DNA from: a virus | Taxonomy: Duplodnaviria; Caudoviricetes | Virus record (IMG/VR): IMGVR_UViG_3300032431_000082 | Coordinates: 1-62,178 of that record | Strand: one strand, 5' to 3' | DNA length: 62,178 bases | Part shown: in pieces, positions 1-62,178 of the stretch | How positions within the stretch are numbered: the first letter of the stretch is position 1 | How the letters are laid out: the number at the start of each line of letters is the position of its first letter | Notes under the pieces: model-generated | What the model was told of the DNA's origin: nothing | Seen by the model: only the letters and a program-made list of their open reading frames with translations | Databases searched by the model: none | Translations under genes and position numbers: made by a program

Positions 1-1
1 A

Positions 2-448
2 ATATACTTAGCGGTTAGGGCAGTGCCTGGTATATCCCGGGTAGTACTAACAGAGCATGACCCTATCACGGGGTATTTCACTGTGTACGTAGATAGTAAT
101 GACACCACTCTACTGACAAGGGTGAGGGTGGTAGTGGATGAAGTAAAGGCAGCGGGTATATCATTCTTAGTGAGGCCTATGTTACCTAAACCGGTAAATA
201 TAGAAGTAGTAGTATCTGGTACTTTAGATATAGATAGTGATGTATTGAGGGGTGCCATCATATTATTAATAGAGAGCACCCCACCATCTGCTCCTTTGTA
301 CTTAGATATGATAAGGGGTGCAGCGTTAAAGGTGGCAGGTGTGCAGAGGGTTGTATCCATCACCCCTGATACGGATATACTGCCATCGGGGCAAGGGCAG
401 GTATTAGTGCCTGGTACTATCCTCATTACTACTATGAGTGGAGGATAG
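2..448 (+). CDS. Baseplate J-like protein, C-terminal part (5' truncated by window edge)
   Basis: Frame is open from position 2. The motifs AVPGISRV, V..VKAAGI..V, LY...I....L.VAGVQ.V and PGTI are typical of baseplate J/gp47 C-termini. It lies upstream of other baseplate genes. Confidence 0.75.
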   Translation: MYLAVRAVPGISRVVLTEHDPITGYFTVYVDSNDTTLLTRVRVVVDEVKAAGISFLVRPMLPKPVNIEVVVSGTLDIDSDVLRGAIILLIESTPPSAPLYLDMIRGAALKVAGVQRVVSITPDTDILPSGQGQVLVPGTILITTMSGG

Positions 449-452
449 GGTT

Positions 453-3400
453 ATGTATACGACACAAGATCTATGCCACGAGGCATTAATAGGATTACTT
501 ACGAGACCAGGGGGTGAGGCACTCACACTATCAATGGATGGTGAAGACCCACTGCGCCCATTAATACACATAGAGTTAACGAATACAGCGGGCCCATTAG
601 AGGGGCGCGTGGTAGGCCTTAAAGGTACGTTAACAACATCCCCGTATGAGCTAGCGTGTACTGATGATTGCTGGGACGGTGCTGGTATATGGACTACTGT
701 GCCCCCTATAGTTATTGATTACCCTGATTACCCATACGATGTAGATTGTGTGGATGAGGAGTGCATGCTCCCTTACAGACCTACTTGTTTAGTAGAGTAC
801 CTATCATTGGAGAATGTATGTGCGGTAGATGAGGCGGTAGATTGTAGTGCATGGGGGCGTGAGTACGTAACCAATTATAGGGTGGAGGTATTAACTGATT
901 GCGGTGCCCCCCCTGTACCTGTAGTAATGACTGATTGCGAGTTAGGTGAGTGTGTAGAACAGTGGGTTGGTACTGATTGGTGTAAGGTATATGACATAAA
1001 GGACACACCTCTCATACCTGTGGATGCAGACTGCTACGACCTAGAGTGTATAGCTACATGCCCCTCACGTGCAGGGAAGGTAGCCATATGTTGGGGCGGG
1101 CCCTTTGAGGATGGTGTAGTAGATGAAGAGTGTTATGTGAAGGGATACTATGTATCAGTGTATGACCCATCAGAGTGTGTAGATGAGTGTGTAGTGTCCC
1201 CATGGGTACCACTACAGTGGAGGGATTGTGAGGGTAATGTTTACCCTATGCAAGGTGGGCCTATTGATACGGTGTGGGTACCGGGTATACATGTAGTAGG
1301 AGATCTGACTTATAAGGTAGAAGTAGGGTGCACTGATAATTGTGTAGACGGTGATAGCAGTGAGTTAATAGTATCTGTACTGAGTACCCCATACGATAGT
1401 CTGTGCGTTGATAGTGACTGTATTAATGAGTATGTCCCAGTTGCCACAGGTAATTGGGTGGATGGTACTTGGGTAGTACAACCTATACATGAAGAACGTA
1501 TACCATATCAACACACGGTATATACCCCAATGGAGTGTGTGGATAGTGAGTGTGTAACTGATGACTGTTATGTAGATGGTATCTATACCTTAGTAGATAT
1601 GACATTAGGGGCGTGTAGTGTGGATATCTTACAGTACTTAATAGATAGTGCACCCACACCTTACTGTAGGGAGATAGATACTTACAGTATATGGGGTGGG
1701 TTTACTTGGCCCTTGTGCGAGGATGATAATAGGTCAGAGGAGATAATAGTATCCCGTACATGTATTGAGTGTGAGGAACAGGTATATGATGGCTTTACGT
1801 ACCGTAGACAGGGAGGGGATATTGAGTACTATGTCCGTGGTATGTCTAATGGGAAGGCAGTGTATGTAGTAGATATAGGGTACTTACACCCGACATGTTA
1901 TGAACCTATGTGGGTAGAGACTTGGGTGCCTATATATGAGGATGGTAGGTTCAGGGGTAAACATACATTACCAGTGGGTGTGATACCGTTCTTGAGGGTC
2001 AGAGAAGTCACTTATAGTAGAGATAAGGTAATACTGCATCACATAGAGTATGGGCGACCTACACTGGGTAGGGTGAGGACTAGTAGTCTCCTATACCATA
2101 ACTCAACTGATAGTGCTGTAGATATTGAAGAGTTGGCAGTTACATTAGTGGGTATAATGCTCGCCCCTTGTAGGGTGAAAGCCCCTTGCCAGACAGTACA
2201 AGGTAATGGGCCCGACCCATACTTAAACCCTTTAGTACTAGACAACTTAATACTATTGGCAGGGTTATTAGATAATGGTACTGTTATCCTTCCATCTGCT
2301 ATGAGCACTACTGATGCTTGTGGGATTAGTACTACCACCACCGCTACATCAGATACGACTGTAGTAACTAATCGCGTTGGTAGTATACCTAAGACGCTCA
2401 CGACTTATGCTACCTATGACTTGATATACAATGATGCCCTGTACACCAGACAACCTGCATACCCATTAGAGGATGGGATATTGGTAAATACCTGTATGGG
2501 TAAGTATTGGGATGATAACTACCCTGTAGATGACCACACCTTAGAAGAGTACGATTGCACGGCAGAGTGTGTAGATAAATGGGATGTTAAAGAGGTACTA
2601 CCTAGTAGGGAGGTATCTAATAGAACTGTCGCATGGGTGCTATTAGCTCTATCCACGTGGAGACATGCTATGGGGCCTATGGCAGTGATAGATGGGGCGA
2701 TAGATAGGGTTAGTAATTATCTGCTACAGGAGGTACATGGTAATGGGTTAGTTGGTAAGGGATGGACACATTCCGATACGTATAGAGATTCTGTACCAAT
2801 ACCCACTATAGAGACATCAACGAATGTAGTAGTGTACATAGCCCTAATGAAGGTATATGATCTCTATAGGTCTACTAGGGTACTATCATCTACTGTGAGG
2901 ATGTATGATGGGATGATGGGCTACCTATGGGATAATAGGTGGGGTGCCTTCACGCATGGCATATCAGACACACCCCATATAAGTCTAGATTCTATATTAC
3001 ATGGTATATGGTTTGGGTATGCCATGGGCAGGGCGGAGATAGTAGAGGGAGGGTTGGGGTTATTACAGACACGTACCAGACCCATATCTTTACTACCATC
3101 ACAGCCTATCTGGGATGCACATAGTATTAGGGGGTGTACTTTAATAGGTAGTCCTAGTAGGGCTATAACCTGTGAGACATTACCTGTATATCATGAGGTA
3201 AATACTACATTAGAGATTATCAAGACATTAACTAGGTGTGGTATTAGGTACACTGACCCATACACGAAGTTGGTAATGGTAGGGGACGTAGAACATAAAG
3301 GTTATCTGAGGATGTTATTAGATGGTATGAGTACCTTAGTAGCTAATAATCAATACACAGTACCATACCTCCCCTTATTAGATGATTACCGCACTCTATG

Positions 3401-4415
3401 GTTAAAGCATATGACAGAGGAGAGGTATGGCATACCTTCATACTGCTATGCTGATTGCTTATACCACTGCCCTGATGCAGCACCTACTACATTATGGGCC
3501 CATGACCTATTCCAAGTACATGCCAATCATGAAGTAGATATGTCTATCTTCCATAAAGCATTCTTACGATCTAAACTACCATTCTCTGTGCCCATTGAGT
3601 ACGATTGGCCATCTCTTGAGGCATTGACAGGTAAGGTGGGGATAGTACTAGATAACTGGTCACATGAGTTAGCGATGACTTACGGTGCCTTATTAAGGGG
3701 TAGGAGGGGGGCAGGTTTATCACAGGCAGTAGCCACTCAATTAGATGATTACTGGCCTGTAGTATCAAGGGAGCCTATGGAAGGTGATGACAGTTTAAGG
3801 GGGCGTTTGAGAGATAGATTATCTAGGGGCATTAACTCTACTAAGAGTGGGTTGATGCGATTACTAGGTACGCTACGCTCACCAGCGTTGCTAGGTAAGG
3901 ATACTTCCATACAAGGGCCACGCATATTGGGGTTACAGACATTACCTGCAGATACTAGATTCCCTAGCTACGCTGCCAAGTACCACGGTGGGGATAACAT
4001 ATACCCTTCATTCACATTAGATACCAATATTATGTTGAGTACTAAACAGGTACTAGATGTAAGGGAGGCTAAGGCATTTGGTGTATTAGATAATTACATA
4101 GGGAGGGCATTCTTACAATGTGCACAAGTACCAGCACCTACATTGAATATGAGTGTAACAGTAGGGGGCACGCCCCGCGTACATGCGGTATACCCGTGCT
4201 GTGATACTCTCGGCCCGTGTACTAGAGTGCGTGTAGATCTATACCTAAATGGGTTATATCCATACCCCTTGTATGTGGGGTTAGGCAATGATGGTATATG
4301 GTTCTTATCTAGGACGCATACTGATAGGACTAAGTGGATGTTCAGACCATGGCAGATGTTTATGGAGATAGTCACACCAGTAGGGTACGTATTACAGGAG
4401 ATAGTAGTCAGATGA
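453..4415 (+). CDS. Large baseplate-associated virion protein: Cys/acidic repeats, putative alpha/alpha-barrel domain and C-terminal P2 gpI-like wedge motif
   Basis: GGAGG lies upstream of ATG 453 (ORF track starts at GTG 438). N-half has repeated CVDEEC/CTDDC-type motifs. The middle is helical (SNRTVAWVLLAL...TSTNVVVYIAL...YLWD...F.HG). The C-terminal REPMEGDDSLRGRLR...RG..ST..GL..LL resembles tail protein I, and the gene follows baseplate J. Confidence 0.55.
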   Translation: MYTTQDLCHEALIGLLTRPGGEALTLSMDGEDPLRPLIHIELTNTAGPLEGRVVGLKGTLTTSPYELACTDDCWDGAGIWTTVPPIVIDYPDYPYDVDCVDEECMLPYRPTCLVEYLSLENVCAVDEAVDCSAWGREYVTNYRVEVLTDCGAPPVPVVMTDCELGECVEQWVGTDWCKVYDIKDTPLIPVDADCYDLECIATCPSRAGKVAICWGGPFEDGVVDEECYVKGYYVSVYDPSECVDECVVSPWVPLQWRDCEGNVYPMQGGPIDTVWVPGIHVVGDLTYKVEVGCTDNCVDGDSSELIVSVLSTPYDSLCVDSDCINEYVPVATGNWVDGTWVVQPIHEERIPYQHTVYTPMECVDSECVTDDCYVDGIYTLVDMTLGACSVDILQYLIDSAPTPYCREIDTYSIWGGFTWPLCEDDNRSEEIIVSRTCIECEEQVYDGFTYRRQGGDIEYYVRGMSNGKAVYVVDIGYLHPTCYEPMWVETWVPIYEDGRFRGKHTLPVGVIPFLRVREVTYSRDKVILHHIEYGRPTLGRVRTSSLLYHNSTDSAVDIEELAVTLVGIMLAPCRVKAPCQTVQGNGPDPYLNPLVLDNLILLAGLLDNGTVILPSAMSTTDACGISTTTTATSDTTVVTNRVGSIPKTLTTYATYDLIYNDALYTRQPAYPLEDGILVNTCMGKYWDDNYPVDDHTLEEYDCTAECVDKWDVKEVLPSREVSNRTVAWVLLALSTWRHAMGPMAVIDGAIDRVSNYLLQEVHGNGLVGKGWTHSDTYRDSVPIPTIETSTNVVVYIALMKVYDLYRSTRVLSSTVRMYDGMMGYLWDNRWGAFTHGISDTPHISLDSILHGIWFGYAMGRAEIVEGGLGLLQTRTRPISLLPSQPIWDAHSIRGCTLIGSPSRAITCETLPVYHEVNTTLEIIKTLTRCGIRYTDPYTKLVMVGDVEHKGYLRMLLDGMSTLVANNQYTVPYLPLLDDYRTLWLKHMTEERYGIPSYCYADCLYHCPDAAPTTLWAHDLFQVHANHEVDMSIFHKAFLRSKLPFSVPIEYDWPSLEALTGKVGIVLDNWSHELAMTYGALLRGRRGAGLSQAVATQLDDYWPVVSREPMEGDDSLRGRLRDRLSRGINSTKSGLMRLLGTLRSPALLGKDTSIQGPRILGLQTLPADTRFPSYAAKYHGGDNIYPSFTLDTNIMLSTKQVLDVREAKAFGVLDNYIGRAFLQCAQVPAPTLNMSVTVGGTPRVHAVYPCCDTLGPCTRVRVDLYLNGLYPYPLYVGLGNDGIWFLSRTHTDRTKWMFRPWQMFMEIVTPVGYVLQEIVVR
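3871..3897 (+). mobile_element. Micro-palindromic element family B, in-frame 27-nt insertion
   Basis: CGCTACGCT-CACC-AGCGTTGCTAG is flanked by the direct repeat CTAGGTA (3864-3870 and 3891-3897). Near-identical cores occur at 26953 and 42206. Confidence 0.7.
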
Positions 4416-5524
4416 GTAAGAAGGTATTAATAGTGGGAGCCGGCCCCAGAGGTATAGCTGTAGCCATAGAAGCTAAGAGTAGGGGGTATGAGTGTGTGCT
4501 CATAGATAAGTACCCCATGACCTCATGGAATGATACGGCGCCGGGCATGATGATGAGGAGCCCACTATGCTTTGACTTAGTGTACCCCGGGTCTAGTACA
4601 TGGGATGATTACTCGCTCATGAAGTATGTAAATCCTAGTACTACTGAATCACATTGGGGGGAGTGTCAGCAAAGAGGCATGGAGTACCAAGAAGATAGGT
4701 GCTCACGTGATACATTTATATCCTATGCTACTAAATGCTTACATAAGACGCAGTACCCAGTCATCAAAGATAGAGTATTGATGGTAGGTAAAACGTGGGT
4801 GAGAACTAGTAATGAATATATTATTGGGGATGTAGTAGTAGTAGCTACAGGTTTATCCCCTATAACTAATATCCCGCAGTGGGTGGAACCTGTAAGTCAT
4901 AAGTTAGTAACTACTAGGGAGATCATTGATGGTGTACCTCTGGGAACCTATGCTGTAATAGGGTCGGGGCAGAGTGCTGCGGAGTACTCACTACTACTAT
5001 CTACGCAAGGTCATAAGGTGTATTGGTTAGTTAATGATAGGCCAAGGGTATCACAGTACCCGGCCCCTAGCTATATAGACTGGGGGTTAAAGAGTGCACT
5101 ATCAGGGTATTACCGCACTATCCCCAGTGACATGATGAAGGAAGAGTACATGATGCAGATAGGACAGTGGCAACCATCTATCACACCTATGGTATCTACA
5201 TTAATACATCAACAAGGTAATAGTATATCTATACTTGAAGGGCCTGGCAGTAGGGAGGGGTACCAGACGTGGGAGACCCTACATAGAAAGATTGATGGGG
5301 TATTACTGTGTACTGGCAGTAAACCCTCGGCCATTGATTATGGTGAGGAACCATATAGAGTGGCGGGTAAGTTAGTACTAGATAGTTTCATGGCCAGTAA
5401 TGGTGTGTACCACACAGGGTTAGTGGCGGTAGGGTATGATGGTCCTAGACAAGCATCCCTAATTAGTGCAGGGATAACAGCTAAGGAGATATTAGACCAT
5501 GCCGATCTGGATAGCCAATCATAG
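4412..5524 (+). CDS. FAD/NAD(P)H-dependent flavoprotein monooxygenase (lysine/ornithine N-hydroxylase-like, class B)
   Basis: N-terminal VLIVGAGPRG (FAD), W..PGMMMRSP, VVVATG, second Rossmann motif VIGSGQSAAE, PSITP and VLLCTG. ATG 4412 overlaps the upstream TGA (ATGA). Confidence 0.8.
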   Translation: MSKKVLIVGAGPRGIAVAIEAKSRGYECVLIDKYPMTSWNDTAPGMMMRSPLCFDLVYPGSSTWDDYSLMKYVNPSTTESHWGECQQRGMEYQEDRCSRDTFISYATKCLHKTQYPVIKDRVLMVGKTWVRTSNEYIIGDVVVVATGLSPITNIPQWVEPVSHKLVTTREIIDGVPLGTYAVIGSGQSAAEYSLLLSTQGHKVYWLVNDRPRVSQYPAPSYIDWGLKSALSGYYRTIPSDMMKEEYMMQIGQWQPSITPMVSTLIHQQGNSISILEGPGSREGYQTWETLHRKIDGVLLCTGSKPSAIDYGEEPYRVAGKLVLDSFMASNGVYHTGLVAVGYDGPRQASLISAGITAKEILDHADLDSQS

Positions 5525-6071
5525 TTTCACTAATACTCACACTGTATCCCGCATACTATCCATGATAGTTGCGGGCCCTTACTACTTCTCTTTATCACGT
5601 ACATTACGGTGGGTGGACGTGCCCCCTACACCATTAGCTACGGATACATTAATACCTACAGAGGTATTGGTATATAAGAGAGCGTACGAAGTATTAGCTG
5701 CATTCAGGAACCCTTGTGGCCCTAGAGAATTACCGACCGGCCCCAGAGGTGAAAGTGAGAGATGGTCATTGGTCCCCCCTGAAGTAGTGTTACTGCAGAA
5801 GGATGGCACATATACCCCTAACATTACTCACCTATACATTTCACTATTAGTAGAAGAGACAGACCATGCCGCCCCATACAGTAATGTGGTCGGATTACAT
5901 TCAGGTATACGCCTCACGCTTGATGCTAATGTAGGGGAGGCAGAGCAGATTATTACGTACCCACCCTCTATGATTAGTTCTAGTGGTACGTTGCATTGGT
6001 TAGCGTATACTAGTCCCATTGAGCGTGTCTTACGCTTAAGTCACGAGATATCATTCCTCCTCACCCCATAA
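5499..6071 (+). CDS. Putative baseplate wedge subunit (T4 gp8-like)
   Basis: YF.L.R...W...PP.P...E...YK and HLYIS...VGL...G.L...PIER pattern. Sits immediately upstream of a DUF4815-like gene, a common arrangement in large myoviruses. Confidence 0.55.
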   Translation: MPIWIANHSFTNTHTVSRILSMIVAGPYYFSLSRTLRWVDVPPTPLATDTLIPTEVLVYKRAYEVLAAFRNPCGPRELPTGPRGESERWSLVPPEVVLLQKDGTYTPNITHLYISLLVEETDHAAPYSNVVGLHSGIRLTLDANVGEAEQIITYPPSMISSSGTLHWLAYTSPIERVLRLSHEISFLLTP

Positions 6072-6074
6072 ACT

Positions 6075-9000
6075 ATGCCACCTATTAATTCATATAGAGA
6101 TAACCCCCTATACCCAGATAGATATGTAGATGGTTCTAATTGGGTACGTGTCCTCCCTATACCGGGGAGGGCATTACAGACATCTGAGATAACTGAGGTG
6201 CAGTCGATATTCCAGGGGCAGATGAAGATGGCTCTGAGCGCCATGTATAGAGAAGGTAGTGCTATATCTGGGCTGCGGGTAATAGGCACCGGCCCTACTT
6301 ACACTATAACTAATGGTCACTTCTACGTACAGGGTATGACAGTACCTGTAGAGGGTGTACTAGCATTCACACCTAGCATTACTCAGACTGTATATGTAAT
6401 GGTATCTGAGACCATCCTAACGGAAGTGACGACACCTTCACTGAGAGACCCTATTAGAGGCACGGGCTATGGATTAGAAGGGGCGCATAGATTAGTGTGG
6501 AGTGGAGTTATAACTAATATGCCGGGGCCTTCATCGTATCCTATAGCGAGTATTAGTAGTGATGGGCAAGTAGTGCAGAGACCATTGGGGGGGGGTAATG
6601 ATAGGTGCCTCGATATGTTAGCTGCCTATACTAAGGATCGTATGGGTGACTTCCTATTAGAAGGTATGTTGGTAACCTATGGGGGGGTTAGGCAATCAAC
6701 ATCAACACCCTTATCCACTTATAAGAAAGGTGAGGTAGATAGATTATCTAGTGAATTGTTGGAGTACAATGCACTACTTACTACTTCTGGTACAGAGTTA
6801 TCAAAGGTTAGGCTAGAACTAGAAGTAGCTGTGGGTATTGCTACACAGTCACCATCTGCCCCTAATAGATTTATAGTGGATACTAAGAGGAAGAGGGTTC
6901 AGGAGTTGGAGGCTATAATGGGCTCCCTGTCAGCGGAGACTATAACCATAACTGCACAGTTATCTTCTATGTCATCTACATTACCCTTGAGGGAACTATT
7001 GAATATATCTCCAGGGGTTGTGTACATTAGTGGGTACCGTATAGATAAGGCGACACCTACGACAATAGAAGTGCCTAGGAGTAATGCCATAGAGGAAGTA
7101 GAGGCAGCTAAGTTCACATACATTAGCGCCCCCGCATCTAGTGTACGCACCTTACTCCCTTCAGGTTTATATACAGATGGTGGGAGTACATCATTAGTAT
7201 TTACGGGCATACCTTACTTAGCAGGGTACATTACTATCACAGCCACCTACCAGTGGACTACATCTAATAGACCCCTGTATGACTTAGTAGAGGCATTCCA
7301 GAAGGGTGTATGTACTTATACAAGTAATGTTTCATTAGCTCCCTCAACATTAAAGGAGGCATTACTCAGAGTAGTGAGTATATCTATGACAGGGGTTAGT
7401 ACATTATTAATAGCTAGTCAATATAGGGATAGTCTCATAGGTCTAACTATCACATCTAATAGGTATGAGGTGGATGTAGAGAGTGCTTATCTTACATCAC
7501 CAAGTCCTGCCCTTACCTCCTATGAGTTAGGGCGCAAGCCTGTGGCGGATATAGTGCGTGTAGTGGCAGACCTAGAGGCCACTCTATTGCCTATTACTAG
7601 GGGCACTAATAGAGATGAGTTAGGGGATGATACTATATTCATTATCAAGGAAGTAGTGCAGGGTCTAGTACGGTACGTAGAAGGTAGAGACTACACATTA
7701 TATGGTCAGGGCTGGATTGAATGGAAGCCGGGTGTAGGGCCAGTGTTAGGCTCCACCTATTACGTTACCTATATATATACACAGCCTTTGAATAAGGGTA
7801 TAGATTATCGCCTACTAGGGGATAGGGTAGAGTTAATTAATAGCACAAGGCGCCCTGCTCCAGGATATACATTCACAGTTGATTACACATACTCACTACC
7901 ACAGATGGGGAGAGTATTTATAGATAGGGATGGTGTCATAGGGTATAGTCTATCACCGCCCTCTATTGAGCCAGTGCCACCTCAAGCATCTATAGGTACA
8001 TTAACATTGGCTACCTTCACTTTAATTAGGGGCGGTGTAGTAGTACACAATCAGGCAGTGCGTAGACTATCGGTGGCAGATATAAGTGCCCTCCTCAGAG
8101 AGTACCGTAATAGAGCACTGCTAAGTACATTACCCGTGGCTAATGTAAGCGTAGATAGTAATGTATCTATCACCCCTAGTTATATAACTACTCCGACTAG
8201 GTATATGAATGTACCCATTAAGTACATGGGGGGAGGGCACTTGCATAGGGGTCACCACGTGACATTACCATACAGCGCACAGCCTTACCTAGAACAAGGT
8301 AGGGTCACGTCGATTCACACACTGAAACCATATAGTACGCCGCAGATATACCTACACCCGCAGGTCATATCAGCTACCGCTGTCACTGCTACTGGTATAC
8401 AACCTTGCAGTGACATACCGGGGCAGGCACCTTGGACGAACGCAATGATGCCAGCTACACCCACAGTTACCACATTTGTATTAGTAGTGAGTGTGGGGTT
8501 AGATGATGCACAGACTTACGCTATACTATACGCGGGCAAGAATGTATCATATACGGTCAAGGTAGGGTTTAATACTGCATCAGGCATCAGGCCAGTGAAA
8601 GGGAGGGTAGAGTTATATATATCGTTAGTGGGCGCTATCCCAGGATCTTACAGGGTAGAACTGAAACCCATAGGCATTACATCATTATCTGCAGCTACAT
8701 CATTAACTATACTGCACCCCCTATACAGGCAATTGGGTATTGATAGTAGCTCATTACCTAGTGCACTATATACATCATCAGTAGCGGCCCCATTATCGCA
8801 GACAATTATAGTGCCAGAAGATATACACCTTAGTTCTATAGGTTTATATCTGCGGTATATAGACAGTGGTGCTACTGTGTGGGTGACTGTAGATACTATT
8901 GATACAACGCTTACCTTGAGGAAGGTAATAGCTAAAGGCACATTAGTATCACCAACCACTTCTTCTAAAGGGGAGGAGGTTACGAGGGTACAGTTGGAGT

Positions 9001-9785
9001 ACCCTGTATATTTAGAGAGTGGTAGAAGATACCAGATATCCTTACACGTACATGGTGGGGAAGTAGATATATACACAGCCACCCTAGGGAAGAAAGATGT
9101 ACGGGATGGCAGTTACGTAGGGGGGCAATTACTATACTTGGGAGAGGTGTCAATATCAGGGGATGGTGTGAATATTATCCCTTTACCACAAGAAGATTTG
9201 AGCCATACCTTGTACATAGCTAAGTACCTAATGAACCCATTGGTAATAGCTTTAGGTACATATGGTCTGCCCGACCTCCTGACACCATTGACAGCATTCT
9301 GTGTGAATGGTGTGGATGTACTACCACCTGGTACAAGTATATTGTATGAGTACAAATCAGATAGCACATGGAAGCCATTTAATAGGGGGTCTATTAAGTG
9401 TATTAATCCTACGTCCAGTATTATCTTGAGGGCGACGATGTACACATCTAGGGCGACACTGACACCTTCCCTAACATTAGAGGGCGTTACAGTTAGCCTA
9501 TATAGTAATGCAGAGTCAGGCACTCTTAGGGGGGAGAGTGCTGCTACTCAACACACAGGAGGACGTTTATCATTTAAGAAGAGAGGCTCGCAAGGTACTG
9601 CCACACCCTCTACATCAATTACAGAAGCGGTGTGGGTACCTATGACATTAGTGAGTGCTGTACCAGTGGGTGATGACATTAGGTACACGTATAGTTCAAG
9701 CCATAGTACATCATACTCATCGGAGTGGAGTATAGCCTTGTGGGATAGGCCATCTATACGTGAGGTAATGTATGACATATTATGA
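6075..9785 (+). CDS. DUF4815/VrlC-like baseplate-tail virion protein
   Basis: N-terminal Y.DRY...W.RVLPIPGRALQTSEITEVQSI.Q.Q, LRDP..G..YG.EGAHRL, ISPG..YISGY.I and later PLSQT, all characteristic of DUF4815 proteins. Confidence 0.75.
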   Translation: MPPINSYRDNPLYPDRYVDGSNWVRVLPIPGRALQTSEITEVQSIFQGQMKMALSAMYREGSAISGLRVIGTGPTYTITNGHFYVQGMTVPVEGVLAFTPSITQTVYVMVSETILTEVTTPSLRDPIRGTGYGLEGAHRLVWSGVITNMPGPSSYPIASISSDGQVVQRPLGGGNDRCLDMLAAYTKDRMGDFLLEGMLVTYGGVRQSTSTPLSTYKKGEVDRLSSELLEYNALLTTSGTELSKVRLELEVAVGIATQSPSAPNRFIVDTKRKRVQELEAIMGSLSAETITITAQLSSMSSTLPLRELLNISPGVVYISGYRIDKATPTTIEVPRSNAIEEVEAAKFTYISAPASSVRTLLPSGLYTDGGSTSLVFTGIPYLAGYITITATYQWTTSNRPLYDLVEAFQKGVCTYTSNVSLAPSTLKEALLRVVSISMTGVSTLLIASQYRDSLIGLTITSNRYEVDVESAYLTSPSPALTSYELGRKPVADIVRVVADLEATLLPITRGTNRDELGDDTIFIIKEVVQGLVRYVEGRDYTLYGQGWIEWKPGVGPVLGSTYYVTYIYTQPLNKGIDYRLLGDRVELINSTRRPAPGYTFTVDYTYSLPQMGRVFIDRDGVIGYSLSPPSIEPVPPQASIGTLTLATFTLIRGGVVVHNQAVRRLSVADISALLREYRNRALLSTLPVANVSVDSNVSITPSYITTPTRYMNVPIKYMGGGHLHRGHHVTLPYSAQPYLEQGRVTSIHTLKPYSTPQIYLHPQVISATAVTATGIQPCSDIPGQAPWTNAMMPATPTVTTFVLVVSVGLDDAQTYAILYAGKNVSYTVKVGFNTASGIRPVKGRVELYISLVGAIPGSYRVELKPIGITSLSAATSLTILHPLYRQLGIDSSSLPSALYTSSVAAPLSQTIIVPEDIHLSSIGLYLRYIDSGATVWVTVDTIDTTLTLRKVIAKGTLVSPTTSSKGEEVTRVQLEYPVYLESGRRYQISLHVHGGEVDIYTATLGKKDVRDGSYVGGQLLYLGEVSISGDGVNIIPLPQEDLSHTLYIAKYLMNPLVIALGTYGLPDLLTPLTAFCVNGVDVLPPGTSILYEYKSDSTWKPFNRGSIKCINPTSSIILRATMYTSRATLTPSLTLEGVTVSLYSNAESGTLRGESAATQHTGGRLSFKKRGSQGTATPSTSITEAVWVPMTLVSAVPVGDDIRYTYSSSHSTSYSSEWSIALWDRPSIREVMYDIL

Positions 9786-12147
9786 GGACTTAACTGGCGT
9801 ATCACTAAGATGGCGTGAAGAGTGGGTGAAGGTGCTACCCGTACCTAATAGATATCCACAGGGTATGGAGTTCTTAGAGCTACAACAATCAGTGCTATCA
9901 AGGTTAGTGGTTCACCATACAGCCTATGAGATAGTCTTGGGATTGAAGGCCACCTGCAGTGGTAATGAGTTAATCATATCTGAAGGGATTATATGGTGTG
10001 GGATAGGGGAGGGGTTATACATACAGATACCACGCACCCAGATAAGGTTACCCACTCTAAATGCTAGCGTACAAAGCCATACAGTAGCATTAGGTATACA
10101 ACTAATTAAAGAGGTAGTAGGAGCAGGGTATGATCCTATCCTTGGTGGGGTCCCACCAGCTCTGTGGGAAGCTCCCAGGGATCGTGTGCGTGTATATGCC
10201 AGATACTTGTGGGATGTACGTGATACATTACCAGTACTCACTTTACTCAATGGCAAGATACATTACTACTCAGATAGGGTTAGTGAGTTAAGGGACTCAA
10301 TTATTAGGACATACATTAGGGACTTAGATGGTGACTATATAGCCTATGGTATAAATGTATGTCTGCATGAAGGATGGGTACATGTAGGTAGTGGTAGAGC
10401 GTGGATAGCTGGCATACCTGTAGATGTAGAGGCTCAATCTATACCATATCGCTCGGGGGAGCTACAGCTATGCACTGACGGGGCAGTAGTTATAGAGAGC
10501 TCTCATGAGACATATGCGCCAGAGTACAGTGCGATAGTATCTAACAATGGTACACCGATATTAATTGGTGGTAAATCGTACGGTGTGGTACTACCTAATA
10601 TAGGTCTAAACCCATACCTAATACCATTAAGGTGTGTACCACTAGCGACATTAAGTAATGACGTAGTAAGTGATATAGCGGCTAGACTACCTACTGATGA
10701 TGAGTTACTACTATTACTACATAGAACTCCTACCAGTATATCCAGTGATCAGATAGGGGATGTAAATCACCCTCTATATAAGGTTAGGGTATCAACTGAA
10801 GGGGTTATCTATTTACCACGTACGACTAGTACAGCACAGGTAGAGGGGTATGTATTGCCCAATACTAGGGTGGTACTGGAAGAGAGCAGCGTACGCACTG
10901 ATTGGATTGACAGTGCCCCCACACCCTCTACACCCCCACCACCGCCGCCCTTTGTACATGCTAAGAAGGTAGTCAATGGGTATAAAGTACGTGGGTACAA
11001 TCTATCCCCTTCTAGCATATACACGCCTAATCCAGCCCCTGATAGTGTTACGAGAGGGGCATTAACTGGTACATCTATCACCAGTGATGTACATGGGATG
11101 CTCGAGTATATTAGTAGTACAGTGCCCATAGATCTATCAGGCGTAGTGCCTACTGCCGTCCCCAATGTAGGGATTGGATTAGGACAATCATTTAAGGTAA
11201 GTACGCCGGTGATGGTAGGCACTGTGTCATTGTACTTGAGGGCTGGTTATTATGGTGTTATATCCATATGCCCACTGCAGAACAATCAACCATATGGCGC
11301 GGCCCTAGCATGGGTCGGTGTATCTACTACAAGCACTGGTTGGACAGATGTAGAGATAGGGCCGATACATTTACCTACTGGTACTTATGGTTTGATATCA
11401 CAATCAGTAATAGGGAGTGTCATAGGGAGGAGACATTACCTCCTCCCTACATTAGAAGGCGCACCTGAGACCATTAATAGTATGTACATGATGCTATCTC
11501 AAGCTGGTACATGGGAGTCATTACCCAATATGGACCTTATGTACCGTATACATAGAGCAATCCCTAATAGTACATATGGGAAGAGGGTAGTTACTATTAC
11601 AGGGCTTGAAGCATTTGATGGGTATGAATACACACCCAACTACAACTTACCCCCTAATACGTACATAACATGTACAGGGCGCACGAGTCCCACAGGTGTA
11701 CTTATAGGCAGTACATTCCCCCCTAGAACATCTATTACCTTAGTAGAGGCGTTGTTCGGGACAGCAAGCTTATTCCCTACTATAGGTGAGGGAAGCGTAT
11801 CTATGCACACCACCTCCAAGACTGGCACTTGGGTGTCATTGGAAGCATTGGTAGGTGCATATACTGCTGTAATGGTATTACTAGATGCAGTAGTACCTGA
11901 AGGATCCTCAGTATCAGTTTATGTAAACAGTGGTGCAGGGTGGTTAGAAGTACCCTTATTAGAGATTAGGGGGACGCAGCACACCTATCGCATAGAAGAT
12001 ATGTCCCCTACCACATCTAGTACAGATATTAATGGTGTAGTAAAGGCAGTAGTGAGAGAGAGGATTAGGGTGAGGATAGACTTATCTACCACATCGCCTG
12101 AGATACAACCTAGAGCATGGAACATAGCGCGCACTATTGCATTGTAG
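9772..12147 (+). CDS. Second, divergent DUF4815-like virion protein
   Basis: W.KVLPVPNRYPQGMEFLELQ aligns with the N-terminus of the upstream protein. It also has GDYIAYG, V.SGRAWIAG, LGQSF and DLMYRI.RA counterparts. Confidence 0.65.
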   Translation: MTYYEDLTGVSLRWREEWVKVLPVPNRYPQGMEFLELQQSVLSRLVVHHTAYEIVLGLKATCSGNELIISEGIIWCGIGEGLYIQIPRTQIRLPTLNASVQSHTVALGIQLIKEVVGAGYDPILGGVPPALWEAPRDRVRVYARYLWDVRDTLPVLTLLNGKIHYYSDRVSELRDSIIRTYIRDLDGDYIAYGINVCLHEGWVHVGSGRAWIAGIPVDVEAQSIPYRSGELQLCTDGAVVIESSHETYAPEYSAIVSNNGTPILIGGKSYGVVLPNIGLNPYLIPLRCVPLATLSNDVVSDIAARLPTDDELLLLLHRTPTSISSDQIGDVNHPLYKVRVSTEGVIYLPRTTSTAQVEGYVLPNTRVVLEESSVRTDWIDSAPTPSTPPPPPPFVHAKKVVNGYKVRGYNLSPSSIYTPNPAPDSVTRGALTGTSITSDVHGMLEYISSTVPIDLSGVVPTAVPNVGIGLGQSFKVSTPVMVGTVSLYLRAGYYGVISICPLQNNQPYGAALAWVGVSTTSTGWTDVEIGPIHLPTGTYGLISQSVIGSVIGRRHYLLPTLEGAPETINSMYMMLSQAGTWESLPNMDLMYRIHRAIPNSTYGKRVVTITGLEAFDGYEYTPNYNLPPNTYITCTGRTSPTGVLIGSTFPPRTSITLVEALFGTASLFPTIGEGSVSMHTTSKTGTWVSLEALVGAYTAVMVLLDAVVPEGSSVSVYVNSGAGWLEVPLLEIRGTQHTYRIEDMSPTTSSTDINGVVKAVVRERIRVRIDLSTTSPEIQPRAWNIARTIAL

Positions 12148-12709
12148 ATATATCTAGTAGTCTCTTGATATCTTGTGCCCTATATATACGTGTGTTGTAT
12201 AGGGTGCGCCTACCTTGCCTCTCTACGGTATACAGGTTATAGGATATATCTAGAGAGGTTAGGGTAGCGCCTAAGAAGGTTACTAGGTCTGTATCTGTGT
12301 GCGTGATAGTGTACCACTCATTCTTACCAGACTTTATATGGGAGCCTCTCATATCCATAACCCCCTTGAGCCACATAACATCATCCATCTGCCCTAGTGG
12401 GTATGGTTCGAGCCCCCCCATACATATACGGGATACTATCTTCTTCAATGCCGCCTTCTTCCCTGAGCACATTAAAGGGGCGTACGAGTATAGTAATACC
12501 AACCCTTCTTCCTGATTGATAATCAGGTAAGGGCACTGTATACGGTATGGGATAGTCTTCTTATCTAATAACTCACCCACGTTCTGCAGGATATGTTCCC
12601 TGCAATTAATACGCACCCTATTGTTTCTAATACTGCCACAACTATCTATGATCCCTGTAACGTACCCCATACCATCTACCTCCAATAGTGTGAGTCCTAC
12701 TACTACCAT
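12134..12709 (-). CDS. Free-standing two-motif LAGLIDADG-fold protein, probably catalytically inactive
   Basis: Motifs YVTGIIDSCGSI and WLKGVMDMRGSH, plus the typical I.N..IL..V..LL and PL....KK..L segments. The start is uncertain (12727, 12709 or further downstream). Confidence 0.65.
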   Translation of the reverse strand: MVVVGLTLLEVDGMGYVTGIIDSCGSIRNNRVRINCREHILQNVGELLDKKTIPYRIQCPYLIINQEEGLVLLYSYAPLMCSGKKAALKKIVSRICMGGLEPYPLGQMDDVMWLKGVMDMRGSHIKSGKNEWYTITHTDTDLVTFLGATLTSLDISYNLYTVERQGRRTLYNTRIYRAQDIKRLLDISTMQ

Positions 12710-12765
12710 CCTCCCCCCATATAGCATTGGGTGGTAAGTATAGATTAGTTATTGGTAGATGGATT

Positions 12766-15700
12766 ATGGCTAATGTACGTGTTAATATCCTCAATTCCCA
12801 CATAGCCACATACAATGGCGTCACCCGCAACCTGAAGCAAGGTGGGGTATTGTACTTAGATACTGATAAGATTGCACAGCGTAAGGAATTGATGTACTTA
12901 CTAACGGCATCCCCTCACCGTAATAAGTACGCTGTGGAATTGAATGATGCCCTGCTGGGTATGTTCAATGTATCGGTACTAGATACAGCACCAGCGCACC
13001 CTGCAGATCCTGAAATAGGTCGGGTGTACTGGAATACAGCATTAGGTAAGGCATTCCTTTATAATGGTCAAGCGTGGGTTGAGCTAGGTATTGGCGGTGG
13101 CGGTGGGGGAGGTGGTGCGCCCATTGCCATCATCCCATCTCTATTCGGGGATATTACTAGTACTGGGTTCAGCAATGAGGTACAGATATCACCGGGTGTT
13201 ATTACAGATGCGGATATCAGTGCTGGGGCTAAGATCAAACTATCTAAGTTAGAAGTAGACCCAAGGAATAGGGCGACCCACTTCGGGGTACAGCCAGCAT
13301 CATCCATCAGTGACTTCGATGCACAAGTCAGGACTAATCGCCTAGATCAATTGACAGCACCCGCCTCGTCCTTGAATGTCAATGATCAATTCATTACTAA
13401 CTTACGCACCCCTATCAACCCCAAGGATGCCGCTAATAAGGAGTACGTAGATGCTAGGTTAGCTACGATTAACTTATGCACCATGCCCCCTGCCGCATGC
13501 AATATTGACATGGGTGGGTTCCGCGTAGTGAACTTAGGTAATCCAGTCCTCCCTATGGATGCGGTCAACCTGCAGACATTACAGAATGCACTCGCATTAT
13601 CACCAGTAAAGGCACCCGCTAGATTGATGGCGATGAGTAATGTGAGTACCCTATCGGGTACAGGTGTAGTCATAGATGGCCGCCCTGTAGTCATTGGCGA
13701 TAGGGTTGTATTGAATGGGCAGAATGACCCCAGACAGAATGGTATATATGTAGTGTCCGCAGGGGCGTGGATGCGCGCACCGGATGCGGATGAGAATAAT
13801 GAGTTAGTAACTGGCTCACAGATATCTATTACTGACGGTGCAACACAAGGTGGTACTATCTGGTCACAGACACAGCCACAAGGTCAGACTGTCATAGGGT
13901 CTAGCGTTATTAGCTACTCCCCTACTATGGGCTTATCGACCTTCACTGCCGGTAATGGTCTATACACTGCAGGCAATACCCTCCACGTGGGTGGCACACC
14001 TAACCGTATAGTAGCTTTAGCAGATACAGTAGATATTGCCCCCACATATGCTGGGCAGGCATCTATTACTACTGTAGGCCCTATCACTACTGGTCAATGG
14101 AGGGCAACCCCTATTGATGTAACGTATGGTGGGACAGGTGCAACTACTGCTGCCGATGCTAGATCTAACTTGGGGGCAGCTAAGTCAGGTGCCAATAATG
14201 ACATCACATCCATCAATGGATTGACTACCCCATTATCTATCAATCAAGGTGGTACAAGTGCCACTACCGCCCCCGATGCACGTATTAACTTAGGGGCAGC
14301 AGCGCGTGGTGTTAATAGTGATATCACACAGATCACGGGCTTGACGACACCTTTATCTATTAGTCAAGGTGGTACTGGTGCTAATACGGCACCACAAGCT
14401 CGTGCTAACCTACAGGCAGCTAAGTCAGGCGTCAACTCTGATATCACATCATTCACTGCATTAGATCCAGGTGCTATCAAGGTAGCCCAAGGTGGTACAG
14501 GCGCTAGTACACCACAAGGTGCGCGTGTAGCATTGGGTGCTGTAGGCGCTGGCTTGAACCTATTAGGTGCGGCCTCCAACCGTGGGCAGATGTTCCGTCA
14601 AGTGACTACATCGGGCTCTGAAGTGACGATGGAGTTCCGTGTACTAGAAGAAGGGCCTGGTATTAATCTCACACAGACTACTAACTCAGTAGTCATTGAG
14701 GTTGACCCCACCACCTTAAATCTAAGTACTATCCCCGGGCAGATCAATGCAGCCACACAAGTCACTGGTATCTTACCGGTAGTGAATGGTGGTACGGGAG
14801 GTAGTACACCTTTACTAGCACGCCAGAACTTAGTAGCTGCCGGCTCTATCATTGGTATGGGTGGTACCTCGTTAGTTCATGCCGTAGCATATAACCCAGC
14901 GACCACTAACCTACAGATTAAGGGGCTGACTGCCGACCCTGAGATTGTCATCACACCTAATGCCAATGATGTACGCCTGGGTATCAATCAAGCATTATTA
15001 GATCTAGGTTCAATGGGAGGGCAGATTAACCTACCCACACAAGTACGTGGCATCTTACCAATTGCTAATGGTGGTACTAATGCAAGTACTGCAGGTCAGG
15101 CATTAGATAACCTTAATGGTGTGTTCTCTGCCCGTAGTCTGGGCGGCATCTCCACATTAGGTACACCTATAGTAGAGAATGTCCCAGGTACAGGTGAGAG
15201 GTTACTGTTGAAGGGATTCTCCAATGGTCTAGGTACTATCATCAATGACTTAGGTACTAGCTTATCAGTAGATATATCGGCCACTAATGTGGGTGCGGGT
15301 ACTGGTCAAGTCTTGAAGACACCTGTAGGTAGTGCACTAGAATTGAGAACTATCACGGGCGTAGGTAGTATTGTAGTCACGACTGTAGGGGATGAGGTTA
15401 CCATCACTGGCTCACCAGCTAGTATGGTATCTGTAGGTACTGGTCAACCAGTCCTTGTAACTCCCACAGGTAACCCAGTACAGTTAAAGTCTATCTTAGG
15501 TCGTTATGGTTTAGTAGATTCTACAGTAGGCCAGGATGTAGTCCTTGACTTAGATGGTGTAAATGTAGGTACTGGTCAAGGTATCTACGTCATCCCTACG
15601 GCTGCTAGCAATACACCAGCACAGTTCAAGAGTCTATCTGCAGTAGCCACTAATCCAGGCATTGTCGTAACCTCCACTACCACTGATGTACAGTTACAAG

Positions 15701-17115
15701 CAATCATAGCCAACGCTGCCAACTTAGGCGCTGGTGCATTGTTATTAGCTAACCCAGGCCCTACCGCACCCGGCTCTGTGCTTAACTTCCGTTCCATTGT
15801 AGGATTGAATGGCATCACACATGTACAGAATGCCAATGATGTGACCTTATCCCTGAATGCTACCAACGTTGGTGGTGGGGTAGAGAGCTTAGTCACACCC
15901 ATTGCAGGTGCAGCGCAGTTCCGTACCTTCATTGATGGTGCGGGTGTGAATGTCACGCAAGCAGCTACATCTATCAAGGTGGACTTCGATGGTGTATCGG
16001 TAGGTACTGGTGCCCCTATTTACGTACCACCTGTAGCAACAGGCCCTGCACAGTTCAAGAGCATCATAGGTGGTCTAGGTCTAACGCAGACCTCTACTGC
16101 AACAGATGTGACATTGGACTTAAATGCAGTCAATGTAGGTGGTGGCTCTGAGGTATTAGTGACCCCATTAGTAGACCCTGTACAGTTCCGTACACTGGTC
16201 GAGGGTAATGGTATTAACTTAACCCAAGCTGCAACCTCTATCACAGTAATAGCGGATCTCACTAACTTAGGAGCAGGTGCCCCAATATTAGTGCCTGGTG
16301 CGACTCACAGTTTCAAGTCATTGATTGCCGGTACAGGTATCACTATTACCCCAACGGCCACTGATGTGACGATTGCATCTACCTTAGCGGGTGCTATCAA
16401 TGTGGGTACAGGTATTGAGGTATTAGCATTACCGATTGTCGGTGGTGTGATGAACTTCAGGAAGGTACTAGGGCGTTATGGTGCGAATGCTTCCCTTGTA
16501 GGATCTGATGTAGTAATTGATTACGATGCTGAGTCAGTGGGTGCTGGTCAGGCAGTATTAGTCACACCTACCTTAACGGAGTCTAAGGCGCAGTATAAGA
16601 GTCTATCTGCAGTACCAACCACCCCTGGTTTAGTAGTCACATCTACTGCCACTGAGGTACAGTTCCAGACCATTGTAGCGGGTGCCATCAATGTAGGGGC
16701 CGCACCTATCGCCCCTGCACTGGCGACCGCACAGGTCTTAGCTAATGGCCCTATCACAGCGGCTGGTACTATAGCACAGTTCAAGAGCATCACTAGTTCC
16801 GATAGCTCGGTAGTGATTACTCAGACTGCCACGCAGATCGACTTGAAGTCCAATAGTAAGGTCGTAGCATTCCACACTACCGCTGCCACGTTCACAGACT
16901 CTGCATCTGTGTCGCCTAATGTGCAGAGCATCACGCACAATCTAGGCACCAATCAGATCATGGTACAGGTACGTGACAGTAGTGGTGAGGTGTTGACTAA
17001 CTATAAGGTAACTCCTGGTGCAGCAGGTAGTAATACCGTGGGCATCTCCTGGGGCTCACCCGGTGCAGTACCAGTTGGTGCATCTACAGTATTTGTCACA
17101 GGTATCCTGCCATAG
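12766..17115 (+). CDS. Long repeat-rich tail fibre / virion appendage protein
   Basis: DAANKEYVD, GDRVVLNGQNDPRQNGIYVV..GAW.RAPDAD, several GGTGATTA..AR.NLG repeats, many roughly 50-aa NVG.G...FKS/RT..G..G repeats and a C-terminal ITHNLG...VQV motif. Confidence 0.8.
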   Translation: MANVRVNILNSHIATYNGVTRNLKQGGVLYLDTDKIAQRKELMYLLTASPHRNKYAVELNDALLGMFNVSVLDTAPAHPADPEIGRVYWNTALGKAFLYNGQAWVELGIGGGGGGGGAPIAIIPSLFGDITSTGFSNEVQISPGVITDADISAGAKIKLSKLEVDPRNRATHFGVQPASSISDFDAQVRTNRLDQLTAPASSLNVNDQFITNLRTPINPKDAANKEYVDARLATINLCTMPPAACNIDMGGFRVVNLGNPVLPMDAVNLQTLQNALALSPVKAPARLMAMSNVSTLSGTGVVIDGRPVVIGDRVVLNGQNDPRQNGIYVVSAGAWMRAPDADENNELVTGSQISITDGATQGGTIWSQTQPQGQTVIGSSVISYSPTMGLSTFTAGNGLYTAGNTLHVGGTPNRIVALADTVDIAPTYAGQASITTVGPITTGQWRATPIDVTYGGTGATTAADARSNLGAAKSGANNDITSINGLTTPLSINQGGTSATTAPDARINLGAAARGVNSDITQITGLTTPLSISQGGTGANTAPQARANLQAAKSGVNSDITSFTALDPGAIKVAQGGTGASTPQGARVALGAVGAGLNLLGAASNRGQMFRQVTTSGSEVTMEFRVLEEGPGINLTQTTNSVVIEVDPTTLNLSTIPGQINAATQVTGILPVVNGGTGGSTPLLARQNLVAAGSIIGMGGTSLVHAVAYNPATTNLQIKGLTADPEIVITPNANDVRLGINQALLDLGSMGGQINLPTQVRGILPIANGGTNASTAGQALDNLNGVFSARSLGGISTLGTPIVENVPGTGERLLLKGFSNGLGTIINDLGTSLSVDISATNVGAGTGQVLKTPVGSALELRTITGVGSIVVTTVGDEVTITGSPASMVSVGTGQPVLVTPTGNPVQLKSILGRYGLVDSTVGQDVVLDLDGVNVGTGQGIYVIPTAASNTPAQFKSLSAVATNPGIVVTSTTTDVQLQAIIANAANLGAGALLLANPGPTAPGSVLNFRSIVGLNGITHVQNANDVTLSLNATNVGGGVESLVTPIAGAAQFRTFIDGAGVNVTQAATSIKVDFDGVSVGTGAPIYVPPVATGPAQFKSIIGGLGLTQTSTATDVTLDLNAVNVGGGSEVLVTPLVDPVQFRTLVEGNGINLTQAATSITVIADLTNLGAGAPILVPGATHSFKSLIAGTGITITPTATDVTIASTLAGAINVGTGIEVLALPIVGGVMNFRKVLGRYGANASLVGSDVVIDYDAESVGAGQAVLVTPTLTESKAQYKSLSAVPTTPGLVVTSTATEVQFQTIVAGAINVGAAPIAPALATAQVLANGPITAAGTIAQFKSITSSDSSVVITQTATQIDLKSNSKVVAFHTTAATFTDSASVSPNVQSITHNLGTNQIMVQVRDSSGEVLTNYKVTPGAAGSNTVGISWGSPGAVPVGASTVFVTGILP

Positions 17116-17152
17116 GACACACCATACCAAGTGACTAACTAGCGCACACCGC

Positions 17153-17190
17153 ACACCCCTATTACATTGCTGTAGTAGGGGTGTACGTTT
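17153..17190 (+). terminator. Rho-independent terminator after tail fibre
   Basis: Stem ACACCCCTATTACA / TGTAGTAGGGGTGT with loop TTGC, followed by T-rich sequence. Confidence 0.65.
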
Positions 17191-17202
17191 ATATATTCAT
17201 AT

Positions 17203-17622
17203 ATGGATCCGTTAGTACTATCATTCTTAGAGAAGATACCGCCCATGCCTGCGGGTGCAGTAATACGGCGCAGTGGTATGGCTGTCGAATCATCTATGCA
17301 GAAGGTCAGGGAGTATTACCCAGGGTTAGTGGTTAATGATGTGAAGGCATTAGGTGTATTACTACAATATACAGACCCTACGTTATTCACGCACAGTGAG
17401 TTAGCTGCTGTATTAGGTCTGAGATTAGATCTACTAGATAGTAATATCAATGAGTTATTACCCAGAGTGATACAGCCCATGATGGGATTAACAGATACAG
17501 GGTCTGGGAGAGTGGAGAGACAATTACTAACGGCCGGCTTAGATATGTTAAAGCTAGCATTCATAGAGGCGAAGGCTACGGCATTCACGCCCTCTAATAT
17601 AATCCTATCGGGAGTACAGTAA
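17203..17622 (+). CDS. Hypothetical protein
   Basis: 139-aa ORF with a TAATG overlap to the next gene. Confidence 0.65.
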   Translation: MDPLVLSFLEKIPPMPAGAVIRRSGMAVESSMQKVREYYPGLVVNDVKALGVLLQYTDPTLFTHSELAAVLGLRLDLLDSNINELLPRVIQPMMGLTDTGSGRVERQLLTAGLDMLKLAFIEAKATAFTPSNIILSGVQ

Positions 17623-20105
17623 TGACGACAGCACCTATAACATTAGCAGAGTATAATAAGAACCCAGGTAAAGCTAATAGTGTAATAGACTTCATCGTTA
17701 ATAATGTCCGCCGATCAGATAACCCAGGCATTAAGGCGCAGGCTAATGTAGTATATATGGCAGCATCTACCGCTACACCAGCACAGCGGGTAGCAGAGAT
17801 TAATAAGTTAATAGCATTAATAGATAGTGCAGTACCCGGTAGTAATCCCGATGATAGGGAGAAATACACTAACGCATTAGGTAGTGTCGCAACGTTCAAA
17901 CAACCACTACCTGCTAAGCCAGAGACAGCGGTACAACCACCTGCTGCTAAGGGGTTTAGTGAGAAACCCGGTGGTATAACTAATGAGAAGTGGGTGAGTA
18001 ATAATAACAATATATTAGCTGCTGCTAGGGGTGCCATCAGTAGTCTAAGTAATAGTAAATCAGTAAAGGTACAGCAGTACAGAGATGAACTAAGTGCTGC
18101 GATAGCTAAGTCTGATAATGGTACGATATACACTTTAATAGGTAGATTAGAAGATGCTATTGAGCAGTCTAAGGATCCATCGTTGAGTAGTACACTTAGT
18201 AGTTTGAAGGCAGTAGCACCTGCTATAAGAGAGAATAGGGCATCCGATACAAGTGGTAAATCTATGGAGGCACCCCCCAAGGCATTGACTACACCCCCTA
18301 AGCCCACACCTGCTGCGGGTAAGTTATGCGAACCGATAACACATGAGAGGTGGGGTGTACGATTCCGCTTCCTAGATAAACCACCTGAGTTAGTGGGGAA
18401 GTGTGAGTCTAAGGGTGATGGGAAGTGGGACTTAAAGGATTGGTTCCTGCAACTACTACCTGCGATGCAATCCATAATGCCCAAGCAAGGGGCAAGGGAT
18501 GTCCCCAATGCGGGCCCTGGATTATCATTCAGGTTCAAGAACAATATGGTCAAGCATAAGATACCCGGCTCACAACCCGTATACCAGATGATGGGCGTGG
18601 ATAGTGCCATCATCACCTTCGTGGGTACATTCACAGGGGATGGTGGGTTAGGGTACATCAATAAGGTAGACGTGGAGGATGGGGAACTAGCGGAGAATGC
18701 AGCGAGGATGATGGAGAGAGAGGCTGCTTCTAGGAGGGCAGGTGAACCATTCCCCGATGCTAAGAAGTTCGGTGGTACGTACCCCTATGGGAAGAAGGAA
18801 GTGAATGCCATGTTCAACCCTATATACCATGTCCGCAATAGGGCGACAGCACCGGGAGGTGATACCTCTAGTGCATTAGTAGGGGGTAATAGTTCTGGGT
18901 GGTTAATGGATAACTCAATACTGAGGCAGGGGTTCTTTGAGAGGGATGGGTGCCCTGGCCAATGCCCCCCACCAGGTTGGGCGGGGTTCCCCAATGGACA
19001 GATGGATGAGGCGGGGGGTAAGTTCGCATGGGGTGACTTCGGGAAGTGGCCCGATGGTAGTCAATACGGTGATATAGGTACGAGGAGCCAGATGGATACA
19101 CATAAGCTAGCGCATATAGCGGCGTACCTTGATGCCTATCATGAGATGGTTAGCTTCTATAAGTTCGCTGTGCAAGCGGGGAAGTTGATGGAGATAACTA
19201 TCAACTTGAGGAAGACACATGATGGCCTGAAGCCACGCATAGCCGACCCTAGGATGAAGGGTGGTGGTGCGAGGTCTGATACACCTGACCCCTTGAGGGA
19301 TATGCACACGGGTAATCCCACGTTTAAGGGTTACCTTCGCACTATGAGTACGTGGGCGCAGTACTCAGATCGTGTGTGGTACGTGATGGAGTTCGAGGTA
19401 GTAGATCATGGGCTACAGGGGAAGAAGGCCGTTAACCTTACCAATAAGGTGAGTGCGGGTGGTGCTTCTGAGAGTGGGGGCCCTACGGGTGGGGAGACCC
19501 CTACACCTGGATCTAGTGGTAGTGATGACTCTAAAGAAAGTACTGCTGCAGAGAGTGCCAATGCGCCAGCTAACACCTCAGATGTTACTAAAACAGTAGT
19601 AAAAGGTGTGGTAGATGACCAAACTATAACAGGTAGGGATGGTGAGATACTGACACTTAGAAGGGATGGGACTATCTTATCTGGAGATAAGAGTAAGGTA
19701 TACAGTTATAGAGAAGTACTAGGTAAATTATCTAACTCTGATATAGTAAACACAGCCACACTCAATAAGTGGTTTGATTCTAATAGAGTACTGATAGACA
19801 AATCGTCAGTACACATACGGATTATAGATGGTACCACTTTAATGTTGAATAGTGATGGTAAGTTGTACGAGTATGATAAAGGTACACCAGATAGTGAACC
19901 GCAGCCAAAGGAGATAAGTATCGGTGTATTAGATTCCCCGAGGGTAGGTGACTTAACTGATGCACAGAGGGGGGTGATATCTGAGTGGAGGAGTAAAGCA
20001 GGTGCACGGACTTCTAATCAAGTAGTACCTGTACCTAGTACTACTTCGACTCCTAGTATACCTTCTCCTGTTATAATCCCTATTAACCCATTGCCCACCC
20101 TATAA
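17622..20105 (+). CDS. Putative tail protein with a GpU/tube-initiator-like core and long flanking extensions
   Basis: Central KHKIPGSQPVYQMMG...ITFVGTF and a later Y.MEFEV resemble P2 GpU-type motifs. N- and C-terminal parts are low-complexity. Confidence 0.45.
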   Translation: MTTAPITLAEYNKNPGKANSVIDFIVNNVRRSDNPGIKAQANVVYMAASTATPAQRVAEINKLIALIDSAVPGSNPDDREKYTNALGSVATFKQPLPAKPETAVQPPAAKGFSEKPGGITNEKWVSNNNNILAAARGAISSLSNSKSVKVQQYRDELSAAIAKSDNGTIYTLIGRLEDAIEQSKDPSLSSTLSSLKAVAPAIRENRASDTSGKSMEAPPKALTTPPKPTPAAGKLCEPITHERWGVRFRFLDKPPELVGKCESKGDGKWDLKDWFLQLLPAMQSIMPKQGARDVPNAGPGLSFRFKNNMVKHKIPGSQPVYQMMGVDSAIITFVGTFTGDGGLGYINKVDVEDGELAENAARMMEREAASRRAGEPFPDAKKFGGTYPYGKKEVNAMFNPIYHVRNRATAPGGDTSSALVGGNSSGWLMDNSILRQGFFERDGCPGQCPPPGWAGFPNGQMDEAGGKFAWGDFGKWPDGSQYGDIGTRSQMDTHKLAHIAAYLDAYHEMVSFYKFAVQAGKLMEITINLRKTHDGLKPRIADPRMKGGGARSDTPDPLRDMHTGNPTFKGYLRTMSTWAQYSDRVWYVMEFEVVDHGLQGKKAVNLTNKVSAGGASESGGPTGGETPTPGSSGSDDSKESTAAESANAPANTSDVTKTVVKGVVDDQTITGRDGEILTLRRDGTILSGDKSKVYSYREVLGKLSNSDIVNTATLNKWFDSNRVLIDKSSVHIRIIDGTTLMLNSDGKLYEYDKGTPDSEPQPKEISIGVLDSPRVGDLTDAQRGVISEWRSKAGARTSNQVVPVPSTTSTPSIPSPVIIPINPLPTL

Positions 20106-20740
20106 TGACTCCACCACACCTAACCCCATACAACTTAATAGCGGACTCCCCCAACATTGAACCCACCCCTTACCGCCCCCTATATGGCGGCCCCTATAGA
20201 TTATCTATGGGTGAGGTATTACATGGTGCTGCCCTCCCCTACACAGACTTAGGGCTAGTGTTCGATGAGGTATCGTATGCCACCCCTCTTTTAGGGGATA
20301 GCGGTGATGGTATGGGTAGTACCTCCCTAACACTCTACAAGTTCTTACTGACTAGTAATTACCCGCAGTGGGTGGAGAAGGATATAGTATTATCTTTTGG
20401 TACACCCACACCCTTAGATCTAATAGGTGGTCACTTACGCTCCTTTATGGAAGGAACCGATAGTGGTACGTGGTTCATTAAGGTAGGGCATATGTTAGCG
20501 GATAGTGAGTACCTATACCTTGAGATACTTAGTGGGGGTAGGGAGTGCTCTGTGGTACAAGCTATAGGTACGGGCACTGATTGCTCTACCCTACGCGCTA
20601 TAGCCATAAGTTCTATATGTTCTATCTGCATGCCTGAAGGTGAGAGGTGGAGTAGATGTCCCCCACTACCGCCAGTATTACCACCGGCTCCACCACCTAT
20701 GATAAGGTGTGACAACCGTTGGGGTATGGTAAATGAGTAA
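20105..20740 (+). CDS. Hypothetical virion-module protein
   Basis: 211-aa ORF translationally coupled on both sides. Confidence 0.6.
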   Translation: MTPPHLTPYNLIADSPNIEPTPYRPLYGGPYRLSMGEVLHGAALPYTDLGLVFDEVSYATPLLGDSGDGMGSTSLTLYKFLLTSNYPQWVEKDIVLSFGTPTPLDLIGGHLRSFMEGTDSGTWFIKVGHMLADSEYLYLEILSGGRECSVVQAIGTGTDCSTLRAIAISSICSICMPEGERWSRCPPLPPVLPPAPPPMIRCDNRWGMVNE

Positions 20741-22094
20741 TAATGTATTCCTACATAGACATACTAAGGCGTATAGGGATGTATCTCCGTACCCATTAGT
20801 AAATGAGCCCGGCCCCACATTGGAGTGGGTGCAGGGGGTTAATAGGCAGAGGTTAGCGTACCCTGACCAACCATACTTGACACCGTTACTACCTATAGAT
20901 ACGAGGAGTACGTTATCGTTGTATGGGATTAGTACATTGATATCTGTAGGGGGGTATAGTTATTCAGGGGTAAAGGAGATAGAGTATCCGCTATATAGGG
21001 ATAGGTACATTATTACTAGTGCGGGGTTATGGGATGACCATACATTAGTAGGTGATAGTCTATCCGTAGGGGATATGGATGATGATTACATGGTGCGTAC
21101 GGAGAGGCCGAGTACTGGCTTACATTGGGAGTTCGTAAAGGAAGGGGCCGCGCCCATGCAGGAGAGGCAATACCTGTACCTCCCCGTAGGGCAATACACA
21201 GATAGCGTGATGCAATTGGTACCACAGATACCGTACTGGGTATCGCACTCCCCACGGGTCGTCACGGCACTCCCCACGGGTCGTCACGGCACTCCCCACG
21301 GACACTTATTGCCGGATAGACAGTACCTATTACCATCTAAGCATACTGACTATGGTGAGTGGTATAACATCGGCCCCATAGGTATGGGCACATCACCCTT
21401 CCTACCAGGCTTAGTATCTACTGGTGTAACTACTGTCATAGGGGATGGGGAGATATTGTATGAGTACCAAGATGTACAAGGTACTTACTCCCCACTAGGT
21501 ACATTGTACATGTCACCACTACGACCTAATAATCACCACTACCCATTGGGGAGGCCTAAGCCTGGGGATCTAGTGTTTGATGTATGCGTACCGATAGGGG
21601 GCCTGCTTGAGAAGGGTACTACGCCCTGGGTGGGGTATAGTACTGGGTATAGGACTAGCAATAGCTACCACCCATTCCGCACCTATTACCTGTATGAGGA
21701 TGCAGCGGGTGGTACATTCTTAGATGATGCAGTACCAAGTATGGATGTATGGCCTTTAATAGAGGATCTATTAGGGGATGGGGGTATTACCATACACTTG
21801 GAGTGTGTAAGGGATGAATTATATATAAGGGATGTATCGTGTGGAGTAGTGGTAGAGTTACCTGATCTCCCCAACTATGGGTACAGGGATGGGGATGTAT
21901 GGGGTGATTGTGTAGTGGTAGCGGACGGGTATTACTTAGCATGGGATCCATGTAATGCGTACTGGGGTGATAGGGTATGGGTAGATGATTACCTAATGAT
22001 AGACCCATGTGCAGTGATACCTAATAATTGTGAGCCTCTATGTTGGTGGAGTGATGAGTACCATGTCAATAATACATTAGTGTGTGAGGGGTAA
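20733..22094 (+). CDS. Hypothetical virion-module protein containing a 22-bp tandem repeat
   Basis: 453-aa ORF with a Cys/Asp-rich C-terminus. Confidence 0.6.
   Translation: MSNNVFLHRHTKAYRDVSPYPLVNEPGPTLEWVQGVNRQRLAYPDQPYLTPLLPIDTRSTLSLYGISTLISVGGYSYSGVKEIEYPLYRDRYIITSAGLWDDHTLVGDSLSVGDMDDDYMVRTERPSTGLHWEFVKEGAAPMQERQYLYLPVGQYTDSVMQLVPQIPYWVSHSPRVVTALPTGRHGTPHGHLLPDRQYLLPSKHTDYGEWYNIGPIGMGTSPFLPGLVSTGVTTVIGDGEILYEYQDVQGTYSPLGTLYMSPLRPNNHHYPLGRPKPGDLVFDVCVPIGGLLEKGTTPWVGYSTGYRTSNSYHPFRTYYLYEDAAGGTFLDDAVPSMDVWPLIEDLLGDGGITIHLECVRDELYIRDVSCGVVVELPDLPNYGYRDGDVWGDCVVVADGYYLAWDPCNAYWGDRVWVDDYLMIDPCAVIPNNCEPLCWWSDEYHVNNTLVCEG
21245..21301 (+). repeat. Tandem repeat, 22-bp unit (2 full copies plus 13 bp), micro-element family A
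   Basis: GCACTCCCCACGGGTCGTCACG x2 followed by GCACTCCCCACGG. Confidence 0.9.
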
Positions 22095-22097
22095 GGG

Positions 22098-24503
22098 ATG
22101 TTAGATTATAGTTTACTGAAGATAGTAGTAGGTACTGCGAATGTATCCCCTATAGAAGACCCTGTACTAGGTAGTAATGGTACCCAGTGTATAAGGAAGA
22201 TCAATGGGTTCATACAGAGAGTGCAGGAAGATCTGGTCACGATGGTACCACAAGGTAAAGGTAACCTTATAGTAGGCGGTGGTGCGGATGAGCCAATAGA
22301 GTTACAGGTGGGGGTGAATAACTACTGTCTGACCGTGGACCCTAGCACCCCTTCCGGTATCAAATGGGAGGAGAGGGTTGACCTGACATCAGTGCAGACT
22401 GTGGGGGGGAAGAAGACCTTCACCTCCGATGTAAGTATGATGCAGGATCTATACGTAGCATCTGATGTAGAGGTAGGTGCTAATGCGACCATCACAGGGA
22501 ATGTATCTGCCTTGAATGGTCACCTCAGAGGGACATTAGAAGTTGGGTTATCTACGCTCATGCACTCTACACTGACAGTAGAGAATAGTACCACTTTACG
22601 TACTAACTTAACGGTACAGGGTGCGTCTATGTTGAGTACAGCGGTCGTATCATCTACATTGAATGTGGGTGGTGCCAGTACATTAGATAGCTCACTGAGG
22701 GTTGTAGGTAGTACCACAATGGACTCCAACCTATCAGTAGATGGGGCAATCAATGTATCAGGTTCTGTAGTAGTAGGTAATGATGTACTGATAGCAGACT
22801 CACTATCAGTGAGTGGTGCGAGTAACATGACCTCCTTAGCAGTGACGGGCCCCACATCATTAGCCTCTACGACAGCTACTGCCTTGACGGTGACTGGTAG
22901 TGCAAACCTAACTGCCCTATCATTGAGTGGTGCATTAGCTGTAGGTACGACCTTAACTACTGGTGGGGGGATTACAGCAGGGGGTGCAGTAGTAGCTAGT
23001 AGTACATTGACAGTTGCTGGCACATCTACATTGGCGGGTGTGACCAGTACATCAACAGTAACATCTGGCAGTACCACCACTGGTAAGTTAGTAGCCTTAC
23101 AGGGCACTACCTTAAACGATACATTATGGGTTGGTGGTGCCACTAATCTAAGGTCTACATTATCAGTAGCAAGCAATGCAGTACTCTCAGGGGATGTGAC
23201 GGTAAGTGGTCTGAGTAAGTTAGGGGGCACCAGTACTAAGGCATTATCTGTAGTGGGGCCGGCGCTTGTACAAGGATTACTAACCATAGATGGCTCAGTA
23301 CTAGCAGAGGGCGATATAACAGTAGGTGGTAGTGCGTTCATAGAGGGTAGTGGTACTGTAGAACTAGACCTAACAGTAGGTGGTAATACATTACTCGTGG
23401 GTACATTACAGGCCCCCACTGCTTCTATAACTAATCTGACATCCACTACTGGTGCTATCACTACATTGACTAGTGATGTAGTGAAAGGTAGGAATGTAGA
23501 GTATACGGGCACCCTGACGGGTAATACAGCCACAGTATATTCTCTATCAGCTAATGATGTAACTAGTACGACCATAGATACGACTAACTTAGTAGTGACA
23601 GGTAGTGCAGTAATACCCAACCTATCTGGTACTAATACAGGGGATGAGGTATTAGCCACACCCACATTAACGGGGACAGTCCGCATTACATCAGCAGCCC
23701 CAGACCCTATAGTGTACACGGTGACGGATGCACAGGCGGCATTCATTGGGGTATCTGAGAGAGGTACTACCTTAGCGACATTAGTAGCGGGTAAGATACC
23801 CATCAATCAATTACCACCATTAGCTATTAGTGATACGCACGTAGTACCGACTATAGCGGAGATGAACAGCCTCATCGCACAGGTAGGGGATGTAGCCATC
23901 CTCACAGACCCTGCGAGTACTTACATCTTACAGACTGAGCCGAATGGGTGGGTGATGTTAAATACACCAACTGATGCAGTACCATCTGTATTCAATAGGG
24001 TTGGCCCCATACAGGCAGTAGCGGGTGATTATACAGCCACTATGATCCCCTTAACCTCTATCGCCACATTGAATGCCACGACAGTACAGTCAGGTATCGC
24101 GGCCCTAGTATCATCATTGAATACACACAGGGGTGACGTTACTAACCCGCACGATATTACAGCGGAGCAGATAGAGGCTATACCTATCTGGGAGAAAGGG
24201 TCAGGGCTAGGCGTAGCGACGCTCGATGTAAGTGGTAAGGTGCCCGTAGAGCAATTACCAGTAGACCTATTAGGTGCAAGTAAGGTAGTAGTGTCATTCA
24301 CCTCTACAGACTTAGTGAATAGTGTATTGGTAGTACAACATAACTTGAGTGATAAATACCCAAGCTCTATAACTGTATACAATAACCTGGGCAGGGTGGT
24401 AGTACCAGATGATATAGAGGTAGTAGATGATAACTCTCTGAAGGTAGACCTGAGTAGTTACAGTACCTTAATGGGCGCGTGGAGGGTAGCTATAGGCGTA
24501 TGA
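22098..24503 (+). CDS. Tail fibre/spike protein with beta-helix-like S/T/V/G repeats
   Basis: Long (S/T)L.V.G.(S/T) periodic region, SVFNRVG...GDY, NPHDITAEQI, GVATLD..GKVP..QLP and a C-terminal HNL...P...VY domain. Confidence 0.75.
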   Translation: MLDYSLLKIVVGTANVSPIEDPVLGSNGTQCIRKINGFIQRVQEDLVTMVPQGKGNLIVGGGADEPIELQVGVNNYCLTVDPSTPSGIKWEERVDLTSVQTVGGKKTFTSDVSMMQDLYVASDVEVGANATITGNVSALNGHLRGTLEVGLSTLMHSTLTVENSTTLRTNLTVQGASMLSTAVVSSTLNVGGASTLDSSLRVVGSTTMDSNLSVDGAINVSGSVVVGNDVLIADSLSVSGASNMTSLAVTGPTSLASTTATALTVTGSANLTALSLSGALAVGTTLTTGGGITAGGAVVASSTLTVAGTSTLAGVTSTSTVTSGSTTTGKLVALQGTTLNDTLWVGGATNLRSTLSVASNAVLSGDVTVSGLSKLGGTSTKALSVVGPALVQGLLTIDGSVLAEGDITVGGSAFIEGSGTVELDLTVGGNTLLVGTLQAPTASITNLTSTTGAITTLTSDVVKGRNVEYTGTLTGNTATVYSLSANDVTSTTIDTTNLVVTGSAVIPNLSGTNTGDEVLATPTLTGTVRITSAAPDPIVYTVTDAQAAFIGVSERGTTLATLVAGKIPINQLPPLAISDTHVVPTIAEMNSLIAQVGDVAILTDPASTYILQTEPNGWVMLNTPTDAVPSVFNRVGPIQAVAGDYTATMIPLTSIATLNATTVQSGIAALVSSLNTHRGDVTNPHDITAEQIEAIPIWEKGSGLGVATLDVSGKVPVEQLPVDLLGASKVVVSFTSTDLVNSVLVVQHNLSDKYPSSITVYNNLGRVVVPDDIEVVDDNSLKVDLSSYSTLMGAWRVAIGV

Positions 24504-25009
24504 CACCTACAATGACACGGGAGATAATGTTATCCCTAATGGATCACATGAGGCAGGGTATGGCGGCGTACCTAATATACATGCCAGAGTTAGGTATGGG
24601 TGCTTTGAATCCACAGCAGTACCAGAGGAGGTACATGTTCACGATGAGGGAGGCAGTATCATATGAGTTAGGGGTCTCCCCTACAGCCGGCGCCCTATCA
24701 TTGAATGGGTATAGTAGGTACGTACCAGCGGGTGAGGATCTACAGGTACACGATACGCACTTGATATTGAGGGTTAGGTGTAAGTGGTCGGCCATAGCCG
24801 GCCCCATAGGGCCCTTTACCCACGTAGTATTAGCGAGGGGTTGTAATCTCTATGGTGGTACAGCAGCCAATGGTATGAATAGGGGTGATTATAGTGGGCA
24901 GGTAATATTGTGCCAGCCCCAGGCTAAGGATCCATTAGGGTTAACGATACAGGCTGGTGCAACGTACGAGACATCTATACCAGTACGTATAGGGGGGAGG
25001 ACGGTGTGA
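24499..25009 (+). CDS. Hypothetical tail-associated protein
   Basis: ATG 24499 overlaps the end of the upstream gene. GY.R...W.A..G.IGPFTH beta-sandwich-like pattern. Confidence 0.6.
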
Positions 25010-25905
25010 TACCACTGGAGTTAATACAGGTAGTAGAGAGGGATTTACATTATGTAGTTAGTGTATATAATGGTGCCCCTAACTTAGTGGATGCTATGAG
25101 GGGCCTAGGGTGGACAGATAGGGAGGTCATACGTAGATTATACTTATTGCTATCGCACCCCGAGGAGGTCAAGGTAATAAGCCCCTGGGATCAGACCTTC
25201 CCTCTATTCGATGAGTTGGGGGAAGAACTATACGGTCACGCATCAATCACGCCAGAGTCTGCATACTCAGTACATACTATAGATGGGGAGTTATTGTATA
25301 GGGTACTACCGCATGGTGGTTGGTACGGCACATCTACATTAGATAGGACATTACTCCTGCAATCATATACAGGGGATATGTATTATCTACAGTACCAGAC
25401 ATTTACTAGGCCGTACACGTACTTACTACTAGTGAATAATCAATCAATGGGGCAGCTATCTATCAATCCTCCTGGTTTAGTGGAGCCCGCCGGTGTACCT
25501 TCAATACTCCCTGCAGATAATCGCATCACCTTCAGCACAGTACGCAAGGGTAGATTAGAGGTAAGGTACTTAGTGACCACACCCATTACCATCCCCAGCA
25601 CTGCACACATACGCCAGCATGGGGCTGTAGAGTACCACGTACTAGAGTCATGGGATGATAAGTTCATGTGGTTCCCCCACGGTGCGGGGTGGTTAGCCAT
25701 ATACCAGGATGGTGTAGCAGTGCCTATAGGGGAGATAATGGGTGCGGGTATTGATAGGGTGATACCAGTCAATGATCATGTGTTGTACATAGCGCAGGGT
25801 AATATAGATATGGCATCAGTGAGGCAGGTATTAGGGGAGACAGTACGGCGCCCCCCTGACTTATCAAGGGAGCAGGTAATACAGGCAGAGGTGACCATTA
25901 ACTGA
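25006..25905 (+). CDS. Hypothetical protein
   Basis: 299-aa ORF with a GTGA overlap to the previous gene. Confidence 0.6.
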   Translation: MIPLELIQVVERDLHYVVSVYNGAPNLVDAMRGLGWTDREVIRRLYLLLSHPEEVKVISPWDQTFPLFDELGEELYGHASITPESAYSVHTIDGELLYRVLPHGGWYGTSTLDRTLLLQSYTGDMYYLQYQTFTRPYTYLLLVNNQSMGQLSINPPGLVEPAGVPSILPADNRITFSTVRKGRLEVRYLVTTPITIPSTAHIRQHGAVEYHVLESWDDKFMWFPHGAGWLAIYQDGVAVPIGEIMGAGIDRVIPVNDHVLYIAQGNIDMASVRQVLGETVRRPPDLSREQVIQAEVTIN

Positions 25906-25930
25906 TGCCACTTCACCAGAGGCTCACTAC

Positions 25931-25977
25931 AGTGCCGCATGGCTGCGACCCGTGGGAAGTGCCGCATGGCTGCGACC
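25931..25977 (-). repeat. Tandem pair of micro-element family A between convergent genes
   Basis: AGTGCCGCATGGCTGCGACC occurs twice with a 27-nt period. Confidence 0.85.
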
Positions 25978-26008
25978 GTTCTTGAGTACATCTCTGATGC
26001 AGTAGTAC

Positions 26009-26380
26009 TCAAGTGTTCTCTGTAATCCACTCTCCATCAGGGCCGAAGGTAATACAATATAGATTACCAGGGGTGGGGTCATTGGGTAAGCCATCATCAC
26101 CCCTAATCTGATTATATACCTGCCAGTGTTCTTCTTTAGTATCTGTGAGGAATACTACCATGTTATCATTTATAGCGGTCATGACAACATCGTGAGCAGT
26201 AGCCCAGTAATCCTTCCATAAGAGAAGGTCATTCAGTAAGGCCTCCGTATTATGTACGCCTTGTACAGCAGTACCTTCTAAATCCCAATCTAAGTACACG
26301 CACACCCCATACTTACCATGTACCTTACAGTATGCCCCCACTAAATCAATATTAGTTGGTGTAGTCATTTGTATAGTCAT
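26009..26380 (-). CDS. Hypothetical protein
   Basis: 123-aa acidic ORF with an ATGA overlap to the upstream gene. Confidence 0.65.
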   Translation of the reverse strand: MTIQMTTPTNIDLVGAYCKVHGKYGVCVYLDWDLEGTAVQGVHNTEALLNDLLLWKDYWATAHDVVMTAINDNMVVFLTDTKEEHWQVYNQIRGDDGLPNDPTPGNLYCITFGPDGEWITENT

Positions 26381-26787
26381 GTCAATCCTCTATCGTTATG
26401 TTCAAGTAATCTCAGTACAGTCAAAGATCCCCTTAATACTCCCTGCAGTACTTCAAGCACAAGGGCCGTTATATCTCCCTTAGTTAATGTTGCACCTAAT
26501 ACAGCACCCTTTCTAATGCGAGTACTTACCCTAACCTTACGTACCCAGTAGTGGTGAGTATCAGAGCGACGGTCAAGTGATGGTACATAATACTTACATA
26601 TGAAGTCTGCTAGTGGCTTAGGGTAAGGGCCTAAATAATTGGGAAGGTGTTCGCAGGCACTTATATTAAAGGGGCGGCGGGCACTATGTAATTCATAATT
26701 AACGTAGTACTGTTTAGTAGTACGTATGACATCCGGTTGGTACTCGATAGATATCTGATTGAATAGTTCATGCAATGTGGTCATCAT
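26377..26787 (-). CDS. Hypothetical protein, paralog of the adjacent gene
   Basis: Shares ELF..I, YY.NY.LH, YLGPYP..LA.F and LEVL..VLR..LTVL.LL.HN with 26768-27208. Confidence 0.75.
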   Translation of the reverse strand: MMTTLHELFNQISIEYQPDVIRTTKQYYVNYELHSARRPFNISACEHLPNYLGPYPKPLADFICKYYVPSLDRRSDTHHYWVRKVRVSTRIRKGAVLGATLTKGDITALVLEVLQGVLRGSLTVLRLLEHNDRGLT

Positions 26788-27208
26788 AATTATGTATTAG
26801 TAAGCTAAGTACAGTCAAAGGTTCCCTTAATACTTCCCGCAGTACTTCAAGCAGTAATGTCTCTAACACTTCTTTACTAGGGTTAGGTGTACGTTTAGCT
26901 TGATGTCTCCGTTTGTAAGATAGGTGTACGTTAGACACCCACCTTATACTAGTCGCTACGCTGTGAGCGTTGCTAGGTTGTGATAGGGTGTGTAGGTAAT
27001 GTTCTTCTAAGAACTCTGCCAATGTCTCCGGGTATGGGCCGAGGTAATGACTACTAATTATAGTAGTAGTAGAAGTTACGGTATGCAGGAAGTAGTTTAG
27101 GTAATACTCTGTACTAGGCTTAGGTACACAGGTTATAGCACCATCAATCAATTCAAACAGTTCAGGTATCATAGTATCAGAGGTAAGTAAATCCTTTACA
27201 GTGCTCAT
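26768..27208 (-). CDS. Hypothetical protein, paralog of the adjacent gene
   Basis: Same shared motifs. Start placed at ATG 27208 because the longer ORF overlaps the terminase gene in antisense. Confidence 0.7.
   Translation of the reverse strand: MSTVKDLLTSDTMIPELFELIDGAITCVPKPSTEYYLNYFLHTVTSTTTIISSHYLGPYPETLAEFLEEHYLHTLSQPSNAHSVATSIRWVSNVHLSYKRRHQAKRTPNPSKEVLETLLLEVLREVLREPLTVLSLLIHNYDDHIA
26953..26976 (+). mobile_element. Micro-palindromic element family B, in-frame 24-nt insertion
   Basis: CTAG-TCGCTACGCTGTGAGCGTTG-CTAG, with CTAG duplicated at 26949-26952 and 26973-26976. Confidence 0.7.
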
Positions 27209-27284
27209 GTGATTAAGTCCTGTATGCCCATATTGCTCCTCTGTTATTAGAGGAAGGTATGGGTATGTGTATAGGTGTGCGGGT

Positions 27285-29099
27285 ATGGTTAAGAAGGCAG
27301 CAGTAGCTACATTAGGGGATGCCATGGATGAACTCATGGCGCATATATCAACGAACCTAGGGCCGATTGGTAATGTACCGATAGTGGAGTTCGCGGAGGA
27401 GATACTATTCAATGGTGATATAAAGCTATTCCCCCAGCAGAGGGCGATACTAAAGGCATTCTATAATGAGCCCTTGCTAGCGGAGGAAGAGGACATCTTA
27501 TGTAGGTGGGGGGAGGTGGCAGAAGATGGTGATGTGAGGACTAATTGGGTAAAGGGTAGACAGTATACATCATTGGTAGTTGAGGCAGGGAGGCGTGGTA
27601 CTAAGTCTGCAATGGCATCAATCATCACCTTATATGAAGATTACAACCTATTACTATTACCTAACCCAGGCTTGCACTATGGTTTACTACCATCGGAGCC
27701 TATAGCTCTATTCTTATTCTCACAGAGTCAGGAGCAAGCTAATGAGACGCTCTTCGGTAAGTTAAGGGGGTGGTGCTCATACTCGAACTACTTCTCAACA
27801 TTAATAGACTCAAAGGTATTAGAGGTATTGAGGGAGGAGATACGTAGCCCCGAGAAGAACATAGGTGTGTACTCTAAACACACCAATAGCCCGGCCCTGG
27901 TAGGGTACTCACTGAAGATGATCTTATTAGATGAGGTGGCACGATTCACTACCACAGAGGAAGGGAAGAATATAGGGGATGAACTATGGGATAACGTAGG
28001 CGCGGGCGTGTCCACATTCGGTAGTGAGGGTAGGAAGGTAGCCATATCATCGGCATGGTGCAAGGGTGATAATATACAGCGCCTATGGGAGTTGAGTAAG
28101 AGTGATCAGAGCATGCTGTCATTTAGGTTGAGGACATGGGATCTAAACCCTAACATGACCCGATCTAACCCTATCATAGCGTCTGCATACTCTAAGAATG
28201 CTGTAAAAGCACGATTGGAGTATGAAGGTATACGAGCTACAGGACAGGGTGACTTCATAGGATTAGATAAGTTAGTAGCCTCACAGGTGGGGCCTTCTTG
28301 TGTGGATAGTAAGGACGTACCATTAGATGTAAGTAGTACGCAGGGTGTAAGGTATTACGCGGGGGTTGAGGTGTTACGGCTGGAGAGCTTAGCGGCAGAT
28401 GAGGCGCAATCGTATGGACATATGGATTATGGTATCAAGCGGGATACGGCAGCATTCGCCTTAGCTAGGCCCGTAAAGGTAGGTAAGGAGTGGTTGATAC
28501 AAGTAGATGGGTACTTGAATTGGACACCGTACGTGGATGCTGAGGGTAGAAAGAGAAATGTAAGTATAGGTAATGTGGAGAGTACATTACTGCAAGTATG
28601 TAGGGCGAGGAGGGTAGCTAGACTATCATTTGACTGTTACCAGAGTGAGCACACAATACAGGTGCTACACGAGGCGGGGATATATACAGAGGAGTTATCA
28701 GCGAGTAGGAGTGCACAGTACCAGTACTACTCAACGTACAAGAACTTACTATATGCGGGTAAGTTAGTGCGGCCCAAGGATGCACTATGGGTGGCAGAAG
28801 TGAATACACAGATATCTGATTTACAGTTGAGAGGTGTGGATCAGGATGGTGGGTCACCCAAGATAGTGCATACGATTAGTGGGAAGGACTTAGCAGATGC
28901 GGAGGTCAATGCTGTATATCAATGCCATCTGCACATGTTACGTGCAGGGATGAGCACTGATACCACGCCCACAGTTAGTCTGGTAAGTAAAGCCTCAATG
29001 AGTACACAGAAGATAGGTGCACGTGCCATGAGATCTGAGGTAGGTAATCTTAGGGGTTACGGTAGGGTGAGGGACAGGACTATAAGAAGGCCCTATTAA
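27285..29099 (+). CDS. terL: Terminase large subunit
   Basis: LFPQQ adenine-binding motif, Walker A AGRRGTKS, Walker B ILLDEVA, ISSA coupling motif, and RuvC-like nuclease motifs HMDYG...D, FD.YQS and KDLADA. The start is uncertain (27267, 27285 or downstream). Confidence 0.9.
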   Translation: MVKKAAVATLGDAMDELMAHISTNLGPIGNVPIVEFAEEILFNGDIKLFPQQRAILKAFYNEPLLAEEEDILCRWGEVAEDGDVRTNWVKGRQYTSLVVEAGRRGTKSAMASIITLYEDYNLLLLPNPGLHYGLLPSEPIALFLFSQSQEQANETLFGKLRGWCSYSNYFSTLIDSKVLEVLREEIRSPEKNIGVYSKHTNSPALVGYSLKMILLDEVARFTTTEEGKNIGDELWDNVGAGVSTFGSEGRKVAISSAWCKGDNIQRLWELSKSDQSMLSFRLRTWDLNPNMTRSNPIIASAYSKNAVKARLEYEGIRATGQGDFIGLDKLVASQVGPSCVDSKDVPLDVSSTQGVRYYAGVEVLRLESLAADEAQSYGHMDYGIKRDTAAFALARPVKVGKEWLIQVDGYLNWTPYVDAEGRKRNVSIGNVESTLLQVCRARRVARLSFDCYQSEHTIQVLHEAGIYTEELSASRSAQYQYYSTYKNLLYAGKLVRPKDALWVAEVNTQISDLQLRGVDQDGGSPKIVHTISGKDLADAEVNAVYQCHLHMLRAGMSTDTTPTVSLVSKASMSTQKIGARAMRSEVGNLRGYGRVRDRTIRRPY

Positions 29100-29113
29100 T
29101 CCTGTCCCTTTAG

Positions 29114-29281
29114 TTAGCGGGTACCACCTCCTTCCCTTCTACCCGGTGCACCTTCTTCAGGTGGCTTAAATGATTGAGAGATTGGTGTAATAGAGACATC
29201 AAGCATGGTCACTATCTCAGAGGGGAGTGTTGGCGCACTCCCCACATTAAGAGACAGTAAGGCCGTTGCAGTTAAGATCAT
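29114..29281 (-). CDS. Small putative secreted peptide (55 aa) ending in a DUF928-like PP..G.PGRR.GGGTR motif
   Basis: My translation: MILTATALLSLNVGSAPTLPSEIVTMLDVSITPISQSFKPPEEGAPGRREGGGTR*. GGAGG lies upstream. The ORF is below the ORF-track length cutoff. Confidence 0.6.
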   Translation of the reverse strand: MILTATALLSLNVGSAPTLPSEIVTMLDVSITPISQSFKPPEEGAPGRREGGGTR

Positions 29282-29434
29282 TAAGGGTTCCAGATGTACC
29301 TCCTATAGTTAATGCAGCTACAGATAGAGTATATTGTATATACATCTAAATGCTTGATAACTATAGCTAAATAACACATCTTAGAAATAGGATATGTAGT
29401 AGGTAAGGTAGATGTCTGAATAGGGAGGTGCTGT

Positions 29435-30229
29435 ATGGATTGTTGTAGTGTGTGGGATACGAGGAAGGTACCGATATTAGCTGTAGTTGAAGTCCCCCAT
29501 GAAGAGGACCCGCCCATTACGGGTAAGGAGCAAGTATTAGCAGCTAGGTATTACCTCCGTATATACCCCCCACAGAGAGGGCAGGTAGGTGTAGTATTAC
29601 CTACTAGATGGGATATCCCTATGGCGGGTGTGACAGCAGGTGTAGCGAGGGTTGTATTACCACCATCAGTAGGGTATGGGATTAATAGCTCCTATAGGGT
29701 AGAGTACGTAATGTGGAGACCTATATTGAATGGGGTGATGGTAGGGAAGAGAGCACGTGTGAGGGTACCTGAGAGGGTGATTAAAGAGGAGTACTGGAAG
29801 GTACCCCATAACCATAACAAGGTAATGGAGTTACGGATGGTACACCTAATGGAGAGAGATAATATCCCCATAGGTATTATGAACCCCATATCAGTGAGGA
29901 GTGCACCATGTACTACAGAGACCATGCACTGTGGTAGTGGGTACGATGAGCCCATAACGTGGGATATAATGGAGCGGCCCTTAGAGGGCACATATGATAA
30001 GTCATTAAGGGATATAACAATGGGTGTCGATATACCTATAGGTAGCGGGTACGTAATAGAGTACCTAGTACCACTAACCTTAAGGGATGTAGTGCAGTAT
30101 AAGCCAGATAGAACACATATAGGAGATATAGGATCATGCCACGACAGTTCCCAATGTTGCCCCCCTCTAGTTGCGCCATGGGGTCGTTTACCTGGGACCC
30201 AGGGTACAAGTACCCCCTGGTACTATTAA
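29435..30229 (+). CDS. Hypothetical protein
   Basis: 264-aa ORF with GGAGG upstream of the ATG. Confidence 0.65.
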   Translation: MDCCSVWDTRKVPILAVVEVPHEEDPPITGKEQVLAARYYLRIYPPQRGQVGVVLPTRWDIPMAGVTAGVARVVLPPSVGYGINSSYRVEYVMWRPILNGVMVGKRARVRVPERVIKEEYWKVPHNHNKVMELRMVHLMERDNIPIGIMNPISVRSAPCTTETMHCGSGYDEPITWDIMERPLEGTYDKSLRDITMGVDIPIGSGYVIEYLVPLTLRDVVQYKPDRTHIGDIGSCHDSSQCCPPLVAPWGRLPGTQGTSTPWYY

Positions 30230-30279
30230 GCCCTACGCCAGTAGGGTGTGGCGGTATATGTTATACGTGCTGCATACAG

Positions 30280-30684
30280 ATGCGATTCAGGGGCTTGAAG
30301 GTGTATAAGAATGGCACCTGGGAGTTATGTGATGGGTATGCTGCAGAGGGTGGGTTCTATGATAACTTTCACTTACCCCCACATGGGAGGGTAGACCCTG
30401 ACGGTAACCCACAGACTATAGAGTTACAGGGAGGGCGCCCCCCACTAGAGTTATGGGTAGATAGTAAGTACCTATACGACATCTACACAGACGTAAGTAT
30501 TACACCAGAAGGAGCTGGGTTCTACGCCCTAACGGGTGTAGTAGTAACGGGCATAGATATCAAGCATGGGCGTGGTAATGGGTTGATGACCATTGAGTCG
30601 TTAGTGGGTAGGTATGCGGGGTTAGTGCATAGGTGTGAGAAGTGGTGCGAGGCAGAGGTACGTGATATTATCTGCCTGAACTAG
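30280..30684 (+). CDS. Hypothetical protein
   Basis: Probable start at MRFRGLK (30280), which avoids overlap with the upstream gene. Confidence 0.55.
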   Translation: MRFRGLKVYKNGTWELCDGYAAEGGFYDNFHLPPHGRVDPDGNPQTIELQGGRPPLELWVDSKYLYDIYTDVSITPEGAGFYALTGVVVTGIDIKHGRGNGLMTIESLVGRYAGLVHRCEKWCEAEVRDIICLN

Positions 30685-30697
30685 GGGGGTATATGTT

Positions 30698-33600
30698 ATG
30701 GGTGGTAGTGGGTGGGATGAGGGGTACATGCAGAGATACCCTACGCAGCAGTATGGGCATGGGGTACGTAATGATATTAGTAATACAGGGATGCGGCCTA
30801 TTAGTAGTAGGGGAGGTAGTAGTAAGTTAGTAAGAGGTGTCATTACCAATATAGCAGATGCGGATACGTTCACCGTAAAGATAGACGGTGATAGGAAGAT
30901 TATAAGGTTAGAGGGTGTAGATGCGCCAGAGTTATCGCACAAGTCCCAGGTATGGGATGCGTTAAACCCATGGAGTAGGTACAGTAATAGTAATGGGTAC
31001 AACCCTCTATCAGCAGTAGGTAAAGCATTCAATCAACCATTTGGGTGGGAAGGTACAGAACGTGTCAAAGAGTTAGTAGGTGATGGTACTGTATCTGTAT
31101 CATTTAAGGAGAAGGATAAGTTTGGTAGGTACGTAGGAGACATCATTACGGGGGAGGGTAAGTCTGTAGCTCAGACCCTTATAAAAGAAGGGTATGCACA
31201 CCCATACCAACCAGGCACTAGGTTCTATAGTAGCGATGTCTTCACGCCTGAACTACGGAAGGAGTGGTTAAAGACGGTAGAGCAAGGTAAGGGATTATAC
31301 AGTGACCCCTCTTACATAATGCCAGTTGAGTATAAGCATCCAACAATAGGTACTATAGTATCTATGCTCATACCACTACAAGAGAGTACTGCATCTAAAA
31401 CTAATAGGGCATTAATAGAGCGTCAGGTAGTAGAAGACAGAGCCAAGGCATTAGGTATACCGCAAGGATTTGCATCACTAGCAAGCAAAGATCAGGGGTA
31501 TTTACTCCCTGCATCTATGGGTGGTTCGTACTTCTATGCCCGTGGTCAATACAATGCCCTAATGAGGCAAGCAGGGCTAACTGAGAACATAATAACTAAT
31601 GATGATGCGTCAGTAGCCACGTCAATGTACCAGGTGGGGTATTTAGCGAAGCATGGGCGTAACGCAAACTCATTACCACAGGACGTGGGCAGTACTGTAG
31701 TGGCGGGTGCATTAGTAGGTACATTAATGGGCGGGCTCAGTGGCCGTGTAGGTGGGGCCCTAATAGGCACATTAGCGGGTGGGTTACTAGGTGCAGGTGT
31801 AGGGTTAACGACATCCTATGTGACACAGTACGATAAGGAGTTAACTGGTGGGGGCTTAGGTGCGGCCATCAATGAGTGGGGCGCTAGTAATGATTGGGGT
31901 AGATTATATAAGGATGAGGTAGGGTTCATACCCTCAATAACGGGATTAATAGGTAGGGTATTAGATAGGACGTACCTATATGCCTCACCTAGTGGTGCAC
32001 TGTGGGGTGATAAGGATAATGGGCAGGTAATAGGTAAGGGAGGCTTAAGTTACCCAGGGGAGAGTAAGGGGTTCTTCGAGACGTTCTTGAGTAAGGGGAC
32101 AGAGATAGCGATAGGTGCAGCATCATCTGTGGCTCTGTATTTAGCGATAGGTGAACCTATTAACATCCTCTTAGGGGAGATGATGAAAGGTGAGGTGGAA
32201 TCCCTAATTAATGTGGGTGCCTCCGCTAATACCTTCAGAGGGGGTATGGTACAGGGTATCTTTGCTAGACAGTTAACTACGGGCATGGGTATAGGGGCAA
32301 CCAATGTAACGGAGTATAGGGAGGAGTTACTGCGTGAGATAGGTAGTACCACTAGGGCAGACTATGAGGGGTTAGAGAGGGCCCGGTCTATGGTGGATTA
32401 CTTATCTGTAGAAAGGAAGGCAGTAGTAGGCTCACAGATAATGGTGCAGCATGACCCACGCACTACTAAAGGTAAGGCACTATTAGAATCTGCCATGGCA
32501 GACCTTCAGAGAATGGAGGGGGCGTATGGTATGAAAGGGTTCTATTCACTAGATAGGATGGGTGCGAGTGTGTACCACATGTCTACCTTGACGAGAGAGA
32601 GGTCTGGTACATTGATGGAGAACACGCTCAAGCCATTTATCTTAGAGCACATAGACCCATACACTGAGGGGTCGGAAGGGGCTAGAGAATTGCGTAAGGG
32701 GTTGAGTAATGTAGTCAATGAGATGAAGAGACCAGCCTTCCTTGATGTAGAGCTCAATGATAGTTCTAGTAGAGCACTGGCATTCATTAGGGATGTAGAA
32801 GAGAGGAGTCAGGTACTACTACAAGCTAATCCCCGTATTAGTAATGCGTGGCAGCAAGCGAGGGCGGATGTAGTACTGACGGGTAAGTATGCGAAGGTAG
32901 ATGATGATATAGCCAATGTCACATTCAGGTTAAAGAATGCTGGCAAGGATAGGGCATCACGTGTAGCGTCTGTAATACAGGAGGTATTGGACCTTGTACC
33001 ATTACCTATAACGCAATTCAGGGCAGTGAGTAAGCACTTCGGTGGTGGTGTGGAGAGTTCTAAAGACATCAAGGTACTGGGTGATATATTCTCCTTCGAT
33101 GAGGTAACTAATTCAATAGGGCGCGCACTGCAAGGTACAGGTGGGTTAAGTGAGTACTTAGCAGAGTACAAGGCCTTGAGTAATACCCTCGGCCCTGATC
33201 TGGGTGTATTGAATGCAATAACAGAAGGCCCAGGTAGGATACTCCAGCACATTAAAGAGAGGCGTGAGGTAGTGAAGTCTTTAGAGGCATCCTCAGTAGC
33301 TATATCGAAGATGGAGAGGTCACTGTTTGCTAGCGGTAATATAAGGTGGGGGCATGAGATACCTGCGGATATGCTGCAGAGGGTAGAGGATGAGGTAGTA
33401 CAGGGTATGAAGGCCATGAACCCTGCATTGGATATAGCGAGTACTAAGGTGCAGGCAGAGATATATAGAGCTACGCAGATGAAGTTAGGGCCATTAGTAG
33501 ATCCATTAGTAAGAGAGATAACATTAATAGATGATGTGATGTTAGATGTCCTCAAGATACCAGGGGCGAGGGGTGAGGTAGGTTCTAAGGCGATGTCCAT

Positions 33601-36600
33601 TATAGGGGAGACACTGAGGTCACGGCAGCACGCATCATACATGTCTGGCGTGACTAAGAAGAAGTTAGATAGGGTGCGTGCGGGGTGGGGGAAGGATGCC
33701 ACATCTGGTGTTACTAAAGGTAAGTTAGGTACTGCAGCGATTAGTATCATAGCCCTCAGCCTATTCGCGGAGAAGTTAGTGCGTACGACTGATGGGGTAT
33801 CTATATTCACCCAATTAACTACGGCCCTATCACTGAGGGCTGAGGGTATACAGGTATCTAGTGAATTTAAAGGGGATGCGTTACTGCCAACAGTAGCCGG
33901 TATGCCACTAGATTACCTATTAGCGGCAGGGTTATTCGTGCCAGCACATTACATTGCCTCCGCTAAGCAGGGACAGCGAATACTCACGTACGCCATGAGA
34001 AGGGATACGGTAGCGAAGGCATTGAATATTACAGCCAGTGAGTTATCTGGTGCCATTAGTGGTGCAGTACCACACCCGAAGGTAACATCCTTTAATGGGG
34101 GGATGGTAGGAATAGAACTATTCCCTAATACACCGCGCGTAGTACTGCACATGAGTGGTGTGGAAGATGACTTCATGCGTATGTCGTTCGCAGCCTTAGA
34201 AGGTAATAAGTGGAGGAATACGGCTGCCGCATGGGCACTATCATTAGTAGCGATGACAGTCTTAACAAAGGGCATTGCAGGGGCAATGAATACCTCAAGG
34301 AGTATGACATCATCGGGGACATTAGATAGTACAGTCCTTGGGTCATTAGGGGCAGTAGCTGCCGGCAGTATACTAGGACGCACGATGGGAGGTAAGGGTA
34401 TCGTATTAGGTACGATAGTTGGGGCAGTAGTAGGTGCGGCCATAGGTACCGTGACATCTTCAATGAGAGAAGGTAGAGAGGGTACATTAGACCCTATAGC
34501 ATTGGGATTAGTGGGTGTAGGTGTGGGTAAGGCAGTAGGTGGTAAGGGTAGGAGGGGATTGGCAGGGGCCCTTATAGGAGGTGGGTTGGGATTAGTAGCG
34601 GGTATGTTCACATCATTCCTGAAGGTAGGGAGGGATGATTGGGAGACAGTGAATAAGAAGGAAGGCACTATACTCGCAGACATGACAACGTACGTCAAAA
34701 GGGTGAAGGATAGGGCGAGGGCGGGGGATGCTTCACGCCTTGAGTTAATGGGCGCTTACTATGCGATGGGGTGGATGAAGACCTTACGTGGTAAGGAACA
34801 GGAACCAGGCTATGTAAGAGGAGGTACACAGGTCATAGCGAAGCAGGCCGTACTCCCTAACCTGCAGATGTTCATGGCGGAGAGTATAAAGGGTGCGACC
34901 TATAATGAAGATGGGTCTATGAGGACTATGGGTACATCCTATTACTCTGTAGGTATACAGGGCCCTATTGTAACGGGTATATCTATCCCCATACCATTAC
35001 CATTCAAGGTCACAAGGGATGCTAGGGGGACTGTAGGTTTGGCCCTGAATGAAGACCCTAATGTTGGGACATTTATGGGTGACTTCTCTACGGTACGTAC
35101 AGCAATACTGACGACACTCACTGGATTAGGATTGATAACAGGGACTGCTAACCTAGCACAGGCGGGTATACGGTCTCTGGCAACACGTACCCCATTCATG
35201 AAGAACATGTTAGATGGGGGGTGGGATAAAGGGATACGTGGGGTAGTGACTGCCTTAACGGATACGGCCCTAATACTACCGAGTAGTGCCTTACGCATCA
35301 GTATGTCAATGACTGGTGTAGATTATATGGTTGCTGGTAAGGCATTCATGCCGAAGGTAATGCCTGCGATACAATCCCCATCATCTATAGCGCAGGGGAT
35401 GTTGCAGACACCTACAACAATAGGTACCCGTTCCGCATTAACTGACCCATCATTCTATGGTAGACATATAGGTCGGGCCCTAATATGGGGTGTATTAGGG
35501 GCGGCAGCAGGTAGTGCCCTTGGTGCGGTGATGTCATCTAGTCCTACAGACCCTTACGCATCGCAGGCGGGGTCTACTACCGGTGGTGTAATAGGTGCAG
35601 TAGCAGGGAGTGGCTTGTATATGGCAGCGGCCCTAACTAAGGAGAGCCGCTTAGGGGCTGGCATTATATCCCGTATGGGGAGACCACGCATCCCATTACC
35701 TAATACATTGAAGAAGGTAATAGGTAGGGGGGCGGGTGTGCTAGCGCTTATGGCCACATTGGGGACGCTATTCACATCATCTACATTCGGTATAGCTATA
35801 GGTATGGATAAACCCCCCTCATGGTCTGGGTACCAGGAGAGAGGTAATGCTGCATTCAATGCTGAATCCACACGCAAGTTAGAGGGCGAGTACTTCCCCT
35901 CATGGGTACCTATATTAGGGTACAAGGCACCAACGGATGCGACAGGTGCCATCCCCAACTTAGAGGCAGGGGGGTGGACATATCAGAGGGCTATGACAGT
36001 GGCGATGTATGCAACTGTAAGTACTGCTGCCATGACGATGTACGGTGGCATGGGGAAGAGTGCCGGGGATACAGTAGATGAGTACATGAGATTAGTACGT
36101 AGGAAGAGACCGGCCCCTACAGATAATATAATGGCGCAAGCGAGGGAGAGTATATTGCAGTGGAAGGCATCGCACTTAGAGAAGGATATAGATACAATCT
36201 TGAGGAGGGGTCACGATATAGGTGGGGATGCACTAGCCAGTAACTTACAGGAGTACCATAATGCCTCGAAGGTTCTATACGATAATAAGATACATAAGGC
36301 GGTACAGATAACCCCCAACATAAGCCAGGAAGTTGAGACGGCCCTCGATACAGTAGTCTCGAAAGGGCGCGGTATAGGTGTATCGTTGAAGTTATTACCT
36401 GACCTATTACCTAGGAGAGCATTAAAGGGTGCGACTCTATTAGGGGCAGTAGCATTAGGTGTAGGGTTAGTTACTGCATCTATGGGTAAAGATAGTATGG
36501 ATAGGTTATATGACCACTTAGATGGTGGCAATAGCCTAATGAGATCCATAGGGGATACAGTGCGGTTATTTACGGGCACTGATAGGTCTATTAATGAGGA

Positions 36601-39600
36601 GTCCCTATTAGCGAAGCAGTACGTTAAAGAGGGTGGTGGTATCAATCTCCTAACTAATAGGAAGATGTTGAAGGGTAGCAAAGAGTTAGGGGCTACTGCC
36701 AGTTCACTATGGAAGCAGATGTCAGAGTTAATAGTATTCGATGCCCCCAATGCGTTCGTGGGGGTGCAGGTACTAGGTGGTGTGACATTGAGGAGGGGCG
36801 AGTTTGGGGATAGAGTGACGCCATACTTACAGGTGCAAGGGGCGGGGGCTGACCTATCAACTGCCACGTACTCTATGTCCGCATCATTCCTCTTCAATTC
36901 AATAGGTACTAGTCAGGACTTACACTTCAATATGGTCAATGCCATGAGGGAGTTACAGACATTGACTAAGGAGAATGTACCAATAACTCAGGCCCATTTG
37001 AGGAGGGCATCTATAGGTATACTCTCGTACACTGCCAAGATGCAACCCTTAGCTAAGCCTAGAAAGTATAGTGTCCCTAGTGCGGGTGCCTTATCGGCTG
37101 CTGCTAAGGATCCTTTGATAGCTCTCGCACTATCACATAGGCAAGCGGTCACTAAGCAGATGGCGCATCAGCCCCCTGAGTCATTAATATCGGCCATGTT
37201 GAAGGAGGATATGAATCCAGCCTATAACGGTATGGATAGTAGTCTAATGGGGGCGATACTCACGGGTAGTAAGTTAATAAGTAGTACCTTCGGGAATATG
37301 ATGAGGGAGGTACGCATACATGGTATCAAAGCGTTCAGTGTGAGTAAGAATGGTCTGAGGGATGACACTGTCCCGCTAGCGCAAGGGGAGTGGATTGAGG
37401 ATGAAGTAGCAACTGGTATAAGTGGTAAGACATCCTTAACGGATAGTCCCCTATGGACACCCGCTCGTATGTTACTAGGGGTACTACCTACACCTATAGC
37501 GTATACAGTAGGGCTGACAGCAGTAGGTACATTGGGTATGTTTGCTGCTGCATCAGTAGGTGGGTTCTTCTTGAATAGGGAAGTGAATGCCATAGAGGAA
37601 GCATTAGATAAACATTACTCTAGGGATTGGTTCTTACGTAGGAAGGTGGGTGAGTACGAGATATACCCACATAGGGTGGCGAGAGTAGTATCCCCTGCCG
37701 GTACACAATTGACCCCCCATAACCTATATACGATAAGTGAGGGTAAGCATGGGGCGATGTACTCAATAAACCCACACCTTACGGATAATGTCACTACTAG
37801 GGGTGTGGCACAGAGTGCTGTGATATTACCACCTGCTAAGGTACACCAGATTGTAGAGATAGCGCAAGACGCCATCAATAGTTCCTTGAAGACTAATGGT
37901 GTCCTATTTGGTGATTACATGAGGACACAACCGTACCTACAGCAAGTTACTAATGCCGTGACTAATGTACACGGTAAGCCTATGCGGGTCAGTACATTAG
38001 TAGATGAGATATCATCGCCAGTATTGGATGTAGTTGATAGGTACTTCACTGCCTTAGACAATACATCTCTAGTTAGTAAGGTATTAGTTGGTAAGGATGT
38101 AGTAGAGTATAGGGTACCATTCCTATCGATATTCACTAATGCCCCTATAGAGCAGATAGTAGCGAACCCTAAGTCATGGGGAAGTGTTTATGGGGAGGGG
38201 TTCCAGGCATCTATAGCGAATAGGTTTGCGGATGGTATGCAGCCATACAATACAGTAGTAACACCCACGGGGGTAGAGTTATTAGACCCTGTGGGCACCT
38301 ATAAGGATGAGATAAAGAAGGTAATAAGGGAGGTAGTGGAGAGCGAGTTACACCAGTCAGGCTCCCTATTGAAGTTGAATAAGGGGGCGGTGAAGACTGA
38401 TGAGGATGGGATACTCCACTTAGTGCAGAGGGCATTGGATAAGCTAAGAGATAAGGGCGGGCCCCTAGGGAAGATGAGGCATGAATGGGCAGGTATGGCG
38501 ACACCCTTGCCCTTAGATGTAGCGGATAGGTTTGAGGAACTATTGGGTGAGAGTATAGATATGGGTCATAATGCCACGCCCCACGCTACCACACAACCAG
38601 GTAGGAGGATGGGGCCGGGTGTATCATCAACACCCCGTGGTATAGGTGGCGGTATGTCTGATGCAGAGTGGAGAGCTAGGAGGAGTAAGCCTACCAATTG
38701 GGGGAAGGTACAGAAAGGTGCAGGGGTTCTGACAGAGACACTATTCTCAGTGTTCAGTCTATTCGAGGCCACTGATATATGGGGGGCATTCGGTAGGGCG
38801 GCAGAAGCTTATGCACCCGACTCCACTTATACAACAGGGGAGCAGAAGGAGTTAGCACAAGAGGCTGGGTATGTAGGGGCTATGAGCTTACTATCCGCCG
38901 GTGTGATGGCTGGCGTAATGTTTGTAGGCGGTAAGTTGGTAGCCGGTATAGGGGTTATGGTTGGATTAGCGGGGGCATTAATTACAGGAGGTGTAGGGTT
39001 AACCTTCGGTAGTATTGCCTCTTTAGTGGGTCTAGGATTATTAGCTATAGGTGCGATAGGGACAGCCACGTACGGTCTAGTTAACTTACTAGCACCGCAG
39101 GGTATAAAAGATTCAGTCAATGGGTGGGTTAGTAATACAGGGTCTGCAATAGGTAAAGGATTAGGGGGTGCCGGCACTGCGATAACTACAGGTGTGACAG
39201 CGACTGCTAAGGGGGTATCTAAGGTATTTGATTGGTCTGTAAATACATTAGCCAATACTGTAGACACAGTAGGTAAGAAGACAGGTGCCACAGGTGTAGC
39301 TATGTTAGGTGGTGCGATAGGCGGTATTGCATTAGGGGGTGCTATAGCCAGCCTATCGTATGTGGCGGGTAGTGGGGCAGTAATGGCTGCTGGTGCGGGT
39401 ATAGCGGGTGTATTAGGATTAGGGGCCGGTGCTGCTGCGATAGCGGGTGGGGCAGTTATAGCGGGAGGTGTAGCTTTAACTAGTGCCTTAGTAATGGGGT
39501 TATGGGGGACGCTAGACCCGAAGGGGATGCAGAGAGTATGGAGTAAGATTACATCCACCCTATCGGGGGCTACTAAAGATGTGCCTATGATAGGGGAGGG

Positions 39601-40327
39601 ATTCCTTGCTACTAAGAGGGGTACGTGGTTGCAGGGGTATACCAACCCTATGGGTTCAGATAGTCCATTCTTTGTAGGTACAGCGCAGCAAGCGATAGAG
39701 TGGGAGTTCCAGAAGACTATAGAGCTCAATATGGATTACACGGGGGATAGGGTAGCATCATCTATCGTAGACCCATCCATATATGGGTACAGCCCTACAG
39801 CCCCCACCAATAGTGCACTGAGACCTGACTCTGTAGTAGATAATATGATCTCCTCTGAGATTAAGTTACGTGGTCAGTTACATAATCAGACCATCATAGG
39901 GCAGTACATATGGAGGTCTATACTATCATCTGCCAGTAATAAGGAGGTCATCCTCAAGGAGGAGAGGAGGCACATACAAGCCTCATATGATAGGGTGGTT
40001 GCTATTATGGCCCCCAGTGCAGTGGCTGGGACTACCCTATCAATTAGGGAGCAAGTAGATATGAAGGCAGTCGCTACTCTTACTGCATCCATTAAGAAGG
40101 CAGTATCTGATGGTACACCGAAGGGCGTGACCTTAAAGGTGAACTTACCAGCAGCGCACCCTAGTAGTATACAGGCCCCCACGCCTGCCCCTCTGATGGT
40201 AGATAAGGCCCGGTCTACTACCAATCAGAAGGTTGTGGTAAAGAAGACTTACAGCCCATTGAATGTGTACTTCATGGATGTTGTAATACAAGCCGTCGCA
40301 TACCCCGGGCATAGCGCCTTAACGTAG
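30698..40327 (+). CDS. Giant tape-measure-like / ejection protein with N-terminal thermonuclease (SNase) domain
   Basis: IADADTF...IRLEGVDAPEL...DKFGRY.G...LIKEGYA matches staphylococcal nuclease motifs. The remainder is helical with many Gly/Ala-rich hydrophobic glycine-zipper segments. Confidence 0.7.
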   Translation: MGGSGWDEGYMQRYPTQQYGHGVRNDISNTGMRPISSRGGSSKLVRGVITNIADADTFTVKIDGDRKIIRLEGVDAPELSHKSQVWDALNPWSRYSNSNGYNPLSAVGKAFNQPFGWEGTERVKELVGDGTVSVSFKEKDKFGRYVGDIITGEGKSVAQTLIKEGYAHPYQPGTRFYSSDVFTPELRKEWLKTVEQGKGLYSDPSYIMPVEYKHPTIGTIVSMLIPLQESTASKTNRALIERQVVEDRAKALGIPQGFASLASKDQGYLLPASMGGSYFYARGQYNALMRQAGLTENIITNDDASVATSMYQVGYLAKHGRNANSLPQDVGSTVVAGALVGTLMGGLSGRVGGALIGTLAGGLLGAGVGLTTSYVTQYDKELTGGGLGAAINEWGASNDWGRLYKDEVGFIPSITGLIGRVLDRTYLYASPSGALWGDKDNGQVIGKGGLSYPGESKGFFETFLSKGTEIAIGAASSVALYLAIGEPINILLGEMMKGEVESLINVGASANTFRGGMVQGIFARQLTTGMGIGATNVTEYREELLREIGSTTRADYEGLERARSMVDYLSVERKAVVGSQIMVQHDPRTTKGKALLESAMADLQRMEGAYGMKGFYSLDRMGASVYHMSTLTRERSGTLMENTLKPFILEHIDPYTEGSEGARELRKGLSNVVNEMKRPAFLDVELNDSSSRALAFIRDVEERSQVLLQANPRISNAWQQARADVVLTGKYAKVDDDIANVTFRLKNAGKDRASRVASVIQEVLDLVPLPITQFRAVSKHFGGGVESSKDIKVLGDIFSFDEVTNSIGRALQGTGGLSEYLAEYKALSNTLGPDLGVLNAITEGPGRILQHIKERREVVKSLEASSVAISKMERSLFASGNIRWGHEIPADMLQRVEDEVVQGMKAMNPALDIASTKVQAEIYRATQMKLGPLVDPLVREITLIDDVMLDVLKIPGARGEVGSKAMSIIGETLRSRQHASYMSGVTKKKLDRVRAGWGKDATSGVTKGKLGTAAISIIALSLFAEKLVRTTDGVSIFTQLTTALSLRAEGIQVSSEFKGDALLPTVAGMPLDYLLAAGLFVPAHYIASAKQGQRILTYAMRRDTVAKALNITASELSGAISGAVPHPKVTSFNGGMVGIELFPNTPRVVLHMSGVEDDFMRMSFAALEGNKWRNTAAAWALSLVAMTVLTKGIAGAMNTSRSMTSSGTLDSTVLGSLGAVAAGSILGRTMGGKGIVLGTIVGAVVGAAIGTVTSSMREGREGTLDPIALGLVGVGVGKAVGGKGRRGLAGALIGGGLGLVAGMFTSFLKVGRDDWETVNKKEGTILADMTTYVKRVKDRARAGDASRLELMGAYYAMGWMKTLRGKEQEPGYVRGGTQVIAKQAVLPNLQMFMAESIKGATYNEDGSMRTMGTSYYSVGIQGPIVTGISIPIPLPFKVTRDARGTVGLALNEDPNVGTFMGDFSTVRTAILTTLTGLGLITGTANLAQAGIRSLATRTPFMKNMLDGGWDKGIRGVVTALTDTALILPSSALRISMSMTGVDYMVAGKAFMPKVMPAIQSPSSIAQGMLQTPTTIGTRSALTDPSFYGRHIGRALIWGVLGAAAGSALGAVMSSSPTDPYASQAGSTTGGVIGAVAGSGLYMAAALTKESRLGAGIISRMGRPRIPLPNTLKKVIGRGAGVLALMATLGTLFTSSTFGIAIGMDKPPSWSGYQERGNAAFNAESTRKLEGEYFPSWVPILGYKAPTDATGAIPNLEAGGWTYQRAMTVAMYATVSTAAMTMYGGMGKSAGDTVDEYMRLVRRKRPAPTDNIMAQARESILQWKASHLEKDIDTILRRGHDIGGDALASNLQEYHNASKVLYDNKIHKAVQITPNISQEVETALDTVVSKGRGIGVSLKLLPDLLPRRALKGATLLGAVALGVGLVTASMGKDSMDRLYDHLDGGNSLMRSIGDTVRLFTGTDRSINEESLLAKQYVKEGGGINLLTNRKMLKGSKELGATASSLWKQMSELIVFDAPNAFVGVQVLGGVTLRRGEFGDRVTPYLQVQGAGADLSTATYSMSASFLFNSIGTSQDLHFNMVNAMRELQTLTKENVPITQAHLRRASIGILSYTAKMQPLAKPRKYSVPSAGALSAAAKDPLIALALSHRQAVTKQMAHQPPESLISAMLKEDMNPAYNGMDSSLMGAILTGSKLISSTFGNMMREVRIHGIKAFSVSKNGLRDDTVPLAQGEWIEDEVATGISGKTSLTDSPLWTPARMLLGVLPTPIAYTVGLTAVGTLGMFAAASVGGFFLNREVNAIEEALDKHYSRDWFLRRKVGEYEIYPHRVARVVSPAGTQLTPHNLYTISEGKHGAMYSINPHLTDNVTTRGVAQSAVILPPAKVHQIVEIAQDAINSSLKTNGVLFGDYMRTQPYLQQVTNAVTNVHGKPMRVSTLVDEISSPVLDVVDRYFTALDNTSLVSKVLVGKDVVEYRVPFLSIFTNAPIEQIVANPKSWGSVYGEGFQASIANRFADGMQPYNTVVTPTGVELLDPVGTYKDEIKKVIREVVESELHQSGSLLKLNKGAVKTDEDGILHLVQRALDKLRDKGGPLGKMRHEWAGMATPLPLDVADRFEELLGESIDMGHNATPHATTQPGRRMGPGVSSTPRGIGGGMSDAEWRARRSKPTNWGKVQKGAGVLTETLFSVFSLFEATDIWGAFGRAAEAYAPDSTYTTGEQKELAQEAGYVGAMSLLSAGVMAGVMFVGGKLVAGIGVMVGLAGALITGGVGLTFGSIASLVGLGLLAIGAIGTATYGLVNLLAPQGIKDSVNGWVSNTGSAIGKGLGGAGTAITTGVTATAKGVSKVFDWSVNTLANTVDTVGKKTGATGVAMLGGAIGGIALGGAIASLSYVAGSGAVMAAGAGIAGVLGLGAGAAAIAGGAVIAGGVALTSALVMGLWGTLDPKGMQRVWSKITSTLSGATKDVPMIGEGFLATKRGTWLQGYTNPMGSDSPFFVGTAQQAIEWEFQKTIELNMDYTGDRVASSIVDPSIYGYSPTAPTNSALRPDSVVDNMISSEIKLRGQLHNQTIIGQYIWRSILSSASNKEVILKEERRHIQASYDRVVAIMAPSAVAGTTLSIREQVDMKAVATLTASIKKAVSDGTPKGVTLKVNLPAAHPSSIQAPTPAPLMVDKARSTTNQKVVVKKTYSPLNVYFMDVVIQAVAYPGHSALT

Positions 40328-40442
40328 CTCATGGGATAACTAACCACAGTGCCCACATCAAGCATACACGCCCATATAACACACTCACCATATTGATAGA
40401 AATGGAGGTATAGAGACACGACAATGTAATAGGAAGTAATGA

Positions 40443-41192
40443 ATGCCGAGCCCTAATCCGATATATGATCACCTGAAGACGTACCTAAGATCAGGGTTCG
40501 CTACGGGTAATGATTGGGTAGTAGATGTACCTTGCGGTACAGTGACTATCACTAGCGAAGAGATGAGGTCAGCCCTTGGTATTGTATATAAGAACAATAG
40601 GTCGGGGCATAGATTGGCGGAGTATGTGTGGCGCACTGCGCGCAGTAGGGACGATATATCTAATGCCTATAACATAGACCCATCCACATTGAAGAGGCGG
40701 TGTGATAGGTGGATGGAGAACGTACTACTACAGTTACCACATGAATTGACTGGTAGTAATATCTCTGACCTCAGAGGGTACTGTAAGTTACCCATTACCT
40801 CTGATAAGAAGATGAGGGAGTCACTACTTATCTACATGAGGGATCAGTATAGTCATTACGGTGCCACAACCCCCTGGACATATAAAGATTATATAGTAGA
40901 GAAGCCAGCCTTGAAGGAAGCAATAAGGAAGATACACTTAACTGACCCGCACTTATTTAGCTTAGCAGAGCATATGTGGAGGGCATCCAGTATGTCCAAG
41001 AATAGTATTGCTAGGTATAAGAATACTGACCCATCAACCTTACGCAGGAACTGGGATAAGTTCCTCAATATGGTATTCAATTGGGCACTCAATGGTGATG
41101 TAGGGGATGGGGAACTACCACCTATTGACTTAGGGTTACTGGGGTCATACACTGTATACACGTACCCCAAAGGTAGTAACCCTTTATATTAA
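40443..41192 (+). CDS. Tandem-duplicated HTH protein, putative transcriptional regulator
   Basis: Two internal repeats: LAEYVWR...ISNAYNIDPSTLKRRCD and LAEHMWR...IARYKNTDPSTLRRNWD. Confidence 0.6.
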   Translation: MPSPNPIYDHLKTYLRSGFATGNDWVVDVPCGTVTITSEEMRSALGIVYKNNRSGHRLAEYVWRTARSRDDISNAYNIDPSTLKRRCDRWMENVLLQLPHELTGSNISDLRGYCKLPITSDKKMRESLLIYMRDQYSHYGATTPWTYKDYIVEKPALKEAIRKIHLTDPHLFSLAEHMWRASSMSKNSIARYKNTDPSTLRRNWDKFLNMVFNWALNGDVGDGELPPIDLGLLGSYTVYTYPKGSNPLY

Positions 41193-41893
41193 TGACTATT
41201 ATGAGTGATACAATAACGTCTGCACTGGTGCAGTGGAAGGGGCGATTGAAGGCTTACCTATTGAGTAAGTCATTAGTAGGTGTCCCCACAGTGGTGACAT
41301 TGTTAGAAGATATAGATGACATTATTACGTCCATGGATACCCCAGTAGAAGGGGGGTTAACATTAAATGATGTCCATACCATAGATAGATTGGGGTGTGG
41401 GTTGGCGGTGCTATCAATGTACTGTGATGGCATGGATACATCAGCGATAGCTCGCGCAGTGCACACACAGACTGGTATGGAGATCAGTGGTCAGGAGGTA
41501 CAGAAGTGGATCAATACCTATGAACAATCGGGGGTAGTGCGTAGGAGTACCATGACCAACCTATCCATATTCGATACCAAGAGTCGTATGGAAGATATAT
41601 TGATGATGTTACAGACCACATTATCGGAGGTAGAGGCGGCCGATGAGAGTGAGTTCTCTAGAGCTAAGACTACTAGGTACGAGGTGAAGTTAGCGGCTAT
41701 AGGGCAGATACGCTCCTCAGTCAAGGATGCGAGGCAAGTGATAGAGGCTTTACACCAGATGAATACGTACCGTGAGCTAGCAGACATCATACTGCAGGAG
41801 ATAAGGATGGAGAGCCCATCCGCACAGCAGAGGATAATGAGGCGCTTAAAGGAGAAGGGTGCCATCATTAAGGCCATAATGCCCGCAGCATAG
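41192..41893 (+). CDS. HTH plus coiled-coil protein, possible terminase small subunit
   Basis: G.....IA..V....G..IS...V..W HTH followed by long helices. TAATG coupling with the upstream gene. Confidence 0.4.
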   Translation: MTIMSDTITSALVQWKGRLKAYLLSKSLVGVPTVVTLLEDIDDIITSMDTPVEGGLTLNDVHTIDRLGCGLAVLSMYCDGMDTSAIARAVHTQTGMEISGQEVQKWINTYEQSGVVRRSTMTNLSIFDTKSRMEDILMMLQTTLSEVEAADESEFSRAKTTRYEVKLAAIGQIRSSVKDARQVIEALHQMNTYRELADIILQEIRMESPSAQQRIMRRLKEKGAIIKAIMPAA

Positions 41894-41922
41894 TCCTATA
41901 CAATTATCTCTATTGAATATAG

Positions 41923-41951
41923 CGACGGGCCCTTTATTATAGGGTCCGTCG
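41923..41951. terminator. Hairpin between convergent genes, possibly a bidirectional terminator
   Basis: Stem CGACGGGCCCT / AGGGTCCGTCG with a 7-nt loop. Confidence 0.6.
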
Positions 41952-41956
41952 TATGT

Positions 41957-42172
41957 TTACCCCAGCCACCCTGGGAATAGTCCTGTGTACTGGTAATCGG
42001 GCCCTGTACCCAGTAATCCCAGGGTGGGAGTTACATTACCGTAGTAACCATTGAGTATGGTCTTATCAGGCTCTAAGGGGGCCATAGATTGTACTAGTGC
42101 AATGATCTCATCCTGTGTCATGACCTTACTCTGTAGTAGGCTGAGTAGCCCTTCTTTACTTATTGAATCCAT
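41957..42172 (-). CDS. Small hypothetical protein
   Basis: 71-aa ORF ending before the hairpin. Confidence 0.5.
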   Translation of the reverse strand: MDSISKEGLLSLLQSKVMTQDEIIALVQSMAPLEPDKTILNGYYGNVTPTLGLLGTGPDYQYTGLFPGWLG

Positions 42173-42325
42173 TACTGGTAATCCTTATGTATGTGTGGAG
42201 AGTAGGTCGCTACGCTCCCAGCGTTGCTAGACTGTACTCCTTGATAGGGTGGTCAACATATCACGTACATCGGTTGTCTTAATATCTTCTAGCTCTGCAT
42301 TGATAGCGGTATGTACTAGCTTCAT
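42172..42325 (-). pseudogene. Small gene truncated by a family-B micro-element
   Basis: Reads MKLVH...SRSTV* with the stop supplied by the element. Removing 42206-42230 extends the ORF to ...YSPHIHKDYQ*, ending in a TAATG overlap with the next gene. Confidence 0.5.
42206..42230 (+). mobile_element. Micro-palindromic element family B, 25 nt
   Basis: TAG-GTCGCTACGCTCCCAGCGTTGC-TAG. Confidence 0.7.
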
Positions 42326-42340
42326 CACCCCACTCAAGAA

Positions 42341-42360
42341 GGGTCGTGGCCCACGGCACT
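42341..42360 (+). repeat. Micro-element family A copy
   Basis: GGGTCGTGGCCCACGGCACT. Confidence 0.7.
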
Positions 42361-42748
42361 ACTTGTCATAGTATTGAGTAGCTGTTGTAATGACTGTAGT
42401 TCATTGCGACCCATATCTTTAAACAGTCGCCTTAGTTCTGGCTGGACGTCCTTTATATCCACTGATAATAGCTCCTGTGATTACTTGTACATCAATTGTT
42501 ATACGTGGTATGCGGCGTGCTGGTTGGTAAGTAATTGTCTCATCTGGGATGAGTACAGCACCTATAGGCGTATCAATCATCATATAGGTAGATATTGGTA
42601 CCACCTGATAGGTCATCACCATCCACATCTTCTGGTATGTAGATGTACTCAGGTACCGATGGCGCTGTAAGAGTGTTGATAGTGTCTGGGACTGTATTAG
42701 GGTCAGACAGTGTAGGGCCTGGAGTAATCATGTCATCACCTCAATAAG

Positions 42749-42994
42749 TTAATCATCACTGGATGTAATAGTATCCGCTAACCTATAGATACCATCTGGT
42801 ATAATAGGCACCCCTAACATATACACTAAGGTACCCGGGGGTGGCATAGAGTTTAAGGAGTCGCCTGGTTCTATGATTCTACCGCATGCCTGTAGTTGCT
42901 TACCATCTACAATTGCGGGCCCTTGTGGGGAGTTATACTTATTATTGTGATCCCATTGTCCTGTAGTGACCTTATATATGCCATCTTTAGTCAT
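42749..42994 (-). CDS. Small hypothetical protein
   Basis: 81-aa ORF immediately downstream of the tRNA. Confidence 0.55.
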   Translation of the reverse strand: MTKDGIYKVTTGQWDHNNKYNSPQGPAIVDGKQLQACGRIIEPGDSLNSMPPPGTLVYMLGVPIIPDGIYRLADTITSSDD

Positions 42995-43013
42995 AGTACG
43001 TTCTTATTGTTAA

Positions 43014-43087
43014 TGGAGCTAGCAGGACTCGAACCTGCGACCTTGACGATAGGAATGTCCTGTTCTATCCATCTGAACTATAGCTCC
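43014..43087 (-). tRNA. trnR: tRNA-Arg (anticodon CCT)
   Basis: Acceptor stem GGAGCTA/TAGCTCC, D-arm GTTC-AGATGGATA-GAAC with A20, anticodon loop TTCCTAT, T-arm GCAGG-TTCGAGT-CCTGC. CCA is not encoded. The anticodon stem has two mismatches. Confidence 0.88.
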
Positions 43088-43092
43088 GCGCC

Positions 43093-43114
43093 CCCTACAT
43101 TATAGGTTGTAGGG
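43093..43114 (-). promoter_or_regulatory. Hairpin containing TATAAT just upstream of the tRNA (possible -10 box and/or terminator)
   Basis: Minus strand CCCTACA-ACCTATAA-TGTAGGG. Confidence 0.4.
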
Positions 43115-43125
43115 TACCCATCTAT

Positions 43126-44202
43126 TTAATCACAACCCCAGCATTGTACTTTGAAGGGGCATTCCTTACCATACCACTTAGTGCAGGGTGAGTCATACTC
43201 AGAGGGTGTGTGTAGGGGGAAGTAATCAGCCTCTATAGCCTTATGCACCCCCAGTAATGATGATAGCACCTTGTCCTTGTGCGTACTGGGTGGTGACCAT
43301 ATAAGCTTACCAGAGCGTACGTGATTGATACCTACACCTTCTACAACGTGCCCTGTGAGTTGCTCATACGCCCATGCGTACGCTAACAATTGCGGGTTAG
43401 TAGATACTTCATCTGGGGAAGGTGGCGCTCCAGCAGAGGTCTTATGGTCTATAATAGATAGCTTACCATTGTACATGGCTACTAAGTCGATAGAGCCTGA
43501 TAAGTGTATCCCCTTACCGCCACCGTATTCAGTAGGCAATAGGACAGGATTTATCATACGCTCATCATACTTAGATAATCCTAGCTCGACATACAGTACA
43601 TTTAACTCAGGTACCACGTACTTAGTCATTAGAGCATACGCCTCAGCATAGGCATCGCATAGTGAGAATGAGAGCCCTTTACCTATAGATAGGGCATCTA
43701 AACCATCCTTCAGCATACCTTGACCCAAGCCTGCCATAGCATCCTTCCACGCAGTAGTCGATTGTGGTACTGATGGCACATCCCCCTTAGCAGTGCGTAT
43801 AGGGTTAGGCCCAGTATAGGATATAGAAGCCCTCTCATATAGGGAGCGCACGCCATGCGCGTACCGCAATAGGTCAGCATATATATCCCCATCATTACCA
43901 TCTATAAGGTTCAAGTCAATGAGACAAGCCTCAGAGGTAGACTCAAACATATCTATTACCGTACCCTTACCTAAAAAGTACATCTCTAGTGCATTGTGCG
44001 CTAGTGAACCCACGACTGTGGAGTATGAGGATGTGTACTCTCTCTTCTGTCTCTCTATGTATTGTAAGCGGTATGCCTCACCACACTTCAAGTAAGTCTG
44101 TAATCTACTGACAGAATAGTAAGTGTATTGATCCCTGGGTATATCCTTAGTGGATATGATGGGATTAGCTAAGACAGTCTTTGGGGAGGTTAATGTTTGC
44201 AT
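43126..44202 (-). CDS. PD-(D/E)XK Cas4/RecB-like exonuclease
   Basis: SVSRL..Y..C, G...H.ALE, E..L...GSIDLV...IIDHKTS, QL..Y and a C-terminal Cys cluster (C...CPF...C). Confidence 0.85.
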   Translation of the reverse strand: MQTLTSPKTVLANPIISTKDIPRDQYTYYSVSRLQTYLKCGEAYRLQYIERQKREYTSSYSTVVGSLAHNALEMYFLGKGTVIDMFESTSEACLIDLNLIDGNDGDIYADLLRYAHGVRSLYERASISYTGPNPIRTAKGDVPSVPQSTTAWKDAMAGLGQGMLKDGLDALSIGKGLSFSLCDAYAEAYALMTKYVVPELNVLYVELGLSKYDERMINPVLLPTEYGGGKGIHLSGSIDLVAMYNGKLSIIDHKTSAGAPPSPDEVSTNPQLLAYAWAYEQLTGHVVEGVGINHVRSGKLIWSPPSTHKDKVLSSLLGVHKAIEADYFPLHTPSEYDSPCTKWYGKECPFKVQCWGCD

Positions 44203-44215
44203 TAGGTATGCGGAA

Positions 44216-44245
44216 TGTGTTATGTTATAAGTATAACACACTCAC
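44216..44245. promoter_or_regulatory. Divergent promoter/operator: inverted repeat with an extended -10-like TGTTATACT on the minus strand
   Basis: TGTGTTAT-N9-ATAACACA. TATAACACACTCAC also occurs at 40375-40388. Confidence 0.4.
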
Positions 44246-44265
44246 TACATTTAGTAGTAAAACAT

Positions 44266-44916
44266 ATGGCAGTACATAAAGAGGGGGCAGTGCCTGCATT
44301 AGGTGATAGGACGGTAGTAGCAATAGACCCAGGGGCTAAGGGAGGCATAGCTCATATATCAATTAACTTCAGAGGTATGTTTACCTTAGTAGAGGTATTT
44401 GATATGCCTAACTTAGACACTGCGAAGGGGTTGCAGACATTGATACATTGGTTAGAAGAGGTACATTATGATGAGGTTGTGTTAGAGGTACAGAGGTGTA
44501 GACGTGGTAACTCTGCTATGAGTACATGGAATCATGCTAGAGGGTATGGTAAGTTAGAGGCATGTATAGCATTAGGCTCTGATAAGCCCTTGACATTAGT
44601 AGAGCCTATTGTATGGTTATCTAAGGTGAAAGAGGTAATAGGTAATCCAGTAGTGCCACCACTTAAGGATACAAAGGCTAGGACGTGGACATTAGCTAAT
44701 ACCCTATTCCCAGAAGCAGTACTGACAGGGGCTAGAGGTAGGAAGAAGGATGGGTTAGCAGATGCTATATGCTTGGGGTGGTACCACTTGCTACAAGTTC
44801 ACCCACTAAAGTCGTTAGGTTGCTGCGCTCCCTCCTCGCAGGATGCTCTTGTCCCCTCTCCGAGTGGACAGCGAGGAAGCATTCCTAGCGTTGCTAACAC
44901 TCCCGTAGAAAGGTAG
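44266..44916 (+). CDS. ruvC: RuvC-like Holliday junction resolvase
   Basis: VAIDPG..GGIA, VVLE, G.YG, V.P..W and DG.ADA..L. The C-terminal tail is encoded by a palindromic insert. Confidence 0.8.
   Translation: MAVHKEGAVPALGDRTVVAIDPGAKGGIAHISINFRGMFTLVEVFDMPNLDTAKGLQTLIHWLEEVHYDEVVLEVQRCRRGNSAMSTWNHARGYGKLEACIALGSDKPLTLVEPIVWLSKVKEVIGNPVVPPLKDTKARTWTLANTLFPEAVLTGARGRKKDGLADAICLGWYHLLQVHPLKSLGCCAPSSQDALVPSPSGQRGSIPSVANTPVER
44810..44897 (+). mobile_element. Composite 88-nt palindromic insert related to family B
   Basis: Flanked by the direct repeat CTAA and ending AGCGTTGCTAA. Nested stems CGTTAGG/CCTAGCG, TCCTCGC/GCGAGGA and TGTCC/GGACA. Confidence 0.55.
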
Positions 44917-45262
44917 CGCGTACAGTTTCAGCCATAGTACATACACCAGCCTCCTTTTCATTGTAGAGGGAGGCTCTCTTCTTACAGATACCTTTATGGG
45001 TGGTAGCGATACCTTTATCTACATTACCAGTAGCTGTAGGCACTTGCCCCATTAATGCTAATGCCAGAATATCGGGTGTGAATACAGGGCCCCACTCTAA
45101 TCTCAGTAGTTTAGTTATATCTAGTACATGGGTTAACACCTCTACCTCTTCACCTACTGATACGGGAGTGGTACATAGTATGTAATCTATTACCATCAAG
45201 GTAGTCGTTAGATTAGTACCAGCCGGTAATGCTTTCAATACGTCTGCTATTAAGTTATTCAT
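44894..45262 (-). CDS. Hypothetical protein
   Basis: 122-aa ORF in the primase operon. Confidence 0.55.
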   Translation of the reverse strand: MNNLIADVLKALPAGTNLTTTLMVIDYILCTTPVSVGEEVEVLTHVLDITKLLRLEWGPVFTPDILALALMGQVPTATGNVDKGIATTHKGICKKRASLYNEKEAGVCTMAETVRATFLREC

Positions 45263-45290
45263 ATCTTTGTGCGTGTATGTATTAACTGAT

Positions 45291-45683
45291 CTAGGGGCTG
45301 TGAGCTATAAAGGGTGGGGGTATGGGCATAGCCGCTATGAGTTCCCTAAGCCTGCGCCTATTATTACATCCGTACCTCTCAAGGTGTAAGGTAGGGAATA
45401 GCTGATCCCATAAGCTAATGTAAGCACCTCTCAATAACTTCCCCCCTTTCTTAGCTATTGAGAGTGCTGTGGGGTCATAGAGTACATTAGTATCCCACCC
45501 CATAACCTTATGTAATCTGTCTACGTACTCTTCTACAGTGGCCTTATCTTGTGACCATAGGGTGTAGTGCATTGAGGACACTACTACATCATCTACAGTC
45601 TCTACACCAATCAGTATTAGGGGGAGAATTATATTGTCATCGTAGGCCCCTTCTAACCACACAGCATACTTCAAGCTCCCCAT
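45291..45683 (-). CDS. Hypothetical protein
   Basis: 130-aa ORF overlapping the primase end. Confidence 0.6.
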   Translation of the reverse strand: MGSLKYAVWLEGAYDDNIILPLILIGVETVDDVVVSSMHYTLWSQDKATVEEYVDRLHKVMGWDTNVLYDPTALSIAKKGGKLLRGAYISLWDQLFPTLHLERYGCNNRRRLRELIAAMPIPPPFIAHSP

Positions 45684-46978
45684 ATAGCTAGTACATACTC
45701 TAAAGGGGACATAGATGAGGGGACATATGATTGCAGTAGTTCTTTACCGCGACCTGTAGCCGTCACTAACTGTGTGAGCTTCTTATGCCACGATAGGTCG
45801 CGCCCATACTTACCAATGAGGTACTCTACCAAGGATATCTTTCTACTCTCAACCATAGCAGTGAATGACCTACCATTACAGCCGGTGCCTAATGTGTACT
45901 CATTGATGTCTTTGGAGGTGAATAGTTTGTTAGTTACCATGTGCGAACCTTCTGTAGGTAATATACATATACTTATCATTGCATGTGGCAGTAACGTCTG
46001 TAGCTCAATCAATTGCGGTATGACTACCCTCCACGACTTATACTCACCCGCGTAATAGGGGTGATCATCTGCATGTACATCAGAGTCATATATACATATG
46101 ATCTCCTCGAACCCTTCTAGCTTATGGTAATGGTGCAGCAATCCCTGCAAGCCTAATGTACCTAGGGCTGGCAATGATAGATTATGTAGGGATAGGGTGT
46201 CAGGGTACCCTTCAGTTAGGTACACGTAAGGATTACCCCTATCTTTATAGGAGGTAATGTGCTCTTCCCCGACTAGGTAATGGGATATAGTTGTAAGCCC
46301 TGAGCCTTTAGTGTGCTTCCACTTAGGGAACATAGGCTCCCCATCCTCACGTAAAGGTATGTTGTAGATATACCGGCCTGTTAGATGTACCACCTTCCCC
46401 CTAATATCCTTAATAGGGAAGATGATACGTTTACCCATATAGTCCCTACCTTCGGAGTCTTCAGTAGAACGTAACCCTATGTTCTGTAAGCTAGTAATAT
46501 CTAAGCCATAACTGATTAATGTCTGTGCGTGGGGGGCGTAACCTATACCAGCGGACGCAATAGTCTTATCAGTCCACCCTCTAGACTTCAGGTAAGCCAT
46601 AGCATGTACCCCCTCACCACTATGTAGTAATGATTGGTATATAGATAGTACTTCCTCCAATATAGATATCTTCACATCCATATACTCATTGGTAGTCGAT
46701 AAGCCATACTCTTGTTCCAGTGCATCCATTGCCTGATAGAAACTACCGCTACCCCACATATTATGTACCCACCGGTAATGGTGTACGACATCTACCACCC
46801 TCCCATGACTGGGGCACTTAGTGGAGTAACACCACCCTAGCCCTTTACTATTCAAAGAGAAGCTAGGGCGGGCACAGTAGGGGCAATTATTAGAGCCTAC
46901 CTTTAATGTAGGGATTAGATCTGTGAGTTTACTGTGCGCGTGTATCTCACTGAGGCGAGCGAGTGTATTGGGATCCAT
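45671..46978 (-). CDS. dnaG: DNA primase (zinc finger plus Toprim)
   Basis: CPYC..PSF...CY..C zinc finger, YLKSRG, IGYAP, RIIFPI.D..G....GR, YLTEGYPD and YDSD. Confidence 0.9.
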   Translation of the reverse strand: MDPNTLARLSEIHAHSKLTDLIPTLKVGSNNCPYCARPSFSLNSKGLGWCYSTKCPSHGRVVDVVHHYRWVHNMWGSGSFYQAMDALEQEYGLSTTNEYMDVKISILEEVLSIYQSLLHSGEGVHAMAYLKSRGWTDKTIASAGIGYAPHAQTLISYGLDITSLQNIGLRSTEDSEGRDYMGKRIIFPIKDIRGKVVHLTGRYIYNIPLREDGEPMFPKWKHTKGSGLTTISHYLVGEEHITSYKDRGNPYVYLTEGYPDTLSLHNLSLPALGTLGLQGLLHHYHKLEGFEEIICIYDSDVHADDHPYYAGEYKSWRVVIPQLIELQTLLPHAMISICILPTEGSHMVTNKLFTSKDINEYTLGTGCNGRSFTAMVESRKISLVEYLIGKYGRDLSWHKKLTQLVTATGRGKELLQSYVPSSMSPLEYVLAIWGA

Positions 46979-47089
46979 GGTATTTATTGTAGGGGGCGGC
47001 GTACTAAATCTCTATAATTAACGGTCATACTGCATCATAGATGCTGGACATATCCGATGTACTAGAATCACTGCCATAATGTAATCATA

Positions 47090-48589
47090 GTGCGAGAGGT
47101 GTATATGCAAGAAGGTAATAATTATGAATGGGCCTTATCTAACTTAGTTACGACTATAGGTGCGGATAGGGCGGTGGTATTCCAATTCACTGAGGATTAT
47201 ACTGGTGGTACATTTATAGCATCATCGGGTGCTCCTATACCAGGTAGTACCCCCCCTACTATAAATTGGCAGCAGTGTACTGTAATGGATTCGCTATTAG
47301 ACGAAGAGTACTGGTCATTAGAGGATAAGGATACCATCACTTCCACTACTCATAGGGCACTCGTGGATAGTCTGTGCGTACGGTCATACCTATACTCCAC
47401 AATAAAGGTATTGGGGATTGTGTGGGGCGTGGTAGGGGTACATAACATCAATAGCCCGCGCAAGTGGAGCCCCGATGATAAGTCATTACTACAGACTACC
47501 GCCCTACACATAAGTGGGAGCCTCTTGAAGGAAGCTCTTGTAGAGAATATATCATTACACTCTAAGATAAAGAAGAGTAAGATGTTACTGCAGAAGGTCA
47601 TCGATAGTACGCCCGTATACCTAGGAATAAAAGATGATACAGGTAAGTTTATATTAGTGAATAAGGCACTATCTGAGGCTGCTGGGTATACTAGCCCCAA
47701 GGATATGGTGGGTAAGGTAGAGTGGGGTGATTACTTCCCCGCAACCTCTATAGAAGAGGAGGGCAGTGTACTAGCGACTGGGGAGACAGTGATATCCTTA
47801 TCCAGTAAAGGTAAGGATAGATACTTTACTGTGCATAGATTATTCGTACCTGGTGATAATGTTTTAGAGCCTATGGTTGTATCCACATTAATAGATATAA
47901 CAGAGTTAGCAGTCATCACTAAGAGGTTAGAAGATTTCACGCGCATAGCTAGTCATGACCTGCAAGAACCATTACGCACTATCACATCCTTCTTAGGATT
48001 GTTGAAGAAGAGACATGGGAGTGAGGTATCATTAGCAGCATTACATTACGTGGATACAGCAATAGATGCGTCTAAGAGGATGGGTGAATTACTAACTGAC
48101 CTATTAGAGTACTCACGCTTGGGGTCTAAGACTAAGTCTATGAAGTGGGCACCCCTATCAGATGTATTAATGAAGGCACTAAGGAATCTATCCGGTAAGT
48201 TAGTGTTTGATGTATGCCCCACTATAATGTACGACCCCAATGGATTCCCAGAAGTGTGGGGTGATGAGGTGCAGTTAATAGCATGCCTACAGAACGTACT
48301 ATCTAATGCCATTAAGTTTGGTGAGGGGGCGCCTATAGAGATAACGCATACTGTAACAGACACACATTGGGTTATCTCTGTAGCAGATCATGGTGTGGGT
48401 GTACCGGAGGGTATGGAGCTAGCCATATTCAGACCATTTAAGAGGGCACAGAGTAAGTTCGAGGGGACTGGTATGGGCTTAGCGATAGTAGAGAAGGTAG
48501 CTCACATACATCAAGGTAGTGCGTGGGTCACTGCTACACCTGGTGGTGGTGCTACTGTACACGTGAGTATCAAACGACATGAACACTAA
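47090..48589 (+). CDS. GAF-PAS sensor histidine kinase (Cph1/COG4251-like transmitter)
   Basis: GAF (ADRAVVFQF...WGVVGVH...PRKW...LL), PAS (VIDSTP...KD..G....N...DITE), H-box ASHDLQEPLRTI, N-box QNVLSNAIKF, G1 DHGVG, F-box IFRPF and G2 GTGMGLAIV. An alternative start is ATG 47105. Confidence 0.92.
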   Translation: MREVYMQEGNNYEWALSNLVTTIGADRAVVFQFTEDYTGGTFIASSGAPIPGSTPPTINWQQCTVMDSLLDEEYWSLEDKDTITSTTHRALVDSLCVRSYLYSTIKVLGIVWGVVGVHNINSPRKWSPDDKSLLQTTALHISGSLLKEALVENISLHSKIKKSKMLLQKVIDSTPVYLGIKDDTGKFILVNKALSEAAGYTSPKDMVGKVEWGDYFPATSIEEEGSVLATGETVISLSSKGKDRYFTVHRLFVPGDNVLEPMVVSTLIDITELAVITKRLEDFTRIASHDLQEPLRTITSFLGLLKKRHGSEVSLAALHYVDTAIDASKRMGELLTDLLEYSRLGSKTKSMKWAPLSDVLMKALRNLSGKLVFDVCPTIMYDPNGFPEVWGDEVQLIACLQNVLSNAIKFGEGAPIEITHTVTDTHWVISVADHGVGVPEGMELAIFRPFKRAQSKFEGTGMGLAIVEKVAHIHQGSAWVTATPGGGATVHVSIKRHEH

Positions 48590-48980
48590 AAGGATATTAA
48601 TCATAGAAGATAGCTTAACTGATGCACACCTATTCGAGGAAGCTATAAAGGATTGTGGGGTAGATATAGGGGTGCAGATAGTTACTGATTGGGCAGGGGC
48701 TAGGTTAGCACTACAACATAGTGACACGCCCTTGAGACTAGTGTTACTAGACTTAAACTTAACTGGCGTAGGGGGGTGTGAAGTAATAACCCTCATAAAG
48801 AAGACAGAGTCCCAGGTACCTATAGTAGTATTCTCTACCTCCTCTAACCCCAGTGATATAGATAGGTGCTATAAAGTAGGTGCTAATGCTTACATTGTTA
48901 AGCCATATGATGTAGATCAATTGTTTGAGACCATGTGCTCCACATTTAAGTGGTGGTTAGATATCAATAAGATAGCGTAG
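48579..48980 (+). CDS. Single-domain response regulator (Rcp1-like)
   Basis: ILIIEDS..D, LLDLNL, PIVVFSTS....DI..CY..GANAYIVKP. Confidence 0.92.
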   Translation: MNTKRILIIEDSLTDAHLFEEAIKDCGVDIGVQIVTDWAGARLALQHSDTPLRLVLLDLNLTGVGGCEVITLIKKTESQVPIVVFSTSSNPSDIDRCYKVGANAYIVKPYDVDQLFETMCSTFKWWLDINKIA

Positions 48981-48993
48981 GTAGAGGGTTCCG

Positions 48994-49521
48994 ATGAGTA
49001 ATTTAAGTATATTGTTGATTGAGGATAGTAAGAGTGATGTGATGTTGGTACAAGAAGCCTTACTACATAGACAAGACCACTACACATTAAATGTAGCTAG
49101 TACACTGACAGGAGGAATGAAGCTATTAGAGGCCCATAAATATGATGTAATACTACTAGACTTACTACTGCCAGACTCTAACCCCACATCAATACTAGCG
49201 CCCTTGATTAGTGTAATGGCCAATCACCCTGGTGAATACCCTACAGTAGTGGTATTCACTGCCATTGCGGATAGGGATATAGAGTTGGAAGCCTTACGCA
49301 TGGGAGCGCAGGGGTACTTCTATAAAGGTAGGTTAGAGCCTGACAGTGAGCAGTTATGGATTACATTGAATAACGCATCTGTCAGGGGGTCATATATACG
49401 CTCACTAATATCTGTAGGCTTACCTAAGTCTGGTATATCTATGAAGGTCGTCACTGACTCCCAAAGAGTATTCGATAATATAATAGATAATGCACAGGCG
49501 GGGAGTGGGTTAAATGGATAA
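48994..49521 (+). CDS. Response regulator receiver protein with a short C-terminal extension
   Basis: ILLIEDS..D, YDVILLDLLLPDS, VVFTA and ALRMGAQGYFYKG. No DNA-binding domain is visible. Confidence 0.88.
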   Translation: MSNLSILLIEDSKSDVMLVQEALLHRQDHYTLNVASTLTGGMKLLEAHKYDVILLDLLLPDSNPTSILAPLISVMANHPGEYPTVVVFTAIADRDIELEALRMGAQGYFYKGRLEPDSEQLWITLNNASVRGSYIRSLISVGLPKSGISMKVVTDSQRVFDNIIDNAQAGSGLNG

Positions 49522-50077
49522 TACCAACTTAAAAGATGCTTTAGTAGCTCTGAAACCCTTCCTATCAGAGGTGGTGAATAACTCCATAGCCATATCTAGT
49601 ATAGATAACCGCCTCTCCCTACTAATAGATGAGACACGTAAACTATCGCGCATCATATATGAAGGTAATGGGCAGCCCGCCATTATGACACGTATAACAT
49701 CCATTGAGGTCAGTGTACAACAGTTAAAGGATACTGTAGCAGATGTTAGAAGTAACAGCAAGGATATAGATACTACCCTCTACGAACACATACAGAGTGC
49801 TAATAAGGCATCCTTTGAGTTGGGTTTAGTGATAGACGATATACAACTCAATGAAAGTAATAGGAAGGACGCATTGAATGCTAAGGAGCTAGCCAACTAT
49901 GGATGGAAGCTCAATGTCATACAGGCTATCATCCTATTACTAATCACAAGTATTACAGGATTCATAGGCAGTGAGTTCTATAATTACTGGAACCATCAGA
50001 AGACTATATTTAAGAACCCACCCTCTACAGATAGGCCATTAATGCCCCCTACTGGGGGGGGTGCTCCTTCTAAATAA
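49514..50077 (+). CDS. Coiled-coil protein with a C-terminal transmembrane helix (possibly holin/XhlA-like)
   Basis: Coiled coil with GNGQPAIMTRITSIE, and hydrophobic VIQAIILLLITSITGFIG. Overlaps the upstream regulator. Confidence 0.55.
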   Translation: MDNTNLKDALVALKPFLSEVVNNSIAISSIDNRLSLLIDETRKLSRIIYEGNGQPAIMTRITSIEVSVQQLKDTVADVRSNSKDIDTTLYEHIQSANKASFELGLVIDDIQLNESNRKDALNAKELANYGWKLNVIQAIILLLITSITGFIGSEFYNYWNHQKTIFKNPPSTDRPLMPPTGGGAPSK

Positions 50078-50084
50078 TACCTCC

Positions 50085-50128
50085 CCAAGGGTCGCTCACC
50101 CTCTTTGGCAGTCGTGGCCTACGGCACT
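50085..50128. repeat. Hairpin plus family A micro-element between convergent genes
   Basis: CCAAGGGTCGCTCACCCTCTTTGG followed by GTCGTGGCCTACGGCACT (50111-50128). Confidence 0.6.
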
Positions 50129-50132
50129 TACG

Positions 50133-51344
50133 TCATTGGATATATGGGAGGTACTTCTTATCACAGTAACAGGCCTGTATGAATGAGTGCCTGTCACCTA
50201 CTATACGTAAGTTGTTGGGTGTAGTAGCGCGACTGATGGCCATGAATGCCATGCCATGACACCTGCCCATGAAGCGTAGATTACCATCGGCATTAGGGTC
50301 ATCTAATACCACCTGTAAGTGGTCTATGGATAGGCTTTGTGCCTTGTGCGTGGTGAGGGCGTACGCGAGGATGATGGGCATGAAGGTAATACGACCCCTC
50401 TTAGTGGATGTCTTGTGACTAATGGCAGTCATAGCCACATCCACTCGCCCCCCTCTCAATAAGTCTACAGTCACTACATTACTACCCATACTGACGACAT
50501 AACCTTGATCACCATTGGCATAGCCCATATCCCACTGGTTACTACGTAAGATGACTAATGCCCCTACCTTCAACTCTAATGGGTCTGGTATATTCTTCCA
50601 CTCAGGTAATGGGTCACCCTCCTTTATAGGGTAGTAATACATAGACTCCCCCTGTAACTGACTGAGGGAGTACTCATTATGTACTTGCGCCCCATAGTTC
50701 AAAGAGTATAGGGTAGTGCCCTCAAAGGACATATCAATATCACTATGGAAGCCTAGGTCATTGAAGTAGTGCACAGCGGTGCGTGCATCCCCCACACGTA
50801 AGTGGCGTAAGGCATTAATGAACTCCTTATCAGTGGTGCGGTGTACATGAGTTAGGCTATAGGTATGTACATACTTCCATAAAGGGCTCTCAAAGGCAGG
50901 CTCTTCCTTCACTGGTGGTAGTTGTCCAAAGTCACCTATCAATAGGAAGTTCACACATGCGCCAGTACTCTCATACAGACGCTCATTATTTAACATCATG
51001 ATCTGTAGCTGTGCAGCAGATAACATACTCGTCTCATCTACCCCTATAGTCTTCCCCACATGTGTACGCAGGGCTTCATATATGCGACCACTGTCATGCT
51101 TCTTACGCATGTCTGCACTATCGAAGTACCCTAGTAAGGAGTTGATGGTAGTGCCCCCTATATTGATGGCAGAGATACCAGTAGTGGATGTCTTAATTAA
51201 TGGATACCCCATATCATGTAATGTCTTCACTACAAAAGACTTACCACACCCAGGGCCCCCTTCTAAATGATTGTACCTATGCTCCCCTTGTTTGATAGCT
51301 GTAATAGCCAGTTGCTGGTCTGGGGATGGGGTCGGATTAAACAT
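50133..51344 (-). CDS. PIF1/RecD-like SF1B helicase
   Basis: GGPGCGKS, TTGISA..IGG.TI.S, DE.SM, GDFGQLPPV, NGDQG, LAYALT.HKAQ and A.SRA. Confidence 0.9.
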   Translation of the reverse strand: MFNPTPSPDQQLAITAIKQGEHRYNHLEGGPGCGKSFVVKTLHDMGYPLIKTSTTGISAINIGGTTINSLLGYFDSADMRKKHDSGRIYEALRTHVGKTIGVDETSMLSAAQLQIMMLNNERLYESTGACVNFLLIGDFGQLPPVKEEPAFESPLWKYVHTYSLTHVHRTTDKEFINALRHLRVGDARTAVHYFNDLGFHSDIDMSFEGTTLYSLNYGAQVHNEYSLSQLQGESMYYYPIKEGDPLPEWKNIPDPLELKVGALVILRSNQWDMGYANGDQGYVVSMGSNVVTVDLLRGGRVDVAMTAISHKTSTKRGRITFMPIILAYALTTHKAQSLSIDHLQVVLDDPNADGNLRFMGRCHGMAFMAISRATTPNNLRIVGDRHSFIQACYCDKKYLPYIQ

Positions 51345-51574
51345 GTCTCTGTAATCTCCTTGAATAGTTGTTGGCTGACGGTAATAGTCCGCCTTAAGGT
51401 AGATATATGTCTGGTGGTAGTATTACTATACCCTACGCACTCATTGGATAGGAATGTCACACCCTGTACAGTTATAGCTATTAGTGATCTATAACTGAAG
51501 ATTAGGATGACCCCATTCCCTAAGTCCACCTTATTGAAGTTAGCAGATGGTGAGTCTAGTGAGGGTACGCTCAT
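51263..51574 (-). CDS. Small conserved-looking phage protein
   Basis: FSY...IA...YS.TT.RH pattern seen in small phage proteins. Its 3' end overlaps the helicase start. Confidence 0.5.
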   Translation of the reverse strand: MSVPSLDSPSANFNKVDLGNGVILIFSYRSLIAITVQGVTFLSNECVGYSNTTTRHISTLRRTITVSQQLFKEITETCLIRPHPQTSNWLLQLSNKGSIGTII

Positions 51575-51628
51575 ACTGGATGGCCAGGAATTACCGGGTT
51601 AAATGTATCTGTGTGTCTTGTAGTCACG

Positions 51629-53263
51629 TTAAGTTCTATCGATGAATTCATCCCGTGAGAATGTTGGCATGGGCGGTAGCTTACAACCCCATGAAGGCCA
51701 CTGGTAACTAATCTCACATGCCCATGCTTGCGCCAGTAATCGGTATGCCATGTGCCCACCTGGTTTAGATCTGAGGTCAGCTACGTACCCCATGAAGGTA
51801 TAGGGCGTGCCATAGAATATGTAAGGTGTGACATGACCATGTGGAAGTAGGTTCTTAATGGTTCTACTCTCTAACGTATCACGCTCACGGTACTCTTTAG
51901 AGGACTGGTATACCACAGATGATAGTCTCAAATATTGCATCCACTGTCTTATCTTTTCATACCCCACAGACATATACGCTAACATCTCCTGCCCTATAGG
52001 TGTACCTATTAAGTATGGGTGTATTGTATATGACTCACCCTGTAAGTCTTGACTGATATTCATCTCACTATGTAGTAATGGTATGAACGAGGGTAGTGTT
52101 CTATGTCTCTGTAGGTCTTTAATAGTACCTATATCTGCTACACCATGAACCACTACATTACTACCAGATCCCAGGGGACCTATCTCATTCTTCCAGTTAT
52201 AGGCAGCCAGTAGTCCCTGTAACTCATCTCCACAGCGTAGGGGGCCAGCTTTACGGGATGGGTGCTTTAGTAAGTGTAGGTGTATTAGTAATGGGTCGGC
52301 CCCATTAAAGTAATTAACCCCACCAGGTGTGGTGACATAGAAGTTCTCAATTATAGGTAATGTCACATCCCAGGGCTCTATAGAGTATGGTCTGCACCCG
52401 TAGACAGCGTTAACCATACCCAGTACATCAGCGGACTCCCCACTCCCCAAGCGTATTAAGATATCGCCCTCTGGTACATACCCATCCCAACCACGTTTCA
52501 TCAAAGTGGTGAGGGCATTAGATAGGTCAGCCTGCATATTATTAGATAAGGTACTTATCCACTTACTCCACTCCCTCCCACTCTGTATAGCGCCGACAGA
52601 CGTACTCACGCCCATTGGTATGAGGTACCTTACGCAATCTAAGGTACGCGGTACCAGCGCGGTATGTTTACTATCAACCTCAAACCTATTAGCTAAGTAG
52701 TCTTTCACTAAAGGGTAGAAGTACTCGTACCCATCTAACCAGTAATCTAATATCTCGTAGTAGCAAGCACTGTCGGTAGTGCTAGTGCCTACTGCTGTAG
52801 GACACAGTCCAAGACTAGTATCACTCATAGGGTAGGGGGCATATTGCCGCCCCCCTTTAATGTAGTTTTGGTACCGTGTACTCCTCTCTTGTCCATCTTG
52901 TAGGTGATGATTGTAGAAGAACTGCATGGCGGTAATACAATCTATACCCTCCATAGCCACTGATAGGTGGCCTAACCCTCTCACAGAGTCATGATTATAG
53001 TCACTGATAACTCTATCCAGTACCTCCTCAGCGGATATACTTTTATCCTTACGGTACGCTAGGAGTTCAGGTATAGATCTACTACTCCTACTATATGCGG
53101 CTAAGGTAGAGGCATTGACGGCAGGGGTGCGTGTCCCTGGGTTACATAGCAATGAGTATACAATCTGTCCCTCAGTGGTAGTGACGGATGCTATACCCAG
53201 CTCAGGGTCGTAATGGTTATGGTTCACTGTGCGGTACCTGTAGTAAATAGCAAAGGGCTGCAT
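51629..53263 (-). CDS. thyX: Flavin-dependent thymidylate synthase, tandem-domain type
   Basis: YSRS, HDSV...H, QERSTRY, D..RYLIP; second half has KDLQRHR, LR..PGGH..YR..A. Confidence 0.85.
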   Translation of the reverse strand: MQPFAIYYRYRTVNHNHYDPELGIASVTTTEGQIVYSLLCNPGTRTPAVNASTLAAYSRSSRSIPELLAYRKDKSISAEEVLDRVISDYNHDSVRGLGHLSVAMEGIDCITAMQFFYNHHLQDGQERSTRYQNYIKGGRQYAPYPMSDTSLGLCPTAVGTSTTDSACYYEILDYWLDGYEYFYPLVKDYLANRFEVDSKHTALVPRTLDCVRYLIPMGVSTSVGAIQSGREWSKWISTLSNNMQADLSNALTTLMKRGWDGYVPEGDILIRLGSGESADVLGMVNAVYGCRPYSIEPWDVTLPIIENFYVTTPGGVNYFNGADPLLIHLHLLKHPSRKAGPLRCGDELQGLLAAYNWKNEIGPLGSGSNVVVHGVADIGTIKDLQRHRTLPSFIPLLHSEMNISQDLQGESYTIHPYLIGTPIGQEMLAYMSVGYEKIRQWMQYLRLSSVVYQSSKEYRERDTLESRTIKNLLPHGHVTPYIFYGTPYTFMGYVADLRSKPGGHMAYRLLAQAWACEISYQWPSWGCKLPPMPTFSRDEFIDRT

Positions 53264-53576
53264 CTAAATGGTCAGGATGTACTTGCACCATAGGCCCTAT
53301 ATCCTGTGAGGATGGTGGTCCTTGTGTGATGCGTATAACTGCATAACCTCGGAGGTCGAAACGATTGAGCAGTAATGAGTTATCACTGTACTGCACACGC
53401 ATAATAGTGTGAGGGTATTCGTCCTCATCTGTTAGCATCATGCAATCATAACTACCGCCCCTACTAAGGAACTCTGGTATGAGGTATGTGAGGTCTAACA
53501 TAGACCCCCACACGGCTGCAGTAGGGTCTAAGCCTACACTCTTTAAGTGCCTATTGATATTTAATTGTGTGATCAT
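53217..53576 (-). CDS. Hypothetical protein
   Basis: 119-aa ORF with GGAGAGG upstream. Confidence 0.55.
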   Translation of the reverse strand: MITQLNINRHLKSVGLDPTAAVWGSMLDLTYLIPEFLSRGGSYDCMMLTDEDEYPHTIMRVQYSDNSLLLNRFDLRGYAVIRITQGPPSSQDIGPMVQVHPDHLDAALCYLLQVPHSEP

Positions 53577-53584
53577 GCCTCTCC

Positions 53585-54121
53585 TTATAGCCAGCTAAGT
53601 ACATTATCTATCTTCTTGTAGTAGTCTTGAATAGTACTTCTATTATTTATGTAGTAGGTTGCACTATTCTCCAAGTACTCATGATGTGTCTCACTCTCAT
53701 GCGCCATATCGCGACCATCGCTAGGTAAGGGTTGGTTACTATTAATGTAAATACCAACCCCTCCCATAGCTTTGATAGTGTCTATCTCACATGGTCTGCG
53801 TACGTCTGAGATAACGTAAGGTTGCTCAGGGTCTAAGTCACTCAAGACACTATTGACCCATACAGCATCATGTATCTCTGTGCACGTTCTACCCATGGTC
53901 TGAAGTACCTTCTTGATGGTCTTCCCACTTAACTCTGATAGTGGTTGGGACTCGTAGTACCGATTATTCATCAACTCCTTATCTAACATATACAGGGTGT
54001 AGACTAGTTCACGTATAGGGTGCGCCATACTCAACTTAATGTACCCGTAAGTATGTACTAAGTAATCAGCCGCTGTATCCTTCCCTGCATTAGGTAATCC
54101 AGATAGTCCTATGATGTGCAT
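53585..54121 (-). CDS. Deoxynucleoside monophosphate kinase
   Basis: IIGLSG...AGKDTAA, LQ..G, W, ISDVR..E, GG..I and HESE, as in T4 gp1/T5 Dnk-like kinases. Confidence 0.88.
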   Translation of the reverse strand: MHIIGLSGLPNAGKDTAADYLVHTYGYIKLSMAHPIRELVYTLYMLDKELMNNRYYESQPLSELSGKTIKKVLQTMGRTCTEIHDAVWVNSVLSDLDPEQPYVISDVRRPCEIDTIKAMGGVGIYINSNQPLPSDGRDMAHESETHHEYLENSATYYINNRSTIQDYYKKIDNVLSWL

Positions 54122-54149
54122 GTTGTGTACTCTATGTTAATGGGCATCT

Positions 54150-54425
54150 CTAATCTACTGGTACTTTCTCTAATGAACATAAGTTCTCATTCTGTATAGT
54201 ACTGAATGCACCTATCTGATCACCCGATAGTTTACCTAGGGCGACGATATGCTTACCAGCTAGGAAGTCCACAAGGGGCTCGATGTACCAAGTAGTCTCG
54301 GGCTTAGTATCACCTGTGTCTTCTAATGGCCGGTACACTGCCATCTCCTCAATAGTATAGCAATCCCTACCTGTTGTAAGCAGTAAATACATATCTCCAT
54401 CATCCGTCCTGTATAGTTTCATCAT
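54150..54425 (-). CDS. DUF1653-like protein
   Basis: YR...G..Y......D..T.E..AVYR.L...W..P...F. Confidence 0.55.
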   Translation of the reverse strand: MMKLYRTDDGDMYLLLTTGRDCYTIEEMAVYRPLEDTGDTKPETTWYIEPLVDFLAGKHIVALGKLSGDQIGAFSTIQNENLCSLEKVPVD

Positions 54426-54440
54426 GTTTGTTCTGTCCTA

Positions 54441-55988
54441 TTAAGGTTGTAGCACTAACTCTACAGTCTTCTTCTGTGGTACATAGTTCTGTACACTATC
54501 TTTACCGTACGTCCTCACGCAAGCATCAATGAGGGTACGTGCCTGATTACTGAAGAGGGTGTGGCAATCATCATTGATAATGTATAGGGTAGGTTGTGCC
54601 TTATCCGCTACACGTAATAATCTACCTGCTTGCTGTATGAGGCCTGATTGTTCCGCCCCACCACGCCCCGCACCAGCGATGATGGTACCAGTCACCTGTA
54701 GCATATTCACACCCTCCTTGAGGATATTAGCACCCGCTACTACTAACTTAATAGAGCCATCCCCTAGACCAGATACTATCTCCTGTCTATCCTTCTTCTT
54801 AGAGGTGCCAGACAATGTCCTATACTCTAAGCCACGAGCCTTTAGTAGGGGCCCCAAGATAGTGGCATGCGATACCTTACCATCTACATCATTACCATGT
54901 TTATCCTTCTTCCCAGGGGTATCTTCTATACGCTGTACAATGATGATGAGGGGGCCTCTATCACTATCCACGTACTCCTTAGCCATATCTGCAATCAATT
55001 GATTCCTACTACTGTTATGTAAGATGCAGTGACTGTATAGGGCCTGGTATAGTACGGGGTTGAAACCATTACCCCTCATGGAGATGTACCACCTATGGAG
55101 GTGTGCCGGTATAGGTGTATCAAGGGGAGGAGTATATACCACCTCAATAGTAGGTGCGAGTATATACCCACTAGCTATGAGGTCTTGCTCTGCCACTACA
55201 TAAGCTAAGGGCCCTATTAATCCTTCGAGTAAGTTATCCATGACAGGTGTGGCGGATAACCCTATGCGGTACTGTGTCCCCCTCATAAGAGAGGATATGA
55301 CAGCACCCGTAGGGCATGAGAAAGTATGGCATTCATCCACTATCAATGTGGGTATAGTACCTAACCACGCCCTAACTAGGGCATCAGCCCTCTTATTATA
55401 TAAGGTATCGGGTATGGCTATAGTTATGAGGTGACCTATATCTAAGTGCCCATCTCCTACTAACCCCACATCATAGGCCTTCAACTGTTCCTGCATCTGA
55501 TACAGTAGTAACTTACTAGGTACTAGTATTAGTGCATGTCTGAGTGCTCTGCATAACTCTTCAATGATGAGTGACTTACCCCCACCTGTGGGTATAGATA
55601 TAACGCCCCTCTTCTTACGTAGAGAGGTCTTCACAGCTTTAGCTTGATAGTCTCTGAGGTGTGTGCCCATAACCCACGTGGGCTCTATAACGGCAGTCTC
55701 AGTCTTACGTGTAATAGTTACACGATCAGTGTATGGTTTATTGAGTACCTTAGTTAATAGACCAGTAGGAACAAGTACCCCTGTCTGGCATTGTGTATGT
55801 AAGTAGACTAGCTCACCTGTCGTAGTAGTGGGAAGGCCGGCCTTATCGTAGTCTGCGGTATCTGCATCAGTGAATGGTGCTAAGAATAAGGGGATATTAT
55901 TTACCCCGTCCACTAATGCTATATGCCCATCATATTGTACCTGTACCTTATTACCGTCATTAGTTATATCTGTCATGTCTCTACCCAT
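54441..55988 (-). CDS. SF2 DExH helicase (UvsW/Rad25-like)
   Basis: LRDYQ, PTGGGKS, LVP...L..Q, VDECH, GLSATP, EGV and Q..GRLLR. Confidence 0.9.
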   Translation of the reverse strand: MGRDMTDITNDGNKVQVQYDGHIALVDGVNNIPLFLAPFTDADTADYDKAGLPTTTTGELVYLHTQCQTGVLVPTGLLTKVLNKPYTDRVTITRKTETAVIEPTWVMGTHLRDYQAKAVKTSLRKKRGVISIPTGGGKSLIIEELCRALRHALILVPSKLLLYQMQEQLKAYDVGLVGDGHLDIGHLITIAIPDTLYNKRADALVRAWLGTIPTLIVDECHTFSCPTGAVISSLMRGTQYRIGLSATPVMDNLLEGLIGPLAYVVAEQDLIASGYILAPTIEVVYTPPLDTPIPAHLHRWYISMRGNGFNPVLYQALYSHCILHNSSRNQLIADMAKEYVDSDRGPLIIIVQRIEDTPGKKDKHGNDVDGKVSHATILGPLLKARGLEYRTLSGTSKKKDRQEIVSGLGDGSIKLVVAGANILKEGVNMLQVTGTIIAGAGRGGAEQSGLIQQAGRLLRVADKAQPTLYIINDDCHTLFSNQARTLIDACVRTYGKDSVQNYVPQKKTVELVLQP

Positions 55989-56018
55989 AAAGAAGGGGCG
56001 GTCATTATAGGCCGCCCC
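55988..56018 (-). terminator. Terminator hairpin with TATAAT loop
   Basis: Minus strand GGGGCGGCC-TATAAT-GACCGCCCC-TTCTTT. Confidence 0.65.
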
Positions 56019-56043
56019 ATGTACTCAATCAATCATCTAACGC

Positions 56044-57510
56044 TTAGTACAGGTCACCTTCATCTTCATCAGCCTCTACCAAGTACTCTTCTGCAGCAGG
56101 TGCTACGCGGTACGATACATCAGTGTATCCCTTACGGGGTGTGGGGATTACTTCAGGTGCTAGGTCAGATAGTAAGAACTTCTCAGGCTCTGCATCAAAC
56201 CCCGCCTCAAGTACTGACTTGTCCCACAGGCCCACCTTAACAGAGGTAGCGGGGTTGTACTTCACACGCTCTCTCAAATAGTCACTGTAGTAAGTTACAT
56301 TCAAAGAGCTACCATTACGAGCATCTGCCCATGTCTTATGTTGATAACCATCATAGATGGAAGTACCGAAGACATCGAAGGCCTCGAAGTGGGGTACACT
56401 ATAGAATGTACTTTCTTGTACCTTCTTCATACCTAGGGTCATTACAGTAGTCCATGCAGATAACCGCTTATAGAACTCCATGTCATTGATGGTACGTAAG
56501 ATAGTACCATCAGCTTCCGATAGTGTACGGCCAAGAGGTGCTTTCAACCCCTGGCAATTGAGTAAGGCAGTGAGTAAGTGTGTCACACCCGCGAGGCCCT
56601 CATTATAAGCACTCTTCATGGCGCTATTGCTCATGTTCAGACCTACGAACATTGCATCTAAAGGTGTACCATCCTCATCCATCAATTCATTCAGGGGGTA
56701 CAGGCGCAAGGTGCTATAGGACTTGAACACCTTCTTATCAACCCGTCGCTCGGTAGTAACCAAGTTCTGCATAGCCTCTTCCTTATTCATCATCTTAGGA
56801 ATGATAGGCTCTCCCTTAGCATCCGAGGCTAACTTAACGCTCACCCCAACATGGGTAAGGTACATGTACGCCATGCCACGATTATCGTAACTAGCTACTA
56901 CCTCCTTACCTTCCTTGTTCAGTACCATAGCAGTAGACTTACCATCACGGATAAGGTCCTCTAGTAGTACACCCTCTGATGTTACAGGCTTCCACTTAAG
57001 TGATGTCAGTTGCTTACTAGGGGCAGTATTACGGCTATCCTTATTCTCATTGAATTCGTACACATTAGCGAATAAGCCCGTCTCATTGGATGGCAATCGT
57101 CTAATGCACTCATTACCACGGCAGATGCCAATTACAGAACTAGCAGTGCCCTCCCCACTATTACCTTGACGTGATGGGCGTACTTCTACATTAATCATCA
57201 CCCCCACTAATGTGGTGGGAAAGACTTCTGTGGGGGTGCCATTCACTACGGAGTACATCTTCTCAGTCTCCTTATAGTTACCAGGCTTAGATAACGAGAT
57301 AGATGGGCCACGAGATACATCTACCTTATTGGCCACCAATGCAGTGCGTGTATCAGTAGGCATTCTCCACTTAGTGTAGGAGTTACCACCTGATGATTCA
57401 TAGAGGTCATCTGCTGTGGGGGCTGGTGTATCGCGCACCCCTTCAATGTTGGCCATAGCAGCCATCATATCATCTAAGGAGAATAAGCTAGTCAGGTTTG
57501 TATCAGACAT
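56044..57510 (-). CDS. Hypothetical replication protein, possibly ssDNA-binding
   Basis: 488 aa with an acidic C-terminal tail (EADEDEGDLY), in the replication module, with its own terminator. The function is inferred only. Confidence 0.5.
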   Translation of the reverse strand: MSDTNLTSLFSLDDMMAAMANIEGVRDTPAPTADDLYESSGGNSYTKWRMPTDTRTALVANKVDVSRGPSISLSKPGNYKETEKMYSVVNGTPTEVFPTTLVGVMINVEVRPSRQGNSGEGTASSVIGICRGNECIRRLPSNETGLFANVYEFNENKDSRNTAPSKQLTSLKWKPVTSEGVLLEDLIRDGKSTAMVLNKEGKEVVASYDNRGMAYMYLTHVGVSVKLASDAKGEPIIPKMMNKEEAMQNLVTTERRVDKKVFKSYSTLRLYPLNELMDEDGTPLDAMFVGLNMSNSAMKSAYNEGLAGVTHLLTALLNCQGLKAPLGRTLSEADGTILRTINDMEFYKRLSAWTTVMTLGMKKVQESTFYSVPHFEAFDVFGTSIYDGYQHKTWADARNGSSLNVTYYSDYLRERVKYNPATSVKVGLWDKSVLEAGFDAEPEKFLLSDLAPEVIPTPRKGYTDVSYRVAPAAEEYLVEADEDEGDLY

Positions 57511-57579
57511 TTGTTTATTGCTCTAAGCTATTGTTTACACATCGATAATGCCATGCTAACACATAATCTAAGTGATATG

Positions 57580-58248
57580 TCAGAGCATGGCATTGATAGT
57601 AGATAGGTGCCATAGTAATGCACTATCTAATATACGCATACCCCTATCAACCTCAACCCTCATGGATAGTAAGCTATATACTAGCTGAGGGTGATAAACC
57701 TTCAGGTACTTCATGAGCCCACTATCCACCATGTACGTCTTCCACAGGTCACTATTGGTGATACTGGAGGCATGTAATAACTTCAACCCTTGTGCAGACC
57801 CTACAGTCTTCTGGTACTCCCATAAGAAAGGGGTGGCATCGGAGGTAGGTATTAGGTCTATCACGTCAGGTATAGTAATGACTGCCCCTTTAACTACTGC
57901 GACTACCTTAAGCTTGAGTAGTAATCTCTCCAATGCGCCAGGGTAATCACTATACTTCTTAAGTAACCATGCACATAGCTCTCTATCCAATATACCGAGA
58001 CAACTACTGATGATATCCCTGCCGTAATCTATGTCCGGTGTATCATTGTCCTTATCCCCGCATACCCAGAGCTCACCCCAAGGGGGCAGTGAGGGTGGCT
58101 CTGAGGTCATGATGTATACTAGCTGCTCCCCAAAAGGAGAGGGCGGGTCTACCTCCTTAATAGAGTCTATAACCCGCCCCTTACTACCTGCCATCTTCAG
58201 GTGATATAGTACCCACTCCGGGTGTCTATTAGTGTATATGCAGTGCAT
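57580..58248 (-). CDS. Putative clamp-loader delta (HolA-like) subunit
   Basis: L...L.KL.......IT..DV..L lid motif. Adjacent to the DnaX-like gene. Confidence 0.45.
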   Translation of the reverse strand: MHCIYTNRHPEWVLYHLKMAGSKGRVIDSIKEVDPPSPFGEQLVYIMTSEPPSLPPWGELWVCGDKDNDTPDIDYGRDIISSCLGILDRELCAWLLKKYSDYPGALERLLLKLKVVAVVKGAVITIPDVIDLIPTSDATPFLWEYQKTVGSAQGLKLLHASSITNSDLWKTYMVDSGLMKYLKVYHPQLVYSLLSMRVEVDRGMRILDSALLWHLSTINAML

Positions 58249-59365
58249 ACCTATCCCTTAATAGTGACCATGCAGATCCTGCAACTACATTGGCCAATGC
58301 GCCAACGGTTATATTATCAGCGTGTATAGCGCTAGTAAGCCTATCACTATCGGGTGTGTAGCGATTCAATACATCCTTACCAACGAACGATAGGAGGAGG
58401 TACATAGTGTCTGTATCCTTACTACTAATAAGGCCACGCAATACCTTAGCCTGTATAGGTGCAGGGTTAGTGCACATAGCTTCTACAACATCACCCTTCA
58501 GTAAGGATATCAATGTATCACTATCACACGCCCAGCCATTGATTAAGGCCATGATGCCTTGTACATCCCCTTCATGTAACTTACGCCACATGAGGTTACG
58601 GCTAGTAATAGTAGCACCCCCTGCCAAGTTACCTTCAATCCACTCTGGTGTAGCGTCAGGGTTCAGTAGTAGTAGACTATCGAACTTCCTCCATGCGAGG
58701 CGTGCATTGCCATTGCAGTATGGGCTGATAGCGGATGCTACATCACGAGATACACCCCCATGCACTAAGGTATCAGTTACCTGTTCAGTAGTGAGGGGTG
58801 GTAATGTGAAGGTACTGCAGCGGGAGAGAAGGGCATTAGATAATGTAGTATCCATTCTCTCCGGCTTCATAGATATCATTACCCATACATTGAATGGATT
58901 ACTCCCTTCTAGTACCTCTAAGAACTTACTCAATTGTTGATTGGACATATTGGATACCTCATCCAATATGAAGAACCTGAGACGGGGGCTATTCTCTTTA
59001 GGTAATGGTTGCCCCCTACCTATATCAATTAAGTTAGCTATGGCATCAGCATCAGCCCCTGTGCACGTGTACTGGACTATGTTAGTGGTGTCCTTACCAG
59101 TACATGTATCACAAGTACCACAGTTAGCAGAGGAGCCCAATGGTCTATTAGGGCATAGTGTAGCCCTTGCACCGAGGAGTGCGAGGGTGGTCTTTCCACT
59201 ACCGGGACTCCCTTGTAGGAATAGGGGGGAGTGTTCTGCCCATAGGTTATTGGCTATGACTAGGGATAAGGTCTTGCACAGTATGTCATGACCTTGTACG
59301 GCATCAAGTGTGAGGGGCCGCTTCCTATTAGCTAAGGCCATCCCGTCTCTAATGGTTGCACTCAT
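58229..59365 (-). CDS. dnaX: DNA polymerase III gamma/tau-like clamp loader ATPase
   Basis: LA...RP....V.G, Walker A GSPGSGKTT, C...CGTCDTC zinc motif, Walker B ILDEV, SRC arginine finger and G.AR.A. Confidence 0.88.
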   Translation of the reverse strand: MSATIRDGMALANRKRPLTLDAVQGHDILCKTLSLVIANNLWAEHSPLFLQGSPGSGKTTLALLGARATLCPNRPLGSSANCGTCDTCTGKDTTNIVQYTCTGADADAIANLIDIGRGQPLPKENSPRLRFFILDEVSNMSNQQLSKFLEVLEGSNPFNVWVMISMKPERMDTTLSNALLSRCSTFTLPPLTTEQVTDTLVHGGVSRDVASAISPYCNGNARLAWRKFDSLLLLNPDATPEWIEGNLAGGATITSRNLMWRKLHEGDVQGIMALINGWACDSDTLISLLKGDVVEAMCTNPAPIQAKVLRGLISSKDTDTMYLLLSFVGKDVLNRYTPDSDRLTSAIHADNITVGALANVVAGSAWSLLRDRYALHIH

Positions 59366-60066
59366 TGTGGTGCCTCCTTGTCAGTAGTGTGAGCGCCACA
59401 TGGCTGCGATTGCTGAGGCGCGCTCTGTATCAATGTCTTCAAGAGGTTTAAGTCTCTCTTATATAACCACCCTGTACTCCCTATCAAAGGGGGTGCACCT
59501 ACTACTAGACCATCACTGGTGCGGGTGAATCGTGCAGACCGCTCAACCTCTATAGGGTTAACTGTCGTCACTACAGGATGATTATTGTAGTAGTGGATAA
59601 TGCCCCGGCTATCGAATAGTGATGTCCCCAGTAGGGAGTGCACTGCATCACTACCCGCTAATAGTATAGGGGTAGATGATGGTATACCCGATAGTTCAGC
59701 CAGTAGCCAACCTTTGCATGTATCTCTAGGCCCTACTAATTGATTACCCTTCTTACCCCTAGGGGGGCACTTCATTGCATTAGTACGGTACGTGACAGCA
59801 TATAGGTCAAACCCTAACTCCTTAGATACAGTGGCTATAGTAGTCTGGAAGATCTTCCCAGCATTCACTACCTTACTTGTAGATGGAGATAGTGCTTGCC
59901 CCGCACGTACTTCCTCAGCGCCAGGGTATGCAGATATCACTATCAATCGTACATCCTTTAAGGGGCAGGGGCTATTACCGGGGATAGGGTCATGCTTCCT
60001 CCCTTCTGATAGCGCACACCGAGTACATTTAGTAAATGCTGGCGTAGCTAATACGGGGGGCATCAT
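59362..60066 (-). CDS. Uracil-DNA glycosylase family 4-like protein with altered catalytic motifs
   Basis: CTRCAL, PG..E...G, TN..KC.P, C..WL..EL and G..A...LLG...RG. ATG 60066 overlaps the dUTPase stop. Confidence 0.75.
   Translation of the reverse strand: MMPPVLATPAFTKCTRCALSEGRKHDPIPGNSPCPLKDVRLIVISAYPGAEEVRAGQALSPSTSKVVNAGKIFQTTIATVSKELGFDLYAVTYRTNAMKCPPRGKKGNQLVGPRDTCKGWLLAELSGIPSSTPILLAGSDAVHSLLGTSLFDSRGIIHYYNNHPVVTTVNPIEVERSARFTRTSDGLVVGAPPLIGSTGWLYKRDLNLLKTLIQSAPQQSQPCGAHTTDKEAPQ
59392..59410 (-). repeat. Degenerate family A micro-element within the UDG-like C-terminus
   Basis: AGCGCCACATGGCTGCGAT versus AGTGCCGCATGGCTGCGAC at 25931 (16/19 identical). Confidence 0.5.
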
Positions 60067-60737
60067 GACTCGAAGGATGCTATCACTGCACCCCCAGACA
60101 TCCCATACCATGATGGGTCATTACTTTGTGCATTAGAGGTACTGCCCCAGCCACCTCCCCTACCATCACGTACCTGTAAGATGGATACATCTGTGCCCAT
60201 GAAGAGATTAGTAGCCGGTGCTGTCATTGGTATCAATTGAGCTACCCTCTCCCCTCTGAGAAGGATAATCGGTACCTCATATGCACTGTATAAGGCTAGC
60301 AATACCTCACCTCGGTACTCACTATCAATCACACCAATAGAGTTATGTAATCTCAACCCTATCCGTGTACTAGTAGATGACCGCAGACATACCATGAACC
60401 ATAGCCCCTGTTGTACATCCTGTGGGAGTGTATGAATGCCTGTGCGGAATAGGGGTGGGTTGTATTGCATCTGCCATAGGGCATCATCTTTGATAGTGTA
60501 AGGTGAGCCTTTAGGCAGTACCCCCTCTTTATAGCCAATACTATCTAAGATGTTCTGATTAATGGCACTGAGAGGCGCTGTACGTGTCATCTCCCGTGGT
60601 ACTTGTGATAGTGGGGGGATTATCACATCGTCTGCCAGTGATAGGTCATAGCCTGCATCTGATGTCCTACCCGGCTTGATTAATGTGTTGTCGGGGCAGT
60701 GTGGCTGTCTGAGGATGTCGATATTATGCGAGGTCAT
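60063..60737 (-). CDS. dut: Trimeric dUTPase
   Basis: All five motifs: AGYDL, RSS, GVIDSEYRGE, ERVAQL and RGGGWGST. Confidence 0.93.
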   Translation of the reverse strand: MTSHNIDILRQPHCPDNTLIKPGRTSDAGYDLSLADDVIIPPLSQVPREMTRTAPLSAINQNILDSIGYKEGVLPKGSPYTIKDDALWQMQYNPPLFRTGIHTLPQDVQQGLWFMVCLRSSTSTRIGLRLHNSIGVIDSEYRGEVLLALYSAYEVPIILLRGERVAQLIPMTAPATNLFMGTDVSILQVRDGRGGGWGSTSNAQSNDPSWYGMSGGAVIASFES

Positions 60738-60765
60738 AGGAAGTACCTAATTGTTGTGTGTTGTA

Positions 60766-61854
60766 TTATGCTAATGCACTAACTAGTACATCTGTAGTGC
60801 CGCTATCACTGTGCGAGGATAGTAATAACATATCCATAGCCTTCTCGTTATCGGTAGCGGGGAATGACTTCCCTGTCAATGTAATCAACCCTTTAGGTAA
60901 TGCGGATAGGGCTGATAGTAATGTAGTAGGGGCATACTTATTATCACCCATAGTGAGGATAGCATCTTCCATATCCTCAGACTCTTGTTGCGTCATGGCT
61001 ATCTTAGTAGGAGATGTGGTACCGGTGACAGTCAATTCAATGTAAGGGAAGGGGTCATTGTAAGATAAGGTGACTGATGTGGGTGTTGATAGTGCACTCC
61101 AATTCAGGGCAGATAGGAAGTCTGATTGTTGTACCCTTAATGTATACACACTAGGTAATGCAGATATAGTATCCACTACGTCATTCTTAGCGAAGTCTGT
61201 CAGTGGTACCAATAGTTCCACGCACCCATCTACTAACCCCAAGTAACTCTTACCGTGATGGTAAAGTACAGCCTCCTTCATCTTCTTCATGATAGTGAGG
61301 ATATGTACAGATACCTCTGTGAATACGGGTAGGGCGCACGTGTAGGCGGTGGGGATAATGGTACGTATTACTGCACCCGATATATTACTATTCAGTACCA
61401 CACCATAATCCTGTAACGATAAGGTAGATAGTGCCTTCCCATCCTCACAATTCAAGCTAGTCAAGTCAACACTAGCACCCGAGAATAGTTGTGTCTTCAC
61501 ACCCATATCATTAGGTAATGTAGGGTGCGAGGCACATAAGACTATATCCTGTGATGCGTACCCTTGTACCTGGTACATCAGCGCCTGACCTAATGTGACA
61601 GTCAGTTCACGCCCAACAGGGACTAGCGAGGACACCTTAACTAACTGCGCCCCATCTACCCAGACAGTGCCATCTAAGACCCCTTCTACTTCAATAGAGG
61701 AGTGGAGTATAGCCCCACCTCCCATAGCTGTAGCTGTCAATATATTACCTGTAAGATTAAGGCGTACTTCCTTTTCACCCTTCTTAGCGGCTAATGCCCA
61801 AGCTGTCTTGATAGCTAATACGTAGCTGATGATATCCTTTACAATGTACTTCAT
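60766..61854 (-). CDS. dnaN: DNA polymerase III beta sliding clamp-like protein
   Basis: 362 aa, which is clamp-sized. N-terminal V.L...G..L...A......I...G...G.V.VD...L..V..L pattern. Same operon as the clamp loader genes. Confidence 0.6.
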   Translation of the reverse strand: MKYIVKDIISYVLAIKTAWALAAKKGEKEVRLNLTGNILTATAMGGGAILHSSIEVEGVLDGTVWVDGAQLVKVSSLVPVGRELTVTLGQALMYQVQGYASQDIVLCASHPTLPNDMGVKTQLFSGASVDLTSLNCEDGKALSTLSLQDYGVVLNSNISGAVIRTIIPTAYTCALPVFTEVSVHILTIMKKMKEAVLYHHGKSYLGLVDGCVELLVPLTDFAKNDVVDTISALPSVYTLRVQQSDFLSALNWSALSTPTSVTLSYNDPFPYIELTVTGTTSPTKIAMTQQESEDMEDAILTMGDNKYAPTTLLSALSALPKGLITLTGKSFPATDNEKAMDMLLLSSHSDSGTTDVLVSALA

Positions 61855-62178
61855 AAAAACTCTCGGTAAGTGGGAAACTCAGTGGCTTGAGCCCTGAGAT
61901 AGGAACAACGTGGGTGGTTTTAACCACCGTGAATCTATCCATTACCGCCTTGGGGTTGCTTGGCTCGGTGTACTTTTGTAGTGTACTCTCAATGGGACAA
62001 TTACCATTTCAAGCTTCGCAATCCTGTACGCATAATGGTCGGCAGAAATGCCTCTCCCTCGCGGGGTAATGTTCGCTTCGCCAATGTTATAAGGGCTTGT
62101 TGGGCTTGCAACACTGTTCCAGTGACTTTAGAACTGTTTAATTACAAACGACAGAGCAGAGAACTAGCTACGCTGGGA
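61851..62178 (-). mobile_element. Non-autonomous IS200/IS605 IscB-type (OMEGA) element, continuing beyond the window edge
   Basis: HEARO-like RNA, a 10-aa remnant ORF (62033-62001), subterminal hairpin CTCAGGGC-TCAA-GCCACTGAG (61898-61878) and terminal TTTTTATGA. Base composition differs from the phage. Confidence 0.7.
62054..62178 (-). ncRNA. HEARO / IscB omega-RNA scaffold (3' part)
   Basis: Minus strand GCGTAGCTAGTTCTCTGCTCTGTCG...TTAAACAGTTCTAAAGTCACTGGAACAGTG...TAACATTGGCGAAGCGAACATTACCCCGCGAGGGAG matches the cyanobacterial HEARO pattern as I recall it. Confidence 0.72.

Follow-up and report, generated by a model that had tools for sequence, protein, structure and literature searches.

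A small gene beside the terminase gene of a jumbo cyanophage resembles the front end of host DUF928 proteins and may encode a mimic of their tail

Filamentous cyanobacteria of the Microcoleus family are the hosts of a jumbo cyanophage of lytic type that carries a small ORF next to its terminase gene. Judging by its sequence, the product of this ORF reproduces, on its own, the N-terminal segment of host DUF928 proteins and ends where the folded domain would begin. On balance, and with some reserve, we favour the reading that this peptide is a moron-encoded mimic of the host DUF928 tail; by imitating the DUF928 front end, the virus probably interferes with a surface sensing or secretion device of its host. 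The window, i.e. the stretch of DNA analysed here, spans an entire IMG/VR virus record (62,178 bases) that is estimated to be 37 % complete, with 63 % of the genome lying outside it. The locus contains the following features:

29114..29281, minus strand: the small ORF, 55 aa, MILTATALLSLNVGSAPTLPSEIVTMLDVSITPISQSFKPPEEGAPGRREGGGTR, with its ATG at 29281-29279 and its TAA at 29116-29114 (stop codon included in the coordinates)
29222..29281, minus strand: leader, residues 1-20, moderately hydrophobic and conserved, aligning to the signal-peptide region of DUF928 paralogues
29180..29221, minus strand: linker, residues 21-34, fast-evolving
29117..29170, minus strand: copy of the tail motif, residues 38-55, FKPPEEGAPGRREGGGTR, finishing at the final residue of the ORF
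29299..29303, minus strand: GGAGG, ending 17 nt before the ATG
29333..29360, minus strand, upstream of the ORF: match to a sigma-70-like promoter, TTATCA-16-TACAAT, from a consensus scan that found 2 sites where 1.1 were expected in shuffles
29069..29110, no strand assigned: hairpin with an 11-bp stem, between the two convergent stop codons
29100..29434, no strand assigned: spacer of 335 nt from the terminase gene to the next gene, a moron-like insert
29032-29047 and 29391-29406: imperfect direct repeat of 16 nt (13/16 identical) that brackets the insert

The small ORF and the gene for the terminase large subunit (27267..29099, plus strand; Pfam TerL_ATPase) are convergent, and the frame exists just as an earlier note on this DNA had described it. 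A longer version is impossible because of an in-frame TAG eight codons upstream. The GGAGG which the same note had seen ahead of the start codon is indeed present, but its spacing is poor for a ribosome-binding site, i.e. far for a Shine-Dalgarno sequence. Public gene callers have identified the frame too, since JGI/IMG, Logan and ENA all list a protein identical to the 55-aa product. A Pfam scan of the peptide returned 0 families at E up to 10, and an NCBIfam search returned 0 matches; the lack of a Pfam match is explained by the PF06051 (DUF928) model, which starts only at the Glu of EGGGTR, so that the peptide overlaps 6 of its 184 positions.

The likeness to an N-terminal motif of cyanobacterial DUF928 proteins, which the earlier note had pointed out, proved to be real and specific. 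When back-translated, the pattern F.PP..G.PG.R.GGGTR was found at no fewer than 120 loci of a species-representative genome collection, and cyanobacteria, many of them Microcoleus, were named in 75 of 80 titles among the matches listed; the same pattern was found in 0 of 2.9 million viral contigs. Among the 120 matches listed, the motif always lay in longer ORFs encoding proteins of 250-300 aa, was followed by at least 41 and usually about 195 residues, and came after the signal peptide, either directly or via a linker of about 45 aa. Protein clustering placed 119 of the 120 listed proteins in one cluster, and all 10 strict-motif proteins tested by Pfam scan were DUF928 (E 1e-32 to 1e-63). At the residue level, 16 of 19 positions of the phage tail are identical to the Microcoleus-type segment SFQPPEDGVPGRREGGGTR.

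Since this first DUF928 set had been selected by a pattern derived from the peptide itself, blastp E-values against it are circular, as is the HMM built from it (39.9 bits for the ORF, 4.8 for the next match in the window), and the test was therefore repeated without that pattern. Chosen by the Pfam domain alone, DUF928 genes number 4-15 per genome in five cyanobacterial genomes, and only 6 of the 30 distinct paralogues carry the strict motif, the others showing variants of FxPPxxGxPxxRxGGGxRGxC. An independent HMM, built from the 24 non-strict paralogues, gave the phage ORF the top score among 1,957 six-frame segments (17.7 bits, E 2e-4), with an alignment covering residues 2-55, i.e. leader, linker and motif through to the last residue. 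Conversely, a profile of the phage peptide matched 94 of the 121 genomes in the family of genome G001; the best matches placed the motif region in ORFs of about 300 aa, and in the weaker ones residues 5-55 aligned to the N-termini of 252-aa paralogues. The longest DNA match between the phage ORF and host genes is 19 nt, and as DNA identity is nil beyond this, the segment is homologous to the DUF928 front end without being a recent capture.

Host proteins and phage peptide therefore have in common the succession of leader, linker and F.PP..G.PGRR.GGGTR. In contrast to DUF928, the phage product has the Arg of GGGTR as its last residue, so that the near-invariant Cys after the motif and the folded part, a beta-sandwich plus a helical domain, are missing; it also differs in being virus-encoded, in lacking a charged n-region and in having no Pfam match. 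No remnant of the domain was present elsewhere in the window, and the DUF928 Pfam domain (gathering score 26 bits) gave 0 matches in the six frames of the window. A search of viral contigs for DUF928 relatives with a single pattern of low sensitivity, taken from alignment A3, gave 8 pattern matches, none of which was confirmed.

The hydrophobic N-terminus described by the earlier note is real but weak. With a best 9-residue Kyte-Doolittle mean of 2.22, the leader falls within the span of 108 host DUF928 signal peptides (1.63-3.53), but its hydrophobicity is moderate and is equalled at the N-terminus by 13 % of the 104 small ORFs of the window. Moreover, 107 of 108 host DUF928 proteins have one or more Lys or Arg residues close to the start, and the phage peptide has none there. 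The leader thus seems to resemble the hydrophobic core of a signal peptide without the positively charged start, and predicted export of the phage peptide is doubtful because of both the missing charge and the share of small ORFs that are equally hydrophobic.

The ORF is conserved. A phmmer search against 1.84 billion representative proteins gave a single match, likewise of 55 aa, with 80 % identity and an E-value of 1.3e-19. The homologue P0001 and its cluster mate P0002 are 80-82 % identical to the window peptide, and length, start and stop are the same in all three. Conservation along the peptide is uneven: in the leader, 18 of 20 residues are identical in both P0001 and P0002; in the linker, 9 of 14 residues differ in P0001 and 8 of 14 in P0002, differences that imply a minimum of 9-10 nonsynonymous changes over some 31 nonsynonymous sites; and all three peptides share the last 21 residues without change. 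At the DNA level, a lineage about 10 % diverged, represented by contigs of two independent runs (X4 and X5), keeps the frame without indels and preserves the order of terminase gene, small ORF and next gene, differing at 43 of 419 nt within the terminase gene and at 18 of the 187 nt of 29106-29292. One of its differences, at 29181, is exactly the I34S change of P0001, while those within the motif stretch, at 29144 and 29159, are both synonymous. A near-identical copy, with 1 difference in 283 nt, was found in run X2 of another study.

From the codons of the window to P0001 and P0002, at least 12-13 nonsynonymous changes are needed, and 0 of them fall in the last 21 codons. By arithmetic from site counts, the chance that all nonsynonymous changes would miss these codons is about 0.002-0.003, the substitution counts resting partly on the P0003/P0001 protein pair and the synonymous count being incomplete, with 3 ORF differences resolved individually. 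Taken at the level of sequence, the ORF appears to be a real small gene under selection, and it is far beyond what chance would give. It was found in two lineages only: among 50,697 phage records, tblastn with the peptide gave no match, searches for DNA relatives gave 110 pattern matches in viral contigs, 462 in metagenome contigs and 24 in genome contigs, none of them confirmed, and none of 52 candidates for longer homologous proteins matched at E up to 10.

As for the genomic setting of the ORF, the closest phage record, that of Microcoleus phage My-WqHQDG, matched a 4,001-nt query with 75.9 % identity over 77 % of its length. In this phage, the corresponding junction, from the terminase stop to the start of the next gene, measures 22 nt vs 335 nt in the window. 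The small ORF sits inside this extra DNA, in the orientation opposite to its neighbours, and the gene beyond the insert is conserved and without a Pfam family. The My-WqHQDG record lacks the small gene, and matches to the pattern PGRR.GGGTR number 0 there. The minus strand of the hairpin has a folding energy of -30 kcal/mol (z -2.9), with 0 of 200 shuffles equally stable, and the hairpin could be a terminator for both convergent transcripts; a scan for T-run terminators found 0 at the locus. With an extra gene in the opposite direction, a promoter-like site and a hairpin, the anatomy of the insert looks like that of a moron. An RNA-element reading is without support, since an Rfam search of 28900-29600 gave 0 matches at E up to 1. 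The direct repeat was considered as an insertion scar and rejected, being too short and imperfect; it may be due to chance or be a trace of the origin of the insert. In the X4/X5 lineage, 87 nt at 29019-29105, in the area of the terminase C-terminus and the hairpin, are swapped for 80 unrelated letters between flanks that remain about 90 % identical, i.e. a local replacement hotspot lies beside the small ORF.

According to a preprint (bioRxiv 10.1101/2023.04.12.536658), My-WqHQDG is predicted from CRISPR spacers to infect Microcoleus, and the Microcoleus-type mat-forming hosts are said to include anatoxin producers of environmental concern. For the phage studied here, a CRISPR spacer of genome G120, which belongs to the same family as G001, matches positions 33077-33112 of the window at 33 of 36 bases, within a giant gene; the spacer belongs to an array of G120, at positions 1000-2100 of locus L169, whose repeats measure about 37 nt. 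The motif of this genome's own DUF928 paralogue is identical to the phage motif at 15 of 18 positions. The gene targeted by the spacer is an ORF of 3,209 aa at 30698-40327 with an N-terminal staphylococcal-nuclease-like domain and long hydrophobic stretches rich in Gly and Ala, whose product is probably a giant virion or ejection protein.

What the copied segment does in the host can be approached through its structure and conservation. In an AlphaFold2 model of a Microcoleus DUF928 protein (54-row alignment; mean pLDDT 76.8), a beta-sandwich and a four-helix domain are modelled from about residue 105 at pLDDT >88, while the first 100 residues, including the motif, reach only 45-59, so that the motif is placed in a low-confidence, apparently disordered tail. 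Nevertheless, this tail is as highly conserved among the 30 Pfam-chosen DUF928 paralogues as the core blocks, the motif having 2.40 bits per column and ranking fifth of the 18-column windows (range 2.27-2.83). Being disordered in the model yet conserved like the core, the tail would fit the profile of a short linear motif through which a partner is contacted. A Foldseek search of the model against the PDB returned generic beta-sandwiches of the Ig-like or carbohydrate-binding-module kind at E 1e-4 or weaker, and no functional lead.

The genes around DUF928 offer candidates for such a partner. The earlier note had placed DUF928 near CHASE2/CHAT signalling genes, and such neighbours do occur, but they are not the main ones of the paralogue that matches best. 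Near the strict-motif paralogue, a ShlB/FhaC-type POTRA transporter was found in 74 of the 120 listed loci, mostly directly downstream, and a transglutaminase-like protein in 75, whereas a CHASE2-cyclase lay directly upstream in 5 and a TPR-CHAT gene was nearby in 2; these counts come from phylogenetically close, hence not independent, loci. In G001, a tandem of the 252-aa DUF928 type, whose N-terminus is like the phage leader, adjoins a CHASE2 gene. More generally, paralogues of the NRQGGTHRG type were seen as tandems beside CHASE2, and those of the PGRR.GGGTR type with a ShlB-type transporter and a transglutaminase-like protein. The presence of paralogue-specific tail motifs in different modules suggests that DUF928 paralogues form cognate tail-partner pairs. 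A complex prediction of peptide residues 16-55 with residues 185-686 of a Microcoleus ShlB-like protein scored 0.16, with the mark at 0.32, and speaks neither way.

Based on these observations, the mimicry that we favour might operate as follows. The host DUF928 tail would serve as a short linear motif by which the protein touches a member of the envelope module whose genes lie alongside. Candidates for this partner are a CHASE2 sensor, a protease of the module, the transglutaminase-like protein and the outer-membrane transporter of the ShlB/FhaC type. During infection, the phage peptide would occupy the partner of the tail, either as a decoy or as a spoofed signal, and an envelope secretion or sensing pathway, e.g. 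a stress or defence response, would be blocked or falsely triggered; alternatively, the peptide might mask a surface component. As the virus keeps only the 18-residue tail under purifying selection, it is this tail that would be singled out as the functional contact, and the existence of a phage copy suggests that the DUF928 module matters in infection. It is tempting to speculate further, although here we are decidedly tentative and consider the odds to be against it, that a widespread, uncharacterised envelope module, made up of CHASE2 sensors and/or ShlB-type transporters together with CHAT or transglutaminase-like proteases, receives the DUF928 tail as its active peptide input, and that the tail-only version of the phage spoofs or jams this module.

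If true, the phage would encode a mimic of a host envelope signalling ligand, which would be a pointer to what CHASE2-type receptors sense. Genes for CHASE2 sensors, CHAT proteases and ShlB-type transporters adjoin those for DUF928, and to our knowledge no input is known in cyanobacteria for any of the three. Literature searches for DUF928, PF06051 or sll1891 gave little beyond a passing mention of an acid-stress response, and we found no literature that joins CHASE2, the CHAT domain and cyanobacteria. Phage morons and host-mimicking decoy proteins are a general class, with which the present case shares an independent, oppositely oriented small gene between conserved genes, a host-like sequence and absence from a relative; it differs in what is copied, namely a linear motif, short and disordered, from an envelope protein family that is uncharacterised, and we found no published case of a phage copying such a motif. 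Precedent for a protein-type input to CHASE2 exists in S. meliloti, where, according to PMC13001267, an outer-membrane beta-barrel allows CHASE2 cyclases (CyaD1, CyaD2 and CyaK, with NsrA) to sense a proteinaceous signal. The CHASE2 module type is the kind that hosts DUF928 genes, whereas the S. meliloti system, as presented in that text, involves neither DUF928 nor a phage component.

Two other explanations leave the signalling idea aside. It is unlikely, but deserves to be taken seriously, that the small frame is a functionless, decaying relic of a captured DUF928 gene that was deleted save for its front end. Such a relic could well have a leader without a charged n-region and a badly spaced GGAGG, be found neither in the nearest relative nor in any of the IMG/VR contigs searched, and be accompanied by no trace of the DUF928 domain in the window; it would hardly be expected, however, to retain frame, start and stop without indels in a lineage about 10 % diverged, nor to collect at least 12 nonsynonymous changes of which none falls in the last 21 codons, where only synonymous ones occur. 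Nor can the segment be young, given that it has no DNA-level identity to host genes, and one would not expect a neutral fragment of 168 nt to terminate, in each of the two lineages, precisely with the last residue of the motif. The same pattern of selection bears on the idea, which we consider improbable, that the product is an uncleaved small inner-membrane protein acting, e.g., on the export of the DUF928 precursor or on lysis timing, with the motif as a mere hydrophilic tail: the strongest selection is on the motif and not on the hydrophobic part, whose run of about 10 residues, with Thr, Ser and Asn among them, is short for a membrane span. What speaks for it is the leader, which has neither a charged n-region nor an obvious Ala-x-Ala cleavage site, together with the fact that many phage morons encode small membrane proteins.

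The remaining explanations stem from the earlier note, which had proposed a secreted signalling peptide or a mimic of a host signal, possibly forming a communication circuit with the phage's own two-component system, and had pointed to PatS/PatX as short signal peptides of filamentous cyanobacteria. We see very little chance that the ORF encodes an arbitrium-like peptide, for communication between phages or between phage and host, that is sensed by the two-component system of the phage. The arbitrium peptide AimP is made as a short phage-encoded pre-peptide with an active C-terminal piece, and the product described here is alike in being a short phage pre-peptide, with a hydrophobic start, whose conserved C-terminal piece would be the active one; a histidine kinase and two receiver proteins are encoded in the window as well. 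However, the receptor gene that adjoins the peptide gene in arbitrium is absent here, the neighbours being TerL and the conserved gene without a Pfam family; the kinase lies 18 kb from the ORF, and its 499 aa are taken up entirely by GAF-PAS-HisKA-HATPase, which leaves no stretch free for a sensor, whether membrane-bound or external. Co-occurrence with the kinase is not borne out in My-WqHQDG, which keeps the kinase (59 % identity over 99 % of the length) in a record with 0 matches to the motif. Furthermore, the conserved piece copies a host motif and is thus no private phage code, and genes for CHASE2, ShlB and CHAT are absent from the window, i.e. from 37 % of the genome. The two-component operon itself extends over 47090-49521 and consists of the kinase gene (47090-48589) and the genes for the two receiver-domain proteins. 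To a morphogen mimic of the PatS/PatX kind, which would act on HetR and alter filament differentiation, we give scarcely any credence. PatS and PatX are, like the phage peptide, small, with a hydrophobic start and a C-terminal piece rich in Gly and Arg that is functional in them, and the nearest language-model clusters of the phage peptide are PatX families. Yet the look-alike score, 0.79, falls short of a level attained by one in three shuffled proteins; the RG[ST]GR pentapeptide, which PatS and PatX carry near the C-terminus, is missing from a peptide that ends in GRREGGGTR; at E up to 0.001, the phmmer search of the 1.84 billion representatives turned up no relative of the PatX kind, the peptide's own homologue being the sole match; and DUF928 fits the tail much better.

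Searches with the motif pattern followed by a stop codon turned up two further ORFs. On one metagenome contig, a cellular tail-only ORF at 6943-7158 of L123 encodes 71 aa from a TTG or 64 aa from an ATG; the ATG is preceded by a well-spaced GAGGAG, and the ORF has a signal-like start and ends in FTPPNRGIPGRRQGGGTR directly before the stop. It adjoins ABC permease genes, and no DUF928 domain follows downstream. Tail-only versions of DUF928 may therefore exist in cells as well. On a GC-rich metagenome contig, an ORF of 203 aa without a Pfam family (L122, 272-883) ends in FVPPNRGIPGRREGGGTR followed by a stop, i.e. the motif is here the C-terminus of an unrelated protein. The idea that the end of the phage ORF marks a cleavage site, with Arg as P1 for a caspase-like CHAT protease, was set aside, as nothing supports it; the two ORFs just described have their end point forced by the search and are thus no test of it.

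The remaining content of the window comprises baseplate/tail-type genes and replication genes in addition to the kinase and the two receiver proteins. Amid the baseplate/tail genes, at 4334-5524, lies a gene resembling those of FAD/NAD(P)-dependent oxidoreductases, an unusual location for a redox enzyme.

Follow-up and report, generated by a model that had tools for sequence, protein, structure and literature searches.

The common view is that phages gauge their hosts mostly by way of the hosts' own regulators or of small peptide signals. In a large virus that infects filamentous cyanobacteria, a four-gene operon encodes a histidine kinase, two receivers and a membrane protein, raising the question of whether these genes form a signalling pathway of the virus and, if so, what it senses and what it acts upon. 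We analysed the 62,178-nt stretch of viral DNA that holds this operon (hereafter the window) and refer to the four genes as the cassette. An earlier reading made from the nucleotide sequence alone (the sequence-only reading) had described them as a complete phosphorelay that might sense light, redox state or a metabolite and time lysis through a holin-like protein.

A four-gene cassette lies between the primase and helicase genes

The cassette consists of four tightly packed ORFs on the + strand, flanked on both sides by - strand genes, in agreement with the earlier description of an opposite-strand operon within the replication genes. The features are as follows:

45671-46978, - strand: primase, left flank
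46979..47104, no strand: spacer from the start of the primase (- strand) to that of the kinase, which diverge; presumed promoter region of the operon
47090-48589, + strand: histidine kinase ORF, open from GTG 47090; likely true extent 47105..48589 (Pfam, relatives)
47135..47521, + strand: GAF domain, cyanobacteriochrome-like sequence, chromophore Cys absent
47603..47914, + strand: PAS-like domain, with the highest conservation in the kinase's sensor half
47954-47956, + strand: codon of the HisKA phospho-His
48579-48980, + strand: receiver 1, 133 aa, Pfam Response_reg
48994-49521, + strand: receiver 2, 175 aa, Pfam Response_reg
49514-50077, + strand: protein 4, 187 aa, predicted tail-anchored helical membrane protein
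50133-51344, - strand: Dda/PIF1-like helicase, right flank

The kinase likely starts at ATG 47105, which has a GAGAGG 7 nt upstream and gives a protein of 494 aa. Its gene overlaps that of receiver 1 by 11 nt, a 13-nt gap separates the two receiver genes, and receiver 2 and protein 4 overlap by 8 nt. In the presumed promoter region TATAAT (47013-47018) and TAGAAT (47063-47068) can be read in addition to the GAGAGG, while a promoter and terminator scan gave no signal above shuffled expectation. No RNA sequencing runs containing the stretch were listed.

The orientation of the cassette opposite to its flanks, together with its slightly lower GC content, could indicate a chimeric contig or a recently acquired host fragment. 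However, the primase/kinase junction is bridged by independent contigs from two studies (run X2, 46965-47405; run X3, 46885-47156), as are the receiver 1/receiver 2 and receiver 2/protein 4 junctions, and since independent assemblies bridge three junctions, the contig is not chimeric at the cassette. The GC contents of the kinase, receiver 1, receiver 2 and protein 4 genes are 0.443, 0.405, 0.413 and 0.406, respectively, versus 0.464 ± 0.017 for the phage (35 ORFs of at least 200 aa), which places the three small genes 0.05-0.06 under the phage mean; at 0.39-0.42 across the cassette, GC3 differs by less than 1 SD from that of the phage (0.437 ± 0.043). Although slightly AT-richer than the phage, the four genes do not look foreign, and the earlier statement that their base composition matches that of the phage holds in part. 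As the same genes also occupy the same position in Microcoleus phage My-WqHQDG and have no cellular homologue over about 40% identity (see below), we regard either kind of artefact as extremely improbable.

The kinase and both receivers retain the residues of a two-component system

Pfam matched the kinase to GAF (residues 16-144, 5.9e-9), HisKA (280-346, 3.3e-10) and HATPase_c (391-496, 2.8e-23; the only HATPase_c domain in the window), and a PAS_4 match at 172-224 (E = 3.7e-4) scored 21.1 bits, under the curated cut-off of 23.1. The phospho-acceptor His is present in HisKA, as are the N, G1 (DxGxG), F and G2 boxes in HATPase_c, and in an alignment of ten kinases the residues H284, N397/N401, D428-x-G430-x-G432, F442 and G454-T-G-M-G-L459 (numbering of the 494-aa protein) are invariant in all ten. 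The PAS-like domain contains long invariant runs in the same alignment. Hydropathy analysis found no membrane-grade hydrophobic stretch in the kinase, which is predicted to be soluble and would be expected to undergo autophosphorylation and phosphotransfer.

All eight solved-structure matches to the GAF domain at E <= 1 were GAFs of bilin-binding or cyanobacteriochrome-derived proteins (0.0033-0.62). The phage domain has a Thr aligned to the Cys of the C-H/C-Y motif in five solved GAFs, a Cys that we take to be the chromophore site, and none of the ten kinases has a Cys in this column. Pfam detected neither a PAS_2 nor a PHY domain in the kinase, and the candidate assignment as a phytochrome or cyanobacteriochrome photoreceptor was rejected on both counts. 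Light, one of the cues proposed from the sequence, thus lost its footing: because the GAF domain lacks the chromophore Cys in 10/10 kinases, bilin-based light sensing is unlikely.

Both receivers match Response_reg (receiver 1, 3.1e-17; receiver 2, 1.4e-10) and possess an acidic pair, a phospho-acceptor Asp, a Thr/Ser and a Lys. In receiver 1 these are E10, D11, D58 (48750-48752), T87 and K108, a set shared without change by all four receivers of the two phages; in receiver 2 they are E10, D11, D56 (49159-49161), T89 and K111, invariant in 17/17 sequences. The kinase boxes and both phospho-acceptor Asp residues are therefore intact, as the sequence-only reading had stated. Receiver 1 is a single domain whose top four solved-structure matches were RcpB (2.5e-20), two entries of Rcp1 (2.8e-15) and RcpA (1.5e-14), and the overlap of its gene with the kinase gene likewise fits an Rcp1/RcpB-type stand-alone receiver, as which we classify it by sequence. 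The H-box of the kinase, ASHDLQEPLR, is common to bacteriophytochrome-type kinases and is also found in a cyanobacterial kinase whose gene overlaps an Rcp-like receiver gene, and the Cph1/Rcp1 affinity proposed earlier for the kinase core and receiver 1 is in keeping with these matches.

A structural model of receiver 2 (pLDDT 79) revealed a long fifth helix (119-141) and one additional C-terminal helix (150-170), a tail that is conserved among 16 relatives at 56-93% identity. Its nearest folds were receivers in which the fifth helix continues as a linker (6oap, DgcR and NtrC1). An Atlas search with the tail gave no match above 0.79, and an IMG/VR scan with the receiver 2 alignment returned only eight generic receivers at 29-38% identity.

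Using Pfam, no Hpt, DNA-binding or enzymatic output domain was found in any of the four proteins, which upholds the earlier observation that DNA-binding output is missing, and all NCBIfam matches were far under curated cut-offs, giving no equivalog. Exactly two receiver domains are present in the window, and two in My-WqHQDG. A multi-step phosphorelay (His-Asp-His-Asp) was rejected, as Pfam matched no Hpt family and the kinase carries no fused receiver; because an Hpt domain is absent, the locus is better described as a branched two-component system with two receivers than by the term phosphorelay that had been applied to it.

The cassette appears to be an old viral property

Phage My-WqHQDG contains four orthologous genes in the same order and at the same site between primase and helicase (47-62% identity), including the 8-nt overlap between receiver 2 and protein 4, and the flanks of the two loci are collinear at 40-75% amino-acid identity over about 17 kb, a gene-order comparison that covers two full genomic contexts, the window and My-WqHQDG. 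Eleven relatives of the kinase, full- or part-length, were identified at 53-68% identity, with the next match at 35%. Relatives of the kinase and receiver 2 occur on contigs of equal size (244819, 15255 and 12833), as do relatives of receiver 2 and protein 4 (37579, 6102 and 1560), which indirectly suggests that a single contig holds more than one cassette protein in each case. IMG/VR scans with the kinase, with protein 4 and with alignments A4 and A5 returned no close relatives. Comparison with My-WqHQDG gave dN/dS values of 0.145 for the kinase, 0.364 for receiver 1, 0.073 for receiver 2 and 0.254 for protein 4, at saturated dS, demonstrating that the cassette genes are under purifying selection; among the 23 cassette differences listed for a variant at 95-99%, 12 are synonymous.

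The best cellular matches to the kinase, from 185,579 species genomes and from metagenomes, are 27-42% identical over the best segment and mostly cover the kinase core only; the metagenome figures describe the best 80 of 592 matches, all at 27-42%, among which the common ASHDLQE pattern dominates. In a tree with 80 cellular rows, all 12 phage-type kinases grouped together as a single clade with SH-aLRT support of 100, and the stem leading to it measured 1.93 changes per site. This clade lies outside the five cyanobacterial rows of the tree, and its neighbour is a single Planctomycetota row (SH-aLRT 85). The synteny with My-WqHQDG, the single, very long-branched kinase clade and the ceiling of about 40% identity among cellular kinases lead us to conclude from sequence comparison that the cassette is an old viral property and not a fresh host fragment. 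The synteny and phylogeny checks suggested earlier, together with dN/dS values of 0.07-0.36, thus favour the long residence that the sequence-only reading had proposed.

Protein 4 belongs to a wider family of viral membrane proteins

The conserved N-terminal 55 residues of protein 4 end in Y-E-G-N-G-Q-P (49658-49678). A part of about 130 residues precedes a membrane helix at about 131-152 (49904-49969), which corresponds to the only hydrophobic stretch in the protein (Kyte-Doolittle 19-residue maximum of 2.18 at residues 133-151), and the structural model is all-helical at low confidence (pLDDT 54). Profile searches and a scan of viral contigs in IMG/VR recovered relatives on 53 other viral contigs, as well as about 100 clusters at 50% identity, and by sequence we assign protein 4 to a wider, unnamed viral family with a G-N-G-Q-P motif and a C-terminal anchor. 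A language-model search with Atlas features had pointed to DUF7201 (PF23831) at 0.90; this candidate was rejected, as PF23831 has no match in the window at E <= 10, and the Pfam match is likewise absent from protein 4 and eight relatives of its family. Cyanobacterial genomes matched the family in 0/4 cases in one set and in 14/301 at E <= 1e-3 in another, and at the two of these 14 loci that were inspected, the gene product is a short membrane protein with a coiled coil but without the motif, so that, judging by two loci, the cyanobacterial matches look like matches of composition.

The sequence-only reading had proposed that protein 4 is holin-like and that its gating by a phosphorylated receiver sets the time of lysis, a view consistent with its single membrane helix, with its translational coupling to receiver 2 in both phages, and with weak matches among its relatives to PHROG 'hemolysin' families (4/19 and 2/19, E 7e-5 to 2e-3), families that we take to be XhlA-like. 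However, protein 4 itself has no match in Pfam or PHROG, holin and lysis families included, and a 130-residue N-terminal part followed by a C-terminal anchor would be an unusual layout for a holin. Its relatives are placed in nucleotide-metabolism blocks and not beside lysis genes, with a QueC-like gene, an amidotransferase-like gene, thymidylate synthase and clamp loader as conserved neighbours. Neither Phage_lysozyme nor Amidase_2 was found in the 62,178-nt window, and a cluster of Amidase_2, LD-endopeptidase and M23 genes in My-WqHQDG lies about 60 kb from the cassette. On sequence and placement, with no holin-family match and no endolysin beside it, a holin assignment was rejected, leaving a receiver-gated lysis timer quite improbable.

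No receiver was found beside relatives of protein 4 in any of 35 records, or within 6 kb at any of 53 loci. Because its relatives occur without receivers, the membership of protein 4 in the signalling pathway is doubtful. A predicted complex of receiver 2 with residues 1-130 of protein 4 scored 0.00, a value that counts neither way.

Detocs systems consist of a kinase, a buffer receiver and a receiver-effector, a layout that one kinase with two receivers resembles, and protein 4 could then be the membrane effector of a similar module for defence against, or exclusion of, competing phages. Against this, receiver 2 carries no effector domain, and PADLOC, in a version that may not include Detocs models, matched neither the kinase nor protein 4 and gave only weak generic hits for the receivers (4.3e-6 and weaker). 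We consider a module of this kind highly improbable.

A model for sensing in the infected cell

Taken together, our analysis is best explained by a long-resident phage two-component system that reads an intracellular cue and signals via adjacent receivers (probability roughly 0.7), the cassette probably serving to sense the state of the infected cell. The soluble kinase would be made during infection, and its GAF and PAS domains would respond to a signal from inside the cell. This signal would probably be a protein or small molecule and not light perceived through a bilin. After autophosphorylation on the H-box histidine, the kinase would hand its phosphoryl group on to either or both of the neighbouring stand-alone receivers. 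As both receivers lack DNA-binding and enzymatic domains, their output would have to be a phosphorylation-dependent protein-protein contact, and one of them may act as a phosphate sink. Protein 4, which would be co-translated, normally works without two-component genes and may in this lineage have come under receiver control, a link suggested by gene position.

The contacts of the receivers may also lie in the host, with the phage kinase and receivers acting mainly on host proteins. The receivers could serve as a sink or decoy for phosphate from host Cph1/Rcp-type or hybrid kinases, or the phage kinase could phosphorylate or dephosphorylate Rcp/CheY-like receivers of the host and so rewire, for example, motility or light/redox acclimation of the filament. 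In favour of this reading, receiver 1 belongs to the Rcp type of cyanobacteria, and in Aulosira a receiver with 36% identity to it is encoded between a GAF/PAS kinase gene, which its own gene overlaps, and a gene for a two-receiver hybrid kinase. The cassette itself also lacks any output domain. Single-domain receivers have roles in cyanobacterial motility. Such roles are mentioned in the accessible text of PMC9410186. On the other hand, the kinase branch is very long and away from all cellular kinases, which suggests co-evolution with its own receivers and not host mimicry, and the kinase and both receivers have been retained together. We view action mainly on host proteins as a possible, though not a likely, primary role; it is compatible with the preferred two-component reading as an output route, and the draining or feeding of host phosphorelays suggested earlier is likewise possible.

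More speculatively, and in our view doubtful, the entire pathway could be viral: in a virulent jumbo cyanophage, the virus-specific kinase would gauge the state of the filament (energy, redox or a metabolite) and the stalk-tailed receiver would switch the G-N-G-Q-P membrane protein. Sensor, transmitter and effector would then all be viral, and a membrane event such as phage exclusion, anchoring of the replication machinery or release timing would be coupled to host state.

A lytic phage lineage on mat-forming, partly toxin-producing cyanobacteria would, on the two-component reading, have long kept a whole sensor-to-receiver pathway, which would mean that the virus makes its own decision during infection. 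The cassette also offers a tractable case for the function of output-less receivers of the Rcp type, and the G-N-G-Q-P proteins constitute a widespread viral tail-anchored family lacking a name.

Comparison with known systems

A literature search returned no description of this cassette and no phrase naming a phage-encoded histidine kinase or two-component system. The orthologous cassette of My-WqHQDG (OR578706.1, WOL31350-WOL31353) carries the annotation 'response regulator receiver domain protein' for one gene, the other three being listed as hypothetical proteins, and the main text of the corresponding preprint (bioRxiv 10.1101/2023.04.12.536658) does not mention a kinase, response regulator or two-component system.

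The closest cellular counterparts are the Cph1/Rcp1 (RcpA/RcpB) pairs of cyanobacteria, which share with the cassette a HisKA core with ASHDLQEPLR and a stand-alone receiver gene overlapping the end of the kinase gene; the phage GAF is nearest to bilin-binding GAFs, and the same kinase-receiver layout is present in Aulosira. Unlike these pairs, the phage kinase lacks the PAS_2/PHY module and the chromophore Cys, its core is 37% identical, and the cassette is virus-encoded and adds a second receiver and a membrane protein. The model of receiver 2 superposes best on 6oap (a dual sensor kinase, also a sequence match at 2.2e-10), DgcR and NtrC1, in which the long helix leads into an effector domain, whereas receiver 2 stops after one further helix.

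Histidine kinases or response regulators have been found on phage genomes before: phoR, phoB and narL are reported as auxiliary genes in soil phages (PMC10987575), and an agr locus is carried by phage phiCDHM1 (PMC3901668). According to the accessible portions of these papers, these are single host-like genes or quorum-sensing loci that cluster with bacterial references, feed host regulons and have DNA-binding regulators. The present cassette, in contrast, combines a kinase from a virus-specific clade with two output-less receivers.

Gene organization and domain content of the cassette

The 62,178-base IMG/VR virus record, whose completeness was judged to be 37%, carries structural and packaging genes on the + strand up to ~42 kb, including a terminase-like ORF and a 3209-aa ORF, and a - strand block of replication and nucleotide-metabolism genes from 43 kb. 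Inside this block lie four + strand ORFs arranged head to tail, with an 11-nt overlap, a 13-nt gap, and an 8-nt overlap at their successive junctions.

Genes of the cassette and of the surrounding block
47090-48589, + strand, kinase ORF (protein 1; ORF call)
48579-48980, + strand, receiver 1 (protein 2; ORF call)
48994-49521, + strand, receiver 2 (protein 3; ORF call)
49514-50077, + strand, protein 4 (ORF call)
block from 43 kb, - strand, PD-(D/E)XK nuclease
block from 43 kb, - strand, primase
block from 43 kb, - strand, Dda/PIF1-type helicase
block from 43 kb, - strand, long ThyX-like protein

Pfam assigned GAF, PAS_4 (under its cut-off), HisKA, and HATPase_c domains to protein 1 and a single Response_reg domain to each of proteins 2 and 3; protein 4 had no Pfam match, and no Hpt, DNA-binding, or enzymatic output domain was found by Pfam in any of the four. 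When 10 kinases were aligned, neither the phospho-acceptor His nor any of the N, G1, F, and G2 boxes varied. The receivers keep their acidic pair, phospho-acceptor Asp, Thr, and Lys without exception, both in 17/17 copies of receiver 2 and across the four receivers of the window and Microcoleus phage My-WqHQDG (OR578706.1). A membrane-grade hydrophobic stretch is absent from the kinase, receiver 1, and receiver 2, and occurs once in protein 4 (residues 133-151). The ORFs, domains, and invariant motifs thus confirm the four-gene operon with intact catalytic residues and no DNA-binding output proposed in the sequence-only reading. Its term phosphorelay is not retained: as an Hpt step is absent, the cassette is a two-component system with two receivers.

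The most likely start codon of the kinase is the ATG at 47105, since it is preceded by GAGAGG and fits both the 494-aa form in a large protein collection and the conserved start of relatives. The annotated start of the My-WqHQDG kinase (WOL31350, L001:7833-9470 in that genome) is probably ~55 codons too far upstream; no relative has the extra N-terminal extension, which runs into what is likely the 5' end of the primase gene.

The cassette is viral and old

Among 50,697 phage records, the only close match was My-WqHQDG, a lytic jumbo myovirus with Microcoleus as predicted host (bioRxiv 10.1101/2023.04.12.536658), which carries the same four genes between its primase and PIF1-type helicase at identities of 61%, 52%, about 62%, and 48%, in gene order. 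Both phages have the same 8-nt overlap between the receiver 2 and protein 4 genes, and gene order in the flanks is shared over ~17 kb (40-75% amino-acid identity). The large protein collection yielded 11 further kinases of 53-68% identity on contigs of 1.6-266 kb, after which identity drops to 35%, together with 16 receiver 2 relatives and 6 protein 4 relatives. Kinase and receiver 2 relatives recur on contigs of equal length (244819, 15255, 12833), as do receiver 2 and protein 4 relatives (37579, 6102, 1560), an indirect sign of linkage among the cassette genes. In scans of 185,579 species genomes and of metagenomes, best-segment identities were 27-42%, mostly over the kinase core alone, the metagenome figures being those of the best 80 of 592. 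In a kinase-core tree of 12 phage-type and 80 cellular rows, none dropped, the 12 group in a single clade (SH-aLRT 100) whose stem measures 1.93 changes per site; the tree singles out no donor lineage.

Against My-WqHQDG, dN/dS is below 1 in all four genes (0.07-0.36, rough values given saturated dS). Against a 95-99% variant from another study, for which 40 of 110 differences were listed, 12 of the 23 listed cassette differences are synonymous, as are 7/8 in the helicase. Contigs from other studies bridge the primase-kinase junction twice and the receiver 1-receiver 2 and receiver 2-protein 4 junctions once each; for the protein 4-helicase junction, the only bridges are the probable source run and synteny. 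The genes for receiver 1, receiver 2, and protein 4 lie ~0.05-0.06 under the phage mean in GC, with GC3 within one SD. Because of the selection, variant, and bridging-contig evidence, a chimeric contig and recent capture from a host are both rejected; the cassette is viral and old.

Several features of the surrounding genome were also recorded. The 3209-aa ORF (30698-40327), on the structural side, shares 70% identity over its C-terminal 435 residues with the end of a 12.5-kb My-WqHQDG gene. A 74-base tRNA-Arg (CCT) lies at 43014-43087; the syntenic place in My-WqHQDG (L001:3800-4085) is annotated as a 286-base 'tRNA-Arg', which points either to a peculiarity of the annotation or to a tRNA gene that is interrupted. 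The 544-aa protein at 51629-53263 has a weak, partial Thy1 (ThyX) match (3.9e-7, residues 58-237), matches phrog_36506 'thymidylate synthase', is much longer than the usual ThyX, and is 56% identical to its My-WqHQDG counterpart. A 36-base stretch (51576-51611), present once in the window, occurs on several differently flanked contigs in the source run and two others, one at depth ~1700, and is replaced with its surroundings by 18 other letters in the run X2 variant of the phage; one possibility is a small intergenic element that is mobile or shared.

Relationships of the kinase and receivers

The four best solved relatives of receiver 1 are RcpB, Rcp1 (two entries), and RcpA, all cyanobacterial phytochrome partners. 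Bacteriophytochrome kinases are among the matches of the kinase core, which has the H-box ASHDLQEPLR. In an Aulosira gene row of a GAF/PAS kinase, an overlapping receiver, and a hybrid kinase, the GAF/PAS kinase has the same H-box and a 37% identical core, and the 148-aa receiver is 36% identical to receiver 1. It is therefore fair to call the transmitter and receiver 1 'Cph1/Rcp1-type'. The H-box DNA (47954-47993) also matches, with 6 differences, a higher-depth 2312-base contig of the source run, which presumably represents a kinase gene of a cell that shares this conserved motif.

Only eight solved structures matched the GAF domain at E ≤ 1 (best 0.0033); each is a GAF that binds bilin or derives from a cyanobacteriochrome, an assignment presumed for several entries. 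In such GAFs the Cys of a C-H or C-Y motif carries the chromophore. Alignment with the matched GAFs places a Thr at this position in the phage domain, and 0/10 kinases have a Cys in this column, which makes bilin-based light sensing by the kinase unlikely; among the cytoplasmic cues proposed earlier (light, redox, or a metabolite), it is this form of light that is disfavoured. Within the sensor segments, the 10-kinase alignment shows the strongest conservation in the PAS part. In one kinase relative (P0012, 337 aa) the core is intact, and a different, shorter N-terminus takes the place of GAF-PAS; its 12,833-base metagenome contig equals in length that of a receiver 2 relative, P0143.

Receiver 2 is modelled (pLDDT 79) as a normal receiver in which the fifth helix reaches residue 141 and a further helix, modelled at lower confidence, comes after it. 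Its nearest folds are 6oap, DgcR, and NtrC1, in which the fifth receiver helix is the linker to an effector domain. The receiver 2 tail is conserved in 17/17 sequences and has no family match. One source labels some receiver 2 relatives 'DNA-binding NarL/FixJ family response regulator', a name that is not borne out, as PF00072 is the sole domain recorded for them.

Protein 4 belongs to a family found in replication blocks

Protein 4 is predicted, at low confidence, to be all-helical with a C-terminal anchor, and its first 55 residues, ending in Y-E-G-N-G-Q-P, are the most conserved. A profile search of 1.84 billion representatives found 100 proteins at E ≤ 0.001 (4 at E ≤ 1e-10, 96 weaker); most of 15 weak matches inspected combine a helix, a (D/E)-G-N-G-Q-P-like motif, a coiled coil, and a C-terminal anchor. 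Scanning IMG/VR gave 53 loci with protein 4-like genes (e.g. L177:5989-6369), 51 with delimited ORFs. These represent a widespread, unnamed viral family without a Pfam entry, whose members are helical, tail-anchored, 110-170 aa long, and marked by the motif L-S-K-(L/I)-V-R-D-G-N-G-Q-P-S.

Profiles that do recover the window's own genes found a receiver or kinase within 6 kb at 0/53 loci, and PF00072 was present in 0/35 records holding the family (35 of the 53, with near-duplicates and two lacking an ORF left out). The family's neighbours are strongly conserved, in clusters found at 27-38 loci; of 10 representatives, those with PHROG names are QueC-like, amidotransferase-like, thymidylate synthase, and clamp loader, and 5 had no match. 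Given these names and the lack of nearby two-component genes, the family usually resides in nucleotide-metabolism and replication blocks without such genes, and protein 4 likewise lies in such a block. Nothing here supports the holin-like role once suggested for protein 4: its relatives usually lie in nucleotide-metabolism and replication blocks, and in My-WqHQDG ~60 kb separate the cassette from the peptidoglycan-hydrolase cluster. We consider lysis timing as the output very improbable, and a defence-type module, which has no PADLOC support, similarly so. Since the receiver 2 overlap is conserved, protein 4 may still have been brought under receiver control in this lineage; that it is a direct partner we regard as doubtful.

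Proposed working and comparison with known systems

The cassette is probably a functional, virus-owned two-component module (probability about 0.7). The phage would make a soluble sensor kinase whose PAS and/or degenerate GAF reads an intracellular cue and which phosphorylates one or both stand-alone receivers, one of them possibly acting as a sink. Output would run through a phosphorylation-dependent protein contact, made either with protein 4 on the viral side or with proteins of the host; a module acting mainly through host signalling proteins is a tentative option, somewhat ahead of protein 4.

Auxiliary genes described in phages include single kinases or regulators (PMC10987575), and the sections seen of a jumbo-phage survey discuss only a divergent receiver outside two-component systems (PMC7824862). 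The main text of the My-WqHQDG preprint lacks the terms 'kinase', 'response regulator', and 'two-component' (bioRxiv 10.1101/2023.04.12.536658). Nothing in the literature searched describes a lytic cyanophage lineage with a conserved operon of one kinase and two receivers; the orthologous genes themselves can already be found in GenBank, where most are labelled hypothetical proteins.
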